Made by a program: the position numbers and the translations under genes | Part shown: positions 1-64,000 of the stretch, one piece after another | Layout of the letters: each line of letters starts with the position of its first letter | Numbering within the stretch: the first letter of the stretch is position 1 | The notes under the pieces: model-generated | The model's input: only the letters and a program-made list of their open reading frames with translations | The model's database searches: none | Told to the model about the DNA's origin: nothing | Virus record (IMG/VR): IMGVR_UViG_3300023117_001979 | Reading direction: 5' to 3' (one strand) | From: an uncultured virus (IMG/VR IMGVR_UViG_3300023117_001979) | Lineage: Duplodnaviria > Heunggongvirae > Uroviricota > Caudoviricetes | Length of the DNA: 64,000 bases

Positions 1-279
1 CTTCAATACGACTTGATAGACGGAGTACAGGTTCCGCGCATTAGCTCAAGCTATAACCCGACTCAAACTTACACTCCTCGAAGAGCAAGAAAAGAATGGA
101 GCTCGATTGGTTTAGTAGGAAAACTCTATGTCAGGTCAGCTCAAGCATTAAACGCTGGGAGTAAGTGTAGTGCCAATTCTTCGGGTTATGCTGTAAGTGG
201 AAATGACTATCGCATTCTAAGAGTAATTAGGCAAGCTACATCGACTAACTATGGGATTATTGAAATTTTAATGAAGTGA
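1..279 (+). CDS. C-terminal end (partial) of tail spike/fibre with Peptidase_G2-like intramolecular chaperone domain
   Basis: Frame is open from base 1. YNPTQTYTPRRARKEWSSIGLVGKLYVR...GY...YRILRVI matches the Y-P---Y-PR--R-EW--vGl-Gkl-Vr pattern of Peptidase_G2/IMC domains. Confidence 0.65.
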   Translation, partial: LQYDLIDGVQVPRISSSYNPTQTYTPRRARKEWSSIGLVGKLYVRSAQALNAGSKCSANSSGYAVSGNDYRILRVIRQATSTNYGIIEILMK

Positions 280-283
280 TATT

Positions 284-580
284 ATGGCGTTGCAAATGCA
301 GAAATCGTTCCCCAAATATGGGTTTAGTGCCCCAAATGCATATTTGAAAATTGGTAATATGCAGGTTAATTCATACCCTGGAGGATGGAATGTATCTTTT
401 GAATTGAAGATGTACTTTAGCTCAACTGCAAAAGCAAACGGGAACGCACCAATAGAAATAAGCAGGCATGTAATGAATTATGCTACTAACAGTGCTAATC
501 AAGACCAATACAATATTGTCAAGGCAGCCTATGAGTATTTGAAAACTCTAAACGAATTTTCTGGCGCTTCTGATGTGTAA
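284..580 (+). CDS. small virion-associated hypothetical protein
   Basis: 98 aa. MAL...AYLKI...AYEYLKTLNEF.GA.DV resembles small proteins that follow fibre genes in aquatic viruses. Confidence 0.55.
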   Translation: MALQMQKSFPKYGFSAPNAYLKIGNMQVNSYPGGWNVSFELKMYFSSTAKANGNAPIEISRHVMNYATNSANQDQYNIVKAAYEYLKTLNEFSGASDV

Positions 581-622
581 TCGCCGTTTCCTTTATCTTC
601 ACCCCCAAGCTGATTAGCTATT

Positions 623-2173
623 ATGACAGTAACTGATGCGACGCAACAGACAAGCCAAAGTGCATTGTCTATGAACATTGAACACGCACAAGTAGTAGCC
701 AATACAGTTAGGAGTACACTTGGCCCGAAAGGACTAGACAAAATGCTTACCGATGCTGGTGGCCGTGTTACCATTACTAATGACGGTGCTACTATTCTTC
801 GTAATGTAAACTGGGTCTCACCAATTGCTAAGAAGATTGTTGAGGTTGCTCGTACCCAAGAAGAGCAGTGCTACGATGGGACGACTACGGCAATTATTTT
901 GACTGCTGAGTTGCTCAAGAAAGCAGAATTACTTCTTGAAAGCGGTGTTCATCCAACTACTATTGTTGAAGGTTATAGGACAGCAGCTTTGAAGAGTAAG
1001 GACTTCCTTACTGAGATGGTAATTGACCCTGATGAAGAAATGCTTCTTGCTATTGCAAAGACCGCTATGACCGGTAAAAGTGCAGAAGGTGAAAGGGATT
1101 TGTTGGCCAAACTTTGCTTAGAAGTCGTCGAAGCATCACGCCCTGAAGCAGTTCATATTATGACACGAACCGGCTCTCCTATTTCCGAATCATTTTCTCC
1201 TAACGGTATTGTCATCGGGCGACAAAAGTTTCATTCTGCTATGCCCACCGAGCTGACACATGTCAAAGTTGCACTTCTTGACGGCGGATTGGAATTGGAA
1301 GCCTTTGGGCAAGGAGTAAATTTGAACCTTGGCTCATATAGCGAGTCACTAGAATACCAAAAGGGCCGAAAAGAAGCCCTAAAGTCAATGGCTGACCATT
1401 TCATTAACTTGGGTGCAAACCTAGTCCTGGTAACGAAAAATATTGACCCATGGATTGCGGAGTACTTTGCTCGCCAAGGCGTTTTAGCTGCTCGTCGATG
1501 CGCTGCCTCTAACTTAGAAGCAGTTGCCCAAGCCACTGACGGTTTGATTGTATCAGGCTATGAAGATTTAGAAGAAAGCGACCTAGGTACTGCCGGTCGC
1601 CTTGAAGAGATTCTCCAAGAAGGCCAGCCACCATTTATGTTGCTTCACGATACTCCTAACAATGATGCCTCTTCTCTTGTTATTTGTGCGCCTACTGAAG
1701 AAGTAGCCAATGAAATCCGCCGAGCGATGGATGATGCTATGGGAGTAGTGTGGGTTGCTAAGAATGAAGGCAAAATTGTTCCTGGCGGTAGCGCTCCTCA
1801 AGTTGAAATGGCTAACCGGCTACGGACTTACGCTGCTTCTGTCGGTGGGCGTGAATCTTTGGCTGTCGAAGCGTTTGCTGATTCACTAGAAATTGTTCCT
1901 AGGACTCTTGCTGAAAATGCGGGCCTATCTCCTATTGACACCCTAATGGAGCTTAGGAAAGCACATAGCAACTCAGATGGAAAGACTTCTAGTATGAGTT
2001 ATGGGCTCAATGTATATACCGGGGAAGTTGTTGATATGCTCAAAGAGGGCGTGATTGAGCCCGAAAAGGTAGTCAGGCAGGCTATGGAGTCTGCTACTGA
2101 AACAGCAGTAATGGTTCTTCGCATTGATGATATTATTAGTGCAAAAGAACCCGAAATAGAAGATTTAGTGTGA
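623..2173 (+). CDS. ths: group II chaperonin (thermosome subunit)
   Basis: STLGPKGLDKML, TITNDGATIL, DGTTTA, VPGG, PRTLAENAGL, VIEP, ATETAVMVLRIDDII. Confidence 0.96.
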   Translation: MTVTDATQQTSQSALSMNIEHAQVVANTVRSTLGPKGLDKMLTDAGGRVTITNDGATILRNVNWVSPIAKKIVEVARTQEEQCYDGTTTAIILTAELLKKAELLLESGVHPTTIVEGYRTAALKSKDFLTEMVIDPDEEMLLAIAKTAMTGKSAEGERDLLAKLCLEVVEASRPEAVHIMTRTGSPISESFSPNGIVIGRQKFHSAMPTELTHVKVALLDGGLELEAFGQGVNLNLGSYSESLEYQKGRKEALKSMADHFINLGANLVLVTKNIDPWIAEYFARQGVLAARRCAASNLEAVAQATDGLIVSGYEDLEESDLGTAGRLEEILQEGQPPFMLLHDTPNNDASSLVICAPTEEVANEIRRAMDDAMGVVWVAKNEGKIVPGGSAPQVEMANRLRTYAASVGGRESLAVEAFADSLEIVPRTLAENAGLSPIDTLMELRKAHSNSDGKTSSMSYGLNVYTGEVVDMLKEGVIEPEKVVRQAMESATETAVMVLRIDDIISAKEPEIEDLV

Positions 2174-2174
2174 G

Positions 2175-2972
2175 ATGATAAAAATGCAAAGCGGAATACC
2201 AATCGGAACAAACCCTATTCTTGAAACTCTAATGTTCGGGAATGGGCAACAAGAAATGACAGATGAAATGCAAGAATATCGTGAAAGGCAAAAGGAGTCG
2301 GAGTTGCGACTCCTTGGAACCATGCTCTTTCAATCTATTTTGCTAGCATTTTGTATTCTATTGTATGTAAACTGGAGTTGGAGCCATTTTGATAGCTCCT
2401 ATGAGTCTGCTATCTTCTATGGCTTTGCAGGGTTTTCAGTACAAGCAGCATTTTACTTCATTTACCGTGCAGTCTTTGAAGACTCTAGCGACCATCGCCG
2501 CCAACTAAAGCGTATGCGCACTAAGAACCGCCAACGCATGGCTCACCTAAAATTCCAGCAAGAAAAGTCTCAGCTAGAAGCAGTACTCAACCAGCAAATG
2601 GGTATTTATCAAGCAAACCTAAATCAGGCTATGGCTGATAGTGTGATAACCCCAAAAGAATCGGAGGTGCTGGCGGGAAACTTGAGCGACATTCAAAACC
2701 TAATGGCTCAATTACAAGTGCTTCAACAAATGCAACAAACCCCGCAACAAACTCAACCAGTCCAACGCCAGCCAGTGACAGCCGAATCCTTGGGAATCGA
2801 CCGCCACCGAATCATGGGTATTCCAGTTGGACCGAAGCTGACTTTGGACTCTTCTTTACCGAAATCATCACCCGACTCGACCGTCTTGAATCTCACACCT
2901 CAAGGGACTCAAGACCAAATAGTAGTCGAAGAAGCAGCTCAGTTGGAACAAGCAGCAGAAACACTTCAGTGA
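2175..2972 (+). CDS. membrane protein (2 TM helices, coiled coil, Gln-rich tail)
   Basis: Hydrophobic segments LLGTMLFQSILLAFCILLYVNW and AIFYGFAGFSVQAAFYFIY. Confidence 0.75.
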   Translation: MIKMQSGIPIGTNPILETLMFGNGQQEMTDEMQEYRERQKESELRLLGTMLFQSILLAFCILLYVNWSWSHFDSSYESAIFYGFAGFSVQAAFYFIYRAVFEDSSDHRRQLKRMRTKNRQRMAHLKFQQEKSQLEAVLNQQMGIYQANLNQAMADSVITPKESEVLAGNLSDIQNLMAQLQVLQQMQQTPQQTQPVQRQPVTAESLGIDRHRIMGIPVGPKLTLDSSLPKSSPDSTVLNLTPQGTQDQIVVEEAAQLEQAAETLQ

Positions 2973-3056
2973 GGTGTATAGGAACCACTGCCAAAGGCGG
3001 GTTATGTTCAAGAATGGTAAAGGAAGGAGAAAGGTGTTGGCAACACAGGTGAGGGT

Positions 3057-3275
3057 ATGGGCGTAATTTTCCGCGATGACTATGATGACCAGCAAGAGTC
3101 ACTAATGAAAAGTATTGCAATCGGCAATACATGGCAATATCGAATTTTTAAAATTAAAGCACTTGTATGGGGTACTATTGCTTCCCTCACCACAGGTGGA
3201 GTCGCCTTACTTGTGGACTATGCAGTTTACAAGACAACAGACTATGCAAATATAATGTCTTGGCTATTGGGGTGA
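3057..3275 (+). CDS. small membrane protein
   Basis: 72 aa with a TM segment. AGGTGAGGG RBS-like sequence upstream. Confidence 0.65.
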   Translation: MGVIFRDDYDDQQESLMKSIAIGNTWQYRIFKIKALVWGTIASLTTGGVALLVDYAVYKTTDYANIMSWLLG

Positions 3276-3279
3276 TTTT

Positions 3280-4014
3280 TTGGTTGATGCTTTTAGTGCT
3301 GGCGTAATTGTCGTAGCACATGGCTTTTGGAAAGTCGTTGATTACGCAGGGCGTTTTGTTACTCATAATGTTGGGATTTATGGCGCAACACAAGCTGGTA
3401 AAACAACCCTAGACCAGCAGCTAATGACCGAAGGCTATGTTGAACCATTAGATGAAAGGCATCGCACCCATCACAAAAAGAAATGGCTTTCTAGGCACTA
3501 TCAATTGCCTAGCACCACGGCAAAAAGAGTAAGGTCAGAAGGACTATCCAAAACCGTTGTTTCTCGTGATATTGGTGGCCATACACAATACATGCCAATG
3601 TGGATTCAAGATATGTACCGACGGCGGGTGCAAACACTCGTAGTAGTCATAGACCATCGGCATTTACAAGACCGAAATAATACTGATAATCAATTAGCGG
3701 TAGGATATATTGTCGATTATCTAGCAAATGGGAGAAAGCCAAAGGGAATCGGGCTAATTGCCCGAATTAAAGCTAGAAAATGGCGACCAAAAAGAATTCT
3801 AATACTTGCAAACAAAGCAGACTTATGGCTAGACGAAGATGGTTACTCTCAATGGGAAAGAGGGCTAATTTCTGAGCACAGTATTTTTGAGCCATTTAAA
3901 GAAAGCTTATATCAACTCCAAAAGCTGCAGATACCAGTAAGGGTGGACGCTATGTCGGCAACCGTAGGCTGGAATGTCGAAGATGCTTTAATGAGGGGGT
4001 TTAACGACTTATGA
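3280..4014 (+). CDS. small Ras-superfamily (Arf/Roc-like) GTPase
   Basis: G1 GATQAGKT, G2 T (PSTT), G3 DIGG, G4 NKAD, G5 SA, in the correct order and spacing. TTG start after GGGGTGA. Confidence 0.85.
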   Translation: MVDAFSAGVIVVAHGFWKVVDYAGRFVTHNVGIYGATQAGKTTLDQQLMTEGYVEPLDERHRTHHKKKWLSRHYQLPSTTAKRVRSEGLSKTVVSRDIGGHTQYMPMWIQDMYRRRVQTLVVVIDHRHLQDRNNTDNQLAVGYIVDYLANGRKPKGIGLIARIKARKWRPKRILILANKADLWLDEDGYSQWERGLISEHSIFEPFKESLYQLQKLQIPVRVDAMSATVGWNVEDALMRGFNDL

Positions 4015-4766
4015 ATAGTGAAGAACGAATGACACAACTTATGGGACAGCTACCGCAGAACCGTGGTCTTGATTGGGACGCCGTTATGCCAGTAATTGAA
4101 TTTACTTTTAGTACACACCCTGACCCTGTAAAGGCTCGAAAGCAGAACATCAAAAAGGCGCTAAAGACGCTCAAACCTACTAAGCGAATCACTGGTTTCT
4201 TTGGCTATAAGTTTGCTAACGCACCTTTCCGTTGTGTAATTACTGGAGTGGATTGTCGCAATATGGACTATGGGGATTTGTTCAATCAATATTTCCGTGA
4301 CCCTAGTACAATGCAGCCACGACCCTTTAGGCCCTGGACCGGAGTCATGGATGGAAAAGGCCGTCAATTGAATGGGACATACTGCCCACAAGCCATGCAG
4401 CTCTATCATTTGCTTCAAGAATGGATTGAACAAGAAGAAGCTGAAAACGAGCGTGGCTTCTTCAAAGCTATGAAAAAGAAGGGGGTCAGCTTTGTACCAA
4501 TTAAGAAATCTCCAAAGAAACAAGAGTCGCCACTTATTGTAAAGTGGACTCCCGCATTCATTGAGGCTCAGCGTGATGGACTACCTATTATTCATTACAA
4601 GAACCCCATGACAGGTGAAAACGACATTACCATGATTGTTTTTGATAACCGATTACTAGCTAATACCATGCCTCAGAACACTACCTTGGGTAGTAACATG
4701 AGTGTTGAGCAATACTACAAGATGATTGAACAGGCAGCCCAGCAAGAAGAAAGTAACCCTCAATAA
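4011..4766 (+). CDS. hypothetical protein
   Basis: 251-aa ORF with ATGA overlap to the GTPase gene. Confidence 0.75.
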   Translation: MNSEERMTQLMGQLPQNRGLDWDAVMPVIEFTFSTHPDPVKARKQNIKKALKTLKPTKRITGFFGYKFANAPFRCVITGVDCRNMDYGDLFNQYFRDPSTMQPRPFRPWTGVMDGKGRQLNGTYCPQAMQLYHLLQEWIEQEEAENERGFFKAMKKKGVSFVPIKKSPKKQESPLIVKWTPAFIEAQRDGLPIIHYKNPMTGENDITMIVFDNRLLANTMPQNTTLGSNMSVEQYYKMIEQAAQQEESNPQ

Positions 4767-4795
4767 CACTAAAAACATTCAAGTGTAATTAGTGC

Positions 4796-5521
4796 TTGCC
4801 CTTACTTATGGGGCTATTTAACTCAAACACCGGCAACTCCCTGACACCTGCGGGACTCGGTGCTGGACCTAGTGACGCACAAAAACAACTATTTGCTAAT
4901 GCAGCTCAAGACTCAGGCCTAGCAGCTATGGGCATGGGTATGGTCGACCAAATGACTGGCGGCATGCAAAATGAAGACCAAGTGAAGCTACTTTACCAAC
5001 TAATGGCAGCTCACCCTAATCAGGTTTCCCTGTTCCTCCTTAGCTACCCTAATTTTTTAGCCGAGCTGATTAACACTATTGCCCTTGTAGTCAAGAAAGA
5101 AGTATTTACGCTTCTCAACTCGGACATGTTCCCAGGTATCAAGGCACAAGTTGATTCGCCTAACTACGCAGCTTACAGCTCAATTACTCAAGAAAATATC
5201 GACGCTCAGCTTGCTAAGGTCGTTCCTCCTCAGCAACTTCAAATGGAAGTTCAACAAAATGACATGATGGCTATGAATCTCATGAATGGTCACCAACAGC
5301 ACATGATGATGAATAACCAACAACAAATGTACCAGCAACAAATGTACCAACAACAAATGATGCAACAGCAAATGCCACAACGCCAAGGAATGGGGACTGC
5401 ACTAGCAGGCTTTGGTTCTTCTCTAATTCGTGGAAGTCTAGGTTTACCCCCTGCGCAACAGCAGACTACGGGGCAACCAATGATGGGGCAACCCATGACC
5501 GGCTATCCTCAACAATATTGA
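4796..5521 (+). CDS. Gln/Met/Gly-rich low-complexity protein (start may be ATG 4808)
   Basis: 241-aa ORF with QQMYQ repeats and a GQPM repeat tail. Confidence 0.75.
   Translation: MPLLMGLFNSNTGNSLTPAGLGAGPSDAQKQLFANAAQDSGLAAMGMGMVDQMTGGMQNEDQVKLLYQLMAAHPNQVSLFLLSYPNFLAELINTIALVVKKEVFTLLNSDMFPGIKAQVDSPNYAAYSSITQENIDAQLAKVVPPQQLQMEVQQNDMMAMNLMNGHQQHMMMNNQQQMYQQQMYQQQMMQQQMPQRQGMGTALAGFGSSLIRGSLGLPPAQQQTTGQPMMGQPMTGYPQQY
5321..5380 (+). repeat. 15-nt tandem coding repeat x4 (QQMYQ/QQMYQ/QQMMQ/QQMPQ)
   Basis: caacaaatgtaccag caacaaatgtaccaa caacaaatgatgcaa cagcaaatgccacaa. Confidence 0.9.
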
Positions 5522-5531
5522 GGGTGGTCAA

Positions 5532-8500
5532 ATGAGAGAGCTTGCTGACTATCAAGCGATGCCTAAGCGGGTAAGTCCGCTAATGCAAGAGATAGAAAGC
5601 ACAAAGGCTCTCCAAGATGAACAGATTACTCTAGCATATGCGGAAAAGGAATTACTTCTTTACTACATTAGCGGGGGTAATGTAACGCCCACGAAAACTA
5701 ATGTAGTGGACAAAGTTAGGGCTGAAGACCAAGACCTTAGAGGCTGGTTTACAGAAACTTATGGAGATTATTTTAATCACCTTACTAGCGCAGTTGAAAA
5801 TGGAAAAGCCCACAAAATTAGAGTTACACAAATAATTTCTGACTTCAATACAAATGACTATGGATTCACACTTAGAGCCGGAGCTGTAAACACATACCAT
5901 ATTGGGAAAATTGTCACTCATGCTAACAAAGTATATACTCATCGAAAAGAGGCGATAAATTACTCGACAAAACTTGCTACATCTTGTTCTAAACTACTTT
6001 TTAGTGGAGAGCCGCCCAATAATAATGTATTTGACATTCTTCACTCATCTATTCGTAATTGGTACGAAATTCAAGGTATTACGATTAGTCTCCCATTTGA
6101 AAAGTTATTGTCCAGTGGAAAAATAACCAGTGGAGATAAGCACATCAGCTATATTGCTACTGTTATTCTTTCACTATTTGACATGCACAAGTTTGCTATG
6201 GCTCCGGATAACTGGCACAACTTTGTATTGCCAAAGGCTGATGTAAACGGCTATACACCTGAAAACATCGCCAACATGCTCAATGCTATTGATGGAGTTG
6301 GAGAGCTAACTGCTAGTAACATTTACAACGAGCAGAGCAAAATGCAACAGGAGCTTAGAACTTTGCTAACTACCGTAGAAGAAGCAAAGAGCAAAGGCTG
6401 GCACGAACCACCCAAAGTGACCCAGGATTTGCTGAATAGTCTTCAAGAGACTTACAACAAGTGGATAGCCAATAGCAGTTTTGCAACACAAGAGGTAAAA
6501 GACAAATGGGCCACGGCTATGAATAATATTGAGGTCGGCGGTACTTTACCAAGAGGACTATGGTATCACGAAGCCGTTGAACAAGCAACCTCCTTCTTTG
6601 GAGGAAATAAAAGAATCGTTAAAACTGATGACCTTTACATCAATTATGATACATACATCAACTATTTTTCTAACTATGAACGAAAAAAATTGGAATTTGA
6701 GGCATTACAAACTCAACGAGAGGCAGCTATGGAAAGTGATGATATAGCTAACTTTCACAAACTAACAGCTATTGACATTTTGACTGCCTTGCCCGATGAA
6801 GAAGACGGTGTAGTAACCACATATAAGTCCAAGTGGGTTAGTTATGTCTATGCTCGTGTAAAGGCAGCTTATGGCTTATCCTATCAGACCTACAAGTTTG
6901 AATTAGGAAAAAATCTAGATGGCTCGCCAAAATATGCACAGTTTCCAGCTTTATATATCCCAAGTAGGTATGCTCAAAACATTACTAATAATGACTATGT
7001 TGACATTTCTAAAATCATTTACTTTTACGGAAAGGCCCTGATGGGTGTTTCACCGACAGCTTATTGGACTTCTAACTTGTCCTACCGACTGTTTATTCGA
7101 CAAGAAGGAAATGATAATACTGGAGTTTATTCAGTTGGTTACTTGTATGAAGCTAACATGAAAACTGGCGGAATTAAAAGTGACTATACTGTTATTGGTA
7201 AGGTTTCAGGAGAGATTGAATCAGCTATGGCGCTCTTAGGAGCTTTCTTACCTGATGTTCCATTATACAAGCCAGGCGAAAACCCACGGCTTACTGGCGA
7301 GCTAAAGTCATCCTATGAAGCACAAGTAAGTGACAACCCAGCGCTCAAAAGCTGGATTACTAACCCTAACAAGGGGCAGTTTAACTATGCCTATGTAACT
7401 AACAGCTCTTGGGACCCAGTATACCACTTAAATCCTAAATTACAAACTAGAAGTGCCACATATCTATTAGGTACACGAGGTGGAAAGTGGTATGAAAAAG
7501 TTTCAAACTCTAACCCAGCTATTGGAAATACACATACAGATTGGCTTAGAGCCACAACTTACAGCGGCTCAAAATTCAAAGGAATAAGCACATTCAAGCC
7601 TTCGCTGAAAACGCTTCGCTATGACCCCCTAGGTTCTTATCTTGACAGTCCTGAATTTTACAGCGCAAGAAACGCTGCGCAAGCAACTAAGCTGTTCCTT
7701 GTAGCATACCCATCAAGGGCCACTGAAAAGATTGTTGAGTTTATGAATTCTGTACCTAGCCGAATAGCAGACTTACTAAACCAGGCTACTAATATTGCAA
7801 ACAGCCCTTGGTATGAAAGGGGGTCAGCAGTAGCACAGTGGCGAAAGGCAACGCTCTTTGGTGGCTGGAATGCCATTGAAAGCAACTGGGCAGAAATTCC
7901 AAGAAAAAAATATGACCGCGTTCCAGGTTCTAGAAGTACCAATGAAACCTTTTACGACAAAAGGGCGTTCCTCGATATTATAGAGCCAATGGCTACTTTC
8001 CTATTTGACCGTACAGAATCTTTGTTCATTAAAGACCCCGCCACTCTTATTGAACGAGCTTATGCAAAGCTATTGCAAAGTAAGCCAGCACTACCAAAGG
8101 ATGTTAAGAGTGGCCTTCACTACTACAACATTACAAACTGCTATGATGTAACTGACTTCGGTGATGTTTACCATGACTATATGGCACTTCTTGGAGCTAT
8201 TACTTACTTTAACTCATACCACATGCTTCTTGATACTGGCACTGTAAGAACATACCCTGAATGGTGCAAGCCTTTCAAAGGCAGAATTGATGCACTCGTT
8301 ACCAGTGTCATTGGTAACGCCAGCCAGGTTATTATCTATGATACTGTCATTAATGATACCGAAGATGTTTCCAGTGTGCATCAAGTGTTGAATTCTCTTG
8401 GCACTCATGAAGGCATGACAGAAATGCCAGTCTTTGATATTCCCGAATTCCATGTCAAGTGGGTTTCAAGGGGACCTACTTCAAAAATCATAGACAATCC

Positions 8501-8924
8501 ATTTGCAGGTGGAATCCCTCAGGTTCCAGTAGGAGGTCTTGAAGCTCAAGCTTTCCCAGGACTAAACAATACCTATGGAGATGTATTTTACGAAGCTATC
8601 ACTAATACAGCGGTTCTCCAACCAGTATTCCGCCAGCAAATCACAAACATGTACATGTACTCTACTCTTAGGATTCCTGTCAACACCCGTGGAGTAAGCT
8701 CTAAAATTTACGGCATGCGCCCAGGGGCTACTTACTCATTCGACAGCCAAGCCGTATCTTCAGGCAAAATCAGAAACCTAAAAAGCGGTGGCTCCGGACA
8801 AGTGACATATACGGGACTAGCTGCTGGTAGTGGCTTAATCTTTATTGGCCTTATAGGAGCAACCATGCTACGGAACATAAACAACGAAAGAGCATTTTCT
8901 GACCAGCGGTGGAAAATTGAATGA
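5532..8924 (+). CDS. large (1130 aa) putative virion protein with C-terminal membrane anchor
   Basis: Long ORF. C-terminal TM GLAAGSGLIFIGLIGATML followed by basic residues. GAGGGTGG RBS. Confidence 0.75.
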   Translation: MRELADYQAMPKRVSPLMQEIESTKALQDEQITLAYAEKELLLYYISGGNVTPTKTNVVDKVRAEDQDLRGWFTETYGDYFNHLTSAVENGKAHKIRVTQIISDFNTNDYGFTLRAGAVNTYHIGKIVTHANKVYTHRKEAINYSTKLATSCSKLLFSGEPPNNNVFDILHSSIRNWYEIQGITISLPFEKLLSSGKITSGDKHISYIATVILSLFDMHKFAMAPDNWHNFVLPKADVNGYTPENIANMLNAIDGVGELTASNIYNEQSKMQQELRTLLTTVEEAKSKGWHEPPKVTQDLLNSLQETYNKWIANSSFATQEVKDKWATAMNNIEVGGTLPRGLWYHEAVEQATSFFGGNKRIVKTDDLYINYDTYINYFSNYERKKLEFEALQTQREAAMESDDIANFHKLTAIDILTALPDEEDGVVTTYKSKWVSYVYARVKAAYGLSYQTYKFELGKNLDGSPKYAQFPALYIPSRYAQNITNNDYVDISKIIYFYGKALMGVSPTAYWTSNLSYRLFIRQEGNDNTGVYSVGYLYEANMKTGGIKSDYTVIGKVSGEIESAMALLGAFLPDVPLYKPGENPRLTGELKSSYEAQVSDNPALKSWITNPNKGQFNYAYVTNSSWDPVYHLNPKLQTRSATYLLGTRGGKWYEKVSNSNPAIGNTHTDWLRATTYSGSKFKGISTFKPSLKTLRYDPLGSYLDSPEFYSARNAAQATKLFLVAYPSRATEKIVEFMNSVPSRIADLLNQATNIANSPWYERGSAVAQWRKATLFGGWNAIESNWAEIPRKKYDRVPGSRSTNETFYDKRAFLDIIEPMATFLFDRTESLFIKDPATLIERAYAKLLQSKPALPKDVKSGLHYYNITNCYDVTDFGDVYHDYMALLGAITYFNSYHMLLDTGTVRTYPEWCKPFKGRIDALVTSVIGNASQVIIYDTVINDTEDVSSVHQVLNSLGTHEGMTEMPVFDIPEFHVKWVSRGPTSKIIDNPFAGGIPQVPVGGLEAQAFPGLNNTYGDVFYEAITNTAVLQPVFRQQITNMYMYSTLRIPVNTRGVSSKIYGMRPGATYSFDSQAVSSGKIRNLKSGGSGQVTYTGLAAGSGLIFIGLIGATMLRNINNERAFSDQRWKIE

Positions 8925-8942
8925 AAGAAACTACTAAGATGA

Positions 8943-9203
8943 GTGACCCATTGGAGTGATATAATGCTGCATGACAAGTATATGAAAAATGGCCCTCAGG
9001 CCGGTTCAGGCTTTATTTTGCCTAAGTCAGGCAAAACTTTGCAGTGGTGGCTAGGTGCTGGACTAGTTTATGCTGGACTTGGCGCCCCTGGCGCTGGCAA
9101 AGTTATTAGAGAAATTGCAGCAATTATCGACAAGCCCCAATATTTTGCTAAAGTAGTATCTATGGGTGTAGGCGGCGTCTTAGTATTAAGTGCGTCGAGT
9201 TGA
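8943..9203 (+). CDS. small Gly-rich membrane protein
   Basis: Two hydrophobic Gly-rich segments. Confidence 0.6.
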   Translation: MTHWSDIMLHDKYMKNGPQAGSGFILPKSGKTLQWWLGAGLVYAGLGAPGAGKVIREIAAIIDKPQYFAKVVSMGVGGVLVLSASS

Positions 9204-9730
9204 TAATCATGAGAAATGCGAAAGAAGTTAAGGTAGTACATAGGTGGAGAGCAGACGATTTTGATGGGGAAATACCACTAAGCGGAGATGATGAAATGCT
9301 AGGTACTGCTATGAAAATGGCTAATGGAGTAGGTCAACTTTCAGGCATTGTCGAAGACTCTAAGCCTGCTATTCAAACTGCTGCGTGGCTTTCGTTTTAT
9401 GGTGGCGGAGGTCTTGTAGCTGGAAACACACTAGCTGCGTACTTAATCAGTGACAGTACTATTGACGCAGATGTGGACTTAAAGCGTATGTCCTACCGAC
9501 TTGGCTATTTGGCAGTTAGCGGTGTTGGTAACTGGTGGGCTAATGGAGTACCTTCAGGAGCAGGTGAATGGACTCGTGCAGTAGGAGTAGGCAGCGGAAG
9601 CTTCATTTTTTCTGTTAGGAGAGCACTTCAAAAGGGCTCCGTGAAAAATAAAATGCTATACGCTGGATTAGCAAGCTATGGTGTAGCAGCAATTTCATAT
9701 GGATGGAGTCGTAGTAAGTGGGGTAAGTAG
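9200..9730 (+). CDS. multi-pass Gly-rich membrane protein
   Basis: Several hydrophobic GxxxG-rich segments. Confidence 0.65.
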   Translation: MIIMRNAKEVKVVHRWRADDFDGEIPLSGDDEMLGTAMKMANGVGQLSGIVEDSKPAIQTAAWLSFYGGGGLVAGNTLAAYLISDSTIDADVDLKRMSYRLGYLAVSGVGNWWANGVPSGAGEWTRAVGVGSGSFIFSVRRALQKGSVKNKMLYAGLASYGVAAISYGWSRSKWGK

Positions 9731-10577
9731 TATGACGCAACATGAATATTTACTAAACCAATACAAGCCTCCTATTGGGGCTGAGCTTCCATATCCGGTT
9801 GACTCTCAGTTTCTAAATACAGTAAATGACCCATGGGAATTTCAGCCTGGCTACAATAAAACTGAACCAACTCCTACTGATAAAACTCTATGGGCACAAA
9901 GCGGCAACGATGTAGCGGCATACAAGACAGCATTCGTTAAGAAGTATGGTGCATTTAAGCTTCCTTTCATCGAGTCAACCATGATGGTCTCTCCTATCGA
10001 ATGGAAGACTGGTTATAGCGACGAGACCTCACAAGCCCTTACTCAGCTTGGACTAATGCAAGGAGAGGCAATAAAAATCAAAGATTCTATTGGAGTAATC
10101 AATAGCTCGATTCAACAGCTAGAGGGCCTTCTGTATGGGGTTCAGAAGGACCTAGTAAGTAAAAGAAGGCTTAGAAAAAACCGAGAATACATTGACTTGG
10201 CGCTAAAGGAAGCTCCTGAGATTGTCACTACTCTTGATAGTGATATTGATTCCTTAGAGAGTCTAGAGCTAGCTTATGGAAACCAACTGGCTCAACTCAA
10301 GGTCGATGCAAGGGTGCTAAACCAAGAGCTCAGTAGGATTCTCAATCAATACATGGACAACGCAGCCAAGCTGAATATCAATGACAACTTTGCTGCCGAA
10401 TTGAAGAAGGCCAGCGGTAGTGGGACAATAAGAGGAGCTGTGTTTGGTAGCTTGGGTGGTGTACTTGCTACTGGAGCTTTGGTATTTTTGATTGCTCAAT
10501 CTCGCCGCTCTCCCCGAAGAGTACGAAGTACTGCACGAGGAGCAAATGGCTTGTTCCTCAGAGCACCTAGGCCCTGA
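9699..10577 (+). CDS. coiled-coil protein with C-terminal TM anchor (start probably ATG 9732)
   Basis: Heptad-rich middle, GAVFGSLGGVLATGALVFLIA TM, Arg-rich tail. Confidence 0.7.
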   Translation: MDGVVVSGVSSMTQHEYLLNQYKPPIGAELPYPVDSQFLNTVNDPWEFQPGYNKTEPTPTDKTLWAQSGNDVAAYKTAFVKKYGAFKLPFIESTMMVSPIEWKTGYSDETSQALTQLGLMQGEAIKIKDSIGVINSSIQQLEGLLYGVQKDLVSKRRLRKNREYIDLALKEAPEIVTTLDSDIDSLESLELAYGNQLAQLKVDARVLNQELSRILNQYMDNAAKLNINDNFAAELKKASGSGTIRGAVFGSLGGVLATGALVFLIAQSRRSPRRVRSTARGANGLFLRAPRP

Positions 10578-11169
10578 AGCGACCTTCGTGTGTCTTGATG
10601 ATATTACGCACCTTTTGGTTAGAAAGGTTGACTCGTTGAGCAATCAAGGAGATAGGAAGGTCATTACCCTTCATAGTGAAAATTTGCTGAACAATAGGCC
10701 ACTGCTCATTAGCGACTAAGTTTCGATTTTCGTCATAGGTCATACCAAATGGTGGCCGACCTCCTTTCTTTTGTTTCATTCCTACTCTAATGGATTTTGA
10801 ACGAAGTCGTGAATAGTACTTAGATGAGTCTGCTATAACTTTGAGAGTTGCAATATTAATTTCTTCATAGTCCATAGTCGCAACAGCAATTGGGATTTTT
10901 TTAGTACCTAGGATTGCTAATTGGTCAGCAAGAATCGCACCTTTTCCGTGCCATTTTGCTATGTCATGAAAAATGACACCTGTCAGATTGTTATTATGGG
11001 CTAAAACCATCAAGTCATCCCAAGATTTCCCCTTTCCATATCCTTCGGAAAACAATTTCAACTCTTCTGTCCACCCGATGCTTCGAGCCTTTTCAATGCA
11101 AACTGGTAGCATTTCATCAACATCACCTGGGGCATCATGCGGCTTCCACAAAAATACTGCTTTCATCAA
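10567..11169 (-). CDS. resolvase/serine-recombinase-fold protein, probably catalytically inactive
   Basis: Resolvase-like helix E (SRLRSKSIRVGM), GGRPPFG, IVQQIF and C-terminal HTH. The N-terminal YxRxS catalytic motif is replaced by FLWKP. Confidence 0.6.
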   Translation of the reverse strand: MMKAVFLWKPHDAPGDVDEMLPVCIEKARSIGWTEELKLFSEGYGKGKSWDDLMVLAHNNNLTGVIFHDIAKWHGKGAILADQLAILGTKKIPIAVATMDYEEINIATLKVIADSSKYYSRLRSKSIRVGMKQKKGGRPPFGMTYDENRNLVANEQWPIVQQIFTMKGNDLPISLIAQRVNLSNQKVRNIIKTHEGRFRA

Positions 11170-11405
11170 ATATCACCTATCTGTACTTTCCAATAGTAAA
11201 AAAGAGCAACCATAGCTAAAATTACGAACATGATAAACTGAGTCACATGGTCTAGTAAGTAATTGTAGCCACTAACATAGATATAGTCCCAACCCAAGCC
11301 TTCTGTTGATGTTACGAAAGAAATTAGCCCAGCGATTGTGAGCAACCAAAAGAAAATAGAACGAATCATGTGGGTGTCCCATCCAAAATAAGGGTCCCAC
11401 ACCAT
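11166..11405 (-). CDS. small membrane protein (2 TM)
   Basis: 79 aa, two hydrophobic helices. Confidence 0.6.
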   Translation of the reverse strand: MVWDPYFGWDTHMIRSIFFWLLTIAGLISFVTSTEGLGWDYIYVSGYNYLLDHVTQFIMFVILAMVALFYYWKVQIGDI

Positions 11406-11407
11406 TC

Positions 11408-12343
11408 TTATTTTCCTCCAAAGTGAGCTTTACATTCGTCTTTAAAATCACAAAGATGACCACACCAACCGTAGTTAGTTGGTTCCCTGCAAGGCCACGG
11501 CTTGAAGCCCTTGTAGTCATTGTGAAGGTCCGTATCACGGACAAATGAGCGAAGCTGGTTGACGAGCGCATCATACTGGACCTGTGTCCTTACAGTCTTG
11601 GCACGGTAAGGAACCGATGCTTTAGGATTGTTCTTACGAACCCCGCTACCAGTAAAAATTTCTTCTTTAGGGATGACGATGTAGTCAAATTCAGTTGGTT
11701 TGCCGGTCAAATAGCCGTAAGCAGTGGCTTGTACTTGTCCATCAGCCTTGTCATCGGACCAGCCCCAACGAGGGTTAGGGTTAGAAGTCTTTAGGTCAGC
11801 TAACTTTGCAACAGGGCCATTTACATCAATTACCCAATCAATATAGCCACGAACATAGGTTTCAGGACCGCCTTCAGGCCCCCAATCAACTTGGCGGATA
11901 GCATCAACTTCGGTTTCAGTAACGGTCTTTGGGTCGAAGCCATCAATAGTACCGCCATCTTTTACCGTGTCATAGAATCCTTGAAACCAATGCATTGACT
12001 CTTCAAGAGCCTGCTGCTTTTGGTTATCAGTCATCTCATAGCCTTTCTTACTAAGAACAATTCCTTGAGCCCTGTCGATTTGGTCATCCCAAGCCATTTC
12101 AGCCATTAACTGATAATATTCGACTTCTCTAACTGTCCCCTTTGCCAAGTCGTTTAGCAAATGCTCAACGCCAGCGTGTACGGCGGTTCCTTGAGGTAGC
12201 CAAACTTTGCCAGCTTTCTTAATACCGAGAACATAGCGAAACCAAAAGGCCGCTGAACACTTAGACCATAGACTAAGTTTTGAAGGGCTGATGTGATTCT
12301 TTTCCCAGCGTAGCCCGTCTGCTCGCTTAAACAAATCAGCCAT
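11408..12343 (-). CDS. PD-(D/E)XK nuclease, Cas4/AddB/RecB-like
   Basis: HISPSKL..W.KC, GTAVH, RGYIDW, LADLKTS, Q.TAY, and C-terminal C...WCGHLCDFKDEC cysteine cluster. Confidence 0.85.
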   Translation of the reverse strand: MADLFKRADGLRWEKNHISPSKLSLWSKCSAAFWFRYVLGIKKAGKVWLPQGTAVHAGVEHLLNDLAKGTVREVEYYQLMAEMAWDDQIDRAQGIVLSKKGYEMTDNQKQQALEESMHWFQGFYDTVKDGGTIDGFDPKTVTETEVDAIRQVDWGPEGGPETYVRGYIDWVIDVNGPVAKLADLKTSNPNPRWGWSDDKADGQVQATAYGYLTGKPTEFDYIVIPKEEIFTGSGVRKNNPKASVPYRAKTVRTQVQYDALVNQLRSFVRDTDLHNDYKGFKPWPCREPTNYGWCGHLCDFKDECKAHFGGK

Positions 12344-12491
12344 TCAGCTCACCCGTCTGACTGCTCGCAAGCGTGTAGCCAATTGTAGTCAAGCCTTTGA
12401 TTTGACCAGCAAACTCCGCCAATTCTTTCTTAGTGCTAAAGGCGATTGTCGAAACAATAGCCCCGTTTTTTACGATGTGTAGTAACTTCAT
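12336..12491 (-). CDS. small hypothetical protein (51 aa, not in ORF track)
   Basis: Manual translation MKLLHIVKNGAIVSTIAFSTKKELAEFAGQIKGLTTIGYTLASSQTGELNG; its stop overlaps the start of the nuclease gene. Confidence 0.5.
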   Translation of the reverse strand: MKLLHIVKNGAIVSTIAFSTKKELAEFAGQIKGLTTIGYTLASSQTGELNG

Positions 12492-12547
12492 ATTCATACG
12501 GTTTCCTCATATCTGCCAGCTTCGCGCAGAATATAAAGGTACCCTTT

Positions 12548-13012
12548 CTATTGCTTATGTTGGTTGCAATACTGCTCTCCGGCCTTAGGGGTGCGGCCAC
12601 ATTGTCGACCACTTTTGTTAAGCCCCTGACAGCGGGACTCGTCATAGACTAGCTCATCGCTCTCATAGGTGTACACTTCAGGCTCTTCTTCAGCCATCAC
12701 TTCTTCGATTACATCCTCTTGCTCTTCAGGAGTCAATTCAACGGGTTCTTCAGGAGCATTGTCTGTGAAAATTTCCGCTTCAGGCACTCCATCCATTTCT
12801 GCGAACCCATCAAGAAAATCAGTTGCTACCTCATCGTCGGGGTATTCAAAGACTTCATCGTTTGTTAATGTGGAAGTCATAATAGGGTCGTCAGATGGGA
12901 ATGCAATTTCCTCTAGGGCTGTGATTAGATTACGGGCGTAGTGCCAAAATAAAACAACATACAAACCTAAGAGGGCAAGAATGCCTGTTAAGACTTCTTC
13001 GTTTTCAAACAA
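12548..13012 (-). CDS. N-terminal TM, acidic linker, C-terminal Cys/His zinc knuckle protein
   Basis: CQGLNKSGRQC...YCNQH at the C-terminus. Confidence 0.65.
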   Translation of the reverse strand: MFENEEVLTGILALLGLYVVLFWHYARNLITALEEIAFPSDDPIMTSTLTNDEVFEYPDDEVATDFLDGFAEMDGVPEAEIFTDNAPEEPVELTPEEQEDVIEEVMAEEEPEVYTYESDELVYDESRCQGLNKSGRQCGRTPKAGEQYCNQHKQ

Positions 13013-13190
13013 GTTTCATCCTCTCCTCTTGTTGGTTTTCTAAAGTTGACAAAAAAGCGTCAAGAATGCCAGGAGCAATTTCTCCATTCATGTATTGGCG
13101 ACTCCTCTTTGTCAAGTCCTTTAGTATTATACGATAGTGGTTGCACCACCATTCCAATTGTTTCTTTTCAAATTCTTTCAATTCATTCAT
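13005..13190 (-). CDS. hypothetical protein
   Basis: Abuts neighbouring minus-strand genes. Confidence 0.55.
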   Translation of the reverse strand: MNELKEFEKKQLEWWCNHYRIILKDLTKRSRQYMNGEIAPGILDAFLSTLENQQEERMKLV

Positions 13191-13414
13191 TAATAGCCCT
13201 CCATTTCTTTTATTTCTTCTCTTATTTCTTTGTGTTCTGCTTTCATATCTTCGATTTCCTCGCGCAATTCTTCTAAGCTATCCCGTTCAGCCAATAAAGC
13301 GGCTTTGCGACGGGTATATTCATCTATCTTTGCTCTAATTTTAGACGAAAGGGTCCACTCTTTTGAGCGTAGCCCGGACAAAGTTACCTTAGGCATGTGA
13401 TAAACTAGCTTCAT
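13190..13414 (-). CDS. small coiled-coil protein
   Basis: 74 aa, charged heptads. Confidence 0.6.
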   Translation of the reverse strand: MKLVYHMPKVTLSGLRSKEWTLSSKIRAKIDEYTRRKAALLAERDSLEELREEIEDMKAEHKEIREEIKEMEGY

Positions 13415-13433
13415 GGTGAATATAAAACTAATT

Positions 13434-13670
13434 TCAGCAGTCAGCGTATAGCGTTTCCATCAATTCCTTATCTCGGTCTGCATAAAAAATTTCATGCTCG
13501 CAACCATAGCAAATGGTTTTGTTACCGCGCATGACTAAGAAGTCTTGATTACTTTCATCGCAAAGCTCGCACTTCGACACCGACTCACTTCCTGTTAGAC
13601 AGAAATTGCATTCGTGCTTCGCCCTGCTCAATGGTCGCTTGTGGCGGCGGAAGCATGGGCATAAAGTCAT
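13434..13670 (-). CDS. small Cys-rich (zinc-binding) protein
   Basis: Four CxC/CxxC pairs. Confidence 0.5.
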   Translation of the reverse strand: MTLCPCFRRHKRPLSRAKHECNFCLTGSESVSKCELCDESNQDFLVMRGNKTICYGCEHEIFYADRDKELMETLYADC

Positions 13671-14279
13671 TCAAAGTTAGGGCTTTAATAGCGGGGTTGG
13701 GCAGTTTTGATTGCATGGAGTTAACGCTAACTGAGGGAAGCTTATCAACATTACTACTGACTCCGATTCTCCCATTCAAACCTCTTATTGGCCATTTTCG
13801 ATGCATCGGAAGCATGTTTCTTTCGACGACTTATATAGTGCTTAATTGCTAAATCTCGGCAAGGAAAGCATACGGCATATACGCCGAATACACTGGCCGC
13901 CCCACCGCAAATATCACATGGCTTTGTTCCCATGTTCCGACTTAGCTTCACTTTGAACAAGAAGGAATCGGTCAGATTATATCTTAGATACTCTTAGCTC
14001 AGTTTTGCGAAATATAGAATTCTGGAGAGTTTATTTCTGAATATTCCTACTAGTTTACTATCTGACATATGTCAGTTTGAAAAACAACGCACCTTTATTT
14101 TTTAGTGGACAATTATTTTTTCTCAAATTTATTTTTAGACTACTAAAAACGCTATACTGAACTTTGTATCAAATGTAAAAATTATTTTAATTTTAAGAAT
14201 ACTGACCTCGCCCCCCTTGGCGAGCTAAGTAAAAAAAGTAAAACTAAACATTAAACTAATGCAGTGTTGCGTTTTTTTC

Positions 14280-14579
14280 TTATTCTTCTTCTAATAAAAC
14301 GCCCACCACTCGATAAACTGATGACGGATAACGCTTGTTTATGCCTTTACTGAACCTTAAGTCCACAATTTCGATGAAATTTTCTTTCCTTAAGCGGTTC
14401 AAAGCCCCAGTAACAGTTTGCACAGTAATATTCCAGCGATAGTACGACCACATTTCTTTTTTGACATGTGGCAGCAAGTCACGAGCAGTAAAAGTTTCAT
14501 TTCCTTTCTTTATAACTGCATTCTTCGCAGCTTTGTACACTCGGCGTCGCTGGGCTAGAATATATTCTGAATCAGGCAT
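14280..14579 (-). CDS. winged-helix DNA-binding protein (start reassigned to MPDSEY)
   Basis: FTARDLL...TVQTVTGALNRLRKENFIEIV...SVYRV is a typical wHTH pattern. Confidence 0.6.
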   Translation of the reverse strand: MPDSEYILAQRRRVYKAAKNAVIKKGNETFTARDLLPHVKKEMWSYYRWNITVQTVTGALNRLRKENFIEIVDLRFSKGINKRYPSSVYRVVGVLLEEE

Positions 14580-14580
14580 T

Positions 14581-14808
14581 TTACTCACCCATATGGTAAC
14601 CACAGTACTTTTTCGAGCCAAACTTTCTCCAGTGCTTACAAGGCTTTTGTCCATATACACCAAATTTACTAGAAGCATGACACTTGTATTCTTCCGGTGG
14701 TTTTGTATTACGCCTGCAATAAGCACACACTGGATAGAAGCCTTTTTGCTCATACGAGCTTCTTAGGACATTGAATCGCTTATCACAAATTAAACATAGA
14801 AACTTCAT
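14581..14808 (-). CDS. small zinc-finger protein
   Basis: CxxC pairs plus C..C..CxxH. Confidence 0.55.
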   Translation of the reverse strand: MKFLCLICDKRFNVLRSSYEQKGFYPVCAYCRRNTKPPEEYKCHASSKFGVYGQKPCKHWRKFGSKKYCGYHMGE

Positions 14809-15015
14809 TTACTCACTGTCCCAGCTTTCCCAGTTATTGGTTACTGGCTCGTGCGTTTCTTCTTCGGGATATTTGTCAGCCGTATATTGCTTAGTAATCT
14901 GAGTCAAGACTAAGGTATTCAATCGCCCTATGGCGTTTGCCTTAGCGTTAATACGAATGACTACCCAAAAGGTAGCTAGAGAAATCAAAGCTGAAAAAAG
15001 ACCCCAATCAATCAT
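14809..15015 (-). CDS. small membrane protein
   Basis: N-terminal TM, GGAGGT RBS. Confidence 0.55.
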   Translation of the reverse strand: MIDWGLFSALISLATFWVVIRINAKANAIGRLNTLVLTQITKQYTADKYPEEETHEPVTNNWESWDSE

Positions 15016-15470
15016 GGGTCAACCTCCAAATAACAATCGAGACACTTGATATTGGTTACTACGACTGCCTTTGCGCGTTGCTCATCACGGCTAAATGGTG
15101 AAAGGGTCCAATGGTTGCGAACCCCTGTGAATTTGACCGCGTAATTACAAATGCGCTCAGACGCCCCCATAATACAATCAATACGGACTCTTCGTTCTAG
15201 GTTAGTGCAAATACAACCTCTTTCGATAATGCATTCCTTACACATAACACGCTCTTCTGTATCGTTTTCAACTTCGCCATCACAGTCTTTGCACATAAAC
15301 AAAGCACAATTCTTAGAAGTGCAATCTCCGATTAAGTGTTGGCCTTCATAGCCAGCATAATGAGGACACCAACAATCGCAGCTATCGCTTGAGTTATGGC
15401 CGCAGACTAGCTTTGGGTCATGATAGTCGTCATAAGACGACCAGCTCCAGTTGTCAGGATAATTTCTCAT
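15012..15470 (-). CDS. Cys-rich hypothetical protein
   Basis: 152 aa, multiple CxxC, AGGAGA RBS. Confidence 0.6.
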   Translation of the reverse strand: MRNYPDNWSWSSYDDYHDPKLVCGHNSSDSCDCWCPHYAGYEGQHLIGDCTSKNCALFMCKDCDGEVENDTEERVMCKECIIERGCICTNLERRVRIDCIMGASERICNYAVKFTGVRNHWTLSPFSRDEQRAKAVVVTNIKCLDCYLEVDP

Positions 15471-15745
15471 TTGAATATCTCCTTATGTCCACAGGTGTCG
15501 CAACCTAGCACCGAGCCTTTGTAGCTAACCCTAGAAGCATAGCTACCACCCTGCTTTATTTTTATCGCTTGAAGTTTTCCGTTGGAACAAGCAGGGCACT
15601 TTACAGTCATCGCATCGCCTCCTCAGACCCCCGTCAAGTGTTTCAGATTGGCCAGGCATTTGAAGCAGTGAACCTCTTTGGTGAAGTTATCACAACCCTC
15701 TGTTGCACATGGTGTAGAAATTGCACCGCACATCACTCTTCCTCC

Positions 15746-17479
15746 TCAATCACCTTCTAGCTTCAAGTTATCATAGAGGTAGCCCGCGAGCTCGTCACAG
15801 CGCTCTTTGATAGTAGCCGTAGTCCAGGCGATATGTCGCTTAGCGGTAATCTCTTTGTTTATTTTCAAGTCCGATTCTGCAAACACAGGCGCCTTGATAG
15901 CCCACCCTTTGTTGCCGATAGACATGTTTGACTTATCCAAAAGCAGTGTTAGGTTTCCGAGGTTGTTGAGCTTCGAGTTGTGTTCATCCCAATTGATGTG
16001 GCTCCAAGCTTGTTCATTTGCATAGGCCTTTGGGGTGATGTGTTCGACATGGTTCATGTCGTTAGCGCTTAGTCCCGGAGACTTATAGCCTTCGATTTTC
16101 CTTAGCAAAAATCGTGCCTGGTGGGTATTCAAGTCGTTTCGGTGGCGGAGGTTGTTTAGGAAAGTGTCTTTGCTGGCACTCTTGAAGGTTCGAGCCCTTT
16201 GCTTGATTGCTTGTACAGCGTCATTAGCGTTGCCGCTGGTCCACATCAAGTGAGCCCAGCGAACATACTCCGTCTTTAGGCCGTTAGCATCTTCCATACC
16301 AGCAAGCTTCGCATGGATATGAACAAACTCGATACAGGAGTAAAGCACCTTGCGGTGTGTCCTTCCTAGTACGGTATTGCTACCGGTGGCTTTCCAGGCA
16401 GCTAAGAGAGGAGCGAATTGATTTGATACGCGCATCTCAACAAGGTCGTTGTGACGGCCATCACCTGCTCGCTTATACTTCCATTCAGACCATTCTTCAC
16501 TAAAGTGGTCTAGCTCTTTGAAAATTTTCTCCCCAACATTAGAAGAACGGCTGAGGGGAGAAAGCATCTCTTCCCAGTGTGAAATGAGCCCTGACGAGGA
16601 AATCATCCTTCCTGTCTTTGCCTTGTAATAGTCGCCAAGCATGTAGCCGATTTCTTGTGGTTTCTGCTGGCAACGAGTATCAAAGTTGCCCCATAGCCCC
16701 ATGAACCGAGCTTCGTCGATTCCACGAGCAGTGAAAAACTCCATTAATGCTACTTTGACTAGGTCGGAAGCATCCAAATCCTTACCACGGCTGTTATGGG
16801 CCTTGAACATAATGAATGCCTCATTGAGTGAATCACAAGTAACCGAAGAAACATGTGAGTGGGCAAGCATATCCAGGTACCACCTCACGGCTTTCCTCTT
16901 TGCCTTCTCTTCATCATTATGGGGAGCTATCTCAGCTTGATACGCCTCTTCGATTGCTGCTAGTAGCCAGCGGTAACTTTTGTGAAGCCGGGGAAGACTT
17001 GGTCCCATAGCGTTACATTCAAAGTCAGGGTTGACTATCTCCATCAGTGAGGTTTCATCAAGTGCGTTAGACGAATGAATGAAGGGGCGTTGCTCATGAC
17101 GGTCCCAAAGAAGCTCCCGCGCATCTCTCCAATCGTCTTCCATTCCGTGGGTCTTGAAAAAATCTCTAAAGGCAGCTATCAAGGCAACGAAGGTAAGTGT
17201 CCTTTGCTGACCATCAATGAGGTCTAGCCGGTTTCCATTTGCATAAAGAATAGAGTTACCAAAATAGTGAACCCGTTGTGGGTTGTTATTCTTCATATGA
17301 AATACATGCTCGGTGAGGTCGCTCCATAGCGCCATTACTTCGTCATTACCCCAATCATAGCGGCGTTGAAAGCTAGGAATGTACAATGACTTCCTTTCAA
17401 TGAATTCCTTGATAGTGTTGCCCTTCGGGTCTTGTGGTGCGGTTCGTGTCATTGTGAAGCCTCCTTTGGTTTCAAACAA
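15746..17479 (-). CDS. gmrSD: GmrSD-like type IV restriction protein (DUF262 + DUF1524 HNH); start probably ATG 17452
   Basis: IPSFQRRYDW, IDGQQR, F...NSRG..L (DUF262); VEHITP, LGNLTLL...N (DUF1524). Confidence 0.88.
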   Translation of the reverse strand: MFETKGGFTMTRTAPQDPKGNTIKEFIERKSLYIPSFQRRYDWGNDEVMALWSDLTEHVFHMKNNNPQRVHYFGNSILYANGNRLDLIDGQQRTLTFVALIAAFRDFFKTHGMEDDWRDARELLWDRHEQRPFIHSSNALDETSLMEIVNPDFECNAMGPSLPRLHKSYRWLLAAIEEAYQAEIAPHNDEEKAKRKAVRWYLDMLAHSHVSSVTCDSLNEAFIMFKAHNSRGKDLDASDLVKVALMEFFTARGIDEARFMGLWGNFDTRCQQKPQEIGYMLGDYYKAKTGRMISSSGLISHWEEMLSPLSRSSNVGEKIFKELDHFSEEWSEWKYKRAGDGRHNDLVEMRVSNQFAPLLAAWKATGSNTVLGRTHRKVLYSCIEFVHIHAKLAGMEDANGLKTEYVRWAHLMWTSGNANDAVQAIKQRARTFKSASKDTFLNNLRHRNDLNTHQARFLLRKIEGYKSPGLSANDMNHVEHITPKAYANEQAWSHINWDEHNSKLNNLGNLTLLLDKSNMSIGNKGWAIKAPVFAESDLKINKEITAKRHIAWTTATIKERCDELAGYLYDNLKLEGD

Positions 17480-17734
17480 TCATCACATCGTTGCTGGGTT
17501 CCTTTTATTGTCGGTTGCGTGTATTTCTTTAGGCTCACATAGGTACCGCATTCGCGACACCATCGGCCAACTTCTGTTTTTATCTTCATTTTTATTCCTC
17601 CTCTTCGTTTAGAGAATCAAGGTCCCAGGGCTCGTGAGTATTGAGCCTAATGGGAAGGTAAGGTTCCTCAAAGGCATTAGCCATCATGCCAAACAGGAAA
17701 AGGATAATGACAAGCATGCAAAACAATTCTAAAC

Positions 17735-18094
17735 TCATTGAATACGCCTCCATTCGATAGGGCTTGAAGTGCCGTGCTTTACAAAGCATGGACTGACTTT
17801 GAGAATAAAATTCATGCCTTGTACATTAGGCAGGTGCTTAAGATTTCGATATGTACCTTCGCTTTGGCGACCGCCTATCCTTTGAATAGGGCCATTAGTA
17901 TCGGCTATTCGCCTAATAATTTCACGAGCTGTTACTATCTCGTCTAACTTGACTACTTCAAGCGCCCAAGGGATATACATTTCAGCAAGTCGCTGTGAGC
18001 GAGTTGGTCGTCGTGATTGTCCCATATGCAGCGATAAATAAGAGTAGGGTATAAACATTCCTTTCAGTAAGGGTAGGTTTTTGAAACCATGCAT
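17735..18094 (-). CDS. putative winged-helix protein (true start probably internal)
   Basis: IVTAREII...PNVQGMNFILK..P.F, similar in style to 31794..32105 and 53582..53827. Confidence 0.5.
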   Translation of the reverse strand: MHGFKNLPLLKGMFIPYSYLSLHMGQSRRPTRSQRLAEMYIPWALEVVKLDEIVTAREIIRRIADTNGPIQRIGGRQSEGTYRNLKHLPNVQGMNFILKVSPCFVKHGTSSPIEWRRIQ

Positions 18095-18140
18095 ACAAGT
18101 AATGGCGTTATCGGGTACTGAATAGAACCCCGTAGGAAAG

Positions 18141-18185
18141 GTGTATCATCGAGGTTTCTAATATCGGGGGGCCTCAACGATACAC
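18141..18185. repeat. 14-bp imperfect inverted repeat in the divergent intergenic region upstream of the recombinase
   Basis: GTGTATCATCGAGG (18141-18154) / CCTCAACGATACAC (18172-18185), 2 mismatches. Confidence 0.7.
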
Positions 18186-18215
18186 TTATACTCGCCCTGA
18201 AGCAGTAAATACACC

Positions 18216-19139
18216 ATGGAAACCCCCCATTATAGGGAGAAAATCGCCATTATTGCTCGTACAAGCACCCTGAAGCAAGAGAAGGGGCTGGAATCTCAGC
18301 TTGTAGCACTCAACTATGCCCTCGAAGCCGGGCTTTACCAAGAATACGACCTAATCACCCCTCCACCGCTAGGAAAGGATGGAGAACGAAAAGGTACCTT
18401 TTGGGAAAGGTACCCTTCCATTGAGGACAGCGATTTGAAAACCATGTTTGGGCATGGGGGCCAAGCTTGGTGTGTTGAGGATGTGTCAGGTTCTGTTTTC
18501 CATGCTCACCCTATCTATCTTGCTTGTCTTGACTATTGTAGGGAGAACAATATTCCTAATATTCTGTTTGAGCACTCTGACCGCCACTCTCGTGACACTG
18601 AAATGATTCTATCAGAAATTCGTCAGCGAAAGGCGGAGGGCATTTACTTCCATTACCTAAACTTCGGAGGTATGGACTTGTCCACCCCGGCTGGAAGGAT
18701 GATGCTTACTATGGGGGCTGCCTTTGCAGAATACTACCGTAATGATTTGAAATCAAAAACGATTCGTGGTATGAAGAACCTTGAGGAAAAAGGCATTTGG
18801 GCGGGGTCTCCACCATATGGGCTACGAGTCATCACCCAAAAAGAGGACAAAGAAAACTATGGGAAGCTGCTTTACAACCCAGCAGAAATGCGTTTTATTC
18901 TGGCGCTCTATGACCGCATTCTTCAACGACCAGGCATTTCTTATCGCCAGTTATCAAAGTGGGCTAATGACGATGGGTGGCGGACACGACGAGGTAAAAA
19001 CTGGACAGCTATGGGAATTCGGCGCATTATGACTTTCATGCTACCCTGGAAAGAAAATGGGGAAGATGATGATAACTGCGGGAAGTACTTCCTAAAAGAA
19101 ATGAGGGAAAACCCAAACCTAGATGGAGATAACTCTTAA
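18216..19139 (+). CDS. serine recombinase (resolvase + recombinase domain)
   Basis: IIARTST..Q catalytic Ser motif, DRHSRD, GRMMLTMGAAFAEY, G.WAGSPPYG, TRRGKNWT. Confidence 0.9.
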   Translation: METPHYREKIAIIARTSTLKQEKGLESQLVALNYALEAGLYQEYDLITPPPLGKDGERKGTFWERYPSIEDSDLKTMFGHGGQAWCVEDVSGSVFHAHPIYLACLDYCRENNIPNILFEHSDRHSRDTEMILSEIRQRKAEGIYFHYLNFGGMDLSTPAGRMMLTMGAAFAEYYRNDLKSKTIRGMKNLEEKGIWAGSPPYGLRVITQKEDKENYGKLLYNPAEMRFILALYDRILQRPGISYRQLSKWANDDGWRTRRGKNWTAMGIRRIMTFMLPWKENGEDDDNCGKYFLKEMRENPNLDGDNS

Positions 19140-19163
19140 GGGAATGTAGGAGGTACAAGTGTT

Positions 19164-19832
19164 ATGTGGGTTCATAGTGATGGAGTAGCACGAGATGTTG
19201 AAAGTGACTTCAAGGAAGCTTTGTTTCCTGGGGCCGCGTGTCTTATTCGCTCAGTGTTTGATGAATATGAAGCATACGAAGCTGAAAGTGTTTTTTCTGT
19301 TGATTTAATCAACCAAGCAAGCTTAGCTCAAAGAGCTATCTTTGCAGGGGAAGCCTTTCTAATGTTATTTGACCCTGCATGTGTTATTTCACCTCGCGCT
19401 ATGCATGAAGCCTTTGCTACTGAGTTTCTAATGCATACACTTTCACATATAGCCTGTGAAATTGAAGATGAGGTATTTGAGCTTCGCAAAGACATGTATC
19501 GAGTTATTGACAAGCACTTTACTCATAATCTGCGTTCTTGGAATTGTGAGGACTTAGAAGAATGGCAAGAAGCATTTGGCTGGATTGCCGAAATACTTGT
19601 TGGTAATCAAGACTTTGAATATGGCTCTATGTTGGGTCGCTTAGATGACTTAGGTGCTTCATTTATTGGAAAACTCTTTGCAGACTTGAACCAAAAGAAC
19701 GACTTGTACTTTGAAGCACATGAAAGTAAGCATATCGAGGCAAATATGACCCAAATAGTTCAAAAATGCGCTAAAATCATTGATTTTATTGAAAAGTACC
19801 AAAAAAGTGGAAATTTCCGCGCTCACCCCTAG
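19164..19832 (+). CDS. hypothetical protein
   Basis: 222-aa ORF with AGGAGGT RBS. Confidence 0.75.
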   Translation: MWVHSDGVARDVESDFKEALFPGAACLIRSVFDEYEAYEAESVFSVDLINQASLAQRAIFAGEAFLMLFDPACVISPRAMHEAFATEFLMHTLSHIACEIEDEVFELRKDMYRVIDKHFTHNLRSWNCEDLEEWQEAFGWIAEILVGNQDFEYGSMLGRLDDLGASFIGKLFADLNQKNDLYFEAHESKHIEANMTQIVQKCAKIIDFIEKYQKSGNFRAHP

Positions 19833-19870
19833 GTGGAAGGGGTAAAAACGAAAAAGTTGAAGGGGTAAAA

Positions 19871-20245
19871 ATGAAGCTAGACGCAAACACTCAAAAAATG
19901 ATAAACGATTGGTGGCGAGAACATGGGGACAAGATGCACAAGCCACTTTGGGGAGCCATTCGACTATCCTCGGCTAACACCCGTGAGCATAATCTCCGGG
20001 TCTGTCAAATTTGTTGCACATTGTTGGAGCAAGGTATTCCGTTTGCGACCGAAGTCCGATTGAATAATGGGGTTCGCCCTGACATAGTCGCCCCAACTCA
20101 TGTACTACCAATAATTGAAGTGCTTTGGTCTGAAACAAAGAAAGACTTCTTGGAAAAGAAGGCGAGCAAATACCCATCGTCTTTACAAAGGAAATGGATT
20201 CTTCATGATGCTAAAGAGGACTACAATGAGACTAGCATTTTTTGA
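19871..20245 (+). CDS. small PD-(D/E)XK-like endonuclease
   Basis: FATEV...RPDIV...IIEVL. Confidence 0.6.
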   Translation: MKLDANTQKMINDWWREHGDKMHKPLWGAIRLSSANTREHNLRVCQICCTLLEQGIPFATEVRLNNGVRPDIVAPTHVLPIIEVLWSETKKDFLEKKASKYPSSLQRKWILHDAKEDYNETSIF

Positions 20246-20254
20246 GGTGAGATA

Positions 20255-20566
20255 ATGTCAAATCTAAACAACAAGCAATATCGAAATACTCGGAGGGACT
20301 ATTATTATGATTCTCCGCAACAACAAGAAGAAGAAGTACGCTGGGGCTTACGACGAGCTGGAAGCTGGCCATCAGACTGGGCTCCACGAAGGACTTGTGA
20401 AATGTGCAAAAAGGAATTTAGGACTGATAATGAAGAAGGGTTTAGCAACTTCTTAGTGGATGTTTGTGCATTCTGTATTCAAAAGTTAGTCAAGAAAGAA
20501 AGGAGCCGGGTTAAGAACACTGATGTGCATATTGGCCGTCGAATTGACGAAATTCAAACCCAATAG
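20255..20566 (+). CDS. zinc-finger hypothetical protein
   Basis: CEMC...CAFC; GAGGTGA RBS. Confidence 0.65.
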   Translation: MSNLNNKQYRNTRRDYYYDSPQQQEEEVRWGLRRAGSWPSDWAPRRTCEMCKKEFRTDNEEGFSNFLVDVCAFCIQKLVKKERSRVKNTDVHIGRRIDEIQTQ

Positions 20567-20597
20567 GTTTATCTTCACTACTAATAGTGGTTTAATC

Positions 20598-21023
20598 ATG
20601 GCGAAGGAAGTACGCTACACATATACGGGAAAGGAAGTCGGTGGACTTCGAAAAATGGTAAGTGATGTTGTTGTTGTTGAAGAACAATGGATTAACGCAG
20701 CAAATCAGTTTTTTGCAAACGGCTATGCTCCCTTGCTTAAGTTTCCCAAAGCCTTGATTCGTCAAGAATGTGGAGAAGAATTGACCGATGCACAAGCTTG
20801 GATGCTTCTTCACCACCTCACTAACTCCGGTGTTCCTCTCGCTCTCCGTGATACCGAGGAAGACGAGAAGTCCCGCCCTGCTAAAGTCGCAGGCGCAGTG
20901 GCCGGAGTCGCTCTTGGAACCCTCGATACTGCCGTAAGTACCGTTACAACTCCGGTCTCTAAAGCAGCTCAAGCTTTGAAGAAAAATGAGCCTGAAGAGA
21001 CCGAATCGCCAGATTTGGAGTAA
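20598..21023 (+). CDS. hypothetical protein (start reassigned to MAKEV)
   Basis: In frame with ORF 20523..21023. Confidence 0.6.
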   Translation: MAKEVRYTYTGKEVGGLRKMVSDVVVVEEQWINAANQFFANGYAPLLKFPKALIRQECGEELTDAQAWMLLHHLTNSGVPLALRDTEEDEKSRPAKVAGAVAGVALGTLDTAVSTVTTPVSKAAQALKKNEPEETESPDLE

Positions 21024-21055
21024 TGTTCATAAGGTACTCTGATTAGTCTCAATTT

Positions 21056-21916
21056 ATGAGCGAATGTTGGAAGGTCCCTTTTTGGGAATACCAAGTGATG
21101 GCTGCGGGCCTCAAAGAAAGCGAGTATTCTGCTCACTGCTTTAACATAGAAGATGGTATGGTGATTTTCCGTACCAAAAGAGAGCGAAAGTTGCTAGAAG
21201 ATGTAATTTCATGGGCCAACGATGGTGTAATTCCTGAAAGGGAGGCTACGACCGGCGAGCCCAAGAAGAAAGTCGCAAAGGTGGGCGAAAAAACTGGTCC
21301 AAGCATTGGCCAATTGATTCTCAAGAACCCCCATATCATTACCAACCTTCGTGACAAAAACGGCGAATATCTCCAAGGGCTTTGTCCTTCTTGTGCTACG
21401 GTCAACAAAGACTCCGATGAAAACCACTTTTGGATTCATTCTGACTATGGTGGCTATGGTTGTGTTTCTGACTGTGAAACTAGCGATGTGACACGCGCCG
21501 TAGTGAAAATTATGTCTGATGCAGGCATCCTTGAATCTGACACATATCAAAAGCCAAGTAATGCTGAATTACTTGCGGTTCGGCCTATCGGCAAAGACCC
21601 ATTGTCAAAAGAGGCAGCGAACAATTCTGTAAAGAGCTTCACTAAGCAAGCAAAGCTAATTTTAGACCACATCCATAGTGCCAAAGATGGCGTGACTGAT
21701 GAAGAAGGTCAAGATACGCTGAATATCCCTGGAAATTCTTATCGCCCTGCCCGACTTTCGTTAGAAAGGCTTGGTTATATCACTCGTTCCGGAGAAACAC
21801 GCCCAACCCATTCAGGCTCAAGAGCCGCCGTTTGGATAGCAAAAATGTCACTAGAACAGGCTGAATTAGAATTTGAAATTAGGAATGAAGAAATAGTAGT
21901 GGAGGCATCTTCGTGA
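21056..21916 (+). CDS. zinc-ribbon (primase ZBD-like) plus winged-helix protein
   Basis: CPSC...GC...C and a C-terminal TDEE...YRPARLSLERLGYI.SGETRPT.SG.A.VW wHTH. Confidence 0.55.
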   Translation: MSECWKVPFWEYQVMAAGLKESEYSAHCFNIEDGMVIFRTKRERKLLEDVISWANDGVIPEREATTGEPKKKVAKVGEKTGPSIGQLILKNPHIITNLRDKNGEYLQGLCPSCATVNKDSDENHFWIHSDYGGYGCVSDCETSDVTRAVVKIMSDAGILESDTYQKPSNAELLAVRPIGKDPLSKEAANNSVKSFTKQAKLILDHIHSAKDGVTDEEGQDTLNIPGNSYRPARLSLERLGYITRSGETRPTHSGSRAAVWIAKMSLEQAELEFEIRNEEIVVEASS

Positions 21917-21992
21917 ACATGCCGACTGATGAATGCCAGTGTGAAAACCCTGGACCTCGTCATTCGGGATGCCACCCGACCAGCTGCGCTAG

Positions 21993-22397
21993 GTGCGGGG
22001 GTATCATCGAATGAGTGCTGTATTCCGACTAATGGACACCGTAATTGGGCGAAAGTGTGAGATTGAAGAATGCGTATGCGTTGCTGAGGAAAACGACCCC
22101 CGCTGCTATGACCATAGTGTTATGCGACTCATCGAGCCTTTGTTTGAGCACTTTGACGAACAATGTAGCTTTGGTGGAATAAATTGTACTGGAACCGCTA
22201 CCCACATGAATGAGCATGAGGTTAGCATGTGTGAAAACTGCTACAATGAATGGACCCGTTACCGGCGCATTCAGCGAGGTCGCCGCTATGAAGGTCGCAC
22301 TATCGGCCAGCTTGTTGGACCCCATAACGAATTGATAATGGAAGCACTGTGGACCCCAGTAGTGACATTAGTAGAAGAAGGAGATGAAACAGAATGA
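21993..22397 (+). CDS. Cys-rich hypothetical protein
   Basis: Multiple C/H ligands; overlaps the polB start. Confidence 0.55.
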   Translation: MRGYHRMSAVFRLMDTVIGRKCEIEECVCVAEENDPRCYDHSVMRLIEPLFEHFDEQCSFGGINCTGTATHMNEHEVSMCENCYNEWTRYRRIQRGRRYEGRTIGQLVGPHNELIMEALWTPVVTLVEEGDETE

Positions 22398-25135
22398 CGA
22401 ACATAGCAATTTGTGAGCAGAACCCAGGATATATGGGTCGAATGAACGATGGAAAAAGAGTAGCAGTAAGGTCGAGGGATGAACACGGCAACCGGAAGGT
22501 TGACTTCTATGAGGTCCCAGCGGAGTGCTACATTGATTTGAACAACTTCGCTGAGCGATACACTTGGGATGGTCAGAAGAGAGTTAAGTGCAACCCAGCT
22601 AAGGATGTTTTCGACCCTCTTTCGTTTCTTACACAGGACTGGCGTATGGACCGAGCAGGCATCATTGATGTTGAGCCAGGAAAGGGAAAGACCATTGAAA
22701 AGAAGCCTCTCGCTCGCATCACTTTCAATTCTCGTTCTGATTTGCGCAGGTTCCTAAAGGACTACACCCCTGTTTATGGCGCTGACCTTGCACAGGAGGA
22801 CATTTGCGCTATCAGGTATGAAACCGGAAACGAGGACTTTGAGCTACACAAGTGCTACTTTGATATTGAAGCTGTTCAGTTTAAGCGTGATGACCCACTT
22901 AAGGCAGAATGGTTGGTTGATTGGAAAAAAGAAATTTGGCACGACCAGCAAATGGTCAACTCTATTGTTGCTTACGATAACTGGTTGGACACTTACTTTG
23001 TCTTTGCCTGCCATCCTTCGTGGGATGAGGAAATCAACAGTGATACTGACGGGTCTCGACGCATTATCGAAAAGAAGCACAAGACTGAGAAAGCCATGCT
23101 TACCTCTTTTGCTGAATGGTTCTACAAAGCTGACTTCGATGTTATCACTGGATGGAACAGTGCGGGCTATGATATGTCTGTTCTTTACCACCGCATGGAG
23201 TCGCTTCGTGTGCCTCACTGCATGAATGGTGTTCACTTTGAGAACGGACTTATGCCTCGTGAAGTCTACGGTGGAGGTGCTATGTCTCCTTACGGTATCA
23301 TGGATGAGCCGTTTCACAAGGGTGGTCGTGAATACCTTTGGCAACAACAACCACTACGAGGGGTAGACCACCTTGACATGATGGTTGCATTCAAGCGTCT
23401 TTACAAAGACTCCACTAACAACGAATTGGTTTCTTCCCGTTTGGGTCGTGTTGCTCAATTCCTTGAATTGCGTGAAGGAAAGCTAGAATCTCCCGATTTC
23501 TATTCAAAAGACTATCACATTGGCTGGGAGGAATTCCGTAACTACAACATTCGGGATGTAGAATTGCTCGTGCAAATCGACGATGCCTGGAATGTAATCG
23601 GCTCTTACAAGACGGTGCAACAGCTAGTCGGTTGTCAGCTCCGCTCTACTTTCTATGCTACTGGACTTGCTCGTGTCATGTTCAACGAAGAAGCATACTG
23701 GAAGCAGCGAACCTATCCCTATGAGCATGAGTTTGAAGATGACGATGACGACCTTGAGGGTGCTATCGTTCTTGACCCCGAAGAATTGGACTCAGTCGGG
23801 CTACATGACTGGACTGTTATTCTTGACTTCGCCGGTCTATACCCCTCTATCATGTGTGCATACAACACATGTCATTCTTCTAAGGTGCGACCAGGAATGC
23901 CTCACTTAGATGATGATATGATAGGACATAATGGTGTTCGTTTCCGTAAGAACCCTGTTGGTGTTCTTCCCAAGATGGTTCTTCGTCTTGACGAGCAAAG
24001 GGATGAATACAAAGCGAAGCTGAAAGAAGCCGAAGCTGCTGGTGACAAGGTAGCAGCCCGAAAGTGGAACGCTATGCAGCTTTCAGTCAAGCGAATGAGG
24101 GCTTCTTTCTACGGAATCATGGCTTTCCCTAAGTTTTCCTGGTATGACCCTGATATTGCTAAGACCATCACTATGGGTGGTCGCAATGCACTTCTTTCTA
24201 TCAAGGCAAAGGCCGAAGAAGCAGGGTTCAAGGTTGTGTTCGGACACACTGACTCTATCTTCGTTACTATGCCTAAGGAGTGGACTCAGGAGAAGGTGTA
24301 TGAGGAATCTATCACCCTCGCTAAGCAATTGACTGACCATGTTCAAGCCCAATTACGGACTGACAAAGTCGTAGTTGAATTAGAGGCTATCATGGACAAA
24401 TATTTCATCGCTAAGAAAAATCGCTACGCTGGTCGTAAGGCGTGGGATGACAAGAAGGGTTTCCTCAACCTTGACTTCTCCGAAGACGGTTGGCCTGAGG
24501 TTTCCAGGAAAATGTCAGGCATGGAGGCGAAGCAAACCAACACTGCACCTGTTGGTCGTAACATTCAGTTGCAGACTTTGGGTCGTATTTTTAACGATGA
24601 ATCGCCAAGAGAAATCCAAGACAGCATTAAGAATCTTGTAGTTGATGTTCGAAATGGCAACATTGACGACAATGAATTAGTCGCAAATGCAAAGCTCAAC
24701 AAGTGGCTACCACATCATGTTGATTGGCACTGGGGCTATGAGAAAGAGTGTGATTGCGGAGAATGCCCCGAACCAAAAACTGGTGACCAGCGTGACGACG
24801 ATGATTCCTGCTATGCCAAGAAATTTTGGTCTGCTACCGCAGCATTGTTCCACAATGATGTTCTTTCTGACGACTCAAAGGGGTATGTGAAGCTCGATAA
24901 GGGTGATTCGTTTAGCTGGGTGCATGTTTGTGATGGGCCGACTGCGATTCCTAAGGATGGTTGGGTTGGTTTCTATGACCTAGAGCAAATTGCTGACTAT
25001 ACCCTGGATTACGCACTTTTGGCTGAGAAGCATGTAATCAAGAAGCTAGAGAACATCTACTTTGGTATGGGTTGGGACATTAACGAATTGTATGAAAAGA
25101 AGCGCTATTCTCTTGATGACTTCCTTTCAGCATAG
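22394..25135 (+). CDS. polB: family B DNA polymerase with 3'-5' exonuclease
   Basis: ExoI FDIE, ExoII GWNSAGYD, ExoIII YNIRDV; motif A DFAGLYPS, motif B K...SFYG, motif C GHTDS, KKNRY. Confidence 0.96.
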   Translation: MTNIAICEQNPGYMGRMNDGKRVAVRSRDEHGNRKVDFYEVPAECYIDLNNFAERYTWDGQKRVKCNPAKDVFDPLSFLTQDWRMDRAGIIDVEPGKGKTIEKKPLARITFNSRSDLRRFLKDYTPVYGADLAQEDICAIRYETGNEDFELHKCYFDIEAVQFKRDDPLKAEWLVDWKKEIWHDQQMVNSIVAYDNWLDTYFVFACHPSWDEEINSDTDGSRRIIEKKHKTEKAMLTSFAEWFYKADFDVITGWNSAGYDMSVLYHRMESLRVPHCMNGVHFENGLMPREVYGGGAMSPYGIMDEPFHKGGREYLWQQQPLRGVDHLDMMVAFKRLYKDSTNNELVSSRLGRVAQFLELREGKLESPDFYSKDYHIGWEEFRNYNIRDVELLVQIDDAWNVIGSYKTVQQLVGCQLRSTFYATGLARVMFNEEAYWKQRTYPYEHEFEDDDDDLEGAIVLDPEELDSVGLHDWTVILDFAGLYPSIMCAYNTCHSSKVRPGMPHLDDDMIGHNGVRFRKNPVGVLPKMVLRLDEQRDEYKAKLKEAEAAGDKVAARKWNAMQLSVKRMRASFYGIMAFPKFSWYDPDIAKTITMGGRNALLSIKAKAEEAGFKVVFGHTDSIFVTMPKEWTQEKVYEESITLAKQLTDHVQAQLRTDKVVVELEAIMDKYFIAKKNRYAGRKAWDDKKGFLNLDFSEDGWPEVSRKMSGMEAKQTNTAPVGRNIQLQTLGRIFNDESPREIQDSIKNLVVDVRNGNIDDNELVANAKLNKWLPHHVDWHWGYEKECDCGECPEPKTGDQRDDDDSCYAKKFWSATAALFHNDVLSDDSKGYVKLDKGDSFSWVHVCDGPTAIPKDGWVGFYDLEQIADYTLDYALLAEKHVIKKLENIYFGMGWDINELYEKKRYSLDDFLSA

Positions 25136-28100
25136 CGTTTTCCTATCTCTAGGTCTTTACCTGCGGTAATTGCTTCAACCATTCCATCTAGGTTGTCGAT
25201 AGTACCCATAATTGGGTGAACGCGTAGTGACTTTCCTGGGTCTTCTCCACCTATTCCACCTAGTAGTGAAGTAGAGTTAGCGACCATGTGTCCACTCTTT
25301 CCTAAGCCTGAAAGGTAACCTGTACTGCCCATATTATCAATCAAAGCATCAATGTAGCGAATGTCTAAGTCACCTAGCCCGGATTTACTATTCATCTGCT
25401 GGTTAAAAATTTCTTTAATACCCGCTAGAGCGGCTTCGAGACCAAAAGAATGAGCAATCCAAAAGGGGTCATTACACACGGTTAGGTACTCATCATAGTA
25501 CTCGCCAATTAACTCATATGCGTTCTCCATCATTGGGTTTGTTTTACCTGGCTTTGGCTTAGCGGGTCCTTTAATTACAATAGACCAACGCTCAGGACCA
25601 CCTGTTGGGTGAGCACCATGCTCACTAAATGCTCTTCCTCCGTTTATTAGGCCATGAATTTGATACTTGCCTAGTGACTCTTTCAATACAAGTAGGTATG
25701 AATCAATATCTAAGTATTCAGGAGTACCATGCGTTCTAACTCTTAGGCCCCCTTCTATTTCATTTACTGAAAACACTGGGCTATGACTGCTACCTTTGTA
25801 AGTCAAGTACTCTTTAACGAATTCCAAGTCCACTTCAAAGGTGTTTACTACTTCCATATCGAATACAATATCTATGGCTCGCTCATCAGATAGATACCTA
25901 AACACAGTCGCTATGTCATCTATGTAAAGTGTCGAACAGAAGTTAGCTAGCTTCTTAGCGTAATATTCATCATTGTATTCTTCTTTCAAAAAGTACTGCG
26001 TCACTGGTTGTTGAATGGCGGAGCGTGACAAATCTAGAATCTGAATAATACGGTCTGTTGTGGGCACTGTTCCTTTACCACCACCGTGAAACGCCCTAAG
26101 CCCAGCTTGTGTTACTGGTTCACCAACATTTGCAGCTCCTGTTGCACCAATCATTTCACCAGCGCGAGCTTTGCTTTCATTGTAATACTCGTAAGCGCGA
26201 GCAAAGTATTCAGCAGGGTTTTCAATTTCTCGCGCTTCGAATTCGGGGTCAATTTTTTCGCGCAGCCTTGACGAAATATTGAGGGGCAATCGTCCTAGCT
26301 TGGGAGTATTTTTGTACAGTGTTCCATCTTGACATGTGTCACATTCATCAAACAGTGTAATTCCATGCCTACACAGCTGTGACAAAAAGTGTGGCTGAAG
26401 TGAAAGTGAAAGTCCGTCTGAGTTATCGGGTCCTCGCGCATGGAATGGTTGAATCCCATCTTCACCAACTTGTAGCGACAAAACCTTGCCCAATCGCATA
26501 TTTACCAAATAGCCTCTATCGTCAATCATCAAGTTTTCAGATGCGCGCTTAAGTCGATGCTCAAGATAGCCCGACTTTTGAATCGCGCCCATTGATGATT
26601 CCATCGCGACGCGGCGGCCAGCGACAGACGCAAGGAAGTATTGTTCAGGAGAAAACCCAGTAGCATAAGAGTCCGGATTAAAGCCAAAAGCTTCTCCTGA
26701 GTAATCACCTTCTTTGAAGTGTGGCAGTAATCGACCTACCTTATTACCACTCATCAACCGGTTTCCACCTACTCTCACTTGCCCATATGCCCCTGACATT
26801 TGCTGAATGTTCAAATCACTAGCACGGGCCCCTGAAACAACTGCAATAGCCATTTGGTTTGCTGTACCTTGCAGCTCTTTGGTAAGTTTGATAATTTCAT
26901 CATCAAAGTCATTAGTGATATTTGCTACTTGCAATTCCATCCATGCAAGCGGGTCGTAAGTAAGCCAATGTCGGGAGTTTTCGGTGAAATAGTCATCAGG
27001 TAGGTTCTCTAGAGTCCTGTTAAAGAAAGCCTCAGTTATAACCCTAATTTTTTCATTCGCTTCGTCATAAAGTTGCTTCTTTTTCTCAATAAACTCAGGA
27101 GCGCTGAGCGATACATCCTCGATACCAATAGTATATCCGACATACAAATGAGCGGCGAAGAATAGACGATTTATGTGGTCAATGAAATCTGCTAGCATTC
27201 TAATGCCCAGCTCGTAATTAAAGTGATAAACAAAGGCAGCTCCTAGCACCATTGACCCGTTTTTGACACCCTTTGCATCAAGAGTACCATAGAGAAGCTT
27301 GCCGTTTTCTATTCTTGCTTCTGCTCCAGTTTTGTCTTTCCAAACACAATTAATTCCTTCGGGAATGAACATAGACACTACGGACTTGCCAGTGTAAAAC
27401 TTCTTGTAGTCAGGTTCGGGTAATGACTTGATGTAACTGAGGGTTCCTTCGTCATCTCTAGTGTACACTAGTCCGAGCATTTCAATGAGAGCCTTCTTCG
27501 AGAAGTAAACATACCCGTCTTTGTCGTAGCCGATTCCCCCTACTTTGTTGTAAGTACCATACGGCCCCTTGAACGACTTTTTGTCATCGTCTTCAAGCCG
27601 TTGATAGTCATTGTAAGAGATTTCTATTTCGTTGCCCTTCTTATCCTTGCCCCGATATACCAACTTGCTCTTGTTAGGGAAAGTAAGCAAGTAGGCACCT
27701 GATGTTTCGTCTTGGTCAGAGGCAATAGTAGGCCTACCATAGCGAGAGTGAATAATTTGCTTATTTACATCTAGAATATCTTTTGCTTCTTGGATAGCTT
27801 CGGGTGACTGTGGCACAAAGCAACGCATAGTATCGCCATCGTAGTCTGCGTTAAACGGCACACAAATAGTAGGGTTGAAACTAAATGCATGTTGTTTGAG
27901 CGGAACCACCTTGCCTGCCATTACATTCTGACGATGAAGAGCAGGGGCGCGGGTAAAAAGAATAATGTCGTGCTTTCTTAGCCCTCTATGAACAATATCG
28001 CCAATTTTGAGAGTGTCTGCTAAAATGGTGCGGAGGCTCTTTCCATACTCGTATCGATACTCTCGACGCGCCTGTTTGATTTCTTTTTCTTTACCTGCCT

Positions 28101-30111
28101 GGTCATCCCTACCACGATACTTGGCATTAATTCCTCTTAGAATCTCTTGATACCATACATTTTGTGCTTCAGGGTTTACCTGCCTCCCCAAAGAATCCAC
28201 TTCGAATGGGTCATAACGACTATTGGTTTCTTGTAATAGGCTAATTTTTCCTTTGCGAGCGCTCATCTTTTCAATATACTTGGCACCCCCAAAGTAGTTT
28301 TCAAAATCCCAACTATCGAGAGGTATTATTCCTTTTTTATCAGGTGGACAACCTTTCTTAACTGCTTCTCGCAAATCTTCGATATTTTCCTTTGTGACCC
28401 GCTCAGCAACAGTCATGCGAATACATGCTCCCATAGGAACACCGACTTCGTCTATTCTAAGCGAAGGGTTAGGAGTGATTACAGAATACATAGTATGCTC
28501 AGTGACTTTGGACTGGTTAATTCTTCGGATGTGGTTTTTCTTCTCCCCCGCTGGCTTAATGCGGTCATAAACGCCTTCTAGTGCTTCAGTTACTAGTCCA
28601 CTCCCGCCAAACTTTTGCTTTACAGCAGGTGTGCCAAACGGGCTTTGTGAAGTAAGAGCCTGAGTGCAGGCCTTGAACAAAGTACTCTCGCTACGAGCGA
28701 ATTTGGCTTGGTCCTCATACATGTCCAGGAGCTTCTGATTCACTCTTACAATGTTGATATACAGCTTGTCTAAGTCATTCATTTCTAAAGCACCATTAGG
28801 AGTTTCTTGTGGTGGGCGAACAGTGTTAGGTGCAATTGGAAATACATCCCAAAACAAGTAACTTGGGTGTGAGCGAGGTGCTCCTGTTAATTTGTCAACT
28901 TCAGTATTGAAGCTCAAAGCTAGAGCATGGTCGTTGGGGATTTTCTTCAAAGACTGGTAAACTACATCATATCGGTATACTTCTTTTCTTGGGAATTCAT
29001 CTTTTGCTCGTTCACCAGGCTTAGGAAAAAATTCTGCAGGCCGCCCAAATCCATATTGCATCTTAAACATGAGAATAGGGCTCTTTTCATCACAGTGCGG
29101 GCAGTGATTTACTTTCGTACTTAGGGGCGTCTTAACTGGGCCACCTTGGGCGATTTGATATGGCCCCAGGTCTCTTTTTGCTTCTCTGTAATAGTATTGG
29201 TAAGTTTCAGCAATAGACTTCCAAATAATGGCTGAGCCTTCCGGGCTAGTCATTTTGTTTTCATACATGACTTTCTTTGCTTGAGCAATTAATGGCTCTA
29301 AGTACTCGTCAGGCAAGACAACCTTGTGGCAATTTCGACATGTATATTTGAGAGTCTTTACTAAAGGCGAAGAATCAATATCACCGGTCAAGTAAAGGTA
29401 ATTAGGGACTGGGACTGCTAGCTTTATTCTTCCAAAGTGCCCTGGGCAGGAGTATTCCTTTGCCCCTTCTATGTTTGCAGTATGTCCACATGTGTAACAA
29501 GCATTACGCCCATGACTTCCAAGTCTTAAATCAGCTACCCCACCATGAATTGGTGCAGGTATGTCAGGAATCATCGTTTTACTTTGGCGCGGGGTTTCGT
29601 ATACTTCAGCATGGCGGATAACTCGGTCTCCACTTAGTAGCATAATTTCTTCAGGGCTCATCATATGATGATAGATTGCCCCTACTGCTTTTGATTCTTC
29701 ATGTAAGGTAGTGTTTGGATAAACTAGAAATCGAGCAGAAATTGGTCCTTCAATTACATAGCCTTCAAAATCAGTTTCAATCTGAACCCGGTCTGACACA
29801 TCTAGAATCTCAGTATATAGCCAATCTTCAGGTTCCGGGTCTCCGTTAAGGTAACCAGCTGTATCTTCAAAGGGCTTATTTGCTATTTTGCAGATAATTA
29901 GCGGCCCTACTTTACTTCGTAAGTTAGCGGCGTTTGGCGAAAGACGATACCACCGATATGCTTCACCTGAAGTCCTAGGAACCCATCGGATTGTGTCAAG
30001 ATTAAATTGAATGTATTTTTGGTTGTCTATCTCTTCTATTTCGTCTTTGCTAAAGAACCAATAAAACTCCTTAACTAGAGGAATTTCATTAGTGGTGTCT
30101 TGAATTACCAA
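25105..30111 (-). CDS. rpo1: DNA-directed RNA polymerase largest subunit (fused Rpo1N+Rpo1C / Rpb1-like)
   Basis: Clamp Zn sites CYTC...CPGHFG and CRNC...CPHC; RAPALHRQN; catalytic PFNADYDGD; SGARAS..NIQQM; bridge helix ...KSGYLEHRL; trigger loop GEPVTQAGLRAFHGGG. Confidence 0.95.
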   Translation of the reverse strand: MVIQDTTNEIPLVKEFYWFFSKDEIEEIDNQKYIQFNLDTIRWVPRTSGEAYRWYRLSPNAANLRSKVGPLIICKIANKPFEDTAGYLNGDPEPEDWLYTEILDVSDRVQIETDFEGYVIEGPISARFLVYPNTTLHEESKAVGAIYHHMMSPEEIMLLSGDRVIRHAEVYETPRQSKTMIPDIPAPIHGGVADLRLGSHGRNACYTCGHTANIEGAKEYSCPGHFGRIKLAVPVPNYLYLTGDIDSSPLVKTLKYTCRNCHKVVLPDEYLEPLIAQAKKVMYENKMTSPEGSAIIWKSIAETYQYYYREAKRDLGPYQIAQGGPVKTPLSTKVNHCPHCDEKSPILMFKMQYGFGRPAEFFPKPGERAKDEFPRKEVYRYDVVYQSLKKIPNDHALALSFNTEVDKLTGAPRSHPSYLFWDVFPIAPNTVRPPQETPNGALEMNDLDKLYINIVRVNQKLLDMYEDQAKFARSESTLFKACTQALTSQSPFGTPAVKQKFGGSGLVTEALEGVYDRIKPAGEKKNHIRRINQSKVTEHTMYSVITPNPSLRIDEVGVPMGACIRMTVAERVTKENIEDLREAVKKGCPPDKKGIIPLDSWDFENYFGGAKYIEKMSARKGKISLLQETNSRYDPFEVDSLGRQVNPEAQNVWYQEILRGINAKYRGRDDQAGKEKEIKQARREYRYEYGKSLRTILADTLKIGDIVHRGLRKHDIILFTRAPALHRQNVMAGKVVPLKQHAFSFNPTICVPFNADYDGDTMRCFVPQSPEAIQEAKDILDVNKQIIHSRYGRPTIASDQDETSGAYLLTFPNKSKLVYRGKDKKGNEIEISYNDYQRLEDDDKKSFKGPYGTYNKVGGIGYDKDGYVYFSKKALIEMLGLVYTRDDEGTLSYIKSLPEPDYKKFYTGKSVVSMFIPEGINCVWKDKTGAEARIENGKLLYGTLDAKGVKNGSMVLGAAFVYHFNYELGIRMLADFIDHINRLFFAAHLYVGYTIGIEDVSLSAPEFIEKKKQLYDEANEKIRVITEAFFNRTLENLPDDYFTENSRHWLTYDPLAWMELQVANITNDFDDEIIKLTKELQGTANQMAIAVVSGARASDLNIQQMSGAYGQVRVGGNRLMSGNKVGRLLPHFKEGDYSGEAFGFNPDSYATGFSPEQYFLASVAGRRVAMESSMGAIQKSGYLEHRLKRASENLMIDDRGYLVNMRLGKVLSLQVGEDGIQPFHARGPDNSDGLSLSLQPHFLSQLCRHGITLFDECDTCQDGTLYKNTPKLGRLPLNISSRLREKIDPEFEAREIENPAEYFARAYEYYNESKARAGEMIGATGAANVGEPVTQAGLRAFHGGGKGTVPTTDRIIQILDLSRSAIQQPVTQYFLKEEYNDEYYAKKLANFCSTLYIDDIATVFRYLSDERAIDIVFDMEVVNTFEVDLEFVKEYLTYKGSSHSPVFSVNEIEGGLRVRTHGTPEYLDIDSYLLVLKESLGKYQIHGLINGGRAFSEHGAHPTGGPERWSIVIKGPAKPKPGKTNPMMENAYELIGEYYDEYLTVCNDPFWIAHSFGLEAALAGIKEIFNQQMNSKSGLGDLDIRYIDALIDNMGSTGYLSGLGKSGHMVANSTSLLGGIGGEDPGKSLRVHPIMGTIDNLDGMVEAITAGKDLEIGKRYAERKSSRE

Positions 30112-30112
30112 A

Positions 30113-30550
30113 TCAACCCCTCGCTGCTGTATATGCTAGCCAATCCGCCATTTCATTTAACTCCGTGCCGACATGTGCCTTTACCCATTGGTACTGAGGC
30201 ACTCCATTTAGCTTATCTTCTAGCTTTCTTATTCTTGCTATTGCTTTAACTAAGTCGGGCTGCTTGATATTATAGTAGTCAGAAAGACCTTCAACTACCA
30301 TTTTAGAGTCACTGATGATTGTTATATGGACACTAGGGCCTAGATTTCTGGCTACTAAGTCCTCTAAAGCCAATTCGACTGCTAGGAATTCCGCCATATT
30401 ATTGGTAGTCACGCCGACATACTCTCCGTGTAGGTGAAGAATATTGCCAGTGATTTTTTCGACAATGACATAGCCAGCTCCGCATTCTCCTTTGCTATCA
30501 CGGTCACTGTCTTTGACGCAACTGCCGTCGGTCCAAACTTCATACTCCAT
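30113..30550 (-). CDS. rnhA: ribonuclease HI
   Basis: TDGSC, TNNMAE, SDSKMV, WVKAH, NEMADWLA. Confidence 0.93.
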   Translation of the reverse strand: MEYEVWTDGSCVKDSDRDSKGECGAGYVIVEKITGNILHLHGEYVGVTTNNMAEFLAVELALEDLVARNLGPSVHITIISDSKMVVEGLSDYYNIKQPDLVKAIARIRKLEDKLNGVPQYQWVKAHVGTELNEMADWLAYTAARG

Positions 30551-30817
30551 TCAAACACCCTTTATTACACGATACTTGACCTTTGTACGGGCTTCTTCTC
30601 TATCGCTATCTTCGGGGCTAAACTTACTTCGGACAACGGTTATCTTTACTACTGAGTCAATCGGCGTTTCTTCACCTTTCATTCGTAAGTGACTAAGCGC
30701 CGCGTCTTCATACATTAGGGCTGGCAGCTCTTCAATTTTAATTGAAAGAGCTTTCAAAACAGCATCTGCTTCTATGGGCGAAAGAACCTGGTGGTCGGGC
30801 ATCAAGTAGTGCATCAA
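30551..30817 (-). CDS. rpoH: RNA polymerase subunit H (Rpo5/Rpb5 C-terminal domain)
   Basis: HYLMPDHQVLS..E...L..L.I..EELP.L...D.A...VVKI...S...YRVI. Confidence 0.88.
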   Translation of the reverse strand: MMHYLMPDHQVLSPIEADAVLKALSIKIEELPALMYEDAALSHLRMKGEETPIDSVVKITVVRSKFSPEDSDREEARTKVKYRVIKGV

Positions 30818-31057
30818 CTAAGCGCAGGTACTTCCTCACCATGAATGTACTGCTCAATCTGCCCTATTTCATGACCAACTACTTTGGCACGATAGACAAT
30901 AAAAAGCGTTCCTAGGAAAATAAGAATATCACTGAAGACAAAACCAACTAGAATTGTCAATGACAAGTACAAAAAGCCCAAAATTGCTGCAACAACGAGA
31001 ATACGCTGACGAGACTTTAGGTCGTCTAACTCATAATGAATAAAGCTGGTATTGAAA

Positions 31058-31537
31058 TCACCAGTCTTCATCATTATCCCAGTCCCAGTCATCGTCGTCG
31101 TCGTCATCATCGTCGTCGTCATCGCTTTCTTCTTCGTCATCATCGAGACCGGCAAGAAGTCCATCTAAGTCATCGTCGTCATCGTCGTCGTCATCTGACA
31201 AAATGATAGCCTTTGCTTTCTTTGGCTTGTCTTCGCCAAGCTCTTCCCAATCAGGAATATTGTCATAGTCAAAGTCATCTTTCTCAGGAATCTTAAGCTC
31301 AGGACGCTTTTTCTTACCTTTAGACATAGCGGCTTGAACCATAGATGGCTTAGATTCTTCTCCATCCTCTTCATCTTCGGGCTCATCGAACTCGATGGCA
31401 CTTAGATTGAGGTCACTATTCTTTTTTAGAGCAAGAGTTGGTTCAACCCAGCTTTCTAGCTTTTTCATCGCTGATTCGTCATTCATAGCTTCAACTTCAA
31501 TAGTCAAGTAGTAGGTGAAAACCTGCTTTTCTGCCAT
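31058..31537 (-). CDS. protein with very acidic (poly-Asp) C-terminal tail
   Basis: 159 aa, two long Asp runs near the C-terminus. Confidence 0.7.
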   Translation of the reverse strand: MAEKQVFTYYLTIEVEAMNDESAMKKLESWVEPTLALKKNSDLNLSAIEFDEPEDEEDGEESKPSMVQAAMSKGKKKRPELKIPEKDDFDYDNIPDWEELGEDKPKKAKAIILSDDDDDDDDDLDGLLAGLDDDEEESDDDDDDDDDDDDWDWDNDEDW

Positions 31538-31584
31538 GAGTATGTATCAGCTTCATTCTGACCTTAAACCTAAGTATTGGTTTA

Positions 31585-31788
31585 ATGACTATGTATACTT
31601 TCACAAGCCTTATATGCACCGGGAAGATGCACATAGTAATGGGCACCGATGATGCCATGAGTGCTATTAGGGTTCGTAAGTACGATATTGACCGCCTAAA
31701 GCATTTTAAAATTAATAACGAGTCTATTTGGGAGACCTTGGCGAGGATTCTCAATGAATATCATCATAGCCAAGTTAACAAGGAGTAA
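31585..31788 (+). CDS. ribbon-helix-helix DNA-binding protein (start probably internal, MGTDD/MSAIR)
   Basis: SAIRVRKYDIDRLKHFK...ESIWETLARIL resembles archaeal RHH proteins. Confidence 0.6.
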   Translation: MTMYTFTSLICTGKMHIVMGTDDAMSAIRVRKYDIDRLKHFKINNESIWETLARILNEYHHSQVNKE

Positions 31789-31793
31789 TAGAA

Positions 31794-32105
31794 ATGGCAA
31801 AATTTGCGCGAACAGTGTCAAAAATCGAACAATGCTTTAGAGTTTATGAAGACTCCCTGGAAGTGGATGTTCTTTCCTTCCATCAAATTCGTGATTGGTA
31901 TAACGAGCAAACCAAGGATGGAATTACTTCTGCTCGCCTAATTAACCTCCTTCGCAAGCGTCCTCAGTTTGTTTGGCAACATACCGAGCGTAAAATTGGC
32001 TCAAATGAAACATTGACCTTTTGGTCTATGAACAAAGAAGTCAAGCTGCCTAACCCTGCAGATGGTTGGGTGGTTATTGAGCAGGCAGCTCCGCTATCGT
32101 GCTAG
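31794..32105 (+). CDS. putative winged-helix protein
   Basis: LSFHQIRDWYN..TK.G.TS.RLINLLRK.PQF. Confidence 0.6.
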   Translation: MAKFARTVSKIEQCFRVYEDSLEVDVLSFHQIRDWYNEQTKDGITSARLINLLRKRPQFVWQHTERKIGSNETLTFWSMNKEVKLPNPADGWVVIEQAAPLSC

Positions 32106-32135
32106 TAGTACTACCCTAAGAAGCGCTACAATATG
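32105..32135 (+). promoter_or_regulatory. bipartite element copy 1: GTAGTACTAC-N8-GCGCTACAATATG
   Basis: Identical architecture in 4 intergenic copies. Confidence 0.8.
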
Positions 32136-32180
32136 AAGCGAGGGAACTGCCCTCCTTCAAATATATTAGGAGGTAAAAAC

Positions 32181-32357
32181 ATGAATGAAGATTTTGTATT
32201 CGAAGGTGAAACTTACATTATCGTAGACAAAGTTCCGGAAAATGTTCAGCAAATGTGCCGTTATAGCACAGGAAGCGTGGACAACTATTTCATCGGAAAA
32301 AAGATGATTTTCTGGAAGTCTGCCGGTTGGAAGTTTTACACCACAACGAACCTGTGA
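32181..32357 (+). CDS. small hypothetical protein (MNEDF...)
   Basis: AGGAGGT RBS before ATG 32181. Confidence 0.6.
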   Translation: MNEDFVFEGETYIIVDKVPENVQQMCRYSTGSVDNYFIGKKMIFWKSAGWKFYTTTNL

Positions 32358-32439
32358 AATCTAACTCATCAGTTTGAACGCCAGACTAGCCACAAGGAGG
32401 GAGAAAAACCGGCTAGCAAAAGTGCGGTAAGCACAGGAT

Positions 32440-32682
32440 GTGAAGAAAATATCACAAAATGAAAAAACAAACGAAGAAGAGCTAGTTCCCTGTAAGGGGA
32501 TTATCTACATGTCAGTACAAGGCGGAAAGGATTTCTACGACCCATGCCCCCACAACAATAAGGTCCCAGTAGGGACTGAAAACGGGGGCGGAGAAACCTG
32601 TATCGAATGCAGGAAAGAAAACTCCCGTAGCTACATGAGCCGAACCCACATATCTGGCGGACGCCCAGTAGCACCTATTTGA
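32440..32682 (+). CDS. small Cys-containing hypothetical protein
   Basis: 80-aa ORF, C...C...CIEC. Confidence 0.5.
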   Translation: MKKISQNEKTNEEELVPCKGIIYMSVQGGKDFYDPCPHNNKVPVGTENGGGETCIECRKENSRSYMSRTHISGGRPVAPI

Positions 32683-32702
32683 AGGCACAAGAGCTCTTCT
32701 TT

Positions 32703-32779
32703 GTACCACATCCAGGTCACTGACCTGTCCAACCCGCCCCTGTGCGCCAAGGCTCGCAGGGGTGGCCAAGTGCGGTAAG
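32703..32779 (+). ncRNA. conserved three-way-junction RNA motif, copy A
   Basis: Homologous to 36780-36857, with a 10-bp stem of different sequence but the same pairing. Confidence 0.7.
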
Positions 32780-32796
32780 CACAAGCAAATGTCAAG

Positions 32797-32827
32797 GTAG
32801 TACTACCTTGGCGAGCGCTACAATATG
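32797..32827 (+). promoter_or_regulatory. bipartite element copy 2
   Basis: GTAGTACTAC cttggcga GCGCTACAATATG. Confidence 0.8.
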
Positions 32828-33230
32828 GAGCGAGGAGAAGACCTCGTATTCAATTAGGTGAAAAACTTGGATAGAACCCATGCTGTCAAGGAGGTTCTAG
32901 AAGGGATGTACGGAAAGCAGCGAGCATAACCTCGTCGTGAAACCGGTAGGAGGGCTTGTACCTCTGAGGTTGAATTTCCCGCATTCATATAGAATCTTCA
33001 AAGCATCAGTTTAGGGGCTCTTGGGTGAAATAGACCTGGAGCGACCCGTGACCCCGGTCAGAGACTATGCGGTTCAACAAACTCAGAATGTGCCACTCAG
33101 CGTAAAACCTGAGTCTGCACAGCCTACGGGCCGAGAAATAGACAAGCGAGTAGCCACGAAGCGTGGGACAAACAGTAGCTAGTTAGCCAATAGGCGATAT
33201 ACAGTTACTGATTGTGAATAGTAAACAACC

Positions 33231-33608
33231 CCCAACGGTGTTCGAGCCGACGGGGTTGGGATGGACTTAGAGTGGATTGCGCCGTAGATTCGGCTTAAAC
33301 TCAATGAAAATCCCGTTACAGAAACAACCAAAGCTGCCCTGAATTCAGTGCAGATGGTTGGAACTTTCCTTGGATGGAAGTACAATGTATGAATGCCGTC
33401 GCCTAAGTGCAGGGCCGCCACTTTCAATGGCCTGCTCAGAACGGATATGATGCTGGAATTGGGGTGAAATCCCAGTTATGAATGCATCTGTGCATGTATG
33501 CCTGACCATGGGGAACGATAGGAGAGGATGTTCACGCAACCTCTCCTATTAGCGAGGTAAAAATCGCCCAAGTCAAAAAAGTTAGCCCAACGGTGTTCGA
33601 GCCGACGG
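33231..33608 (+). repeat. 23-nt direct repeat CCCAACGGTGTTCGAGCCGACGG (33231-33253, 33586-33608)
   Basis: Exact match read from the sequence. Confidence 0.9.
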
Positions 33609-34250
33609 CTGCTTTGGCCTCTGCAACCGGTGAAGCGGACCGGAGGCCCCAAGACTTGGAATTAGGCTGTGGTAGCCAATCTTACATGTGAAAGCTGAGT
33701 CCGAGTAACCAACGGAACAATGAAGCTTTCAAGCAAGAAGCCGAATGCTTGCATTCGGCCTTCACATATCAGGAGGAAACCAAAAATTCTCCTGTATATA
33801 TGGGCACCAGGTGTATTCCTGGTGTACCGGGGGTCAGGTACATGTTTACCATGTCCTGGCTCCCAAGACCATATCAGTGAGTGGTGTAACTGATTGGAAG
33901 GTTGTTGGACAACCTGTATGGTATGCTAGCTTATGCTAGAAGTGCCTCCAACTAGAAGATTAAGTGCATTACGCACACACACAATTTACCACACTCGCCC
34001 GGACTCGATTTATCGAGTCTTTACATTATCTTGAGACTAAAATAGGGCTTAAGCCCGGCGAACCTATCACCGTAAGGATGGTGGGTAAAGTCGCACAGTA
34101 ATTTATTAGCTCTCTTCGGAGAGAAACAGAAATCCAGCTACCAGCCTCACGGCTGAGACTAATATACGCCCACATAAAGGGACCTCACCGGATAGAGCCG
34201 AGGGTCCTGTGGTGCGCGGAAGTTGGATGATAATGTAACTACAAAATATA

Positions 34251-34284
34251 CCAGGGTAGCGTTAAAACTGCCCTGGTTTTTTTT
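34251..34284 (+). terminator. hairpin + T8 terminator-like element
   Basis: CCAGGGTAG-cgttaaaa-CTGCCCTGG then TTTTTTTT. Confidence 0.8.
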
Positions 34285-34292
34285 GTATCAGT

Positions 34293-34301
34293 ATAAGCGT
34301 G
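34293..34301 (+). promoter_or_regulatory. ATAAGCGTG gene-start motif (first of about 27 ATAAG(C)GTG copies to 63946)
   Basis: Recurrent motif at gene starts in the right half of the window. Confidence 0.8.
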
Positions 34302-34526
34302 GACACTGGATTATTCAGGACCAATGTAGGTTTGACCTACTTCCGTCAAGCAAAGATGGAAAAACAACTTACAGACGAGCAGGTGCTTGAGCTGTACACA
34401 TCGATACTTCGTATCGAAGCCAACGCAATCCGCCAAATGGAAGAGATTGCTGGCACTGCCGACCAATGGCGGAAAGACCAGGCTGAGGCTAGTCATGCCT
34501 TGGCAAAACAACTCCGTGACCTCTAG
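34299..34526 (+). CDS. small coiled-coil hypothetical protein
   Basis: GTG start within the ATAAGCGTG motif. Confidence 0.6.
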   Translation: MDTGLFRTNVGLTYFRQAKMEKQLTDEQVLELYTSILRIEANAIRQMEEIAGTADQWRKDQAEASHALAKQLRDL

Positions 34527-34546
34527 TCGCGTGAATAAGTGTATCA

Positions 34547-36763
34547 GTGGAAGGTACTGTTGAGTACCGGAAGCAAAAGGTGAAAAAAATGAAAACCGAA
34601 ACGAAAACCGAAATGAAAACAACTTTGTTTGTTTTGGTCGCCCTGTTTCTGTCCATTGGCTTTGTGCTGATGGGCAGCTTGGGTGACTCAACAATCGAAG
34701 ACCGAACCGCTGACAACGACGAGCAAGTGCGTATCGTGAGTCCCCTCGCTATGCACTGGAGTCGATGGTCCGTCCGCAAGAAAGACGGAAACCAGCAAAA
34801 GAAGGAAGCATGGAGAACGGCCCGCTGCGGCCAATCCAAAACCCTTCTCCACTGGCGACAAGTCATGCTCCCAAGCAAGAACCGTCGCCGTGCTGGTACA
34901 GACCAACAGCTCAACGCTCAGCGTGTGCTGCGTCTTCAATCACCTTTCGATAGCGCTAAGAGGCTCGCTCAAGAGCTTCGTGTTGGCGTCATCGAAAACA
35001 ACGAAGGAATCCAGGAAGTTCTCAACCGAGAAGTCCGAGTGATTCTTGAGACAGAGACACGAGCAATTCGAGACCCGGCGATTCGCCTGGACTACCTGCT
35101 CCATGTCTTCACAACCTACGGGGCTGCGTTAGGTATGGTTTGCCGAGACAAAGGAGACCAAGAAACCCTGACGATTTTGCCTCACCACATCCGGAACGCC
35201 ATCACGAATGGCTGGCAGAACATGCCAAAAGCCGGTAATGCGGAACTGATTGTTAAGAAGTTCAAAAAGGGCCTGGTTACGCCAGGCCTTTACAGCTCTC
35301 TTTACTTGAGAAAGGGCACCCCAGCTCAAATTCTCATTGATAAGATGGTTGACGAACAACTTGACCACTACATTCAGAACAACTCCGTTTCCGAAGAAGA
35401 CCTTCGTGCGCAAGCAAATAAGGCTCTAAAGGAAATGGTTAGCATTCACACCAAGTTTATGAAAGGAGAAGTGGACATTAATTTGTTCCATGAATCCATT
35501 CCTGAGCAATTTAGTGCCCAAGTCTCGGCTTTCCGAGAGAAGGGTAACAACATGAATGCACTCAAAGAGGCAGGTATTGACAGTGAAAAACTTGCTCCGT
35601 ATGCGGAAGAGCTCAAAGCTCTTCAAGCGGAGTTTGTTACTTCATACCTGTCTTGGAAAAGGAGCTCAACCAAGAGCCGCGACGAGCACCACAAGGAGCT
35701 GCGCGCAACTCTTGAAGAGTCACATCTGAGCGAAATGCGTGAAAAGTACCATTCTTGGGAAATTCGCGTCACTCGCAAAGAAGGAAAGAAAGTCTATGTC
35801 ACCATGGAGTGGCATTTGACTCCCATGACACCAACCAAGTCAAGGGGCAAGAAAGGCGCTGAAGAGGTTGTTCCAAACAACCACATTGGTGCCCGATACC
35901 TTTTGGGTCCATCTAATGGAGTCAAAATGCCTCTCGATGTGAAAAGGGGTTATGTGCGCGGTGCAAGCAAGATTGAGAAGCACGGCGGACACCCTTACAC
36001 TGGTGACACCACATCCATGCAACTGATTCGCGCATCTTCCCACAAGGGTGAAGATGGTTACTTCGGGGTGCTTAAAAACCTCCCTCGTAACAAAGTGTTT
36101 CAGATTCAAGCACGGCGTGAAAACTTCAAACAGCTTTACACTATGATGAATGTTGTACTGGGCGCATGCCCGTTCAACCCTTCATGGAAACTTGCTGGCT
36201 TGTATTCAAACCCGAAGCTCGTTGAATCAAACGGGCAAGCGTTTTCTCCTAACCTCACCTCGTTTGAAGTGGGTACGAAGGACAAAAAATCGGGCAAGAA
36301 ATCAGGCCGAAAGAAGCTTGGACCAAATGCAAAGAAGAACCGTAACGCGGTTCGGAAGGCAGCCGAGATTCTTGACCAGCAAGATGAGCTCAATATGGCA
36401 GAAGAGGGATTAATCGACCTTTATCGACCCAACACAGACCTTGCCGAAATTGAAGCTAACCACAACAAGGAATTGCTTCGACTCTGGGAACTCCTTTACA
36501 AGGAAACTGTTACCAAGTTGAGGACACGACTGAAAGCCCAAGGCCTAACCGTCCGCGGCAAGAAAGACGAACTTGTTAAGCGTTTGATGGATGAGTTTGA
36601 GAAGGAACACCACCGTAACCAAGCTCAACGCTGGCTCGACGAAATGGACGCAAAGCACGGTGTCATAATCGAAGACGAAAATGATGATAGCAACGACGAC
36701 AACAACGACGACAGCATCATCTATGACGACGACGATGTGTGGCCTGACCGCTCCGACAACTGA
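34547..36763 (+). CDS. large basic protein with hydrophobic N-terminus and C-terminal SAP domain (start probably ATG 34589)
   Basis: TVTKLRTRLKAQGLTVRGKKDELVKRL is a SAP motif; AGGTGA RBS at 34578; N-terminal TLFVLVALFLSIGFVLM. Confidence 0.75.
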   Translation: MEGTVEYRKQKVKKMKTETKTEMKTTLFVLVALFLSIGFVLMGSLGDSTIEDRTADNDEQVRIVSPLAMHWSRWSVRKKDGNQQKKEAWRTARCGQSKTLLHWRQVMLPSKNRRRAGTDQQLNAQRVLRLQSPFDSAKRLAQELRVGVIENNEGIQEVLNREVRVILETETRAIRDPAIRLDYLLHVFTTYGAALGMVCRDKGDQETLTILPHHIRNAITNGWQNMPKAGNAELIVKKFKKGLVTPGLYSSLYLRKGTPAQILIDKMVDEQLDHYIQNNSVSEEDLRAQANKALKEMVSIHTKFMKGEVDINLFHESIPEQFSAQVSAFREKGNNMNALKEAGIDSEKLAPYAEELKALQAEFVTSYLSWKRSSTKSRDEHHKELRATLEESHLSEMREKYHSWEIRVTRKEGKKVYVTMEWHLTPMTPTKSRGKKGAEEVVPNNHIGARYLLGPSNGVKMPLDVKRGYVRGASKIEKHGGHPYTGDTTSMQLIRASSHKGEDGYFGVLKNLPRNKVFQIQARRENFKQLYTMMNVVLGACPFNPSWKLAGLYSNPKLVESNGQAFSPNLTSFEVGTKDKKSGKKSGRKKLGPNAKKNRNAVRKAAEILDQQDELNMAEEGLIDLYRPNTDLAEIEANHNKELLRLWELLYKETVTKLRTRLKAQGLTVRGKKDELVKRLMDEFEKEHHRNQAQRWLDEMDAKHGVIIEDENDDSNDDNNDDSIIYDDDDVWPDRSDN

Positions 36764-36779
36764 GTTCTGAACGACACAA

Positions 36780-36857
36780 GCACAACTCCCAGCTCACTGA
36801 GCTGTACAACGGGAGCAGGGGCGCCAAGGCTCCCCTGTTCCCCCCTGTGTAGGTAAG
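36780..36857 (+). ncRNA. conserved three-way-junction RNA motif, copy B
   Basis: Homologous to 32703-32779. Confidence 0.7.
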
Positions 36858-36963
36858 TCTCCAAGCCTGCCTAGGTCTTCGACCTGAGGCGAATACATTG
36901 ACCACTAGGTTTCCCCCCTTTGTTGGTCTTTGCTTGGCTTGTCATAAGTGAAATTGTATTAGC

Positions 36964-38721
36964 ATGAAACGAAAATTGTGCCTCTTGATTTTGAGCCTGC
37001 TACTGACCACCCCCTACATTACTGGAGGTGAGAATATTAATGGCTTCGCTGACGACACTGAAATCCCCAATGCGCACACGATGATGAAAGTCCGTGGACG
37101 CAAGAAGTGGAAGACTGTTACTGATGTTGCAAAACAGAAGAAAGCAGTCAACGCAGCTGCGCAACAAGCTTACCTTTCTTCACCCGAAGGCAAGGCTGAG
37201 CTTGCGGCTGCTTCCAAAGGAATTTCTCAGCGCAAGAAGCGCCTTATCTTGAAAGGCGACATTCCGTTTGCCCCGTCTATTGATGACCAACCTACATATT
37301 GGAAAGTCAACTCTTCCCTTCCTCGGAGGATTGATAGCTTCCAAAGTAACATTAGTTGGTTTGCGGGGTTCATTCGGAAAACACTGACAAATGCTGGGCT
37401 CAGTCGACGCCAAGCAAAGAAACTTGTCAAAGAGTATTTCCCAAGCAACCGAGCGATTCGCAAGGAAGCTGGGGAAACTAACAAAACTGCTGACGCACTC
37501 CGATACGAATATACGGTTCGTCAGATAGTACTTCACCGATACTTGAGGAATCATGTCAATGACTGGCGTGTTTCTCAAGTCAAATCTTTTAGAGAACAGC
37601 ACACAAAGGAGTGTGCAAAACTCGAACAACAATTGGTGATGATGGGAGGCTGGGAGTCTCCTGAAGATGTTCGCAAAAGCTATGACCATCGATTAAAGTC
37701 TGCTCTCACCCCAATGGTGAAGTATCAGGCTGGCGTGATGAAAGGCCTACAATTGGAAATGAAACAAATCCGAGAGTGGGCTGAAGTCAAAAATTATGCG
37801 ACCAAAGAAAATGTCCAATTATTGGGCAAAGTCCTAAAACAGTTAGAGGCAATACGCCTTGACCTCGATGTACTGCTTGAAAACGCAGTTAAGAAGAATA
37901 TGAAACTGACTAGGGCACAGGTACTTGCAGCGGCCAATAAAAAGGCAGCTGAAATCGAGCAACTTTGGAAGTCTCGCATTTCTGAAAAAAGAGCATCCAT
38001 CTTGCAAAAGCGAGATGAATACCTTGCGTCTGAAGACTACCGTACTCGAACTACTCTTCACTGGAAGATTAAGGAACACAAGTACACTATGAACGATTTT
38101 GATGATTTCATCAAACAATCACTGCGGATTCCCTATGATATGCTTTGCAATCTAGAGGAAAGCACACCGTGGACAAATTTTGAATCAAGCATAAACTGGA
38201 TAAAAGGTGAGCATGTTCTCACTGGCTTATTTACCAGGGCAGCTGAGTTTGACCTTGTCCACCACCCTGTACTCCTAAATAATGGAGTTACACCTTGGAG
38301 TCTCCGAGAGGCTCTAAGCATCAATGGTACATTCAACCAAAGCCAGCGGTTTATCTCTATTCCGCGTAGTACGGCTGAATTGGAAAAGATGACTTACCCC
38401 GAACTCACCTCATACGCGAAAGAGCGAGGAATCAAAACATGGGTTCGAGAATGGGTAGACGACAAAAGAACGGTTGTGCCAATGCCAGCTGACCAACTGG
38501 TCAGGGCTTGCGCTACGACTTTACACCTCGACTCTCCTAGGGACGGCCAAGTCCTTTACGAGCTAGGTATTCACTACAACGAAGTCTTTTCTGAATCTCA
38601 AATTTTCAAAAACAAGTGGGCTGGAGATGTTTACTCTTTCACTGCCCCTTCGGTTGAAGCCCATGCAAAGACAGTTATGGCTGAGAAGGTTGACCACTTA
38701 CTCAGCGACTTTGACTTCTGA
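36964..38721 (+). CDS. large basic helical protein with signal-like N-terminus and Rho-N/HEH-like motif
   Basis: MKRKLCLLILSLLL...; ELEKMTYPELTSYAKERGIK. Confidence 0.75.
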   Translation: MKRKLCLLILSLLLTTPYITGGENINGFADDTEIPNAHTMMKVRGRKKWKTVTDVAKQKKAVNAAAQQAYLSSPEGKAELAAASKGISQRKKRLILKGDIPFAPSIDDQPTYWKVNSSLPRRIDSFQSNISWFAGFIRKTLTNAGLSRRQAKKLVKEYFPSNRAIRKEAGETNKTADALRYEYTVRQIVLHRYLRNHVNDWRVSQVKSFREQHTKECAKLEQQLVMMGGWESPEDVRKSYDHRLKSALTPMVKYQAGVMKGLQLEMKQIREWAEVKNYATKENVQLLGKVLKQLEAIRLDLDVLLENAVKKNMKLTRAQVLAAANKKAAEIEQLWKSRISEKRASILQKRDEYLASEDYRTRTTLHWKIKEHKYTMNDFDDFIKQSLRIPYDMLCNLEESTPWTNFESSINWIKGEHVLTGLFTRAAEFDLVHHPVLLNNGVTPWSLREALSINGTFNQSQRFISIPRSTAELEKMTYPELTSYAKERGIKTWVREWVDDKRTVVPMPADQLVRACATTLHLDSPRDGQVLYELGIHYNEVFSESQIFKNKWAGDVYSFTAPSVEAHAKTVMAEKVDHLLSDFDF

Positions 38722-38785
38722 GCAAAAAGGGTGTGTTTAAGCTAAATCTCCATTTTCCCCTGGAGCTGCGGCTTGCCGATAAGTC

Positions 38786-39130
38786 ATGGTAAATGATAGC
38801 TTGATAGCGGAAACCAAACCGCTGAAAGAATTTCTGTTAGAGCAGATTAAAGCTAGTGTCCCTACCTACGAAAAAAGAATTCTTGGTTGGGGGGAACTAG
38901 CTACTGGTCTAGCAGTGGTTGTTAAGTTTCAACCACCAAAAAGCGAATTTAGCCTCAGTTCCATTACATCAGGAATTAGAGATGCTAGAGGTAGCTTGCG
39001 CAGTGAGCATACAATTCGAAGTTTGATAAAGTCGATGATGTTTTATCGTCTTATTGTTCAAACTAGCTATGCTAAGGGCGCTACTGCCTACCGTATTAAC
39101 TTTGAAATCCCAGGTGAGCTTTGTGCTTGA
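38786..39130 (+). CDS. putative winged-helix protein
   Basis: FSLSSI...SEHTIRSLIKSM...LIV...AYRIN. Confidence 0.55.
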   Translation: MVNDSLIAETKPLKEFLLEQIKASVPTYEKRILGWGELATGLAVVVKFQPPKSEFSLSSITSGIRDARGSLRSEHTIRSLIKSMMFYRLIVQTSYAKGATAYRINFEIPGELCA

Positions 39131-39371
39131 TAAAATTAAAAATGCCTGGAACAAGGTAATGTCTTCCACCCCTGTGGAAGAAGAGCTAAGCACTAACAAA
39201 GTTGACGATTGCGTTAACCTAGTTTTTGAAATGGCTAAACTCATGCAAATCGACCCGCAGCAAATCGTGGATGCTATGTATGAGCGATTAGAGGTCTTAA
39301 AGATGAAAGAACGATTTGACCCTGATATTGACGCAATTATGATATTGCATGGAGATAACCCCGATGCCTGA
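39054..39371 (+). CDS. hypothetical protein (start probably internal)
   Basis: Fills the gap between neighbours. Confidence 0.5.
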   Translation: MFKLAMLRALLPTVLTLKSQVSFVLDKIKNAWNKVMSSTPVEEELSTNKVDDCVNLVFEMAKLMQIDPQQIVDAMYERLEVLKMKERFDPDIDAIMILHGDNPDA

Positions 39372-39858
39372 TAGAACAGAAGATTTCGAGGCCATCTCTA
39401 ACGACGAGTGGTTTGACACTCATGTTTATCCTAAAATAAATAGGATAAGCCGAAGAGAAGATGGAATGTACTTTGTTGCTATATCCCAGTGTTGGGAAAG
39501 GCACAAGTATAACGATGAGTATGCTGGGCCTGTAAAATTGGCAGCATTTCCAAAAAAGGTTACAACGCCACAAAAATGGTTACCTAACTTCTCACATGCC
39601 GTCCGGTTTTGGCAAACGCTGAAAAATAAACTGGACAGTATCGGAGCTACTAATGCTCGTGTGGATATTCGCTTGTACCTTTCAGGTGCTAGCGGTCCCA
39701 AAGCCGCGTTACTTTACGCAATCGAGGACAATGTTTCTCGACAAGGCCTTCCTTACTTTGAAACTCCTTTCAATTGGGCAATTATTCCCATGGTTTGGAA
39801 TTCAGAAACAAGAAAATACGAGGAAGAGCCGACCATTTATTCTTACCCCAGTAGGTGA
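39349..39858 (+). CDS. hypothetical protein
   Basis: 169-aa ORF. Confidence 0.65.
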   Translation: MEITPMPDRTEDFEAISNDEWFDTHVYPKINRISRREDGMYFVAISQCWERHKYNDEYAGPVKLAAFPKKVTTPQKWLPNFSHAVRFWQTLKNKLDSIGATNARVDIRLYLSGASGPKAALLYAIEDNVSRQGLPYFETPFNWAIIPMVWNSETRKYEEEPTIYSYPSR

Positions 39859-39905
39859 GAGTAATAAGTGAACCGTGAAACGAAGTCACAATTTGGAGGA
39901 ATTTT

Positions 39906-40787
39906 ATGGTAAGAAAGAGACTCTTTCTTCACCCTACCTTTGACTGTTCTTTTGACCATGTTTGCAGGGAAGACTGCTACTTGTTAAACGATAAAACAGC
40001 TGATGAGAAAAAATTTCGCTTGCCTGATGAATACTGGGTTAATATTACTCGGTTAGCAGGCGAAAGTGGGTTTAAGGAGCTATCCTTACCAATTAATCCT
40101 CTTAGGGGCGTCACAGGCGTGAAAGACCCCTTGCACTGGTTGAGATTACTTGCTCCTGTTGCTAAGGAGTTTGAAATGGTAATCAATATAACCACTACTT
40201 TAGATGTTGCTCAAAAAATTGAGGAAACAGATATTGTCGACATTATTGCAATCTCAATTGACGATTATCGTACAGGAAAAGATTGGAATAAGCATGCCAA
40301 AAAGCTTGCAGCGCAAGTGGAAAGGCTACAAGGCTTTGGTATAGAAGTAAACTGTAACCTTAGCTATGACTCAGGTACTCAAATTAGCTTCTTGTTCAAT
40401 CGAGAAACACGAAGAAAATTCCTGGTCGAAACATTTGATTACACTACTGCCCTTTGGCCTAAACCGCTAAAGAAGGCAGGTATCAATACTATTGGAGCAG
40501 CGCGCCTAATTCAAAAAGGGCAGCGCAACGGCTCCGACTATCCTGACCTTATCGGTGAATCCGAAGGTTTCTTGGAAGATTATTGTATGTCCTTTGCGAG
40601 AGGAAATTCGAGTTGCGATGCTGGCTACGGTCAGTTATCTATCGATGCTTTTGGGCGGTTAGCTATCTGCCCTTACTCTCCTCACGGAGTTGATGTATCA
40701 ACACCTGAGAAATTTCAGGACTACCTAGTAAACACACTACCAAAGAACAAGGTAATCGAATCTTGTGATTTGATTGATGTTGAATAG
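39906..40787 (+). CDS. divergent radical-SAM-like protein with Twitch/SPASM-like C-terminus
   Basis: N-terminal CSFDHVCREDC, IAISID, CDAGYGQLSIDAFGRLAICPY. Confidence 0.6.
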   Translation: MVRKRLFLHPTFDCSFDHVCREDCYLLNDKTADEKKFRLPDEYWVNITRLAGESGFKELSLPINPLRGVTGVKDPLHWLRLLAPVAKEFEMVINITTTLDVAQKIEETDIVDIIAISIDDYRTGKDWNKHAKKLAAQVERLQGFGIEVNCNLSYDSGTQISFLFNRETRRKFLVETFDYTTALWPKPLKKAGINTIGAARLIQKGQRNGSDYPDLIGESEGFLEDYCMSFARGNSSCDAGYGQLSIDAFGRLAICPYSPHGVDVSTPEKFQDYLVNTLPKNKVIESCDLIDVE

Positions 40788-40845
40788 GGAAATAAGCGTG
40801 GTTGCTGTCTTGTGAGAATAGAACCGGGTACGCCCGCTCAAAAAG

Positions 40846-41391
40846 ATGCCACAGGACGAGCATAATACGACAAATATAACAGAGAGAACGCTTATTCCAC
40901 TCAAGAATGAGTGCTTTAAGAGAGACATTGAAACTGCTGAGCAACTGCTTTCTAACCAAGGCGAATTGCTCATGCGAGTTTTGCGAGAAAACCGCCCATA
41001 TTGGCGAGAGTGCCCTCACTGCGAGGCCTTTCTTAAGCCACAGCGGGACAAGAAAGTTGCAGACTGCGAGGAGCGAGGTTGGGTCCTACCTGACTTTGCT
41101 GTGCGCGGATATGCATTCCAGCGATTGGACGAGGTAGAGATAGTAGACGACGGAGTTGTCTGCAAGTTTCACCCTGACCATTATTTCGCTACACTTTCTG
41201 ACTTCTCCTCTATTTTTGCACCTAAGGTTGTCACTCCGACGACCGTTTGGGTGGATAGACTAAAGCGACCTGTTATTCAGAAGTCTAGAAACTGCATTGG
41301 TTTGAAGCACCCCCACTGTTCCATCTGTGGAATGTGTCATACTAACGCAAGGTCTCACGACCGTGGGCACCCTGGTACCCGCCGTTACTGA
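40846..41391 (+). CDS. Cys-rich hypothetical protein
   Basis: 181 aa; CPHC, CSIC..CH. Confidence 0.65.
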   Translation: MPQDEHNTTNITERTLIPLKNECFKRDIETAEQLLSNQGELLMRVLRENRPYWRECPHCEAFLKPQRDKKVADCEERGWVLPDFAVRGYAFQRLDEVEIVDDGVVCKFHPDHYFATLSDFSSIFAPKVVTPTTVWVDRLKRPVIQKSRNCIGLKHPHCSICGMCHTNARSHDRGHPGTRRY

Positions 41392-41416
41392 CTTCCCTTC
41401 GAGGACCAATCCTTGA

Positions 41417-41677
41417 TTGAATAAGCGTGGTTGCTGTCTTGTGCGAAGAATGTCACAAGACATGATTTTGATTGAGAAAGGAAAACTGATTAGGTTCGTA
41501 AAGGACCTGGTCGAGAGGAACAGCCAATGCTGTATAGACCAAATGTGCTGTCAGCACTACATTACCCACAAAGAGGAAATGGAAGACAGGGAGTACTACA
41601 ATACTCTACTCGAAGACTTCGGCCTTTCGCTTGAAGACTTTGAGTTCGACGAGCGTGGCTACTTTATCGAAGACTGA
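41417..41677 (+). CDS. small hypothetical protein (start probably ATG 41450 or 41462)
   Basis: Follows a motif copy at 41421. Confidence 0.55.
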   Translation: MNKRGCCLVRRMSQDMILIEKGKLIRFVKDLVERNSQCCIDQMCCQHYITHKEEMEDREYYNTLLEDFGLSLEDFEFDERGYFIED

Positions 41678-41802
41678 CCTCAATCCTGGACCGAAGCTTG
41701 ACTGTGGTTTGCCCGCCCACCGTCAATATTTAGGGCACACGACAGGTGCCAGTCCCCGGTACCTGTCTTCTAAGTGAATAAGCGTGTATAAGGTGAAAAA
41801 CC

Positions 41803-42150
41803 ATGGTAGAGCTAAAAGCAAACCAATTTTTACTCCGCTCAATAAATGTAAACGAGGTGGAGATAATGAAGGGAACGCACTGGTCTGAGACTCGCACCCT
41901 TCGAAGAAATGATGTTCTCGTACATAAGAGGACAGGACAACTTGCCCGTGTTGTCACGAGCGTGTATGGCTTCGACAATGACCGTCACCTTGGATATGGG
42001 GAAGTTTACAACATCGAGTATGTTGAATGTGTTAAAGGTGGGATGGAAACATGTTACCATTTGAAGCACAATTTTAATTCTAGCGGAATAGCTAGAGACT
42101 TTATATTCACTGAAGAACAGTGGCCTTACCCTTTAGAAGACGAGGAGTAA
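41803..42150 (+). CDS. hypothetical protein
   Basis: AGGTGA RBS. Confidence 0.65.
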   Translation: MVELKANQFLLRSINVNEVEIMKGTHWSETRTLRRNDVLVHKRTGQLARVVTSVYGFDNDRHLGYGEVYNIEYVECVKGGMETCYHLKHNFNSSGIARDFIFTEEQWPYPLEDEE

Positions 42151-42175
42151 GTAAATAAGCGTGTATTAGGAAACC

Positions 42176-42766
42176 ATGACTGAACAACAGTTTTATGGAC
42201 TATCCTTTACTTCACCAATTTTGGTGATAGGAAGAGGAGAACCTGGAGTAGGTAAAACTACTACTTTTCAAAAAATGAAAGAAGATATTGAGAAGGTCAA
42301 CCACCTTCGTGTCGGAATTTTTTCGACTGATAACATCTTCATTAACGCCGATGGCGAGTACGAATTTGTACCTTGGGCCATCGGAGCTGCACACATGTTT
42401 GAAAGCCATGAATTGATTTTATCAATGCGCGCTAGAGACTATGATGTGTACTTTTTGGATAACACTAACCTTCAACGCTGGGAGTACCTCTCCTATTTGC
42501 GTGAGGCCATGTATGAAAATTTCCGTGTGATGATTCTTGACCTTCGCGGTCAGGAAAACTACGGAAACATTCATGGTGTACCTGAAGATAAAGTTAAGCA
42601 GATGGCTGAGCTATCTGACAATCCATATCCCCCTCACATTGAATCATACTATGCAAAGAACCAAGAATACTATGACTGGGTTAAGATTACTGAAAGTGAC
42701 CCACGCATCATTCAAGGTTTGATTCTAATGCACTTAGGGGGAGGGCCTGTTGGACAAGATTCTTGA
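42176..42766 (+). CDS. P-loop kinase (AAA_33 / N4BP2-like polynucleotide kinase)
   Basis: RGEPGVGKTT, STD, AH, DNTNLQRWE, NIHGVP..KV..M. Confidence 0.8.
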   Translation: MTEQQFYGLSFTSPILVIGRGEPGVGKTTTFQKMKEDIEKVNHLRVGIFSTDNIFINADGEYEFVPWAIGAAHMFESHELILSMRARDYDVYFLDNTNLQRWEYLSYLREAMYENFRVMILDLRGQENYGNIHGVPEDKVKQMAELSDNPYPPHIESYYAKNQEYYDWVKITESDPRIIQGLILMHLGGGPVGQDS

Positions 42767-43445
42767 ACAACTACATGGCAACAAAAGCTTCCGTGTGAAG
42801 CATTGTCCTCCTGACAAATATGGAGAGTGGCAGCGAAAAGAGCATGAAGATTGGCAACGAAACGCCAAGCCTGAAACTGATTGCTGCTGCACAGATGTAA
42901 TTTATACCGCTGAAGAGTGGAGTAAAGAAAGCTTGCTAATGAGCGGCTTTGAATACGCATCTATTATCATAGCCAGTGCTAATACTAAGTGCTGGAAATG
43001 GGAACACGATATTGGCTCTTGGAAGTTCAGTCCTAAAATAGTCGGCACACATGGTAGTCGGCTCGAATATAGGCAAGTGGACCGAAATATGAGCGTAAGG
43101 AAAATTCGTGACTTAATCAAAATGGCGAGCCATAAGGAAGCGCATATGCTAGCTAGGGCTTCGCCGGAATTGCAAAAAACCTACAACAAGGGACATGTCA
43201 ACATTAGAGGTGTCCCGTTTCCTATAAATCGGCTAAGAAAGGCCCTCATGTACCAAGATGAAAATACCCTTTTCGACTTGACAGTTATTACTTACGGGCC
43301 CGATTGGAAAGAACGAGAAAAAGAAGCATGTTCAGTGCTTTTTATGCTGGGTGGACAACATCACATTTTAGTCCATTCTCAAAGTCACTCGTATACCAAG
43401 GAGTTGAAAGGTATGACCTCTATTGGTTATGACGCTTACGATTAG
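42750..43445 (+). CDS. hypothetical protein
   Basis: 231-aa ORF, GGGGGAGG RBS. Confidence 0.65.
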   Translation: MDKILEQLHGNKSFRVKHCPPDKYGEWQRKEHEDWQRNAKPETDCCCTDVIYTAEEWSKESLLMSGFEYASIIIASANTKCWKWEHDIGSWKFSPKIVGTHGSRLEYRQVDRNMSVRKIRDLIKMASHKEAHMLARASPELQKTYNKGHVNIRGVPFPINRLRKALMYQDENTLFDLTVITYGPDWKEREKEACSVLFMLGGQHHILVHSQSHSYTKELKGMTSIGYDAYD

Positions 43446-43454
43446 GTGAAATAA

Positions 43455-43787
43455 GTGGACAGAATTTGTAAATTATGCCGCATTACATTTGACTTCAAAG
43501 GTGGAAGTCTTTTGTGCTCGCTCTCATGCCAAGATGTGTATGAGCGCTTGCGAAACAACCTCTACTCTAGAACGGTAGCACCTGCAAAAAGCACGGTTGA
43601 CCGCCTAGAAACACAGACTAGGATAGCAAAGGAAGAACACCGCACTGCGGTTAGTACCCATAACGCTTTTTGTCAGTCTGACAACCCGCTTAAGTTTTTG
43701 ATAGAAACACTTGATGACGACACTTATCGGGCTGTTGTAAAAGAAATAGGAGATGATGTTCTTGCCTCAACTGAAAATTCGGATTGA
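43455..43787 (+). CDS. zinc-finger + coiled-coil protein
   Basis: CKLC...CSLSC; GTG start in ATAAGTG. Confidence 0.65.
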   Translation: MDRICKLCRITFDFKGGSLLCSLSCQDVYERLRNNLYSRTVAPAKSTVDRLETQTRIAKEEHRTAVSTHNAFCQSDNPLKFLIETLDDDTYRAVVKEIGDDVLASTENSD

Positions 43788-43862
43788 AACTGAAGAATAT
43801 ATCTATGAAGAATACTTTGAAGCTTGAGCTTCGAGTTTCTTTAGTCCTATAAGGTAGGTAAA

Positions 43863-44261
43863 ATGTCATTTGATATGCAACTAACCGTTACTGCCACTGG
43901 GTCGGATGTGTTTACACTCCTTCGTGCCCTTAATTTGGCAGGGCTGGAGCACCTCGTTGAGGAAGCCCCAGCTAAAGAAATTGTCGAGGTTTCTAACTTT
44001 GACAAATCTGATGGAATTGACTTGGATATGCTTCCAGGTACAGTTTCTTTTTCAAAGTCTCCTAAAAGGAAGAAGCGAAAGCGTCGTGCTCCGCTTACTG
44101 ACATTCAGAAGGCTAAAATCGAAGAGCTAGCACTGGCTAACAGTGCCGCAAAGATTGCGAAATGCCTCGATATTCCCTACAACACCGTTTGGGCGTTTGC
44201 GAGAGCAAACGATATTCAATTTGGTGTTAAAGAAAAAGGCGGAAGACCGCCTAAAAACTAA
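43863..44261 (+). CDS. C-terminal helix-turn-helix protein
   Basis: SAAKIAKCLDIPYNTVWAF; GGRPPK. Confidence 0.65.
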   Translation: MSFDMQLTVTATGSDVFTLLRALNLAGLEHLVEEAPAKEIVEVSNFDKSDGIDLDMLPGTVSFSKSPKRKKRKRRAPLTDIQKAKIEELALANSAAKIAKCLDIPYNTVWAFARANDIQFGVKEKGGRPPKN

Positions 44262-44294
44262 CTGCTTTCCTTAGTTTCTAGGGTAAGTATAAGC

Positions 44295-44624
44295 GTGGAT
44301 AAACAACCTAACACGACCCTTGCGGAGCTAGAAGAGCTTTGCACTGAATGGAATAGCCGTTCAGAAAAACCCTCAGCGGAGTACTTAACTTGGCTCCCTG
44401 AATTTCATGAAACAGTCGTAGAGGCTAGAGGAGGCTTGTTTGCTCTCTTCTTTGCTTACTGCGATTTAGATGAAGACAATGACCCGTCTAACGGAGTATA
44501 TCGTTGTCTTTATCCTCTCCTCCCGATAGGAAGCGGAGGCGTTGCTCTTATTACAAGGAACCCTGAAACCTTGGAGCACGAAGTTGAGAAGTTTTTGGCC
44601 CAAATACGCCATCAGCTCAGCTAA
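44295..44624 (+). CDS. hypothetical protein
   Basis: GTG start in ATAAGCGTG. Confidence 0.65.
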   Translation: MDKQPNTTLAELEELCTEWNSRSEKPSAEYLTWLPEFHETVVEARGGLFALFFAYCDLDEDNDPSNGVYRCLYPLLPIGSGGVALITRNPETLEHEVEKFLAQIRHQLS

Positions 44625-44632
44625 AAATAAGC

Positions 44633-45379
44633 GTGGAACAATTTACAAGCGACACGACCCTGGAGTATTTCTTAGAAAACAAGGAGAAGTTCATTCTCCC
44701 TGTTGATGAGACTCCGACGGACGAGCAAGTACTCAGTCTGTTAAACAACGCAGCCGTTACAATGAATTTTGAAAACGGTGACATTGATGGGATTGGATTT
44801 GATATTGACTCCCTGAAATTTATGCAAAACAACCCTCACCACATGGAGGGTCTACTCGTTAACCACATTGCCCTGATGCTTTACCGCCTCAGGTTCTTTG
44901 CTGACGAGCTAACTCCTCAAGAGTATGAAATCCTTGAGCGAGCCGTGTTTTGGAGCGACATTGGTAAGCAGGCAACTGCAAAACCAAAGAAACTGGAAGA
45001 CGGGACTGAAATCACGACTGCATACGGTCATGCTAAGAAGTCCTCAGAAATTCTCAGGTCCGCCCAAGGCCCTATATACCCAGCTATTGACTACTGGTGG
45101 TTCAAGCCTGTTAATTGGCTGGTGTGTGAGCACATGAATGCTCACAACCTAGAAAAGAACAAGGAAAAAACGGTTATACCTGATTTCCTTGTGCCTCAAA
45201 TCGAGGGACTAAAGCCCTGGGAATTCCCGGAGTGGGAGTACCTCGTTATACCCCACACTGCGGGTAAAGGATTCAACAAGCAAAGTTATGCTTGGATTAA
45301 CCGCAATCACAAGCTACTCCGTATTAAGGGTAAGCTAGACGAAGACGGTCGTATTTCCGACCTTTCTTTTAGTCTGTGA
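44633..45379 (+). CDS. HD-domain-like phosphohydrolase (degenerate HD: SD)
   Basis: HHMEG.L.NH, FWSDIGK, AYGHA..S, EHM. Confidence 0.6.
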   Translation: MEQFTSDTTLEYFLENKEKFILPVDETPTDEQVLSLLNNAAVTMNFENGDIDGIGFDIDSLKFMQNNPHHMEGLLVNHIALMLYRLRFFADELTPQEYEILERAVFWSDIGKQATAKPKKLEDGTEITTAYGHAKKSSEILRSAQGPIYPAIDYWWFKPVNWLVCEHMNAHNLEKNKEKTVIPDFLVPQIEGLKPWEFPEWEYLVIPHTAGKGFNKQSYAWINRNHKLLRIKGKLDEDGRISDLSFSL

Positions 45380-45394
45380 TATATAAGTGTGAAA

Positions 45395-45425
45395 GTAGTA
45401 CTACTTTCCCAAGCGCTACAATATG
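45395..45425 (+). promoter_or_regulatory. bipartite element copy 3
   Basis: GTAGTACTAC tttcccaa GCGCTACAATATG. Confidence 0.8.
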
Positions 45426-45427
45426 AG

Positions 45428-45920
45428 CCAGGGAGTGCATACTGCTCAGTATGTCCCCGTGCATTTATGCATATGGCCTGAGTAACGCTAGTGAAACATT
45501 AGTGATTAGTGATAAGTGAATAGGATAGAACAACTTGGACCGTGGCGGTAAACTGTCACCCATTCAAGTTATCCTTGAAATTGCCGCCTTTGCGAACCCC
45601 GATGCATTGGCGAAAGAGTAGGGCATTAGTGAATCAGGTTCTCAACCTGTGAAACTAATGAATTTCGAGACAAGTAAAATACGCTTTCCGAAGCGGTTTT
45701 GCCTGTTTTAAGGACTTGAAGTAACCACGACTCTAGCCGAGTTGACTCCGGGTTACTTCTCGTAGGCTCTCCTGCCCTAACGGGTAGAGAGATGGAGAAA
45801 TTTCAGCAAATAGCGACCTTGTTGCAACGAGTTAGCTGTTTGTACTGTGAAAACACTCTAATTTGGGCTTCACAGCCGATTTTCGAGTGTAAAACATGAA
45901 ATTAGCGTGGTGAACCAGAA
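45428..45920 (+). ncRNA. putative ~0.5 kb structured RNA 2a
   Basis: No ORF in the track; serial hairpins between element copies 3 and 4. Confidence 0.6.
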
Positions 45921-45928
45921 ATGTAGTA

Positions 45929-45959
45929 GTAGTACTACTTTGCTGGGCGCTACAACATG
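45929..45959 (+). promoter_or_regulatory. bipartite element copy 4
   Basis: GTAGTACTAC tttgctgg GCGCTACAACATG. Confidence 0.8.
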
Positions 45960-46884
45960 AACCGGGGGAGGAGTAATATCCAAACTCGGTTTTTTATTAG
46001 GCGTGGACAATGTGTGAAGGAGCAAGTACTTCGGGAAAGTGAATTCACACTAAGCTGACTCTGAGAGTCGGTAACGCTGATGATGCCCGACCTCCGTGCC
46101 TTCATGGCCTGTAACCGGAGGCGGGACTTCGACACATCGGGATGGCAGAAATACTGTGAGAGAGCAGTTAGATTGTCGCATGAGTAAGCAGCCGTCGCGC
46201 TGCAAGAGACTGTCAACTGGCAGTTTCGTAGACTGGAGACAGTTGCTCTAAGGGTGGAAGCAGTCAGAAGCTTCCTTGAGGGTAAACCATAATCCCTCTC
46301 CCTGTCCCGATAGTTAGACACGGTAAAGGCGGCGGTTTCGAAGACCAAAGCCTAGTGTTTGAAGGTGACTGAATGTGGGCAACTGAACTGCCCTAAAGTA
46401 CTGAGATGAAGCGGCTGGAGCAATCCGAAGCAAGGCAAGGAGTGGGTGACCACTTGAGCCTACAACAAATCTCAGGTCGGATGCAAGAAATTGTACTTTC
46501 TCATCATCCGTGGGAGTGCCAATGGCCCCCCTTCACCTTTCTAGTGTAGTAAACAAGCCGACCAAGATTAATTTTGGTTTCGGTGGATAATAGAAGCACG
46601 GCAATAAGGGCTAGTACCCGGAGTCGTGAACGACAGGAAAAGAGGAGAATACTCCTCCCTGGGACTACACACAAAGTGTGGAATTCTGATTCATTAAGCA
46701 GCATACGCAAGCTGTGAAGAAAGAATGAAACATAGGAATAGCTTTCCATTAACGATTGTATGCTGGGCGCAGCGCATGATTGGGATAGTGAAAATTGCGG
46801 ATTTATTCGTGATTCTTCCTACTTGCTACATTCCCCCCTGGGAATGAGCTAATAAGTCTTGAAATTGTAACGGAGGTCTGAAAA

Positions 46885-46968
46885 ATGGCCTCAAAACCGT
46901 TGAAAGACCTTTTCGATGAGCAGTCTGAATTATATGACAGCTTATTCGGAGATGACGCCAAGTTGTAA
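46885..46968 (+). CDS. 27-aa small ORF MASKPLKDLFDEQSELYDSLFGDDAKL
   Basis: GGAGGT RBS 7 nt upstream; manual translation. Confidence 0.45.
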   Translation: MASKPLKDLFDEQSELYDSLFGDDAKL

Positions 46969-46997
46969 AAATGACTTTGGCAATTCAAAAAATTCCT

Positions 46998-47033
46998 GGC
47001 GCATGTCTTACGGCATGCGCCTAAATTTTTTTT
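46998..47033 (+). terminator. hairpin + T tract
   Basis: GGCGCATGTC-ttac-GGCATGCGCC then taaaTTTTTTTT. Confidence 0.65.
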
Positions 47034-47057
47034 CTTATACTTGTACACAGGTCATTA

Positions 47058-47277
47058 CCTACGACCTCAATAAGTGGCACCACTGCGTCCCACCTGTGTT
47101 CAAGTGATGAAGTTGGGGTCGTAGGGAAGAGGGCAACAAAACCCCTGGACAGCTTTCCTGGGCGAGAATGAAATCGGGTCACCTAACCTGGTGGAGTTCT
47201 GACCTTAATGGATTACAAGACTTGTCTTGTTCCGGGACGCACGAGGCTTCACAACCTCGTGGGCTCTTGAACGCAGG
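47058..47277 (+). ncRNA. multiply pseudoknotted or switchable RNA element upstream of the DUF1257-like gene
   Basis: Three mutually crossing helices of 13, 8 and 12 bp. Confidence 0.6.
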
Positions 47278-47579
47278 GGTGTCACACCCAGTGTGGAAAC
47301 TGCCGTTTAGGCGGTTAAAACATTACAGACTACCTATTTGGTAGCTGTAAATTAATAATAAGATGCCTTTAGGCCGTGACCGAAGGTGTAGCAGGTACTC
47401 AGTTCTAATACAGGTACCTTTTATTTCATATTAAACATTAATATGGGGTAAAGAAGGTGGTTTAATATTGCCAAGGCTTTTTAGCCGAGGAGAACATGAA
47501 GCTATTGAGGGTGCAAACCCGTAACGAAAGTCAGATAGCAGGGTGGGATAGGCCACCTCCCATTAGGAACGGTAATAAT

Positions 47580-48128
47580 ATGAGTACAACTCAGAAAATT
47601 TCCATTAAGGGGCTCAAAATCGGTGAAGACCAATTTGAGCTTCTTGGCGAAACCGTCACTGAACTTGTCGGTGAAGCCGGAACAGTAACTATCAAAGAAA
47701 AAGGTAGTGAAGGACTCCTGATTAGGAGTCGACACCATGTGTCAGCAAATGCTAAGTTTGCTGACATTAAAATTCGTTTTCATGGTGCCAACTCAGATGT
47801 TGGTATCTATGTTGACGCAGATGGCCAAATTGGAATGGCCTGGGACGGATATGTGGTTCGTGGAAACGACCAAATGAAATCTGTCTTTGAAGGACGGTCT
47901 GACCGTCATACTTTTGAACGCAACTTGAACGCTATGTTCGTTGCAAAAACATTTGAAGAGACTGCAGTCCGTAAAGGATTCAGTACCTCAGGTGTTAAGC
48001 GTGTCTCACTCAAAGAAGAGAAAATGGGACAGTTTGAACTTGAGCTTGACACCGGTGGCCTTGGCTTCGGTGGCTTTGGAAACACAAATGAAAACACCAT
48101 GACTAACTCCCTACGAGGTGGTTTGTAA
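47580..48128 (+). CDS. DUF1257/Ycf35-like protein (start reassigned to MSTTQ)
   Basis: ADIKI...DVGI....G....WD.Y...LNAMF......A.RKGF pattern; next to a DUF2997-like gene. Confidence 0.6.
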   Translation: MSTTQKISIKGLKIGEDQFELLGETVTELVGEAGTVTIKEKGSEGLLIRSRHHVSANAKFADIKIRFHGANSDVGIYVDADGQIGMAWDGYVVRGNDQMKSVFEGRSDRHTFERNLNAMFVAKTFEETAVRKGFSTSGVKRVSLKEEKMGQFELELDTGGLGFGGFGNTNENTMTNSLRGGL

Positions 48129-48340
48129 TGGGTAAAATCAAAGTTATTGTAACTGAAGAAGGCGAAATTAAGATTGAAGCTAAAGAAGGGTTTGAAGGGA
48201 AGTCGTGCCAAGAGGCAATTGACTTCGTTATGCAAAACCTTCCAACTGGCTTTGCCTTTGAAGAGTTGGAGACTATCCGACATGGTAACTTTTCAGTAGT
48301 TGCAGAAAACCCAAAACAGGTTTACTTGCAAAAAGACTGA
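48128..48340 (+). CDS. DUF2997-like protein
   Basis: IKVIVTEEGEIKIEAKEGFEGKSCQEA. Confidence 0.75.
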   Translation: MGKIKVIVTEEGEIKIEAKEGFEGKSCQEAIDFVMQNLPTGFAFEELETIRHGNFSVVAENPKQVYLQKD

Positions 48341-48344
48341 ACCA

Positions 48345-50240
48345 ATAAGGAACGGTAAATATCCCTTGAGGGGGCGTCAGCCCCCAATGAAAAGAAAAAT
48401 TCTTTTCAGCCGCTGCGAGGAACACTTTCGTGTTCCTAGCCGCGTGATGAAAAGAATGACACATAATGCTAATAATGTCCTATGACAAAATATGCCGCGC
48501 TAAGGAACACGCAAGTGTTCCTCGCAGCGGCTGAAAAGTAGAAAACGAAACACAAGTATCGACACAGCGGTCGACAAAACTTCGACGAAGTTTACCCGAC
48601 GGTAATAGATACACTGTTTCTGAAATTATGATTGCTTTGATGCTTGAGGAGCTGAAGATGGAGATAAAAAGGTGCCAATCAGGTACCTGACACATATCAT
48701 CTCAAGTCTAGACCATAATATCCGCGGCTACCAATCTGAAAGATGGTGACCAAGATATTTGGAAATCTTTCCCAGAAGATTCCTGGACGGTACTGAGATT
48801 CCAAACTCTGGCTCTGATTAACTTTGAGACATGTCAAATGTCAGAATCCAATAATGCAAGCACTATAGCTTGCCATGGATGAATACGATACGGCTGGATT
48901 GTGGTGAGTAACCACAGTAAAATTTTGCCAGGGCACACACTCTGTGTTCTGTCTTGCCCAGTGGACCACAAGAAAGATGATTTCATGATGGCCAAGTTAA
49001 TCGAAACAAAAGGTCAACTTGCACCTGGTAATTGCCCGGTGTATGGAGAGAGCTCGCGAGGTTGCCACTGCGCAACTAAGCACTAAGAGTTACGACCGGC
49101 CTCTTCCTGAAGAGACAACTACTAGTATCAAAAAATCGTGTTACTGAAAAGCTATTCGAATAAAGAAAGACCACAGTGTCGCGACATTGCAGGTTAGTGC
49201 CACCATGGCACGACTACTGAACACCAATGTCTACAGAGACCTATTGGTCGTCGAAATGAGCCGAGCATCTATCTTGACATATGTCAGGATAGAGAACATT
49301 GAGTTCTAGTTTTGGTAAACCAGCTGGTAATACAAGCTGGAAATACAAAATAAAGATTCGAATAAAGAAATTCACTAAGTCTACTTGCGGAACCAGCGCT
49401 ATGGACAAGATGGTAACAGCAAGATGATTGCAAATAGCCAGTACTTGTAACCATAACACATGTCACGAGTTCTGAATTCACAATCGTGAAGATATTACTC
49501 AACTACAGTAGCTGCACCGCATAATCGATGGATAAATCAAAACATTAGCAAAATACATCTTAACTCCCGTTTTGGCACATGCCAAAACACTGGTAAAGAC
49601 TATTTGAGAGTGAGGGGGACCTTGGTCTATGAACCAAAGGTACCCCGAAACCGGTGTGAAAAAGACTCTGTCACTAATGCCTGCATGGCACGGTACAGAA
49701 CCTTTCGTTATCGAACCAGAGAAGAACTTCGGTTCCTCTAGTACCAACGCGGATTAGTGGTCCGCCTCTCACAGGGGCACCATTACGCAACTGAAATTCT
49801 AATCGATTAACGAAATAAAATCAGGTAACTAAACTTCCTAGAATTCTAAAGATACGACGAGTACTTGCAAAGAATGTAAACAGAGTTTACACACAGCAAT
49901 GTCGTCACAATAATTTAGAGCCCTGAGGACGAGGTTACTTAAATCCACCAAATTTCCCAACTGGAGTTGCTCCAGTAAACTGAGGAGCTAATAGATGCTC
50001 CAAATGTCCATACAAGGATATTCAGAAATTACTCTCGCGCGCTGAGGCGCCACTAAGAAAACTTGCAACACTGCAGCAGCGGCGTTGCAACTTCTTTGCC
50101 ACACATGGTCAGGTAGCTTGTACAAAGCATGCTGCCATGTAATAGATATACGACATGTGTCACGCATGGCGGGTCGATTTCACCCTTTCCTGTCCGGGAG
50201 GGTTGCCAATCGCCCGTGGTACCGATTCCGCCAGTTTGAA
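48345..50240 (+). ncRNA. putative ~1.9 kb hairpin-dense non-coding region 3
   Basis: Only short ORFs (82 aa or less) in any frame; many short palindromic hairpins. Confidence 0.55.
48402..48538. repeat. 26-bp perfect inverted repeat
   Basis: CTTTTCAGCCGCTGCGAGGAACACTT (48402-48427) / AAGTGTTCCTCGCAGCGGCTGAAAAG (48513-48538). Confidence 0.95.
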
Positions 50241-50260
50241 AATTGTATTAGGTAGGATAA

Positions 50261-52174
50261 ATGTCACAAGACAAAGTATACCAAAATTTCGTGGAAAAGA
50301 GAGCAAACCTCTCTAATACTTCACGACTTCTGCAACTGTGGAAAGCCACAGAACCAGGAGTAATTATTGAAACGCCAGAAATGGCCGAGACTGTAAGCGA
50401 AATTACTCGACTTGCAGCAACACCGGAAGCTCGTAATATTGCCCCTAAATGGCTTGGCGAGCGTCCTGAAGTGGTTAGAGTTTCTTTCTCTAACTACCCA
50501 CAAGAACTCCGTGTAATCGAGCCAACAATAACGAAGCTCGCTAACGGAAAACAAACGGTTACCTACACCAACCCAATTGAGGGTGATGGTGATTTTAACC
50601 CAATGGATGGCAACGCGAAAGTGATGCCTTACGGAGACCCAGTCGATGTGCCTGAAAACTTCTTGGAACCATTTCCAAAAAGCGCGCACACTAAGATTTT
50701 GGGTGCTTCGCAACGAGTTAAATTCCGAGCTAGGGCTGACCCTGAGAGCATTATTATGACTTTCTTGGAATCCCTTGACGAATTTGATTCACAAAAAAAT
50801 GGACGAGGACGAATTTATGTTGTCGAAGCCGCAGAAAATATGTTGACCCTGAAAACCATGGTCGAAATGCTGCGTGAAAAAATTGACATGTTCCGAAACC
50901 AGCAAACGACTGGTCTCGCGATTGTTCTTCTTGTTCCACTTGGATTCGATAAGATGCCTGACAGCATCAAAGAAAGTTTCTTCAGTATGAAGTGGGAGCG
51001 ACCCCATAAGACACACTGGCGTGACTTAATCCAATCATTCGCTGCGGCCAAAAATATGGTCATGGACGAAGATAGCAACGGAAACCCGATAGTGGGTGTT
51101 TCAGCTAAAAACCTAGAGCGTTGTGTCAGTGCTGTTACTGGTATGACTAAAGCTCGTGGTGAAGCTGCCTTGCTAATGTGTACTGCAAAGTACAACAAAA
51201 TTCTCCCTGAAGTAATTCTAAGAGAAAAGTCAAACCTGGTTAAAGACTACGGATTGACACTACACAACCCTGACCCTGATGAAGCGGTTGGGGGCATGCA
51301 ACAATACCACGAATGGTTAGCGGAAGAAATCGCATGTGCGACCCCGCTTGCTGCTGGATATGGACTTGTTGGTAATCGAATGGTTATCCTAGCAGGTCCT
51401 CCAGGTACGGGTAAGTCGCTTGGTGTAAAGGTGCTTGGCTCCATGACTGGTCGTCCAATTGTTCGACTAGCTGCAACTGACCTTCGTAAGAAGTATGTCG
51501 GTGACGGAGAAGCACGACTACAAATCGCCATTGACTTGGCGGGTAGCATGGACGGAATCATTTGGATTGATGAAGTCGAAAAGCTAGTACAAAACACATC
51601 AGCAGAACGAGATGGTGGCTCAAGTGCCTCCGTTCTCTCTATTTTGTTGACTGAGATTCAAGAGAATAAGTCGAACATTATGTTCGCATTTACAGCAAAC
51701 CGCGTCGAAATGCTCCCCCCGGAGTTTGTTGACCGTGCTGGTTCTCGATTTTACTTTGGCTATCCTACGCGTGAGGAGCAACTTGCGATTCTTCGCATTC
51801 ATATTGCTGCTATGCGTAGGTACGAGCCAGATAACCCTGAAGCCGATGAGCGTGGCTATGCTCGCCGGAACCCTGACGACTATCCATTCTTGGAAGAACT
51901 CCTGAAGTACACCGATGGATGTAACGGTCGCCAGATTGCGAATGCTGTTCAAGCAAGCTTCAAAATTGCGTTCACCACACACCAAGGTGAGCCAACAAAG
52001 GAAGACTTCGTAAAGGGTATCAATCGAAACGCTATGAATTCCACTCCCCAAAAGGAGTTGGAGCTTATTCGCGACAACTGTTTGGCTCGTGGTTTCATCC
52101 CAGCCAATTCCGAAACTGAAGAAGAAGCTGAGTCTGTCGACTTCGGTGAAGTAGGAATCGCAGGTCGTCTTTGA
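50261..52174 (+). CDS. Ycf46-like AAA+ ATPase
   Basis: VGGM, Walker A GPPGTGKS, KYVGDGE, Walker B IWIDEVEK, TANRVEMLPPE; inactive N-terminal AAA-like region. Confidence 0.88.
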   Translation: MSQDKVYQNFVEKRANLSNTSRLLQLWKATEPGVIIETPEMAETVSEITRLAATPEARNIAPKWLGERPEVVRVSFSNYPQELRVIEPTITKLANGKQTVTYTNPIEGDGDFNPMDGNAKVMPYGDPVDVPENFLEPFPKSAHTKILGASQRVKFRARADPESIIMTFLESLDEFDSQKNGRGRIYVVEAAENMLTLKTMVEMLREKIDMFRNQQTTGLAIVLLVPLGFDKMPDSIKESFFSMKWERPHKTHWRDLIQSFAAAKNMVMDEDSNGNPIVGVSAKNLERCVSAVTGMTKARGEAALLMCTAKYNKILPEVILREKSNLVKDYGLTLHNPDPDEAVGGMQQYHEWLAEEIACATPLAAGYGLVGNRMVILAGPPGTGKSLGVKVLGSMTGRPIVRLAATDLRKKYVGDGEARLQIAIDLAGSMDGIIWIDEVEKLVQNTSAERDGGSSASVLSILLTEIQENKSNIMFAFTANRVEMLPPEFVDRAGSRFYFGYPTREEQLAILRIHIAAMRRYEPDNPEADERGYARRNPDDYPFLEELLKYTDGCNGRQIANAVQASFKIAFTTHQGEPTKEDFVKGINRNAMNSTPQKELELIRDNCLARGFIPANSETEEEAESVDFGEVGIAGRL

Positions 52175-52228
52175 ACCTAACCTGGAATTAATTTTCCAAT
52201 ATAAGTGCAAGCCCAATGGGGCACATTG

Positions 52229-52254
52229 TCCAGCGTTAGCTGGATTTTTTTTTT
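52229..52254 (+). terminator. hairpin + T10 terminator-like element
   Basis: TCCAGC-gtta-GCTGGA then TTTTTTTTTT. Confidence 0.8.
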
Positions 52255-52260
52255 GTATAA

Positions 52261-52392
52261 GTGACTGAAAAACCCAGCACAACTACCGAAGATTTGGAAC
52301 TCAAACAAAAACTGAGTAAAATCTTTGAAAGTCCTGTTTATTTGTGGGACTTAACAACAAAGTCAGCGAGGTTGGTAATATGTCTAACCTAA
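52261..52392 (+). CDS. 43-aa small ORF (not in ORF track)
   Basis: GTG of ATAAGTG opens MTEKPSTTTEDLELKQKLSKIFESPVYLWDLTTKSARLVICLT. Confidence 0.4.
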   Translation: MTEKPSTTTEDLELKQKLSKIFESPVYLWDLTTKSARLVICLT

Positions 52393-53165
52393 CTGACCGA
52401 ACCGGCGATATAAGAATCGTCAGCGCGCCTAAAGAATTCGAAGCTTCTGAAATGTGGAAGGAGAGTTTTCAACAACTAGAAATCTTTATTGAAAATCTAG
52501 GGCGCATGAAATACATCGCCATCGAAGATTATGTTAACATTAATGTAAAACTCCGATGGAGAAAAATGCTGAAAAAGCTTGCAGATGATGATACTGTTTC
52601 ACTTCTAAAGCTGGGTGGCTTACAAGATGATAGAGTTGAGAGCCTAACCCTAATAAGAGCATTGAGTTTATCGCAACTGACAAAGTACTTTCTTACATTT
52701 TCTAGAAAAGTGTCTTACGATTGGTACTATGACAAATGCGTGAAAGGAATTAATGACTACACTCAAATGAGGGAGCGGCTCATAGGCTATGAAGAACATC
52801 TTGGCCTTCCTGAGCTAAAGCTACCTCACTATGATGAGTCAAAAGTGCTACCGTTTGTCAAAGAAGCGGTTGAAGCATTTACCCAGTGGCGCAATACCAT
52901 TTATGACCCAACAACTGCGGTAGTAAAACTGCTACCGATGAGGGCTATGGTGAATACATCTTACGGTGGAAACAAGTCCATATTAAACATAGACCAATCT
53001 ACTGACGGTGAAGTTACTGAAGAAGACCTCGCAATGTTAGATGTTTATGATACCGAAGAAATCATTGAAAAATTGAAAGAAATCGAGAAAAAATACGACA
53101 TTGAGAGCGCTTGGCATGTTAGCCAAGTTGCGCTACACGCGCTAAACGAGAAGTTTAATTCTTAG
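52344..53165 (+). CDS. hypothetical protein (start probably ATG 52380)
   Basis: 273-aa ORF, GAGGT RBS. Confidence 0.7.
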   Translation: MGLNNKVSEVGNMSNLTDRTGDIRIVSAPKEFEASEMWKESFQQLEIFIENLGRMKYIAIEDYVNINVKLRWRKMLKKLADDDTVSLLKLGGLQDDRVESLTLIRALSLSQLTKYFLTFSRKVSYDWYYDKCVKGINDYTQMRERLIGYEEHLGLPELKLPHYDESKVLPFVKEAVEAFTQWRNTIYDPTTAVVKLLPMRAMVNTSYGGNKSILNIDQSTDGEVTEEDLAMLDVYDTEEIIEKLKEIEKKYDIESAWHVSQVALHALNEKFNS

Positions 53166-53178
53166 ACTGATTGTATAA

Positions 53179-53589
53179 GTGGACCAACAAATGGAAAACC
53201 TATTGTCTTGGTTTGAAGAAACCAAGGAAGAGCAGAAGGTCATCGAGGCCCGAAGAAAAGCTCTTGAAAAACAAATTTTAGACCTTGCTAAGGAAAAAGG
53301 CATTTGCGGTGTAGTCCCATTTGACTATGCTGGCCGATATTTTGAAGCAAGCCTGAATATTGACAGAATACGAACCAAACTTCCAAGCAAAAAGGAAGTT
53401 ATTGAGCAATTCCGTAAAATGCTGCCTGAAGGTAAGCAAACTGCAGAAGAGGCTCAAAAGTTATACGATTCACTTACAAGTGAGGCTAGTATGACTGATT
53501 CAGTTACTATCAAAGCAGTTGACCCTCCTAAGGAAGTCATCGAAGCTAAAGTAACACAATTACAAGAAGAATTGAACGCTGGTGAGTAA
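53179..53589 (+). CDS. coiled-coil hypothetical protein
   Basis: GTG start in ATAAGTG. Confidence 0.7.
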   Translation: MDQQMENLLSWFEETKEEQKVIEARRKALEKQILDLAKEKGICGVVPFDYAGRYFEASLNIDRIRTKLPSKKEVIEQFRKMLPEGKQTAEEAQKLYDSLTSEASMTDSVTIKAVDPPKEVIEAKVTQLQEELNAGE

Positions 53590-53827
53590 AATGCCAGCGG
53601 TATCGTTCAAGCAGCGTATTGCTAGAATCCTTCTTGATAGTGATAAGCCACTAACTGCTAACCAGGTTCTAGCTAATTGGACTGCTAGAATTGCTCCTAC
53701 GCGAGGAAAGGTATCTATGATAATGTCTTCTCACAAGGAGTTTGTCGCAGTTGATTCCCCCAAAGGCCAACCAATTTCTTATACTCATATTGACCACCGC
53801 ATGCTTGCAAGTGGTGAAGAAGAGTAA
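53582..53827 (+). CDS. small winged-helix protein
   Basis: ILLDSDKPLTANQV...PTRGKVSMIM...EF. Confidence 0.6.
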   Translation: MSKMPAVSFKQRIARILLDSDKPLTANQVLANWTARIAPTRGKVSMIMSSHKEFVAVDSPKGQPISYTHIDHRMLASGEEE

Positions 53828-53830
53828 GTA

Positions 53831-54163
53831 TTGAGTAGCAAAAGAAAGCAAAGTAAATCAACTACATGCTCCTGGGGCGATATAGTGCTTACTACTAAAC
53901 AACTAGAATTTGCCAAACGGCAAACACTGAAAGAGCTCAAATCTTTGAATCTTTTTGTTAAGAACGGTGTAAACTTACACTCTACTGGCTCAGCAGAAGA
54001 AAAAAATGCTGATACGGAGTTAGTAAGGACAGCACTGCAAAGTATTGAAAACATGGATATAACTCAGTCTAGTGTAGCCATCTTAATTTCTGCTTTACAC
54101 CGCTTAGGTGTGGAAGCAAAGCTAGATGCTATCTTTGACTTAGAAGATTTGACTCCTGTATAA
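53831..54163 (+). CDS. hypothetical protein
   Basis: 110-aa ORF. Confidence 0.6.
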   Translation: MSSKRKQSKSTTCSWGDIVLTTKQLEFAKRQTLKELKSLNLFVKNGVNLHSTGSAEEKNADTELVRTALQSIENMDITQSSVAILISALHRLGVEAKLDAIFDLEDLTPV

Positions 54164-54322
54164 GTGCGGAAAGATACACAACCACACAAAATTCGCAAAG
54201 ATTATGCGGCTAGGCTTGAAGCCTGGCGAACAAAACAAACGCAGCTAGCAGACTACAATAAAGAAATGTCTCGTGCTAAACAGCGTACTCTTACAGATTT
54301 TTTCCCTGAACCTGAAGAGTGA
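54164..54322 (+). CDS. 52-aa protein with C-terminal PIP box (not in ORF track)
   Basis: GTG of ATAAGTG opens MRKDTQPHKIRKDYAARLEAWRTKQTQLADYNKEMSRAKQRTLTDFFPEPEE and exactly fills the intergenic gap. Confidence 0.7.
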   Translation: MRKDTQPHKIRKDYAARLEAWRTKQTQLADYNKEMSRAKQRTLTDFFPEPEE

Positions 54323-54325
54323 TAA

Positions 54326-55018
54326 GTGGCCAAAATTAAAATGGACCCGATTACTGGTAATATTACCCATATCGATGGAGTACAATTACTGGTTCCAATA
54401 TCAATGATAGATTGGACAAAGGCGACTCAGACTTATACTTCTTCATGTATTGAATACATAGAAGAAAGCTACAAAGCACAAGAAAAATGGAACAGTGCTA
54501 TTGGTGATTCTGAGATACTTAGTCTAGTCAAAAAGCATGTTGGAAAAGAAATTCTTGAAAGATTACAAGAAGAAAAGGGCTTTAGCTTGGTTATCGTCAG
54601 ACCTACTGAAAAGTGGGAAGAGCCAGGTTATGAAGAGCCTCAAGCAGAAGGATTGGTCAATTTAAACGACCTTAGACGAGTTGAGATAATTTGTATCGCA
54701 ACTGACCTTCTAAAAACTAAAGTACGCCGTCAAAAAACTAGCATAAACAATGCTACTAAACGGCGTCAACTTGCTATTTCTGTTGAAGAAATACAAGCAG
54801 AATGCAGAAAACAGTTGAGTTTCCCAACGAAAACTGTCTCTAGAGTCAAGGGCGTTAAGGGTTCTGAAGAACCTCATGACACTGATAATATTGATGAATT
54901 TTATCTAGAGAGCATTCCCGATATTCTTATTCAGGAAGGATGGAAACGGTATACAACTGAAAACTCCTTCGTACCCGAAGTAAACAATCACCCTTTTTGG
55001 GGGTCTTTGGATGAGTAA
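54326..55018 (+). CDS. hypothetical protein
   Basis: GTG start in ATAAGTG. Confidence 0.7.
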   Translation: MAKIKMDPITGNITHIDGVQLLVPISMIDWTKATQTYTSSCIEYIEESYKAQEKWNSAIGDSEILSLVKKHVGKEILERLQEEKGFSLVIVRPTEKWEEPGYEEPQAEGLVNLNDLRRVEIICIATDLLKTKVRRQKTSINNATKRRQLAISVEEIQAECRKQLSFPTKTVSRVKGVKGSEEPHDTDNIDEFYLESIPDILIQEGWKRYTTENSFVPEVNNHPFWGSLDE

Positions 55019-55433
55019 GATTTGCACCATTAGAGGGTGCAGAAGAAAGGTTCCTTCATTCATTAAAAATAATCCTAAGGGCGAGCCGCTTTGTGCAGTT
55101 CATCATGGGTTACAAGTTAGAATGGAAGAAGATAGAATCACTTGTACTATTATTGATTGTACAAGCATGGCTTATTCAGGCGGTCTGTGCAAAAATCATA
55201 GCCACAGCCCGCGTGAACCCCGTATGGACTTAACAAAGTGGCATACAGAAACAAGACAGGACAAACTAAAGCTGACTCTAGGTAATGTACTTAGAAACAA
55301 GCGTCCTTTGCACTTGCTACAAATGAACGACTTCAATTGTCTTTATTGTAATGGAGATGCTCATAGCTCTCTTGGCGCAAGTCCCCCTCATTGTTGCCCA
55401 GTTTGCTGGGCGAAGATTGAAAAAATTAATTGA
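55011..55433 (+). CDS. Cys/His-rich zinc-finger protein
   Basis: Repeated CxxxxC...CxxH units. Confidence 0.65.
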   Translation: MSKICTIRGCRRKVPSFIKNNPKGEPLCAVHHGLQVRMEEDRITCTIIDCTSMAYSGGLCKNHSHSPREPRMDLTKWHTETRQDKLKLTLGNVLRNKRPLHLLQMNDFNCLYCNGDAHSSLGASPPHCCPVCWAKIEKIN

Positions 55434-55440
55434 GGAATAA

Positions 55441-55665
55441 GTGTTGATGACAATAATTCAACTCATTGTGTTTACCAGTATTGCTCTTGGCTTACAGCAC
55501 CTGTTGTACAAATATCAGGTGCTAGGCACATACACTAGCTGGTATCACCGCATCAAGCACCGAGGTGCTGGATGGGAATATTGGAGGAACCTGGTTATCC
55601 TATGGATAGCATTGGTACTCTCTACTGAAATTACCTACATCATAGGGTTGAGGCTTTATGGTTAA
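55441..55665 (+). CDS. small membrane protein
   Basis: Two TM segments; GTG start in ATAAGTG. Confidence 0.65.
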   Translation: MLMTIIQLIVFTSIALGLQHLLYKYQVLGTYTSWYHRIKHRGAGWEYWRNLVILWIALVLSTEITYIIGLRLYG

Positions 55666-56188
55666 GGAAATTGAAGGAATTGTAAGTCCACCCACCGTAG
55701 TGTGGGACAGGTATACTGACAACTCGTTACGAACCAATAGCTTGGGAAATATCCCTGACGGTGAGTATCGCGTAGTTGATGAGTTTATTTGTAATTTTGA
55801 AAAGACTTACACACCCGGAGGCGATAATGACTGGAAAGAAGGAGATGCTCCTTGCCAGTACATCTATTCCGATACGCGAGTTACTGTCAGGTCAGGAATG
55901 TTTGACCTAGGACAACTTTTACAAGCCGCTGAAGAGCTAAAGACAAAATCCCACTATTGGGGTGTTTATCTTGAAATCGCTAAGTTTGTAAGGAGGCCTC
56001 GTGGTTCTGCTCCTAGTGAGTGGAATAACTGTAAAGACCAAAACATGCCGGGAGCTACTCGGCGTGATGGAACAGTTATACCTCCGTCTGTCATTGTAAG
56101 ATGCAAGCGCAATCGATACAACGAAATGACAGAAGAAGAAAAACAAATGTGGGCCGAAGGCCTCATTTACATCGCATGGGGGAGCTAA
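55658..56188 (+). CDS. hypothetical protein
   Basis: 176-aa ORF. Confidence 0.65.
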   Translation: MVKEIEGIVSPPTVVWDRYTDNSLRTNSLGNIPDGEYRVVDEFICNFEKTYTPGGDNDWKEGDAPCQYIYSDTRVTVRSGMFDLGQLLQAAEELKTKSHYWGVYLEIAKFVRRPRGSAPSEWNNCKDQNMPGATRRDGTVIPPSVIVRCKRNRYNEMTEEEKQMWAEGLIYIAWGS

Positions 56189-56192
56189 CCTC

Positions 56193-56501
56193 ATGTCAGA
56201 ACCTCAAATTGTAAGAGGGTCTTGGCCATATGGAGTGGTTGAGATGGATGACGGAAGAATTTTCGTCAAAGTAATAAATTTCCCTGTAACCGATGATTCG
56301 GGATATGCAGGTGAAAGTATGTGGGTCATTTTGACTGAAGGAGATGAATTTAATGGGGTTGGTACACTAAACAACCAGCCTCGACACTCTTCTATCGAAC
56401 TTGGCTCATACATTCGATTCGCGGGTGGTACAGAAACCACAGAGCCGCGTTTTGTTCAGGTGGTAGCTTACCCACCTACTCAAGGTGAGAACCATGAGTG
56501 A
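56193..56501 (+). CDS. small beta-rich protein (DUF2314-like)
   Basis: GESMWV......GVGTLNNQP......G..I.F. Confidence 0.5.
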   Translation: MSEPQIVRGSWPYGVVEMDDGRIFVKVINFPVTDDSGYAGESMWVILTEGDEFNGVGTLNNQPRHSSIELGSYIRFAGGTETTEPRFVQVVAYPPTQGENHE

Positions 56502-56910
56502 AAGAATCGACTTGACTCAATTTGAAGGGTTAGGAGACTGGGAGGTTGTACCTCAACCAGATGGTGAATACGCTATCGTAACAGGAAGAGATAATTCCTC
56601 CTTGGAAGAAGCGAATACTATCGCCAAACTACCTACTTTAATTGCTGAGTTGAAGAGATGTTATGACTTGATTGACAAGTTTCACTTTATGTATGGAGAC
56701 TCTTTTGAAGAGTCTTTTTGGATTGCGACATGCAAGCCGGATGGCGAAGGCCAGTGCAGTGTGACTGTCAACTCATATGAAATTCTCATGCAAATGGTAG
56801 CCGCCAATGTGGTGGAAATACCAGAATATAGTCATGACCACACAGAACTCATTCTTTTAGAATGCGAGTGTGGTGTGACTCATGAAGAATGGCTTGAAAG
56901 TAAAAACTGA
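56485..56910 (+). CDS. hypothetical protein (start probably ATG 56494)
   Basis: AGGTGA RBS; IAKLPTLIAELKRCY motif. Confidence 0.65.
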   Translation: MRTMSERIDLTQFEGLGDWEVVPQPDGEYAIVTGRDNSSLEEANTIAKLPTLIAELKRCYDLIDKFHFMYGDSFEESFWIATCKPDGEGQCSVTVNSYEILMQMVAANVVEIPEYSHDHTELILLECECGVTHEEWLESKN

Positions 56911-56919
56911 AGGCTATAA

Positions 56920-57636
56920 GTGTCACCATGGAATATTGTTGATAACGATTTGGAGATTCTAAGACATGAGGATTGCCTCGGTGCTCTTGGTTTCTTCGAG
57001 TTCCTCCTAAGTGAGGGACTAAATGAGAACGATGTAATACCAAGTAATCATCGTGAAAACTTCTATCAAGTTGGTAGGGGTGATAGAGTACCATTTTTGG
57101 TAGTGAGCAACAACCTAAGCAAAACTGTTGCCCCCGAAGTTATTCGAGGTTTTGATAACCTCTTTCAAGAAGGGGTAAATCTAACAGGAGCTATGCTTAC
57201 TTCTGATGATACTCACAAAGAGCTCAAGAGAAAATTTGAGCAACGGGAGTTCCAGCCTGGTCAAGAAATGATTGAAAAGGGACTCCTAGTAGAGTGCATT
57301 TTTTGGTATAGGGCGCGTCAACTAAGGACTCGTCGACCAAACTTGAAGCACACTGAGATTTTCGCCACTGTAAATGGTGAAATGGAAATTCTCAAAGAAG
57401 ATATGAAGAATTTCATTGATTTTACAATTCAAACATCAATGATGAGCTTCGTTAATTATCTCGAATCGCATGGCTATGAAGGAACTGATGCTAATGCGAT
57501 TAAGGTCACTATTGTAACTCTTCATTCTCAAGCAGGCGTGATTGTTCACCCTGAAGAAGATGCAGAAATGCTTCGTGAAAACGAAAGAAAGGCTGCCAAG
57601 AAGAAGAAGACTTACTTTGACCCCTCATTCATGTGA
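56920..57636 (+). CDS. hypothetical protein
   Basis: GTG start in ATAAGTG. Confidence 0.7.
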   Translation: MSPWNIVDNDLEILRHEDCLGALGFFEFLLSEGLNENDVIPSNHRENFYQVGRGDRVPFLVVSNNLSKTVAPEVIRGFDNLFQEGVNLTGAMLTSDDTHKELKRKFEQREFQPGQEMIEKGLLVECIFWYRARQLRTRRPNLKHTEIFATVNGEMEILKEDMKNFIDFTIQTSMMSFVNYLESHGYEGTDANAIKVTIVTLHSQAGVIVHPEEDAEMLRENERKAAKKKKTYFDPSFM

Positions 57637-57643
57637 GGTATAA

Positions 57644-58435
57644 GTGGGACTAGAAATTAACCTACAATTTACTGCAAAATCCGTGGCGGAGCTTAGAGAA
57701 CAGCTGACAGCTGCTTTGAGTGAGCTCAACGGAAGCGCAGTGGTGGAAACACCAAACAAGGCTACGAAAACCGAGAGGCCTAGTGCTGAGACTCCTAAAA
57801 AGGAAAAGAAGCCTAAAAGGCCTAAGAAAACGGTAAGGCGACCTAAAGCGCCAAAGGCTAGCTTAGAATGTAAAAGCTGCAAAGCAACGAGCACCCCTCA
57901 ATGGCGCCGTAAAACGGCTCCTGAAGGGCCTCTTTGTAATGCATGTCACATGAAGCTATACAAAGCTGAAAGAGCGGCCAAAAATAGCCCAAAAGAGAGT
58001 AGTGCAGAACGGTCTAGGCGGATTCGCCAAGAAAAGATTGGGTCTGCAGCTGCCTCAAAAAAGAAAAACAAACCTAAGGTAGAGAAGCTAGAGTTTGAAC
58101 CTGCTGAAAAAATCGAAGCGGATATGTCCACTGAAGCATTTTACTTGTGGGCCCAGTCATACTTGCCAGGAATGGTGATGCGTGACAAAACCTTCCTTGT
58201 TGCTTCTAAGGTCATTGAGACCTGGTTTACTACCCTAAGGCCACAGTCTGAATATGACAAGTGGTGTCTTAAAAATTTACAAACATTTACTGATGAAACT
58301 CGTAAGATGTTTGAAGTTTACCAAAAGGTACACCCTACCATTTTGATGATTCAAGATGCCGGGGACAATGTTGTACTTATGGTGAATAACCCGTCGGCCC
58401 TGACTTTTTCAAAGTTAGAAGGCCTACTGGAGTGA
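57644..58435 (+). CDS. GATA-type zinc-finger protein
   Basis: CKSC-KATSTPQWRRKTAPEGPL-CNAC (CX2CX18CX2C with TPxWR and LCNAC), flanked by Lys-rich segments. Confidence 0.85.
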   Translation: MGLEINLQFTAKSVAELREQLTAALSELNGSAVVETPNKATKTERPSAETPKKEKKPKRPKKTVRRPKAPKASLECKSCKATSTPQWRRKTAPEGPLCNACHMKLYKAERAAKNSPKESSAERSRRIRQEKIGSAAASKKKNKPKVEKLEFEPAEKIEADMSTEAFYLWAQSYLPGMVMRDKTFLVASKVIETWFTTLRPQSEYDKWCLKNLQTFTDETRKMFEVYQKVHPTILMIQDAGDNVVLMVNNPSALTFSKLEGLLE

Positions 58436-58439
58436 TTTT

Positions 58440-58787
58440 ATGACTGAAGAAGAGGAAATCGAAGTTTATTTCCCTAAAGGTGAACACTTAGGTGTTCACA
58501 TAGAATCCCCTGGAGCAGCCCTTTTGATGGTTACTCCTCTAGAGGGTGAGCGTTTCAGTCAAAGATTCGTAGTGTTGCTCCATTTTGGCGAAAACACATA
58601 CAAGCTTGTACTTTCATGGTCCCCTTCCCGCGCAGGGGAGGAACGCATTCCATGGGGGACTTTAGATGGGAAGGAAATCGACCCAACTAAGCACCCACTA
58701 TTTGGAACGAAAAATGAACAAGCTGGTTTATATCACAAAACTCTTCCACCGGGCTGTTATGTAGTCCGAGAAGAAATCAAGGTATGA
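58440..58787 (+). CDS. hypothetical protein
   Basis: GGAGTGA RBS. Confidence 0.65.
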   Translation: MTEEEEIEVYFPKGEHLGVHIESPGAALLMVTPLEGERFSQRFVVLLHFGENTYKLVLSWSPSRAGEERIPWGTLDGKEIDPTKHPLFGTKNEQAGLYHKTLPPGCYVVREEIKV

Positions 58788-58794
58788 CCAATAA

Positions 58795-58992
58795 GTGAGT
58801 AACGAAAGTACTTTACAAACTAGTCTGCTAGAGGCTTCAAACGAAAACAATCGTCAATTGAAGCGAATTGCAGATAGCTTGGAAGAACTCCTTTCAATGA
58901 TAAAGGGCGTTCAACCAGCTGAACTTGCGAAAAAGGCAAAGGAGCACAAAAAAGCTCAATCAAATCTGAAAAGGAGGCGAAATAATGAGTGA
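58795..58992 (+). CDS. small coiled-coil protein
   Basis: GTG start in ATAAGTG; LKRIADSLEEL. Confidence 0.65.
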   Translation: MSNESTLQTSLLEASNENNRQLKRIADSLEELLSMIKGVQPAELAKKAKEHKKAQSNLKRRRNNE

Positions 58993-60295
58993 CGAATTAT
59001 TACAAATGGCCCAAAGTTTGGGTTGTTCACCTACATTCGTTGAATTTGAAATGCTCCCGGTTACCTATTCGCAAATTGTACTGGTGGCGGGTCTGATTAT
59101 TACTGACTCTCACCAACAAACTGGACCTAATTATGATGCCAACCAGCGTACAAGGTTTGACCTTTGTACTGAAGTAGGTGATAATGGTCTTGCGATTATC
59201 TTCAACAACCATAACGGTGGTACTACTGGAGAAATCGTTTTCGACGCGCCAAAGTTTAGGCGTTCAAGTCGACACATAATTAATGCTCAAATTGACATGT
59301 CGCCAGGAGACTTTAGGCCTATGGTTCGTAACCGAAGGGCCACTTTATCTATTGGTGACATGGGCTTGATTATTAGCAGTACCGATGACAATGAAATGCT
59401 ACAAAAATACGGTCAACGAGCGGTTCGACGCTATGGTTATCGTAATTACAACAATCGTAGTCACTTTACTAGTCTAGGATTTAATGTAAACTGCAACCAA
59501 GGAATTCAAATTCAATATTCTTGGAACAAAAATGAGCATGTTTATGGCTGGTCAAATAATACAGGTCACGCACAAACTACGGTTATTCCGTTCTTTGGAA
59601 CAGAAAAGCCGACTAGAATTGAGCCTGTATTTGAAGCCAAATTCCCTTATGACACATTTAAAAAAATGTTGAACAGTTCGGGAAGAGCCAAAGATAGTGG
59701 TGGAGCTCTTTATTGGAGCTACAACCCTAAAACAAAGAAAATGTACACTGTTGGCGCATATGCTAACGGTGAAATTTCAAAAGAAGGTCGTACATACAAT
59801 ACTTCAGCTTGGGTACATAACAGTGTAACTGAGCTAATTGCAGGGACAATTCCCTACCGGCCTTTTGGTGAAGCAATTGTAAACCGATACAAAACAGCTA
59901 CCCATGCTGGATTTGGCATGGATGCACATGGTCGGCAGTACATTTGTATTTACTACCCATGGGGTCATATTCGATATAACCATATTACTTTTTCACATGG
60001 TGTAATCGAAGATGAGTCTGTGAGTGATATTTCGGGGCCAAAGGTCTCGTTAGAAAAGAATGCACCTGCGTTCTTTGAAAACTACGATTTATCATTTGAG
60101 TACTCGCCTTATACCGCATCTGAGGAATTATTTCTCAACAAGTGGTACGCAGTATTCAACGAATACCAAGAAGAGCAACTTTCGCGGCCTAAACTGCCGA
60201 AAAAAGGTGAAATTCTTCAATGGTATATTTGTTTTTGTCAGAATGGAGATGTTACTGATGAGGACGCACTGCTAGCTCAGAAAATTTTGAGCTGA
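58985..60295 (+). CDS. hypothetical protein (436 aa)
   Basis: AGGAGG RBS; long ORF. Confidence 0.75.
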   Translation: MSDELLQMAQSLGCSPTFVEFEMLPVTYSQIVLVAGLIITDSHQQTGPNYDANQRTRFDLCTEVGDNGLAIIFNNHNGGTTGEIVFDAPKFRRSSRHIINAQIDMSPGDFRPMVRNRRATLSIGDMGLIISSTDDNEMLQKYGQRAVRRYGYRNYNNRSHFTSLGFNVNCNQGIQIQYSWNKNEHVYGWSNNTGHAQTTVIPFFGTEKPTRIEPVFEAKFPYDTFKKMLNSSGRAKDSGGALYWSYNPKTKKMYTVGAYANGEISKEGRTYNTSAWVHNSVTELIAGTIPYRPFGEAIVNRYKTATHAGFGMDAHGRQYICIYYPWGHIRYNHITFSHGVIEDESVSDISGPKVSLEKNAPAFFENYDLSFEYSPYTASEELFLNKWYAVFNEYQEEQLSRPKLPKKGEILQWYICFCQNGDVTDEDALLAQKILS

Positions 60296-60302
60296 GCTAT
60301 AA

Positions 60303-60707
60303 GTGGCTGAAAAATTGCTAAAAATTGGATGGAGGCATTCTGATGAGTTATGGAAAAATATTTCCGACGAGTCAAGGCCTGCAATCCGTGAGTTTGTTGC
60401 TGTTATAGCAAATATCAAACCACTAAGAACAAGCGAAGATATTGAGGAGTTACTTGCAAAAGAGCTCCCTGATTTTTTTGACCAACGATTTAAACAGCTA
60501 ACTGCTCGTACTACACACCCATTTTGGAGTGGGAACGGGGAGTTTAGTACTGTGACCAACCGCATCCTTTACCTGGGCCTTATCAATGAAAATATTGACA
60601 AGGAGATAGGAATTTTCAACATCATTATGCTACAAGACATTGTGTCTGCGGCTTTGGTGCGATATAACGAACACATTATGCGGATGGATTTGGATGTCAC
60701 TGGATAG
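60303..60707 (+). CDS. hypothetical protein
   Basis: GTG start in ATAAGTG. Confidence 0.7.
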   Translation: MAEKLLKIGWRHSDELWKNISDESRPAIREFVAVIANIKPLRTSEDIEELLAKELPDFFDQRFKQLTARTTHPFWSGNGEFSTVTNRILYLGLINENIDKEIGIFNIIMLQDIVSAALVRYNEHIMRMDLDVTG

Positions 60708-61203
60708 GTTAAATGAAGCCTTTACAGACGAAGTACCTCCATCCCAGGTCATAGTTAACACCACAACTTACATTCGAAGCGAATATTTCAAAGACGGGTC
60801 GAGAGTTTTCTTCAGCCCGCTTGACTTCGCGTTGAATGGTCCAAAAGAAGGAACGATAATGGAAAGAGACTGCCCAAGCATGGGCTTATGCAAAGTAAAG
60901 GTGCTGAGTAAGCATTATGAGCATAATTCTGAAACCCCGTCCTTCGTGGAATGTCTCGTTACTAAAAATAGTCGAGAATACAAAGTGTGGCTCATTGTTA
61001 GAGCTACACCGACCGTTATTGATAAATTTCGATTCCAATACATGGCAAGGATGCCTAATCACAATTTTGCTATTATTCCTGACTATGTACTTGAAAACAA
61101 ACTGCCGAAAAATCCCCACACTCCCTACAATGATGCGAGCTTTGGGTTCGCCGCAGTTACTGGAATTTCCATTGGAACACGAATCCCTGAGGATTTAACA
61201 TGA
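60640..61203 (+). CDS. hypothetical protein (start probably ATG 60694)
   Basis: ORF overlapping both neighbours by a few bases. Confidence 0.6.
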   Translation: MCLRLWCDITNTLCGWIWMSLDRLNEAFTDEVPPSQVIVNTTTYIRSEYFKDGSRVFFSPLDFALNGPKEGTIMERDCPSMGLCKVKVLSKHYEHNSETPSFVECLVTKNSREYKVWLIVRATPTVIDKFRFQYMARMPNHNFAIIPDYVLENKLPKNPHTPYNDASFGFAAVTGISIGTRIPEDLT

Positions 61204-61664
61204 CAATGAAAGATGATAACGAAAGAATTTTGGAGTTAATCCAAGAGCGAATGAAAGTAGGCGTAAAGCGCTACGGACATGGTCTCAAAAAAGAAGATGA
61301 CACAACGCAATATGGCACTAAGACTGATTCTTGGACCGAAATGGGACTAGAAGAGGCTCTTGACTTGTCTATTTACTTGTCAACACAATTGCTTAGAATC
61401 CTCGACCGAGAGGCTAAGCAAAATGTTGCTATGATAAAAGAAGCGAATGTTGTCATGAGAAAAAAAATACAACGGTATGAAATGATTCATGCAGAAGCTA
61501 TTCAAGACGAAACCATGCCTCACCCACACGAATGTACTTGTGGGGGAGATACGGGCTGTCAAATGATAAAGCCTGGCTGCTTGAATATTCGATTTCATGA
61601 AGCGGATATTTGTGACAAAGATTGTCACATCTGTCAGAATCCTGACGACTTCCCGCTTCTTTAA
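61200..61664 (+). CDS. all-alpha NTP pyrophosphohydrolase-like (MazG-like) protein with Cys-rich tail
   Basis: ER..VG.KRYG..L...W....LEEALD..IY pattern common in viral proteins. Confidence 0.45.
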   Translation: MTMKDDNERILELIQERMKVGVKRYGHGLKKEDDTTQYGTKTDSWTEMGLEEALDLSIYLSTQLLRILDREAKQNVAMIKEANVVMRKKIQRYEMIHAEAIQDETMPHPHECTCGGDTGCQMIKPGCLNIRFHEADICDKDCHICQNPDDFPLL

Positions 61665-61672
61665 GCCAATAA

Positions 61673-62152
61673 GTGTTACCTCGTATCACAAACCATATTA
61701 CCCGTTTGTGGGGCCACAGGAAAAATGTCACTGATGACAGTAATCCTGGGCAAATGAAGAGTGTTGAAGTTAGTGAAGTCAAAATCACTGAACAAACGCT
61801 CGCTAACTTGAAGGAAGCAGTAAATCGAGCTGAAGAACGAATTGCTGCTTGTCGAAAGCGCTTCGGAAAAGAAGCACTAGAGGACATGGACCGTCGCTAT
61901 GCTGAACGGAAAAATCCTCTCCCAAAGGAAGAGCAAGATGCACTATCTAAGGCACTTCCTAGGCTGCAATTGTGGCCTAGTAACCGACAAGGTGAACATC
62001 AATTGAAGATTTTTGCTTTTGAGGTAAATGACATGGACCCTGCAACTGAACCTAGTAAGCCTATTCTTGACGCTACTAAAAAATCAGTTGAAAGTAACCT
62101 ACCTGACGAAAGGAAAGGTGGCTTCGACGGTCTAGGTTCACTCTTTGGGTGA
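61673..62152 (+). CDS. hypothetical protein
   Basis: GTG start in ATAAGTG. Confidence 0.65.
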   Translation: MLPRITNHITRLWGHRKNVTDDSNPGQMKSVEVSEVKITEQTLANLKEAVNRAEERIAACRKRFGKEALEDMDRRYAERKNPLPKEEQDALSKALPRLQLWPSNRQGEHQLKIFAFEVNDMDPATEPSKPILDATKKSVESNLPDERKGGFDGLGSLFG

Positions 62153-62160
62153 ACATATAA

Positions 62161-63930
62161 GTGGAAGAATTTGATATTTTTCTTAACTACCCTAACTTGT
62201 TTCAGAGCAATGTGAGGCCTAGCAACTGTGTTATTGGAACTATTCCAGTGACTCGTATGGCCGCTATGCTTGGACAAGAAAGGAGCGAAAGCGAAATAGT
62301 TGCAGCCCCCGTTGAAGAAGATAGTTACTATCTTTCTTGGGGTTCTGCCGCAGATGGACAACACCGATGGCAAAACCGTGGCTCAAAAGCCTGTGTAAGA
62401 ACCTTAGGTCCCATTAAAAGGTTAGAAAATGATAGTTACCAATTTAAGGTATTAACCCAATTGGGAATAACTAAGGCAAGTGACTCTGGCTACTATTATG
62501 GTAGTCACAATAACAAAAATGCGTTTGGCGATATAGTCTGCCGAGACCGAATTAACCAAATATGGCTTGATTGCGTCCCTGGACTAGAAGATGCTATGAA
62601 AGAATTTGTAAGAAATGCTCACACACGAAGAGAGAGACCACCTTTGGCAGGTTCAACTCCGGGCTCTATTACAATTCATAATAACGGTGAAGATACTTGT
62701 AGGGTTGCTATTACTATCACTTCTGAGCAAGCAGCTATTTTGAGTCAAAGGTTGACTCAAGAATATACTTCGCTAAAAGATGAAAAAATGAGTGAATACA
62801 CATTAATTACTCATGAAAGGCTAGGAATGAATTCGGGTAAAATCCCTTATCGTTACAACAGGCCTGAACAATATAGGAATGAATATTTTCGTAGTGAGTC
62901 CTATGACCGTATGAACATTAAAACGCTCATAGTGAAACAAGATGGAAAGAAGCGCAAAGCTGGGCATTCTGAATCGCTCGGTATTATTGGGCTTTCTCAC
63001 GGCGAAAGAAAACAAAATTTTCCTATTGACCTATACTACAATGAAGAGCAAGAAGTAAGTCTTGAAGCTGTGTTATCATTTAAGCAGTATTCCATTGTAG
63101 TGTCTGTTGACAGAACCGGAAGAACCCAGATTTCGTCTACACGAAACATGGTTTTTCTGCCATATGTTAGCGGACTCGTGCTTGTAGCAAAGCCGAAAAA
63201 AATAACCCCTGGTGCTACTTTTCAGAGTGAGCTTCTTACTAGAGTCCTTGACCAAACTAAGAAGCGACAAATCAAGGGTGGATATAGAGGACCTTATCAA
63301 GGTCTATCTAAACTAACATACGGAGAAGAGACTTTGTTTCAAGTACGCTTTGCAAGTGGACTTAAAGCAATTGCCAGCGGGGAACCAATTAAGAAATTTA
63401 AGCTGGATATTCCCCCTCGACTTCCTCTCAGTATGGAAGACTATGTCGAAATCGAAAGGCCAATGACCAATATCAAACCGATTGAAGTTGGGCATTTGAA
63501 CCTATACCGTATTTCTGAATCGCCTAGAAAGCTGGTTACAGGAGAAATCCTTAGTGACTTACAGCTACCTAGTATGCCTGATTTTATGCTAGCTATTGAC
63601 ACCGACATTCGTATCGAAAGTAACGACGAATATGTTGGTGGTAGCGAGTGCTCAGGCGATTGTCAACATGAGAATGTCAACATGCCTATTCCTCCTGGCC
63701 TTTATGTGGTCAAAAAGAAAGAGCGATGTGTAATTTCTCACGACCCTGGGCGACCAGAGTACAATGTTGGATTTGGAAGCATTTGTAATGATGGTATTAC
63801 GATTCGACGCCTACTATCACAACTAAACATTCACTATGACCAATTTAGAGGGAACATGGTTGGGGACGGCACAAAGGTTCAGGAAACTGACCTGTCTGTT
63901 TCTGCTGGTTCTTTGCTTGGTCGTTTCTAG
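62161..63930 (+). CDS. hypothetical protein (589 aa)
   Basis: GTG start in ATAAGTG; long ORF. Confidence 0.75.
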   Translation: MEEFDIFLNYPNLFQSNVRPSNCVIGTIPVTRMAAMLGQERSESEIVAAPVEEDSYYLSWGSAADGQHRWQNRGSKACVRTLGPIKRLENDSYQFKVLTQLGITKASDSGYYYGSHNNKNAFGDIVCRDRINQIWLDCVPGLEDAMKEFVRNAHTRRERPPLAGSTPGSITIHNNGEDTCRVAITITSEQAAILSQRLTQEYTSLKDEKMSEYTLITHERLGMNSGKIPYRYNRPEQYRNEYFRSESYDRMNIKTLIVKQDGKKRKAGHSESLGIIGLSHGERKQNFPIDLYYNEEQEVSLEAVLSFKQYSIVVSVDRTGRTQISSTRNMVFLPYVSGLVLVAKPKKITPGATFQSELLTRVLDQTKKRQIKGGYRGPYQGLSKLTYGEETLFQVRFASGLKAIASGEPIKKFKLDIPPRLPLSMEDYVEIERPMTNIKPIEVGHLNLYRISESPRKLVTGEILSDLQLPSMPDFMLAIDTDIRIESNDEYVGGSECSGDCQHENVNMPIPPGLYVVKKKERCVISHDPGRPEYNVGFGSICNDGITIRRLLSQLNIHYDQFRGNMVGDGTKVQETDLSVSAGSLLGRF

Positions 63931-63943
63931 TTGAGATATATAA

Positions 63944-64000
63944 GTGACTGATGAAAATTCAGAACAAATTGATGCTAACTCCCAGGAGGGAGTAGTATTC
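63944..64000 (+). CDS. 5' end of next gene (partial, MTDENSEQIDANSQEGVVF...)
   Basis: GTG of ATAAGTG opens a frame that runs off the window. Confidence 0.55.
   Translation, partial: MTDENSEQIDANSQEGVVF

Follow-up and report, generated by a model that had tools for sequence, protein, structure and literature searches.

Orphan RNAs of about 250 nt with pseudoknotted cores and invariant junctions have in the past been a source of new ribozymes and RNA assemblies. In RNase P RNA, the helices follow the order P1, P2, P4, P5 ... P19, and to our knowledge no two-strand leader lock is known for this RNA. Its P4 helix is described as the most conserved part, holding 11 of the 21 universal bases (PMC4919922). 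The genomic HDV ribozyme is described with an inhibitory upstream flank and with Alt1/Alt2 (PMC4615214). The raiA motif RNA is a bacterial, stand-alone orphan (253 nt in the example given) with paired 5′ and 3′ ends and a pseudoknotted core (PMC12968392). Lastly, manA RNA (RF01745) was described from cyanophages and gamma-proteobacteria (PMC2864571), and manA RNAs are reported to form protein-free cages (bioRxiv 2026.07.01.735769).

The locus studied here lies in a 64,000-nt stretch of DNA from an uncultured virus (IMG/VR IMGVR_UViG_3300023117_001979), referred to below as the window. Judged from sequence comparison, its segment 47040–47295 (+ strand, as are all parts of the RNA given below) is a conserved structured RNA of about 250 nt from a marine archaeal virus-like element; its approximate ends, which enclose a leader, a core, and a short tail, are placed at the limits of conservation and of the match to our covariance model R1. 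The RNA contains six long covarying helices, X, Y, and Z together with V, W, and U, and it represents a well-supported new class of structured RNA with a conserved two-state design. As an RNA class it is categorically new, since it passes none of the family tests applied, while its mechanism is one that we infer; the inhibitory 5′ flank is not new as a principle and has precedents such as the HDV ribozyme. The literature searched does not describe this RNA, although the family could be included in the supplements or the cluster atlas of bioRxiv 2026.10.21.760802.

Among the proteins of the window, Pfam identifies a thermosome, PolB, Rpo5, RNase H, a resolvase, and an RNA polymerase A subunit in fused form. 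This carrier matches, on gene content alone, the description of 'Magrovirus group D' (PolB, thermosome, resolvase, RNA polymerase A) given in PMC5434244 and PMC10160649. The same two sources link group D to marine group II archaea and leave open whether its members are viruses, plasmids, or something else; PMC10160649 adds that they have no recognised capsid genes and are enriched in cell fractions. In its available text, PMC10160649 makes no mention of noncoding RNA or tRNA, and that of PMC5434244 reports no non-coding RNA and tRNAs for group B only. The RNA at 47040–47295 is the most constant unit that we find in the RNA array of these enigmatic elements of marine archaea. A syntenic relative of the element occurs in genome G001 (contigs C21 and C15), which also has a fused RNA polymerase A gene (71% identity to that of the window) beside a split host-type copy on contig C1; an archaeal genome bin thus contains the element.

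A search built on 29 aligned homologues of the protein encoded downstream retrieved 42 metagenome loci and one genome locus. In 34 of these, 400 nt or more of sequence precede the DUF1257-like gene, and all 34 carry the RNA; the other nine have at most 141 nt of upstream sequence. Alignment A2 comprises the window and 24 loci; the remaining RNA-bearing loci were left out as identical to the window (L001, L002), truncated at contig ends (L014, L016, L020, L021), or duplicates (L015, L037, L039, L043). A second, model-fitted alignment (A3, 24 distinct rows) is fitted to the core structure and thus leans toward it. Pairwise identity among the aligned RNAs ranges from 44 to 100%, and about four to six lineages are represented.

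Directly 5′ of the RNA is a terminator-like hairpin with a T run (46998–47033), judged by eye to be present in 30/30 related loci with upstream DNA. The leader carries two strands that covary with the core, V′ (47040–47052, partner 47092–47104, helix V) and X′ (47058–47071, partner 47112–47125, helix X). The leader/core junction is marked by the word ATAAGTG (47070–47076), which the original prediction had placed correctly and whose GTG supplies the first three bases of helix W; the exact word is found in 20/25 aligned sequences, AGAAGTG in 4/25, and ATTAGCG in 1/25. The core is closed by the covarying helix W, whose 5′ strand (47074–47081) is followed by the 5′ strand of helix Y (47084–47091), which forms a pseudoknot with helix Z, and by shared strand c1 (47092–47104), which pairs with V′ or with Z′. 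A purine-rich joiner (47103–47111) with four invariant bases (A47103, G47104, G47106, A47107) leads to shared strand c2 (47112–47125), which pairs with X′ or, through 47112–47121, with U′. Hairpin H1 (47130–47146, invariant CA in the loop), a conserved segment (47147–47164, invariant G47147, G47148, C47150, and G47162), and hairpin H3 (47165–47200), which has a purine-rich internal loop and invariant C47183 and A47185 in its apical loop, precede U′ (47200–47209), the 3′ strand of helix U. The variable hairpin H4 (47216–47229) comes next, and then a segment (47230–47241) in which an invariant TTC (47230–47232) is followed by Y′ (47234–47241), the 3′ strand of Y. Hairpin H5 (47240–47261) has a covarying stem and an invariant TCAC in its loop, Z′ (47266–47277) completes helix Z, and the last segment (47278–47295) consists of W′ (47278–47285), invariant A47286, and a tail with an invariant AGT (47290–47292). 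The invariant bases G47074 and A47286 border helix W in a manner reminiscent of a tRNA acceptor stem.

Candidates for further short pairings lie between the H3 loop and the end of c2, between TTCC (47230–47233) and 47125–47128 or 47147–47150, and between the H5 loop and either the purine joiner or the tail; the bases involved are invariant or shift in register. As a separate observation, the loop word (C/U)UCACA recurs in H5 (47247–47254), in the upstream cassette 45512–45925 (at 45866–45877), and in H1 of the distant loci L029 and L032–L038, and is perhaps a shared protein-binding or docking motif.

The original prediction had proposed three mutually crossing helices, X (47058–47070/47113–47125), Y (47084–47091/47234–47241), and Z (47093–47104/47266–47277), with single imperfections in X and Z that are G-U pairs on the + strand. 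Our analysis recovers all of these features: X crosses both Y and Z, and Y crosses Z. Helix X is longer than had been noted (14 bp, 47058–47071/47112–47125), and three helices had been missed, W (47074–47081/47278–47285), V (47040–47052/47092–47104), and U (47112–47121/47200–47209), each of which is present in 25/25 sequences. None of 1500 dinucleotide shuffles contains a mutually crossing trio of helices that reaches −18 kcal/mol, a threshold chosen post hoc from the weakest helix; at a lenient −14 kcal/mol, such trios occur in 29/400 shuffles. Tiling of the window gives three crossing helices in 0/541 tiles, none of which contains the whole element. The + strand folds better than its shuffles (z −2.5) and better than the − strand (z −1.8).

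The central feature of this RNA is that each of its two shared strands has two conserved partners that exclude one another. Strand c1 pairs either with V′ of the leader or with the 3′ strand Z′, and c2 either with X′ of the leader or with the 3′ strand U′. When a base of a shared strand changes between lineages, both of its partners change too. Two exclusive helix pairs, each under such three-way compensation down to 44% identity, are a rare feature and constitute a natural, testable on/off design in an RNA small enough for transcription, probing, and imaging.

The covariation counts behind these pairings are as follows. For the nested core (W, Z, U, and the hairpins), 85.9% of the cells in A3 are paired and 33 of 48 pairs have changed on both sides; none of 500 shuffles attains the scores of the whole structure, and in slid controls 40–54% of the cells are paired. 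By element, A3 shows 94.8% paired cells for Z (5/12 pairs changed on both sides), 94.8% for U (8/8), 95.1% for W (1/6), and 95.1% for hairpin H5 (6/6), and only 54–68% for the variable hairpins H3 and H4; helix Y is 100% paired, with two of its seven pairs changed on both sides. The A3 counts for V (79.5%) and X (84.1%) are lowered by misalignment of the leader in distant rows. Counted in the best ungapped register (25 sequences × 10 positions, i.e., 250 cells), paired cells number 233 for V, 237 for Z, 240 for X, and 224 for U, and shuffled leaders reach 6.5 and 7.3 of 10 paired positions vs 9.3 and 9.6 observed. When strands were swapped among six sequences of four lineages, the own partner was better than the foreign one in 25 (V), 25 (Z), 24 (X), 22 (U), 22 (Y), and 24 (W) of 26 comparisons. 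The leader helices V and X are nearly all Watson-Crick, with 12 and 16 G-U cells, in contrast to 60 and 49 in Z and U, a difference between a plain lock and helices with constrained wobbles. The original prediction had asked whether homologues break the pairings without compensation; they maintain them by compensatory change, which supports its claims of a compact structured RNA and of a switch.

Its third claim, a static double pseudoknot, fares less well. A fold in which X, Y, Z (and W) are all formed together is very unlikely in our view: these four helices share no nucleotides, and each is stronger than or equal to its competitor, yet X faces a conserved competitor in U, as Z does in V, such a fold leaves the conserved and covarying V′ and U′ unexplained, and about 28 bp would probably have to form within a closed 40-nt loop.

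Folding calculations suggest which of the exclusive helices prevails at each stage. On successive prefixes of the RNA, V (0.81) persists until 47115 and X (0.98) is formed from 47130 onward. X also dominates the full-length nested ensemble (0.69, with W at 0.23), and omission of the leader raises W from 0.23 to 0.97. For the main lineage, X (−24.5 kcal/mol) exceeds U (−14.8 kcal/mol) in strength by ~10 kcal/mol. Between V and Z there is no difference in strength, so that a mixed state with X and Z is possible. Without the leader, the nested model gives low values for both Z (0.15) and U (0.24), and Y is beyond such a model; the core fold thus rests on covariation and not on energy.

The mechanism that we favor, with a probability of roughly 0.5, is that the nascent RNA is held in a locked form by its leader until the latter is removed at the ATAAGTG junction, whereupon the W/Y/Z/U pseudoknot core would fold to yield a stand-alone non-coding RNA. 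Given the order of synthesis, V would form first and X next, well before the 3′ partners exist. X would then enclose the 5′ strands of W, Y, and Z in a loop of 40 nt, and winding the ~28 bp there would require threading. Removal of the 32-nt leader at the junction, either by cutting or by an internal start, would lift this lock and leave a free 5′ end that begins at helix W. The core could then adopt the W-Y-Z-U fold, a pseudoknot that has five hairpin-like elements and whose helices follow the same order as those of RNase P RNA. We read the leader as a lock or pro-sequence because X is dominant in its presence, W rises when it is omitted, X is stronger than U, and threading would be a problem for the alternative pairings. 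The original prediction had also remarked that a transcript starting at ATAAGTG would lack helix X, which agrees with the core boundary, as helix W begins at the GTG of that word. Several points speak against this reading: Z and U remain low in the nested model even when the leader is omitted, a mixed X+Z state is possible, the exact ATAAGTG is absent from the junction in 5/25 sequences, the leader is misaligned in distant rows of A3, an alignment fitted to the core structure, only four to six lineages stand behind the covariation counts, and the contig depth over part of the core is low in one RNA run (see below).

Alternatively, the leader might be retained, with V and X acting as short-lived place-holders that are displaced by Z and U during transcription, so that neither a cut nor a second start is required. 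This folding relay would account for the V-then-X order seen in prefix folding, for the equal strength of V and Z, and for the direct continuation of Z′ into W′, and conserved transient helices have already been described (PMC4615214). It is nevertheless rather unlikely, given that X is far stronger than U and holds 0.69 of the full-length nested ensemble, and that a unit-start word falls exactly on the leader/core boundary.

The core is probably the working part, as its junctions and loops contain almost every invariant base. Of the 49 invariant columns, 48 fall at position 47074 or beyond, the majority of them within joiners and loops, although misalignment of the leader may mask some invariant bases there. 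The five most distant sequences have a punctuation word directly before the leader and again directly after W. The core is most likely a protein-binding or self-assembling structural RNA, for which the manA-type cage might, by analogy, be one model, and it is possibly, as a candidate only, a catalyst.

The leaderless core resembles RNase P/MRP RNA in its architecture: the order W, Y, Z, and U, with hairpin H5 placed before Z′, matches the order P1, P2, P4, P5, and both RNAs combine a closing helix with two crossing long-range helices and a multi-hairpin domain inserted after the second. Unlike P4, the equivalent helix Z is 12 bp long and variable in sequence; P3 is absent here, and no covariance model of the family matches. 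Of the universally conserved P4 sequences, a CR-V pattern is found in 0/25 sequences, and a CR-I pattern in 2/25, where it falls within hairpin H3 and not in Z.

This architecture bears on a further reading, that of a new self-processing ribozyme in which the leader is a substrate docked by two guide strands, cut at 47071–47074, and displaced by the mimics Z′ and U′. The order of the two guide strands would be that of the two exon-binding sites of group II introns. Both leader helices end shortly before the junction, the joiners are invariant and purine-rich, the first core position is an invariant G, the helix order is RNase P-like, and the cassette array requires some means of cutting into units. 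The same junction word, however, is also found at many gene starts that lack this RNA, and no Rfam ribozyme matches even at E 10. Core motifs of RNase P, of the hammerhead, or of group I or group II introns are not found at any fixed place: patterns for the hammerhead (CUGANGA), group II domain 5, and group I J8/7 occur in 0, 0, and 2 of the 25 sequences, respectively. Nor is there a family-wide HDV-like arrangement, since our own descriptor of P1/P1.1/P2/P3/P4 with the J4/2 catalytic C has no match in 15/25 sequences, the window included, and matches scattered at differing places in the other 10. We therefore regard the ribozyme reading as unlikely. The same holds for its specific form, a ribozyme class shaped like RNase P but unrelated to it that docks its own leader, cuts at ATAAGTG, and releases the product by strand exchange, which we consider doubtful; if it were true, the RNA might also cut the cassette array or the messages of the element at ATAAGTG.

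In one respect the proposed lock resembles the HDV ribozyme, in which a 5′ flank likewise pairs with core strands and blocks the active pseudoknotted fold, and in which conserved exclusive helices also occur (PMC4615214). The core here is ~210 nt as opposed to 85, and both leader helices are 10–15 bp long and covary across sequences that are 44% identical. With the raiA motif RNA, our RNA shares a compact orphan character, a similar size, a pseudoknotted core, and paired ends; the raiA pseudoknots are described as 4–6 bp long and made from one linker, unlike the 7–12 bp crossing helices found here (PMC12968392). Membership in the raiA motif was rejected on helix lengths and order (P1, P3–P6, PK1, PK2) and for want of a match to the Rfam model.

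In a cmscan-type search, as the original prediction had advised, no Rfam family matches the element. With Rfam 15, the gathering threshold is reached by no match in the window and by none in 18 related loci, and at E values up to 10 the only match to 47030–47300 is to a microRNA model on the minus strand, which scores 15.9 of 79 bits, a chance level. ARAGORN finds no tRNA or tmRNA gene in the window or in 28 related loci.

The original prediction had named the RNA a switch upstream of DUF1257, DUF2997, and AAA genes. The AAA label (50261–52174) is confirmed. That of DUF2997 (48128–48340, +) falls short of the Pfam cut-off (22.9 vs 24.1 bits), and the DUF1257-like gene (47580–48128, +) has no Pfam match in 29 homologues, but DUF1257 is the family of its nearest Atlas clusters (0.90–0.91, a low recognition value). 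A long imperfect inverted repeat follows the DUF2997-like gene (48340–48545); it is present in 33/43 loci and is nearly as constant as the RNA itself.

A switch in the 5′ region of these genes that responds to a ligand or a protein could make use of the two mutually exclusive states, and alternative structures that share strands (V/Z and X/U) are indeed a feature of riboswitches. The same gene is always downstream, an association made one-sided by the selection of the loci through that gene. Over 31 loci, the distance from the RNA to the next start codon is 18–467 nt; it is 18–22 nt in four of them, as a cis element might require, but 115–467 nt in the remaining 27, with other cassettes intervening, and cis-regulation of the downstream genes is thereby weakened. 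We find no riboswitch expression platform at a steady distance from the gene, and the terminator-like hairpin lies upstream of the RNA. Inspection by eye shows neither a terminator nor a ribosome-binding site that overlaps with the switching strands, and the competing strand is 5′ of the core and not 3′. These points make a cis-acting switch quite unlikely. Conversely, the 18–467 nt to the next gene and the location within an array of RNA cassettes indicate that the RNA is probably stand-alone, as the locked-precursor mechanism has it.

A role at the DNA level, as a single-stranded DNA fold or as an RNA that re-pairs with its own upstream DNA (an R-loop or the target guide of a mobile unit), is suggested by the complementarity of two core strands to the sense strand immediately upstream. 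We consider it highly improbable, in that the core is present in 34/34 loci with enough upstream DNA and no empty site is seen, the window holds a single copy, many conserved pairs are G-U on the + strand, and Pfam detects neither a transposase nor a reverse transcriptase among 27 window proteins. Elsewhere in the window, no second partner that is perfect or unique is found for the leader strands or the 3′ strands, with matches at chance level only (10–14-nt words, 0–2 mismatches).

A blastn search of 45380–47600 against a phage collection gave two chance matches only, and a protein search of the viral contigs collection gave no relative. Two DNA patterns retrieved 2 and 18 viral-contig stretches, among which neither the profile nor model R1 identifies a homologue. 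A DNA pattern run against genome contigs returned 35 stretches, one of them genuine (L066, the same place as L043). Among 151 genomes that belong to the same order as G001, model R1 matches that of G001 and none of the other 150.

The RNA belongs to an array of RNA-like cassettes, a nearly non-coding 2.2-kb tract (45383–47579, +) with a 27-codon ORF. Besides the RNA, the array holds units at 45383–45510 (18/43 loci), 45512–45925 (16/43), 46672–46865 (17/43), and 47452–47579 (24/43). The cassettes differ among relatives (L027, 4410–6000; L032, 4100–6000; L038, 4350–6000), and each of them may be a further new RNA motif. They are bounded by ATTAGTG, ATAAGTG, or YAGTG words, and several end in pyrimidine runs such as CTACCTC. 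ATAAGTG, found at unit starts, occurs 23 times in the window vs 9.2 ± 3.0 expected; 20 copies are on the + strand from 34535 on, nine of which provide the GTG start of a called ORF. The 27-codon ORF (46886–46969, +) lies 5′ of the terminator-like hairpin, and a similar acidic peptide (ending in KL, TI, KI, or IF) is found in 17/21 loci examined, including the distant L029 and L032.

A tandem pair of manA-like units (46119–46308 and 46341–46539, +) is located 500–900 nt upstream of the RNA. The two score 29.9 and 33.7 bits (E 7e-5 and 5e-6) vs a gathering threshold of 55.2, and nhmmer finds the pair in 2/43 loci, the contig of the window itself (L001) and L022 (4092–4283 and 4315–4520). As manA was described from cyanophages and gamma-proteobacteria, an archaeal element would be a new setting for it. 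The RNA at 47040–47295 shares a marine viral DNA setting with manA and other marine phage orphan RNAs, and it is fixed in its lineage (34/34 loci), unlike the manA-like pair. Its own membership in manA was rejected, for 47030–47300 has no RF01745 score and the sub-threshold matches are those of the neighboring units.

Twelve of 24 sequencing runs are RNA libraries from salt marsh, in which 73–98% of the words of 45400–50260 are present. We examined assembled contigs from three RNA runs and one DNA run, which convey neither strand, ends, nor level. RNA-run contigs over ~46070–47130 have a depth of 1100–2400, most flanking bins 40–660, and the DNA run is nearly flat at 40–63, which suggests that the cassette tract is transcribed. 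For RNA run X11, the piece 47104–47179 has a depth of 166 vs 1122 for the piece upstream, so that there is no sign of high abundance of the core.

Several minor observations concern the same data and the flanking DNA. The bin 45908–46208 of X11 reaches a depth of 22275, ~20 times that of the neighboring contig, possibly reflecting a short, very abundant RNA near 46080–46130. The high-depth contigs of X11 and X18 both end at 47133, where the DNA run and X14 continue. Two loose contig ends of X11, each a single contig, match the window at 47134–47150 with every C read as T, which could be an artefact, a variant, or deamination. The tracts 48546–50130 and 32836–34290 have no convincing ORFs and no meaningful Rfam match; the former is not conserved in sequence in the loci compared, which stop short of the latter. 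Lastly, a motif of ~40 nt with the palindrome AGTAGTACTACT and with GCGCTACAA is repeated at 32104, 32797, 45394, and 45928 and kept in relatives, and is a candidate operator, promoter, or origin element.

Follow-up and report, generated by a model that had tools for sequence, protein, structure and literature searches.

A noncoding slot with structured ends and a hypervariable interior in a magrovirus group D-like element

Introduction

GOLLD, ROOL, OLE, and HEARO are large noncoding RNAs of phages and bacteria. All of them are in Rfam, and their structure is conserved along the whole length. The antisense-RNA regions of plasmids, such as ColE1 RNA I/RNA II and R1 CopA, determine copy number and incompatibility, and heteroimmune phages have immunity regions. 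In integron attC sites and the subterminal hairpins of IS200/IS605, structure is conserved and sequence is free.

In a passage of PMC5434244, magrovirus group D is defined by the presence of PolB, thermosome, resolvase, and archaeal RNA polymerase A. These elements are described in PMC5434244 and PMC10160649 as abundant in coastal and ocean archaea, and the passages leave undecided whether they are viruses, plasmids, or of another nature. Here we analyzed a 64-kb stretch of DNA from an IMG/VR record (IMGVR_UViG_3300023117_001979), hereafter called the window, and in particular its positions 48345–50240 (region 3). A sequence-only reading had taken region 3 most likely for a structured RNA, with an insertion element or a fragmented or recoded gene as the other choices.

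Results

Identity of the window and gene neighborhood of region 3

PolB, thermosome, resolvase, and archaeal RNA polymerase A are encoded together on one contig in the window, which is the defining combination of group D. The window is not a bacteriophage and matches the major capsid protein (MCP)-lacking "magrovirus group D" elements of Marine Group II archaea. Deposited phages contained no close DNA relatives of it, and searches of viral_contigs with the AAA protein, a 210-aa DUF1257-like reading (47496–48128), or the bipartite motif described below gave no relatives.

Region 3 is flanked upstream by a pair of DUF1257 and DUF2997 genes and downstream by an AAA ATPase gene (Table 1). The DUF1257-like gene likely starts at the ATG at 47580, not at 47496; an RNA contig begins at 47579, and AGGAACGGTAA, which occurs exactly twice in the window, is found at 47565–47575, just before this gene start, and at 48348–48358, in the beginning of region 3. 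The match of the DUF2997-like protein to PF11211 falls just short of the family cut-off, and this protein showed 54–83% identity in five metagenome loci and 80% in L081. DUF1257-like orthologues were found by tblastn in L002, L003, L009, L012, L013, and L081, and the same six loci keep the order DUF1257, DUF2997, spacer, and AAA. The AAA ATPase has full-length orthologues with 45–93% identity. The AATTGTATTAG motif before the AAA gene was also found ahead of gene 36964; it marks the boundary and is part of the next unit (AAA), not of region 3.

All seven relatives with a complete spacer, whose AAA proteins are 45–81% identical, have an ORF-poor spacer of 1665–2511 nt in the same place, and the A>T skew, the length, and the lack of long ORFs of this slot are family-wide. 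Since the syntenic slot is fixed in all of these relatives and holds no transposase-sized ORF, the proposed insertion element is unsupported. Similarly, no inverted repeat joins the two ends of region 3 as in an IS or MITE. Region 3 interrupts no gene as a self-splicing or archaeal bulge-helix-bulge intron would; both flanking genes are complete and have full-length orthologues.

Cyanobacterial clusters contain the same three families, DUF1257, DUF2997, and AAA, in the same order as the group D locus. In the three cyanobacterial loci whose ORFs were subjected to a Pfam run (L087, L096, and L128), these genes are within ca. 0.3–0.5 kb. The slots of L096 and L128, of ca. 0.3–0.5 kb, hold an 83–84-aa ORF, whereas that of group D is 1.7–2.5 kb without an ORF; the cyanobacterial ORF has no detectable homology to region 3, and slot-ORF-like sequences were seen in 25 of 45 candidate ORFs drawn from loci L083–L137. 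Descent of region 3 from the cyanobacterial slot protein was rejected (best profile E 0.75, compared with 0.42 on the control strand), and the resemblance of EEPIVI to this protein is unsupported because there was no significant profile match. The closely spaced flanking genes of the three cyanobacterial loci, the small ORF in two of these slots, and the slot-ORF-like sequences would be consistent with region 3 being two unrelated cis RNA elements separated by decaying filler from lost small genes, with the RNA as read-through. The 5′ part would then serve the DUF1257/DUF2997 transcript as a 3′-UTR or processing structure, and the 3′ part would be an upstream regulator of AAA. We consider this explanation unlikely; the retention of 1.7–2.5 kb in seven of seven complete relatives, down to 45% AAA identity and in a tightly packed element, argues against it.

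Table 1 Features of region 3, its neighborhood, and the window.
Feature	Position	Strand	Basis or remark
Serine recombinase	18216–19139		Element-encoded
RNase H	30113–30550		Element-encoded
DUF1257-like protein gene, upstream neighbor	47580–48128	+	Atlas feature matches to DUF1257 clusters, 0.90–0.91
DUF2997-like 70-aa protein gene, upstream neighbor	48128–48340	+	Pfam PF11211, E 7.8e-5
Gene-start-like motif CAATAAGGAACGGTAAA	48343–48359	+	In gap between RNA contigs
Transcribed unit, ca. 1.87 kb	48360–50231	+ (based on A>T skew and the direction of the genes rather than on reads)	RNA-library contigs
P1 hairpin GGGGGC-GUCA-GCCCCC	48370–48385	+	Predicted in 6/6 loci with 5′ end
Long helix	48402–48538	+	Arms 48402–48444 and 48496–48538; inverted repeat I1
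Hypervariable ORF-free interior, ca. 1.6 kb	48545–50150	+	No blastn alignment to relatives beyond one island
42-codon ATG ORF with island EPFVIEPEKN (49697–49726)	49629–49757	+	Coding score
3′ element, 83-nt three-way junction	50153–50235	+	12-locus alignment A4
AATTGTATTAG motif before AAA gene	50241–50251	+	Conserved in 9/12 alignment rows (A2)
AAA ATPase gene, 637 aa, downstream neighbor	50261–52174	+	Pfam PF00004, E 1.7e-25

Coding capacity of region 3

TAA, TAG, and TGA each occurred 3–20 times per frame in all six frames of 48340–50261. The stops in all frames reported earlier are thus borne out, and since all three kinds are present in every frame, region 3 is noncoding under any genetic code and a recoded gene is ruled out. 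The longest ATG/GTG/TTG ORF among those listed inside region 3 has 82 aa and is on the minus strand, and the longest open frame has 84 codons, compared with 96–161 in five metagenome spacers and 86 in L081. The period-3 power was 1.8 in region 3 and 1.4–4.8 in 12 of 12 orthologous spacers, compared with 5.4–30 in 11 genes, and the best-frame codon score was −0.69, compared with 7.38 for genes. Substitutions in the spacer bulk of L008/L009 were spread over the codon phases as 51/53/65 (p 0.36). When all spacers were compared by tblastx with the remainder of the window and the loci, no match was obtained. Region 3 is noncoding. The plus frame MARLLNTNVYRDLL..., previously described as protein-like, is present as an open segment (49148–49306) in a region that as a whole has no coding potential.

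Of the suggested fragmented gene, no more than a few islands of 10–48 codons with coding-type substitutions are left, and the slot of no relative has an intact long ORF. Among the open segments, the 42-codon ATG ORF had the highest per-codon coding score (0.213) and gene-like codon usage. The island EPFVIEPEKN that it spans is the sole interior stretch common to the window and its relatives (9 of 12 spacers). In the 10 codons of this island in nine loci, nine third, five first, and four second positions were variable in a tally by eye. WYEEPIVIEPEK encodes the same protein in L009 and L012 with 5 of 36 bases differing, and L011 and L012 have 48 stop-free codons in common at 35% identity. These findings would fit a set of micro-ORFs, or a protein gene that is unconventional or decaying, with EPxVxEPEK, LIFEVLEEPFV, TLEEFYYL..IQYP, and FFYSDAPVPRA as translated islands and the remainder as spacer or intron-like sequence. 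We regard such a gene as improbable. In-frame stops interrupt the island in L003, L004, and L007 (three of nine copies), a start codon is lacking in most copies, the island is missing from the complete spacer of L081, and the order of islands varies between lineages. Neither the substitutions of L008/L009 nor the composition carry a period-3 signal, and the contigs of three RNA runs, in which rare forms are dropped, contained no splice or circular joint within region 3. For the ORF of L012, one repetitive protein (E 1e-4) was the only match among 1.84 billion representatives, and no protein relative came from the database, tblastx, or cyanobacterial-profile searches.

Structures at the two ends

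AATAAGG..GGTAAAT at the start of region 3 is conserved in L002, L003, and L009. It is followed by the P1 hairpin, which is also predicted in L081 as GGGAGC..GCUCCC, and by a long helix, whose arms in the window have 43 nt and are 91% complementary. A long-helix fold with 27–52 predicted long-range pairs each is common to seven loci, in which the arm sequences are unrelated; the apical region carries conserved yGACACA and G(A/T)CC motifs. With 2 G-U among the 284 pairs of the seven loci, the helix is nearly pure Watson-Crick. As modeled, the 5′ domain combines a small hairpin with a long helix, whose predicted fold is kept while its sequence turns over completely between lineages.

In the 3′ element, CAYGTGTCA..CAU is invariant, and its loops are CCUGUCCGG and AUCGCCC. 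Its 22 pairs were 90.8% paired in the alignment, compared with 78.0% in shuffles, and none of 500 shuffles reached the observed value. Changes on both sides (compensatory) were found in 12 of the 22 pairs, and slid controls gave 31–63%. The covariance model R1 detected the 3′ element once in each locus and at no other place in the window. Since the folding energy of the element alone was unremarkable (z −0.81), the case for it comes from covariation and not from energy. G-U pairs occur in the 3′ element, which is therefore strand-specific and acts as RNA. Among 151 genomes searched in the order of G001, it was found in one, G001 itself.

Two further pairings were rejected. The alternative pairing GGGUCGAU:AUCGCCC within the 3′ element had 38% of cells paired, in a test weakened by an alignment offset of one column. 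For a panhandle of GGAACGGUA with UACCGAUUCC joining both ends, the duplex z was −1.0 to −2.5, and matched loci were no better than mismatched ones.

Rfam 15, including group I/II introns, GOLLD, ROOL, OLE, rRNA, and RNase P, gave 0 gathering-score matches in the 64-kb window. At E ≤ 10, there were five sub-threshold, chance-level miRNA/snoRNA matches in 48200–50400, the best of which was to a plant miRNA model and fell on the long hairpin (40.7 bits, compared with a cut-off of 100).

Divergence and folding of the interior

In blastn of the interior against relatives, a single 31-nt island was alignable. Between the close pairs, four-fold sites of the AAA gene differed by 4.0–7.6%, while the spacer interiors differed in aligned columns by 24% (L008/L009), 41% (L012/L013), and 45% (L003/L004), with 104–434 gap columns in these alignments; in L012/L013, both flanks were 93% identical. 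The interior alignment of L008/L009 is a mosaic of near-identical blocks next to unrelated blocks. The interior thus diverges by block replacement, several-fold faster than the adjacent four-fold sites. Neutral filler between two cis elements should diverge as four-fold sites do (4–8%), not by 24–45%, which speaks against that explanation; the restriction of conservation to the two ends and an interior without periodicity or conserved pairing are in its favor.

Three further readings of the interior were rejected. The substitution spectrum was without the bias of a DGR-like adenine-specific mutation. Spacers serving as donor cassettes for a gene elsewhere had no tblastx match in the rest of the window and the loci, a search that covered this part of the 135-kb contig. 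For a host-derived interior, seven of the 401 genomes searched in the order of G001 gave matches, at E 0.003–0.009 per genome, which is about chance level.

The palindromes pointed out earlier are present at 48577–48593, 49268–49293, and 49569–49588, and both copies of the direct repeat ATTCGAATAAAGAAA (family D1) were located, at 49154 and 49356; the direct-repeat families of region 3 have 2–3 loose copies each. No CRISPR or tandem array was found, and a single 13-nt unit is repeated 2.8 times. A single RUGAUGA-like site was seen by eye for a C/D-box reading. Region 3 contains five perfect hairpins (stem ≥ 8, loop ≤ 12), compared with 0.2 ± 0.4 in 60 dinucleotide shuffles, and seven at stem ≥ 7, compared with 1.1 expected; eight coding stretches of the window contain 0–4, compared with 0.3–0.9 expected. 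The hairpin density therefore exceeds that of shuffled controls, and three of the five hairpins are within the first 200 nt. In 18 overlapping 200-nt windows, the mean z of the folding energy was −3.2 on the plus strand and −2.4 on the minus strand. The mean without the 5′ domain was −2.34 (n = 8), and those of adjacent plus-strand coding DNA were −2.59 (n = 53) and −2.11 (n = 28), so that by energy the interior is not above neighboring coding DNA. The minus strand of the interior folds as well (MFE −630.8, compared with −618.8). In L008/L009, the kept fraction of changed pairs was 0.355, compared with 0.332 ± 0.042 for random complementary positions. Because the minus strand folds equally, z matches coding DNA, and pairing is not conserved, a function of the interior through RNA structure is unsupported. 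The structured RNA proposed from the sequence is thus upheld at both ends, with covariation at the 3′ end, and not in the interior, where one close pair was testable.

Equal folding of both strands and block replacement would also be expected of an element acting at the DNA level, with the inverted repeat and the local palindromes, as cruciform or hairpin DNA, forming a replication origin or primer region, a structure-specific recombination site for cassette exchange of the interior, or an invertible switch. The 2 G-U in 284 pairs fit a DNA inverted repeat as well as dsRNA, DNA-run contigs break exactly at the inverted repeat (48402–48542), and the element encodes a serine recombinase and an RNase H. 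We give this possibility little chance. There is no G+C or GC-skew shift at 48–50 kb and no iteron or tandem repeat except the 13-nt unit, the recombinase gene is 30 kb off, and a sequence-specific recombinase site is unlikely because the helix arm sequences are unconserved. Moreover, the G-U pairs of the 3′ element act as RNA and the stretch occurs in RNA libraries.

Transcripts

RNA libraries made up 11 of the 24 listed runs containing the region 3 stretch. In two of three RNA runs, region 3 formed a discrete contig separate from those of the flanking genes (48360–50231 in X10, depth 17; 48365–50231 in X9, depth 77; 0 other letters). The depth of this unit was 77, compared with 35–47 for the lowest gene bins of the same run (X9), and 17, compared with 5–9 (X10); being taken from contigs, these values give no strand, true ends, or reliable level and may include DNA carry-over. 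In the third run (X1), a single contig (47184–51504) joined the unit to both neighbors, as read-through across two cis elements would. Against such read-through, the unit carries its own gene-start motif. The AAA RNA contigs begin at 50262 and 50271; because the 3′ element is upstream of the AAA start motif and these contigs run from the start codon, it is outside the AAA mRNA as assembled, which also disfavors an upstream regulator of AAA.

Two absences noted in the sequence-only reading were confirmed. The bipartite motif GTACTAC-N-GCTACAA, i.e., GTAGTACTAC-N8-GCGCTACAAYATG, is confined to 32108, 32800, 45398, and 45932; therefore, none is in front of region 3. A stem-plus-T-run terminator is absent at its 3′ end. 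As a possible start of an antisense RNA, an ATAAGYG-type motif was looked for inside region 3 and is absent on both strands.

Discussion

We propose that region 3 is a separate, ca. 1.87-kb long noncoding RNA unit with structured ends and a diversifying interior in a fixed slot, and we put the chance that this is correct at about even. Transcription would start at ca. 48360, behind a gene-start motif in common with the DUF1257 gene. A role of both structured domains may be to delimit the RNA and shield its ends, to bind a conserved partner (possibly the neighboring proteins), or both. What is retained in the interior would be its presence and its richness in hairpins, not its sequence, and the interior may be driven to diversify or be exchanged between strains. 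Such behavior would fit strain-specific recognition, immunity, or a decoy rather than a catalytic or scaffold RNA.

The function of the unit, which we infer rather than show, could be that of an RNA strain-specificity determinant. Related elements residing together would recognize each other by RNA-RNA contacts of the interior (sense/antisense or loop-loop), and the interior would be diversified by frequency-dependent selection, while the ends would dock DUF1257/DUF2997/AAA; the outcome could be immunity, incompatibility, or copy control. This proposal is speculative and its probability is low. If true, archaeal mobile elements would have, in this unit, their first described hypervariable regulatory RNA on the kilobase scale.

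Group D elements carry a conserved, apparently expressed noncoding slot of ca. 2 kb with two new structured RNA motifs. The combination of conserved ends and a hypervariable interior had no precedent in a full-text literature search or within magrovirus papers, and no Rfam family covers such a unit. The two compact end motifs are usable for finding and typing group D elements in metagenomes, and region 3 is a possible handle on competition, maintenance, or host evasion of these elements.

Like GOLLD, ROOL, OLE, and HEARO, region 3 is kilobase-scale, ORF-free, located on a mobile or viral element, and has conserved structured parts. In contrast to them, it is conserved over ca. 280 nt at its ends, has a hypervariable interior, and has an archaeal host. 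Because the interior outpaces neighboring synonymous sites, region 3 is not a conserved large structured RNA of the GOLLD/ROOL kind.

Within the window, region 3 resembles RNA 1 (32.8–34.3 kb) and RNA 2 (45.9–47.1 kb) in being ORF-free on the same strand with a comparable absence of coding signal. However, RNA 1 and RNA 2 are preceded by the bipartite promoter-like motif and end in T-runs, neither of which is seen in region 3, and reach RNA depths of 3.9e3–7.6e4, compared with 17–77 for region 3. The RNA 2 region aligns at 71–94% with L002, L003, and L009, whereas the interior of region 3 is unalignable.

As in attC sites and IS200/IS605 hairpins, the inverted repeat of region 3 keeps its structure and frees its sequence. 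Unlike these, it is a single site in a fixed position with no adjacent integrase or transposase, inside a transcribed unit.

Compared with ColE1, CopA, and phage immunity regions, region 3 is 3–20 times longer. As in these systems, a noncoding segment rich in hairpins is sharply divergent between replicons that are otherwise near-identical; the stems are Watson-Crick paired on either strand, and the element is suspected to be plasmid-like. Hypervariability between near-identical replicons, one mark of an antisense-RNA incompatibility or immunity locus, was found in region 3.

Coding status and folding of region 3

Region 3, the ORF-free stretch of ~1.9 kb that separates the DUF2997 gene from the AAA ATPase gene, contained stop codons of every kind in every frame. 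The palindromes and the 15-nt direct repeat listed by the sequence-only reading were found as described, and the absence of a bipartite motif and of a terminator-like 3' end was borne out. Period-3 Fourier power was 1.8, versus 5.4–30 in 11 genes, and the best-of-three-frames codon score was −0.69, versus 7.38 ± 3.46 in genes; RNA 1 and RNA 2, the other ORF-free units of the window, scored similarly to region 3. No Rfam family matched region 3.

The same reading had called the region hairpin-dense. This held for perfect hairpins (5 versus 0.2 expected; coding stretches, 0–4 versus 0.3–0.9) but not for the folding energy of the interior, whose z of −2.34 equaled that of the surrounding + strand coding DNA (−2.59 and −2.11). 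Therefore, the energy signal belongs to the whole transcribed block and not to region 3. Across the + strand block 32001–56200, the mean z of coding DNA against dinucleotide shuffles in 200-nt windows was −2.1 to −2.6, with 47 of 81 coding windows at z < −2, versus −0.81 for the + strand sequence of genes encoded on the − strand.

Coordinates of region 3 and of other features in the window
Feature	Coordinates	Strand	Remarks
Chaperonin	623-2173		NCBIfam archaeal thermosomes, E 6e-150, above cut-off
GmrSD-type nuclease	15746-17479	-	Pfam GmrSD_N, GmrSD_C; PADLOC HEC-06, E 7.5e-56
Family B DNA polymerase	22394-25135		
RNA polymerase largest subunit	25105-30111	-	1668 aa
RNA 1	32800-34285		ORF-free
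RNA 2	45932-47133		ORF-free
Region 3	48345-50240		
DNA-run contig breaks at the 43-nt inverted repeat	48402-48542		
Island EPFVIEPEKN	49697-49726		inside 42-codon ATG ORF 49629-49757; only island that the window has in common with relatives
3' element	50153-50235		
AAA ATPase	50261-52174		
Proteins with eukaryote-typical domains	57644-58435, 34547-36763, 3280-4014		GATA zinc finger (E 8.9e-8), SAP (E 6e-6), Arf/small-GTPase (weak)

Conservation of the spacer in relatives

The downstream AAA ATPase had full-length orthologues at 93% down to 45% identity. Metagenome contigs scanned with A1, the AAA ATPase alignment, yielded 80 loci (L001, the window's own contig; L002–L013, orthologous), and the species genomes scanned yielded 80 (L081 and L082, orthologous). 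Both flanks were present in 6 of the 14 relatives (L002, L003, L009, L012, L013, and L081); L007 was only ~80 nt short, and the rest were truncated within the spacer (L082, within the AAA gene). The order DUF1257-like, DUF2997, spacer, AAA was kept by all. The spacers measured 1665–2511 nt with more A than T on the + strand, and the period-3 signal was absent from all 12 longer than 1 kb (power 1.4–4.8). The intact ORF in relatives that had been named as a refutation of a structured RNA was absent, the longest open frame of the spacers being 84–161 codons. Region 3 is real and noncoding. By blastn, only the first 60–190 nt, the last 100–130 nt, and tiny islands were conserved; place and end architecture are conserved and the interior is hypervariable.

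The island EPFVIEPEKN was found in 9 of 12 spacers, and its variation was mostly third-position (counted by eye over 10 codons, 9 third positions were variable, versus 5 first and 4 second positions). Other islands were common to subsets of lineages, in differing order. Most of the support for an explanation by micro-ORFs or a decaying gene, which we consider improbable, comes from these islands: most copies of EPFVIEPEKN lacked a start codon, its conserved nucleotides continued past in-frame stops in L003, L004, and L007, and the complete spacer of L081 contained no such island. A 140-codon frame of L012 matched, among 1.84 billion representative proteins, only a repetitive protein (E 1e-4). 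In our reading, the islands, set in a mainly noncoding unit, are small pieces that are or once were translated.

Structures at the two ends

The 3' element was alignable in 12 loci (alignment A4) and fitted a three-way junction of 22 pairs. Pairing was found in 90.8% of cells, versus 78.0% in column shuffles (reached by 0 of 500), and both sides had changed in 12 pairs (reached by 1 of 500); sliding the partner by 1–3 columns left 31–63% paired. The closing stem was GGCGG/CCGCC, GGUGG/CCACC, GCUGG/CCAGC, or UCCGG/CCGGA depending on the lineage. Since G-U pairs give the element strand specificity, it acts as RNA. Its covariance model, R1, found a single copy upstream of the AAA gene in each locus reaching that far (the window, L002–L013, and G001, the genome of L081), no further copy within the window, and, among 151 genomes searched in the order of G001, a copy in G001 only.

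The 5' domain had a like fold in 7 loci, consisting of a 5–7-bp G/C hairpin, the A-rich linker AAUGAAAAG, and a helix of 27–52 long-range pairs enclosing ~50 nt in which the motifs yGACACA and G(A/U)CC are conserved. The arms of the helix were unrelated in sequence between lineages, and only 2 of its 284 pairs were G-U, as expected of a DNA-level inverted repeat or of dsRNA selected for a perfect helix. The inverted repeat was also the break point of DNA-run contigs. A DNA-level element, to which these observations lend themselves, nevertheless has only a small chance of accounting for region 3, given a 3' element that acts as RNA. The DNA-run contigs broke exactly at the 43-nt repeat, and the inter-arm segment stood as a contig of its own (141 nt), which may reflect the assembly graph or hint at two orientations.

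Region 3 in RNA libraries

The region 3 stretch was present in 24 listed runs, labeled salt marsh metagenome, including 11 RNA libraries. Contigs of three RNA runs (X1, X9, and X10) and one DNA run were placed on 32001–52000. In X9 and X10, RNA contigs were interrupted between genes along the whole block, and region 3 was a single contig identical to the window (48365–50231 at depth 77 in X9 and 48360–50231 at depth 17 in X10; flanking-gene contigs, 129 and 156 in X9 and 41 and 45 in X10). A single X1 contig covered 47184–51504, and no joint was found inside region 3 in the RNA contigs examined. The region 3 contigs stopped at the end of the closing stem of the 3' element, and contigs of the AAA gene began at its start codon, which a conserved AATTGTATTAG precedes. 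The intervals left between RNA contigs contained the recurrent motif ATAAGYG, found 33 times in the window versus an expected 14.9 ± 4.0 and lying predominantly on the + strand at gene borders. Its variant AATAAGGAACGGTAAA preceded the start of region 3, and the core AGGAACGGTAA occurred only there and directly before the DUF1257-like gene. Because contigs carry neither strand nor true ends and have one depth each, they indicate only presence in RNA libraries and suggest a unit boundary. Very probably, region 3 is a transcription unit in its own right.

At 34293–63946 on the + strand, ATAAGYG stood at nearly every gene border, where RNA contigs broke, and the motif accounted for many predicted GTG starts, which are artefacts. 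Several RNA contigs started at or beside a start codon, a pattern resembling leaderless mRNAs. RNA 1 and RNA 2 lay behind GTAGTACTAC-N8-GCGCTACAAYATG, ended in T-runs, and matched no Rfam family. Contig depth in the RNA runs was 1.1e3–7.6e4 for RNA 2 (bin 46008–46674) and up to 3.9e3 for RNA 1 (bin 32668–33334), versus tens to hundreds for genes. A 50-nt skip in RNA 2 (46623–46674) occurred in one contig each of X1 and X9 and was absent from the DNA run; its short side of 23 nt makes it weak evidence. C-to-T differences only were seen in one X9 contig each at 32925–32962 (6 within 38 nt) and 47657–47752 (8 within 96 nt), which could be strain variants, damage, or deamination/editing.

Hypervariable interior

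Interiors were compared in three pairs of relatives (L003/L004, L008/L009, and L012/L013) whose AAA genes were 97–98% identical in DNA. Four-fold degenerate AAA sites differed by 4.7%, 4.0%, and 7.6%, respectively, and the long flanks were 89–94% identical; within aligned columns, the interiors differed by 45%, 24%, and 41%, and gap columns numbered 241, 104, and 434. Islands aside, blastn gave no alignment for the interior of L003/L004 or most of that of L012/L013, and the L008/L009 interior was a mosaic of 90–100% identical blocks versus 50–80-nt blocks without similarity. Interior substitutions showed neither adenine bias nor, in L008/L009, codon phase (51/53/65), and predicted pairs in L008/L009 were kept no more often than random complementary positions (0.355 versus 0.332). 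Unlike this interior, the RNA 2 region aligned at 71–94% to the same loci.

Retention of these 2 kb in every case, together with divergence several-fold above the neutral proxy, points to diversifying selection, inter-strain block exchange, or local hypermutation. A pair of separate cis-elements flanking mere filler would agree with conservation confined mainly to the ends; with the stretch always kept and diverging faster than four-fold sites, we regard this as unlikely. We put at about even the chance that region 3 is a long noncoding RNA whose ends protect it or serve in recognition and whose interior diversifies, roles that we infer. The most daring interpretation that the data allow is that region 3 would serve as an RNA-based determinant of strain specificity (immunity or incompatibility).

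Comparison with known elements and gene clusters

ORFs and family assignments showed the window to be a large gene-dense element, which also encodes a serine recombinase, RNase H, and the GmrSD-like nuclease. Its RNA polymerase matched archaeal subunits A' plus A'' at E 8e-122, versus 1.5e-36 for bacterial beta'. Many ATGs were preceded by Shine-Dalgarno-like GGAGG and genes overlapped, which point to a prokaryotic host; L081 is part of a Methanobacteriota archaeon MAG. As described in PMC5434244, magrovirus "group D" of Marine Group II archaea carries DNAP, thermosome, resolvase, and RNA polymerase A, lacks morphogenetic genes, and is of undetermined nature; the gene set of the window (PolB, thermosome, serine recombinase, and fused archaeal-type RNA polymerase A'/A'') is an exact match to that description. 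PMC10160649 and PMC11706807 report for group D an absent capsid gene and enrichment in the cellular fraction, and state that it may be plasmid-like. By term matching, the accessed main texts of these three papers did not mention noncoding or intergenic sequence. The window's contig (135.7 kb) exceeds the unclosed fragments described there.

Pfam comparison of the ORFs of three cyanobacterial loci confirmed DUF1257 and AAA in 3 of 3 and DUF2997 in 2 of 3; the genes were tightly packed, and two of the loci had an 83–84-aa ORF in the slot. Similar ORFs made up 25 of the 45 candidates from L083–L137, and a profile of the cyanobacterial slot ORFs did not match the archaeal spacers. In Nostocales, the 83–85-aa ORF that follows the DUF2997 gene and precedes the AAA ATPase gene (e.g., L096 5033–5284 and L128 5036–5290) was conserved in 25 distinct copies, belonged to no Pfam family, and had a consensus starting MSELPKEYPLLHIY. 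Thus, where the packed bacterial module has a small gene, the archaeal elements carry a 2-kb noncoding unit.

Follow-up and report, generated by a model that had tools for sequence, protein, structure and literature searches.

What is a GATA-type zinc finger doing in a genome that is organized in prokaryotic style, and what might it bind there? GATA fingers are regarded as a eukaryotic transcription-factor family. The gene that raises the question (Table 1) lies in a stretch of 64,000 nucleotides from an uncultured virus (IMG/VR IMGVR_UViG_3300023117_001979), which was analysed over its full length and is called the window here.

The window fits 'magrovirus group D', an element that resembles a virus or a plasmid and is associated with Marine Group II archaea (Poseidoniales). 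It encodes a thermosome/cpn60, PolB, a 1668-aa RNA polymerase (RNAP) A-like protein, an Rpb5/RpoH-like protein and a resolvase. Group D is described in excerpts of Philosof et al. (2017; PMC5434244) as carrying DNAP B, thermosome, resolvase and RNA polymerase A, with no morphogenetic block identified there, and group D elements of Marine Group II archaea are also treated in excerpts of Xu et al. (2023; PMC10160649). The whole gene set named in these excerpts is present in the window as well, a match made by description of gene content. The passages found in these two papers, and in PMC11706807 and PMC5474096, leave a GATA or zinc finger and a gene-start motif unmentioned, and full-text searches of open-access papers and bioRxiv turned up no earlier account of such a finger in magroviruses or other viruses of archaea.

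No recognised capsid gene was found with Pfam and PHROGs among the 74 ORFs of the window. A tail-spike-type Peptidase_G2 fragment at 13-279 is the lone hint of a virion gene. PolB is only ~25% identical to its counterparts in haloarchaeal tailed viruses of the phage collection, and the RNAP A-like protein gave only partial matches to phage records, none covering more than 24% of the query; those with an annotation are bacterial beta-prime genes, and several records are unannotated. A 1130-aa ORF (5532-8924) had no match in Pfam, PHROGs or PDB. A relative was found within a metagenome-assembled genome (MAG) titled Methanobacteriota archaeon. A second RNAP B subunit was considered for the element and rejected, the lone Rpb2_6 match of the MAG being in a 1244-aa frame on contig C1. 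A eukaryotic host was ruled out by GGAGG-type ribosome-binding sites and by GTG starts in 19 of 74 heuristic genes. The GATA gene itself speaks against such a host too: its first Met codon is C-terminal to the finger, and the N-terminus of the protein is conserved in orthologs from the GTG onward.

In its central part the protein has an authentic zinc finger of GATA type, with a conserved basic tail after it. The initial annotation had recognised a CX2CX18CX2C finger followed by a basic region in a prokaryote-style genome; residues 76-101 are exactly as written there, and the Pfam search that it proposed was passed, PF00320 matching aa 76-103 with 32.0 bits (curated cut-off 26.8; E 8.9e-8). 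Scores in relatives range from 27.4 to 39.7 bits. When the protein was compared with PDB sequences by phmmer, 16 of the 17 matches at E<=1 were DNA-binding domains of GATA factors (best E 1.2e-9), the other being an unrelated chain at E 0.88. A profile built from 20 fingers of the family matched GATA factors in 16 of 16 cases at E<=0.01, with a best E of 3.1e-17. The six frames of the window contain seven CX2C...CX2C stretches, one of which is a GATA-like finger. Eight residues (C76, C79, T84, W87, R88, C98, N99 and C101) are invariant in 22 homologs, and the T-x-W-R and C-N-A-C signatures align residue by residue with GATA-3 and GATA-1.

Structural comparison points in the same direction. A model of the finger only (pLDDT 79.8) was submitted to Foldseek, and the best 14 rows were all GATA fingers (probability 0.85-0.99, rmsd 1.7-7.3 A), with E-values of 0.12-0.56 because the domain is short. 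Twelve of them superposed at 1.7-2.5 A over 32-41 columns, so that the predicted fold agrees with the zinc knuckle, two short strands and helix of solved fingers; the fingers aligned at this rmsd include those of AreA, GATA1, GATA3, GATA4 and AtGATA18. Foldseek with the whole-protein model and the viral fold search in BFVD each gave no row at E<=0.001. PDB entry 1y0j also appears among the Foldseek rows; some GATA fingers mediate protein-protein contacts.

Table 1. Features of the GATA-finger gene, its product and its surroundings (positions in the window).
Feature	Position	Strand	Description
GATA-finger protein gene	57644..58435	+	263 aa, GTG start
ATAAGTG gene-start motif	57640..57646	+	fused to the gene's own start codon (GTG)
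Conserved N-terminal region, aa 1-30	57644..57733	+	homolog alignment; helix aa 14-29 predicted by model
GATA-type zinc finger CX2CX18CX2C, aa 76-103	57869..57952	+	Pfam, PDB sequence matches, Foldseek
Helix and basic tail, aa 104-131	57953..58036	+	directly after finger; alignment, model
Conserved C-terminal domain, aa 157-260	58112..58423	+	winged-helix-like; defines family
115-aa ORF	58440..58787	+	downstream of GATA gene; without own motif

From N- to C-terminus, the protein has a helix, then a DNA-binding module that varies in the family, then a basic tail, and lastly a domain that is winged-helix-like. R123 and R128 of the basic tail are invariant. In the C-terminal domain (pLDDT 84-91), the order of secondary structures in the model fits the helix-strand-helix-helix-hairpin of winged helices. 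The best VIA-align partners of this domain were E2F8, SelB, SSV1 F-112 and MarR/ArsR-type domains, at Z 6.3-5.0, a range that VIA-align itself grades as middling and common. The modelled domain may thus be said to resemble winged-helix domains; the ESM Atlas held no usable match for it.

A short unit opens at the ATAAGTG word, with the GATA gene in first place. Its GTG is preceded at once by an in-frame TAA, and orthologs show synonymous third-position changes from codon 2 on, which indicates translation from the GTG. The 115-aa ORF probably shares the transcription unit; a small ORF is also found 3' of the ortholog in locus L001. The genes adjoining the GATA gene could not be assigned a function with Pfam and PHROGs.

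Related loci numbered 31, of which 30 were in metagenomes and one in an archaeal MAG, and the finger was present in 25 of them. Six loci (L001 and L027-L031) have orthologs in which the finger gives way to a second Recombinase-like stretch, PF07508 being confirmed by Pfam on L001 only and the L030 ortholog being 5'-truncated. The conserved N-terminal region is kept in orthologs without the finger too. Among the 22 homologs, all match PF00320 and two match PF07508 as well. A profile of the C-terminal domain found 15 proteins among 1.84 billion, and 9 of the 11 that are full-length carry a GATA finger. What defines this small family, which is limited to these elements, is the pair of N- and C-terminal parts. 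The module between them is exchangeable: it can be a GATA finger alone, a Recombinase domain (a DNA-binding domain of serine recombinases) plus a GATA finger, or a pair of Recombinase domains, to which a predicted helix-turn-helix is added in some cases.

In the associated archaeal order one genome of 301 had a GATA match above the cut-off, and in the phylum one of 401. Both matches are on an element contig binned into one MAG, and the archaeal genomes searched are therefore essentially free of the GATA finger; the 14 control genomes had no match. One element with a finger-less ortholog encodes a separate small GATA protein, so that two families of GATA proteins are found in these elements. 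The protein found no match at E<=1e-3 when compared by tblastn with 50,697 phage records, and of 26 pattern matches in IMG/VR viral contigs none was confirmed. A word-indexed search with the finger region (aa 62-131) returned only two family members and thus says nothing on the nearest outside relatives.

ATAAGTG is a real, strand-specific and element-specific word. It had been claimed as an abundant gene-start motif that also precedes the GATA gene, and this was borne out: there are 23 copies in the window, one of them at the GATA gene, against 9.2 +/- 3.0 expected, and 0 of 100 shuffles reached that number. Twenty of the 23 copies are on the + strand. In related loci the coding strand has 5.8-13.8 copies per 10 kb, compared to 0-1 copies for the opposite strand. 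An ORF of at least 40 codons opens at 86% of 254 pooled sites, which include near-identical loci, compared to 29% for any GTG. The distance from motif to start codon is variable (4-42 nt), and the TAA-GTG arrangement at the GATA gene is kept in 20 of 20 distinct ortholog start contexts. No conserved TATA- or BRE-like box was found upstream of the word: between -45 and -1 the information content nowhere exceeds 0.28 bit. A literature full-text search for ATAAGTG gave, among the matches listed, unrelated papers only.

Two other origins of the word were discarded. The TAA might have been the stop codon of the upstream gene; this holds in just 25 of 197 distinct contexts, a slightly different pool of sites at least 300 nt from the locus start and with contig C15 left out. 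For 133 of these 197, only 6-11 nt lie between the end of the upstream stop codon and the GTG. A host-wide translation signal does not fit either. The 1.2-Mb MAG contains 138 copies, compared to 197 of a control word; 41 of the 138 are on two element contigs, and there is no enrichment outside them.

Assembled RNA contigs weakly hint that the motif marks the start of transcription units. They come from four runs, probably of one campaign, and the analysis covered the 32 listed pieces out of 107. Contigs 57662-58786 (run X1) and 57662-58828 (run X3) each span the GATA gene and the 115-aa ORF. Out of 63 listed contig ends, 38 are within 40 nt of an ATAAGTG, where 4.0 would be expected at random, although such contigs cannot show true RNA ends and several bridge motif sites. 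A few repeated fragment ends fall at +22/+23. Motif-bridging contigs, and parts of the stretch for which no RNA contig is listed, were counted neither for nor against.

The proposal of the initial annotation was that the finger recognises (N)ATAAG and acts as regulator or specificity factor for the genes behind it, for instance by directing a polymerase with the RNAP A-like subunit of the element to ATAAG(TG). Fungal GATA factors bind GATAAG, of which ATAAG is the 3' part. The word is element-specific and resembles a unit start with no other conserved upstream box, which would call for a dedicated reader. In addition, the Leu of the solved GATA fingers in the alignment is replaced by Gln in the family finger (Gln86 in this protein), so that an altered specificity is conceivable; Gln is also present there in 9 of 12 aligned members of the small GATA family. 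Nevertheless, the finger-ATAAGTG link is not supported. The G that a GATA core requires precedes ATAAG in only 40 of the 254 pooled sites (16%) and in 2 of the 20 ortholog start contexts, and the word is invariant while the residue after W-R, the second Arg of the WRR triplet, varies in the family among R, K, H, M, E and D. Following gene and motif across relatives gave a divided answer. Motif density is unchanged in the six loci with finger-less orthologs (5.8-10.0 per 10 kb, versus 6.2-13.8 in loci with the finger), against the proposal; the finger-less element that was searched further still encodes its other GATA finger, and with two GATA families in these elements this speaks for it. The GATA gene is itself behind an ATAAGTG and could therefore not start the motif class unaided. 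A canonical GATA regulon was ruled out separately, as WGATAR is neither enriched (159 in the window versus ~175 expected) nor clustered (at most 5 per any 500 nt). We consider it unlikely that this finger reads the motif. A broader version, in which GATA fingers, carried by at least two protein families, are a resident and diversifying DNA-reading module and one such protein points a polymerase rebuilt around the RNAP A and RpoH-like subunits of the element at an ATAAGTG initiator, appears quite unlikely. If true, a eukaryote-style pairing of transcription factor and initiator would be at work in an archaeal mobile element, with a bearing on the origin of eukaryotic GATA factors or on gene traffic between eukaryotes and archaeal viruses.

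The strict orientation of the word and its fusion to the start codon are easier to reconcile with a core initiator or a signal in RNA than with the site of a factor. Being strand-specific and start-codon-fused, the word could act in RNA, and the 6-11 nt between stop codon and GTG are compatible with a signal at the level of translation. The finger might then bind RNA, such as AUAAGUG at mRNA 5' ends to aid GUG translation, or else a protein, as GATA fingers that are protein-recognition modules do (1y0j). This is very unlikely in our view: finger and basic tail match DNA-binding fingers best, orthologs swap the finger for DNA-binding recombinase domains, and we know of no RNA-binding GATA finger. 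The same swap suggests a different role, that of an accessory of DNA transactions and not of a transcription factor. Such a protein would descend from the part of a large serine recombinase that binds DNA, and it would act at a few cis sites for recombination, resolution, origin or partition. PF07508 domains, one or two of them, are found in many orthologs beside or in place of the finger, and in large serine recombinases a zinc module follows the Recombinase domain, which is the position of the finger here. The window encodes a resolvase-type recombinase, locus L001 has a primase-domain gene ~7 kb downstream and an AAA ATPase upstream, and an exchangeable DNA-binding module would suit fast-evolving cis sites. 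On the other hand, a catalytic resolvase domain is lacking, the version in the window has no PF07508 match, and the adjoining genes offer no function to connect with. Nor was a repeated candidate site found in the ORF-poor regions (32.3-34.6 kb and 45.3-50.3 kb), where no GATA-like iterons were present. An accessory of this kind is possible but doubtful.

The reading that we prefer, with a probability of about 0.5, is that the gene product is a sequence-specific double-stranded DNA-binding protein of a group-D-type marine archaeal element that regulates a subset of genes or DNA transactions. The finger would sit in the major groove at a short element-specific site, and the basic tail would add contacts as in solved GATA-DNA complexes. 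The C-terminal domain may dimerise or recruit a partner. Such a protein would regulate some element genes or DNA transactions rather than being the general reader of ATAAGTG. The word itself would best be explained as an initiator-type promoter or an RNA 5'-end mark read by element-encoded machinery; with the start codon fused to it, GTG start codons would be forced.

Regardless of its target, the finger is conserved under selection in an element of abundant, uncultured marine archaea, within a new architecture, and the lineage has a further GATA family. It offers a concrete case in which to ask how DNA-binding domains of eukaryotic type pass from one domain of life to another. The same can be asked of gene control in an enigmatic 'group D' element that has its own large subunit of RNA polymerase and whose element-specific word is fused to GTG.

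Compared to known systems, the protein shares with eukaryotic GATA factors (GATA-1/-3/-4, AreA and GATA18) the four-Cys finger, T-x-W-R, C-N-A-C, the helix after the second Cys pair and the basic tail. Its 18-residue loop is a one-residue insertion with respect to GATA-3 and GATA-1, and its flanking domains are unrelated to theirs. Unlike eukaryotic GATA genes, its gene belongs to a virus-like element of archaea, in which Shine-Dalgarno sites and GTG starts are used. A GATA zinc finger protein of Marseillevirus LCMAC102 is also virus-encoded and ranked second in the viral fold search (BFVD), although the match is weak (E 0.094, TM 0.13-0.21), the virus is a giant virus of eukaryotes, and no flanking domains were shown in common. 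The likeness to large serine recombinases concerns their DNA-binding part, since orthologs carry PF07508 directly before or instead of the finger. The zinc module, however, scores as GATA and not as recombinase zinc ribbon, and the catalytic PF00239 domain gave no Pfam match at E<=1 in this protein and none at E<=0.01 in the L001 ortholog. For the word, the closest comparison may be with baculovirus TAAG and with poxvirus late TAAAT, which is fused to ATG; these are initiator-type late promoters in large DNA viruses with their own RNA polymerase. The element differs from both in its archaeal host and in the fusion of ATAAGTG to a GTG start codon, and its transcription starts are hinted at by contig breaks and the few repeated fragment ends. 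As in those viruses, a short oriented word is found at the start of the transcript or ORF, no box upstream of it is conserved, and the genome has genes for RNA polymerase subunits.

A eukaryote-type GATA zinc finger followed by a basic region had been claimed by the initial annotation, and both the sequence and the modelled fold place the encoded protein (GATA protein) in the GATA finger family. Its frame (263 open codons) starts with GTG directly after an in-frame TAA, and residues 76–101 are the finger originally quoted, with Cys pairs 18 residues apart. The Pfam search that had been called for gave a match of residues 76–103 to GATA (PF00320) above the curated cut-off (E-value 8.9e-8; 32.0 bits vs 26.8), the sole further Pfam row being a sub-threshold cytochrome c3. 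When the protein was compared with all PDB chain sequences using phmmer, 17 sequences reached E ≤ 1. Sixteen of them were GATA DNA-binding domains (GATA-1, -2, -3 and -4, AreA, a plant GATA18, and a chain whose sole label is "GATA-type transcription factor"; best E-value 1.2e-9), and the remaining one was an unrelated chain at 0.88. A profile built from 20 fingers of relatives matched GATA factors in 16 of 16 cases at E ≤ 0.01 (best 3.1e-17). The AlphaFold model had a mean pLDDT of 70.2 for the whole protein and 72–81 in the finger, and the finger region modelled alone reached 79.8. The best 14 Foldseek rows for the finger model were all GATA fingers (36–50% identity, probability 0.85–0.99), 12 of them at an rmsd of 1.7–2.5 Å over 32–41 columns; E-values were 0.12–0.56 because the domain is small. 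Seven CX2C...CX2C stretches occur in the six frames of the window, and this finger is the single GATA-like one. Several small ORFs encode other, non-GATA-like CX2C...CX2C modules (see table), and the element is, judging from its sequence, rich in small putative zinc-binding proteins.

A word-indexed search of 5.8 billion proteins retrieved 22 homologs from marine metagenomes, on contigs of up to 139 kb, with PF00320 precomputed in all 22 and PF07508 (Recombinase) in two. Relatives were found at 30 loci in a scan of JGI metagenomes, and none in the IMG/VR scan or the phage collection. The alignment begins with 30 conserved N-terminal residues and a variable linker, which carries an insertion of about 100 residues in some members. 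C76, C79, T84, W87, R88, C98, N99 and C101 are invariant in the finger, as are R123 and R128 in the basic tail that follows it, as originally described. Then follows the conserved C-terminal domain, about 105 residues long and modelled with pLDDT 84–91 as helix-strand-helix-helix-hairpin; its best structural matches (E2F8, SelB, SSV1 F-112 and MarR/ArsR-type domains, Z 6.3–5.0) suggest a winged helix. When 1.84 billion representative proteins were searched with a profile of this domain, without a word filter, only 15 matched. Eleven are full length, and nine of these have a GATA finger, one has Recombinase domains only and one has no Pfam match. From these counts, the family is small and confined to the element lineage, with the GATA finger as its usual middle module.

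Coordinates of features in the window and in a related archaeal contig
Feature	Location	Strand	Remarks
Peptidase_G2 intramolecular-chaperone domain, ORF fragment	13-279	+	E 3.2e-14; PHROG "pre-neck appendage" match
1130-aa ORF	5532-8924	+	
Small ORFs with zinc modules	12548-15470	-	CX2C...CX2C, non-GATA-like
RNAP A-like gene, 1668 aa	25105-30111	-	all five Rpb1 domains
88-aa protein gene	30551-30817	-	Rpb5/RpoH C-terminal domain
Region of deepest RNA coverage	46011-47604	+	
RF01745 match 1	46119-46308		29.9 bits, E 6.5e-5
RF01745 match 2	46341-46539		33.7 bits, E 4.8e-6
Inverted repeat	48402-48538		43-nt arms, 91% complementary, 51 nt apart
Small ORFs with zinc modules	55011-55433	+	CX2C...CX2C, non-GATA-like
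GATA gene	57644-58435	+	PF00320 match
Second GATA protein gene	L032 1330-1725 = G001:C15 about 27.3-27.7 kb	+	PF00320 match

The abundant (N)ATAAG gene-start motif of the initial annotation was also borne out. The window contains 23 copies of ATAAGTG (the word) against 9.2 ± 3.0 expected, a number reached in 0 of 100 shuffles, and the GATA gene itself lies behind one. Twenty copies are on the + strand, all within 34.5–64 kb, and every related locus has 5.8–13.8 copies per 10 kb on the coding strand and 0–1 on the other. Among 254 pooled sites (several loci near-identical; L002, a duplicate of the window, left out), an ORF of at least 40 codons is read from the word's GTG in 86%, compared with 29% for any GTG. 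Upstream, information content is at most 0.28 bit at each position from -45 to -1, and the preceding base is A at 116 sites, C at 51, G at 40 and T at 47. ATAAG lies within 45 nt upstream of 20 of the 38 heuristic genes in the 34–64 kb block and is fused to the GTG start in 10; at unfused genes it is 6–42 nt upstream, with a GGAGG site between in one case. In the 1–34 kb block (polymerases, chaperonin, nucleases), by comparison, ATAAG occurs at 4 of 36 genes and is never fused. GTG starts, 19 among the 74 window genes of the heuristic list, are distributed likewise (17/38 in the 34–64 kb block vs 2/36 outside). The window has two gene classes, and the one at 34.5–64 kb consists of short gene groups opened by ATAAG(TG), in which word-less genes come directly after a word-bearing gene. 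In a slightly different pool of 197 distinct contexts (sites at least 300 nt from the locus start, the archaeal element contig C15 left out), the upstream gene's stop codon ends 6–11 nt before the GTG in 133, and the word's own TAA is that stop codon in 25. A requirement for the word in DNA or RNA, combined with its fusion to the start codon, would explain the many GTG starts. GGAGG-type ribosome-binding sites are present at many window genes.

The 52–62 kb stretch was present in 24 metatranscriptome runs, 17 of which contained half or more of the words sampled from that stretch; these are assembled contigs, which are unable to show true RNA ends. Contig ends at 44–64 kb were taken from four runs, probably of one campaign (32 of 107 pieces; 63 internal ends). 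In these 32 listed pieces, 38 of the 63 ends were within 40 nt of ATAAGTG, against 4.0 expected and a maximum of 13 in 10,000 random draws, and in 52–64 kb alone the figure was 37 of 42. Pieces mostly start 6–36 nt past the word's first base and end between 32 nt before and 8 nt after it. They correspond to word-to-word gene groups; that at 57662–58786, for example, spans the GATA gene together with the ORF after it. Stray letters, presumably from library adapter, are found just before the contig ends at 45534 and 57662 (two runs each) and 62180, all 22–23 nt past a word, and also before 46011 and 47584, neither of which is near one. Of 16 word sites, 8 are each bridged by one or more of the listed pieces. 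Taken together, the contigs give a weak to moderate indication that transcription units start, or RNA is processed, at the word. Twenty distinct ortholog starts show synonymous third-position changes from codon 2 onward, so the codons immediately downstream of the GTG are translated, and the RNA must include the GTG.

By far the deepest RNA coverage in the four runs falls in a region that nevertheless lacks a convincing ORF (mean word depth 230–10,808 in the two bins spanning 46,002–47,335 vs about 10–145 in nearly all other bins). It contains two tandem full-length matches to the manA RNA family RF01745, both below its gathering score of 55.2, which are candidate abundant structured RNAs of the element. 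The inverted repeat lies in an ORF-poor region.

The GATA protein most likely binds DNA at specific sites on behalf of the element. The DNA contacts would be made by its finger and basic tail, and the C-terminal domain may dimerise the protein, add a second DNA contact or recruit a partner. We assign a probability of about 0.5 to the prediction that it regulates some element genes. Orthologs at 25 of 31 loci have the finger. The six that lack it (L001, L027–L031) keep the C-terminal domain and the N-terminus (L030 is cut at its 5' end), and their translations read as a second Recombinase-like stretch in its place, PF07508 being confirmed by Pfam among them in L001 only. The L028 ortholog has an additional helix-turn-helix-like stretch, judged by eye. 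The C-terminal domain of L027 shares 48% identity with that of the window and lies near those of finger-bearing members, so the exchange took place within the family. An origin from the DNA-binding part of a serine recombinase, with an accessory role in recombination, replication or partition, appears unlikely, at roughly one chance in five.

The proposal that the finger recognises (N)ATAAG fared worse, and we consider it improbable that this protein reads the gene-start word. Word density is alike at the six loci with a finger-less ortholog (5.8–10.0 per 10 kb) and the 25 with the finger (6.2–13.8), the G required in the GATA core is present at just 16% of word sites, and WGATAR is not enriched in the window (159 vs about 175 by base composition; at most 5 per 500 nt). 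The residue after W-R varies across loci (R, K, H, M, E, D) while the word is unchanged, position-fixed and strictly oriented. In phages, specificity factors are usually produced by the preceding expression class, unlike the GATA gene, which sits behind the word itself. The word nevertheless needs a dedicated reader, and specificity could be altered by a Leu-to-Gln difference in the finger, Leu being present in the aligned GATA-3 and GATA-1 fingers where the family has Gln. Co-occurrence of gene and motif gave a divided answer: the word is kept where the ortholog lacks the finger, but the sole finger-less element searched further, that of L001, still has another GATA protein, with its gene in a word-free part.

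This second protein was the one PF00320 match above cut-off (35.2 bits) in the archaeal MAG carrying L001. It lies on a separate contig, C15, whose adjacent 1672-aa and 916-aa frames mirror the RNAP/PolB region of the window; a long frame is truncated at one end of C15. The protein's 131 residues contain two zinc modules, of which the N-terminal one has four Cys and the other is a CX2CX16CX2C GATA finger. The family comprises 14 members (precomputed GATA match in 10; contigs up to 145 kb), of which 9 of 12 aligned likewise have Gln at the position mentioned, and the six-frame CX2C...CX2C survey found no counterpart in the window. One 131-aa-protein cluster and one ortholog cluster have in common a longest contig of 133,848 bases, which suggests that some elements may carry both GATA proteins. 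In six-frame searches PF00320 scored above its cut-off in one genome each of the samples from the MAG's order (301 genomes) and phylum (401 genomes), many of them incomplete, both times on C15, and in none of 14 control genomes. Over the whole 1.2-Mb MAG the word is not enriched (138 copies vs 197 of the reversed control word); since 41 of the 138 are on two element contigs, it is a feature of the element rather than of the host. A relative of the GATA gene is located on a contig of the GTDB genome "MAG: Methanobacteriota archaeon isolate NP128".

Genes in the window code for a TCP-1/cpn60 chaperonin (E 2.6e-137), RNase H, a resolvase-type serine recombinase, GmrSD and PD-(D/E)XK nucleases and an AAA ATPase. 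There is also a family B DNA polymerase, which shares only about 25% identity with its counterparts from haloarchaeal tailed viruses in the phage collection. The gene of the fused RNAP A-like subunit adjoins that of the Rpb5/RpoH-domain protein. The MAG with two element contigs has a single match to Rpb2 (subunit B), on contig C1. The element may re-equip the host polymerase instead of bringing a complete enzyme; alternatively, its own B subunit may have diverged too far or be missing from the assembly. Searches of Pfam, PHROGs and PDB sequences left the 1130-aa ORF unmatched. Among the window's 74 ORFs, Pfam and PHROGs revealed no capsid, portal or terminase. Going by published description alone, the window fits magrovirus group D. 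Group D comprises elements related to the magroviruses known from Marine Group II archaea (Philosof et al., 2017; PMC5434244); it is over-represented in the cellular size fraction, possibly with a plasmid-like lifestyle (Xu et al., 2023; PMC10160649), and has been termed MCP-lacking (Prabhu et al., 2025; PMC11706807). The Peptidase_G2 fragment is a tail-spike-type feature, which would hint that this "MCP-lacking" element makes virions. Full-text searches of open-access papers and bioRxiv turned up no description of a GATA finger in an archaeal virus or magrovirus, and the passages available from these three papers and PMC5474096 do not mention one. Within the GATA finger family, the architecture and context of the GATA protein are new.
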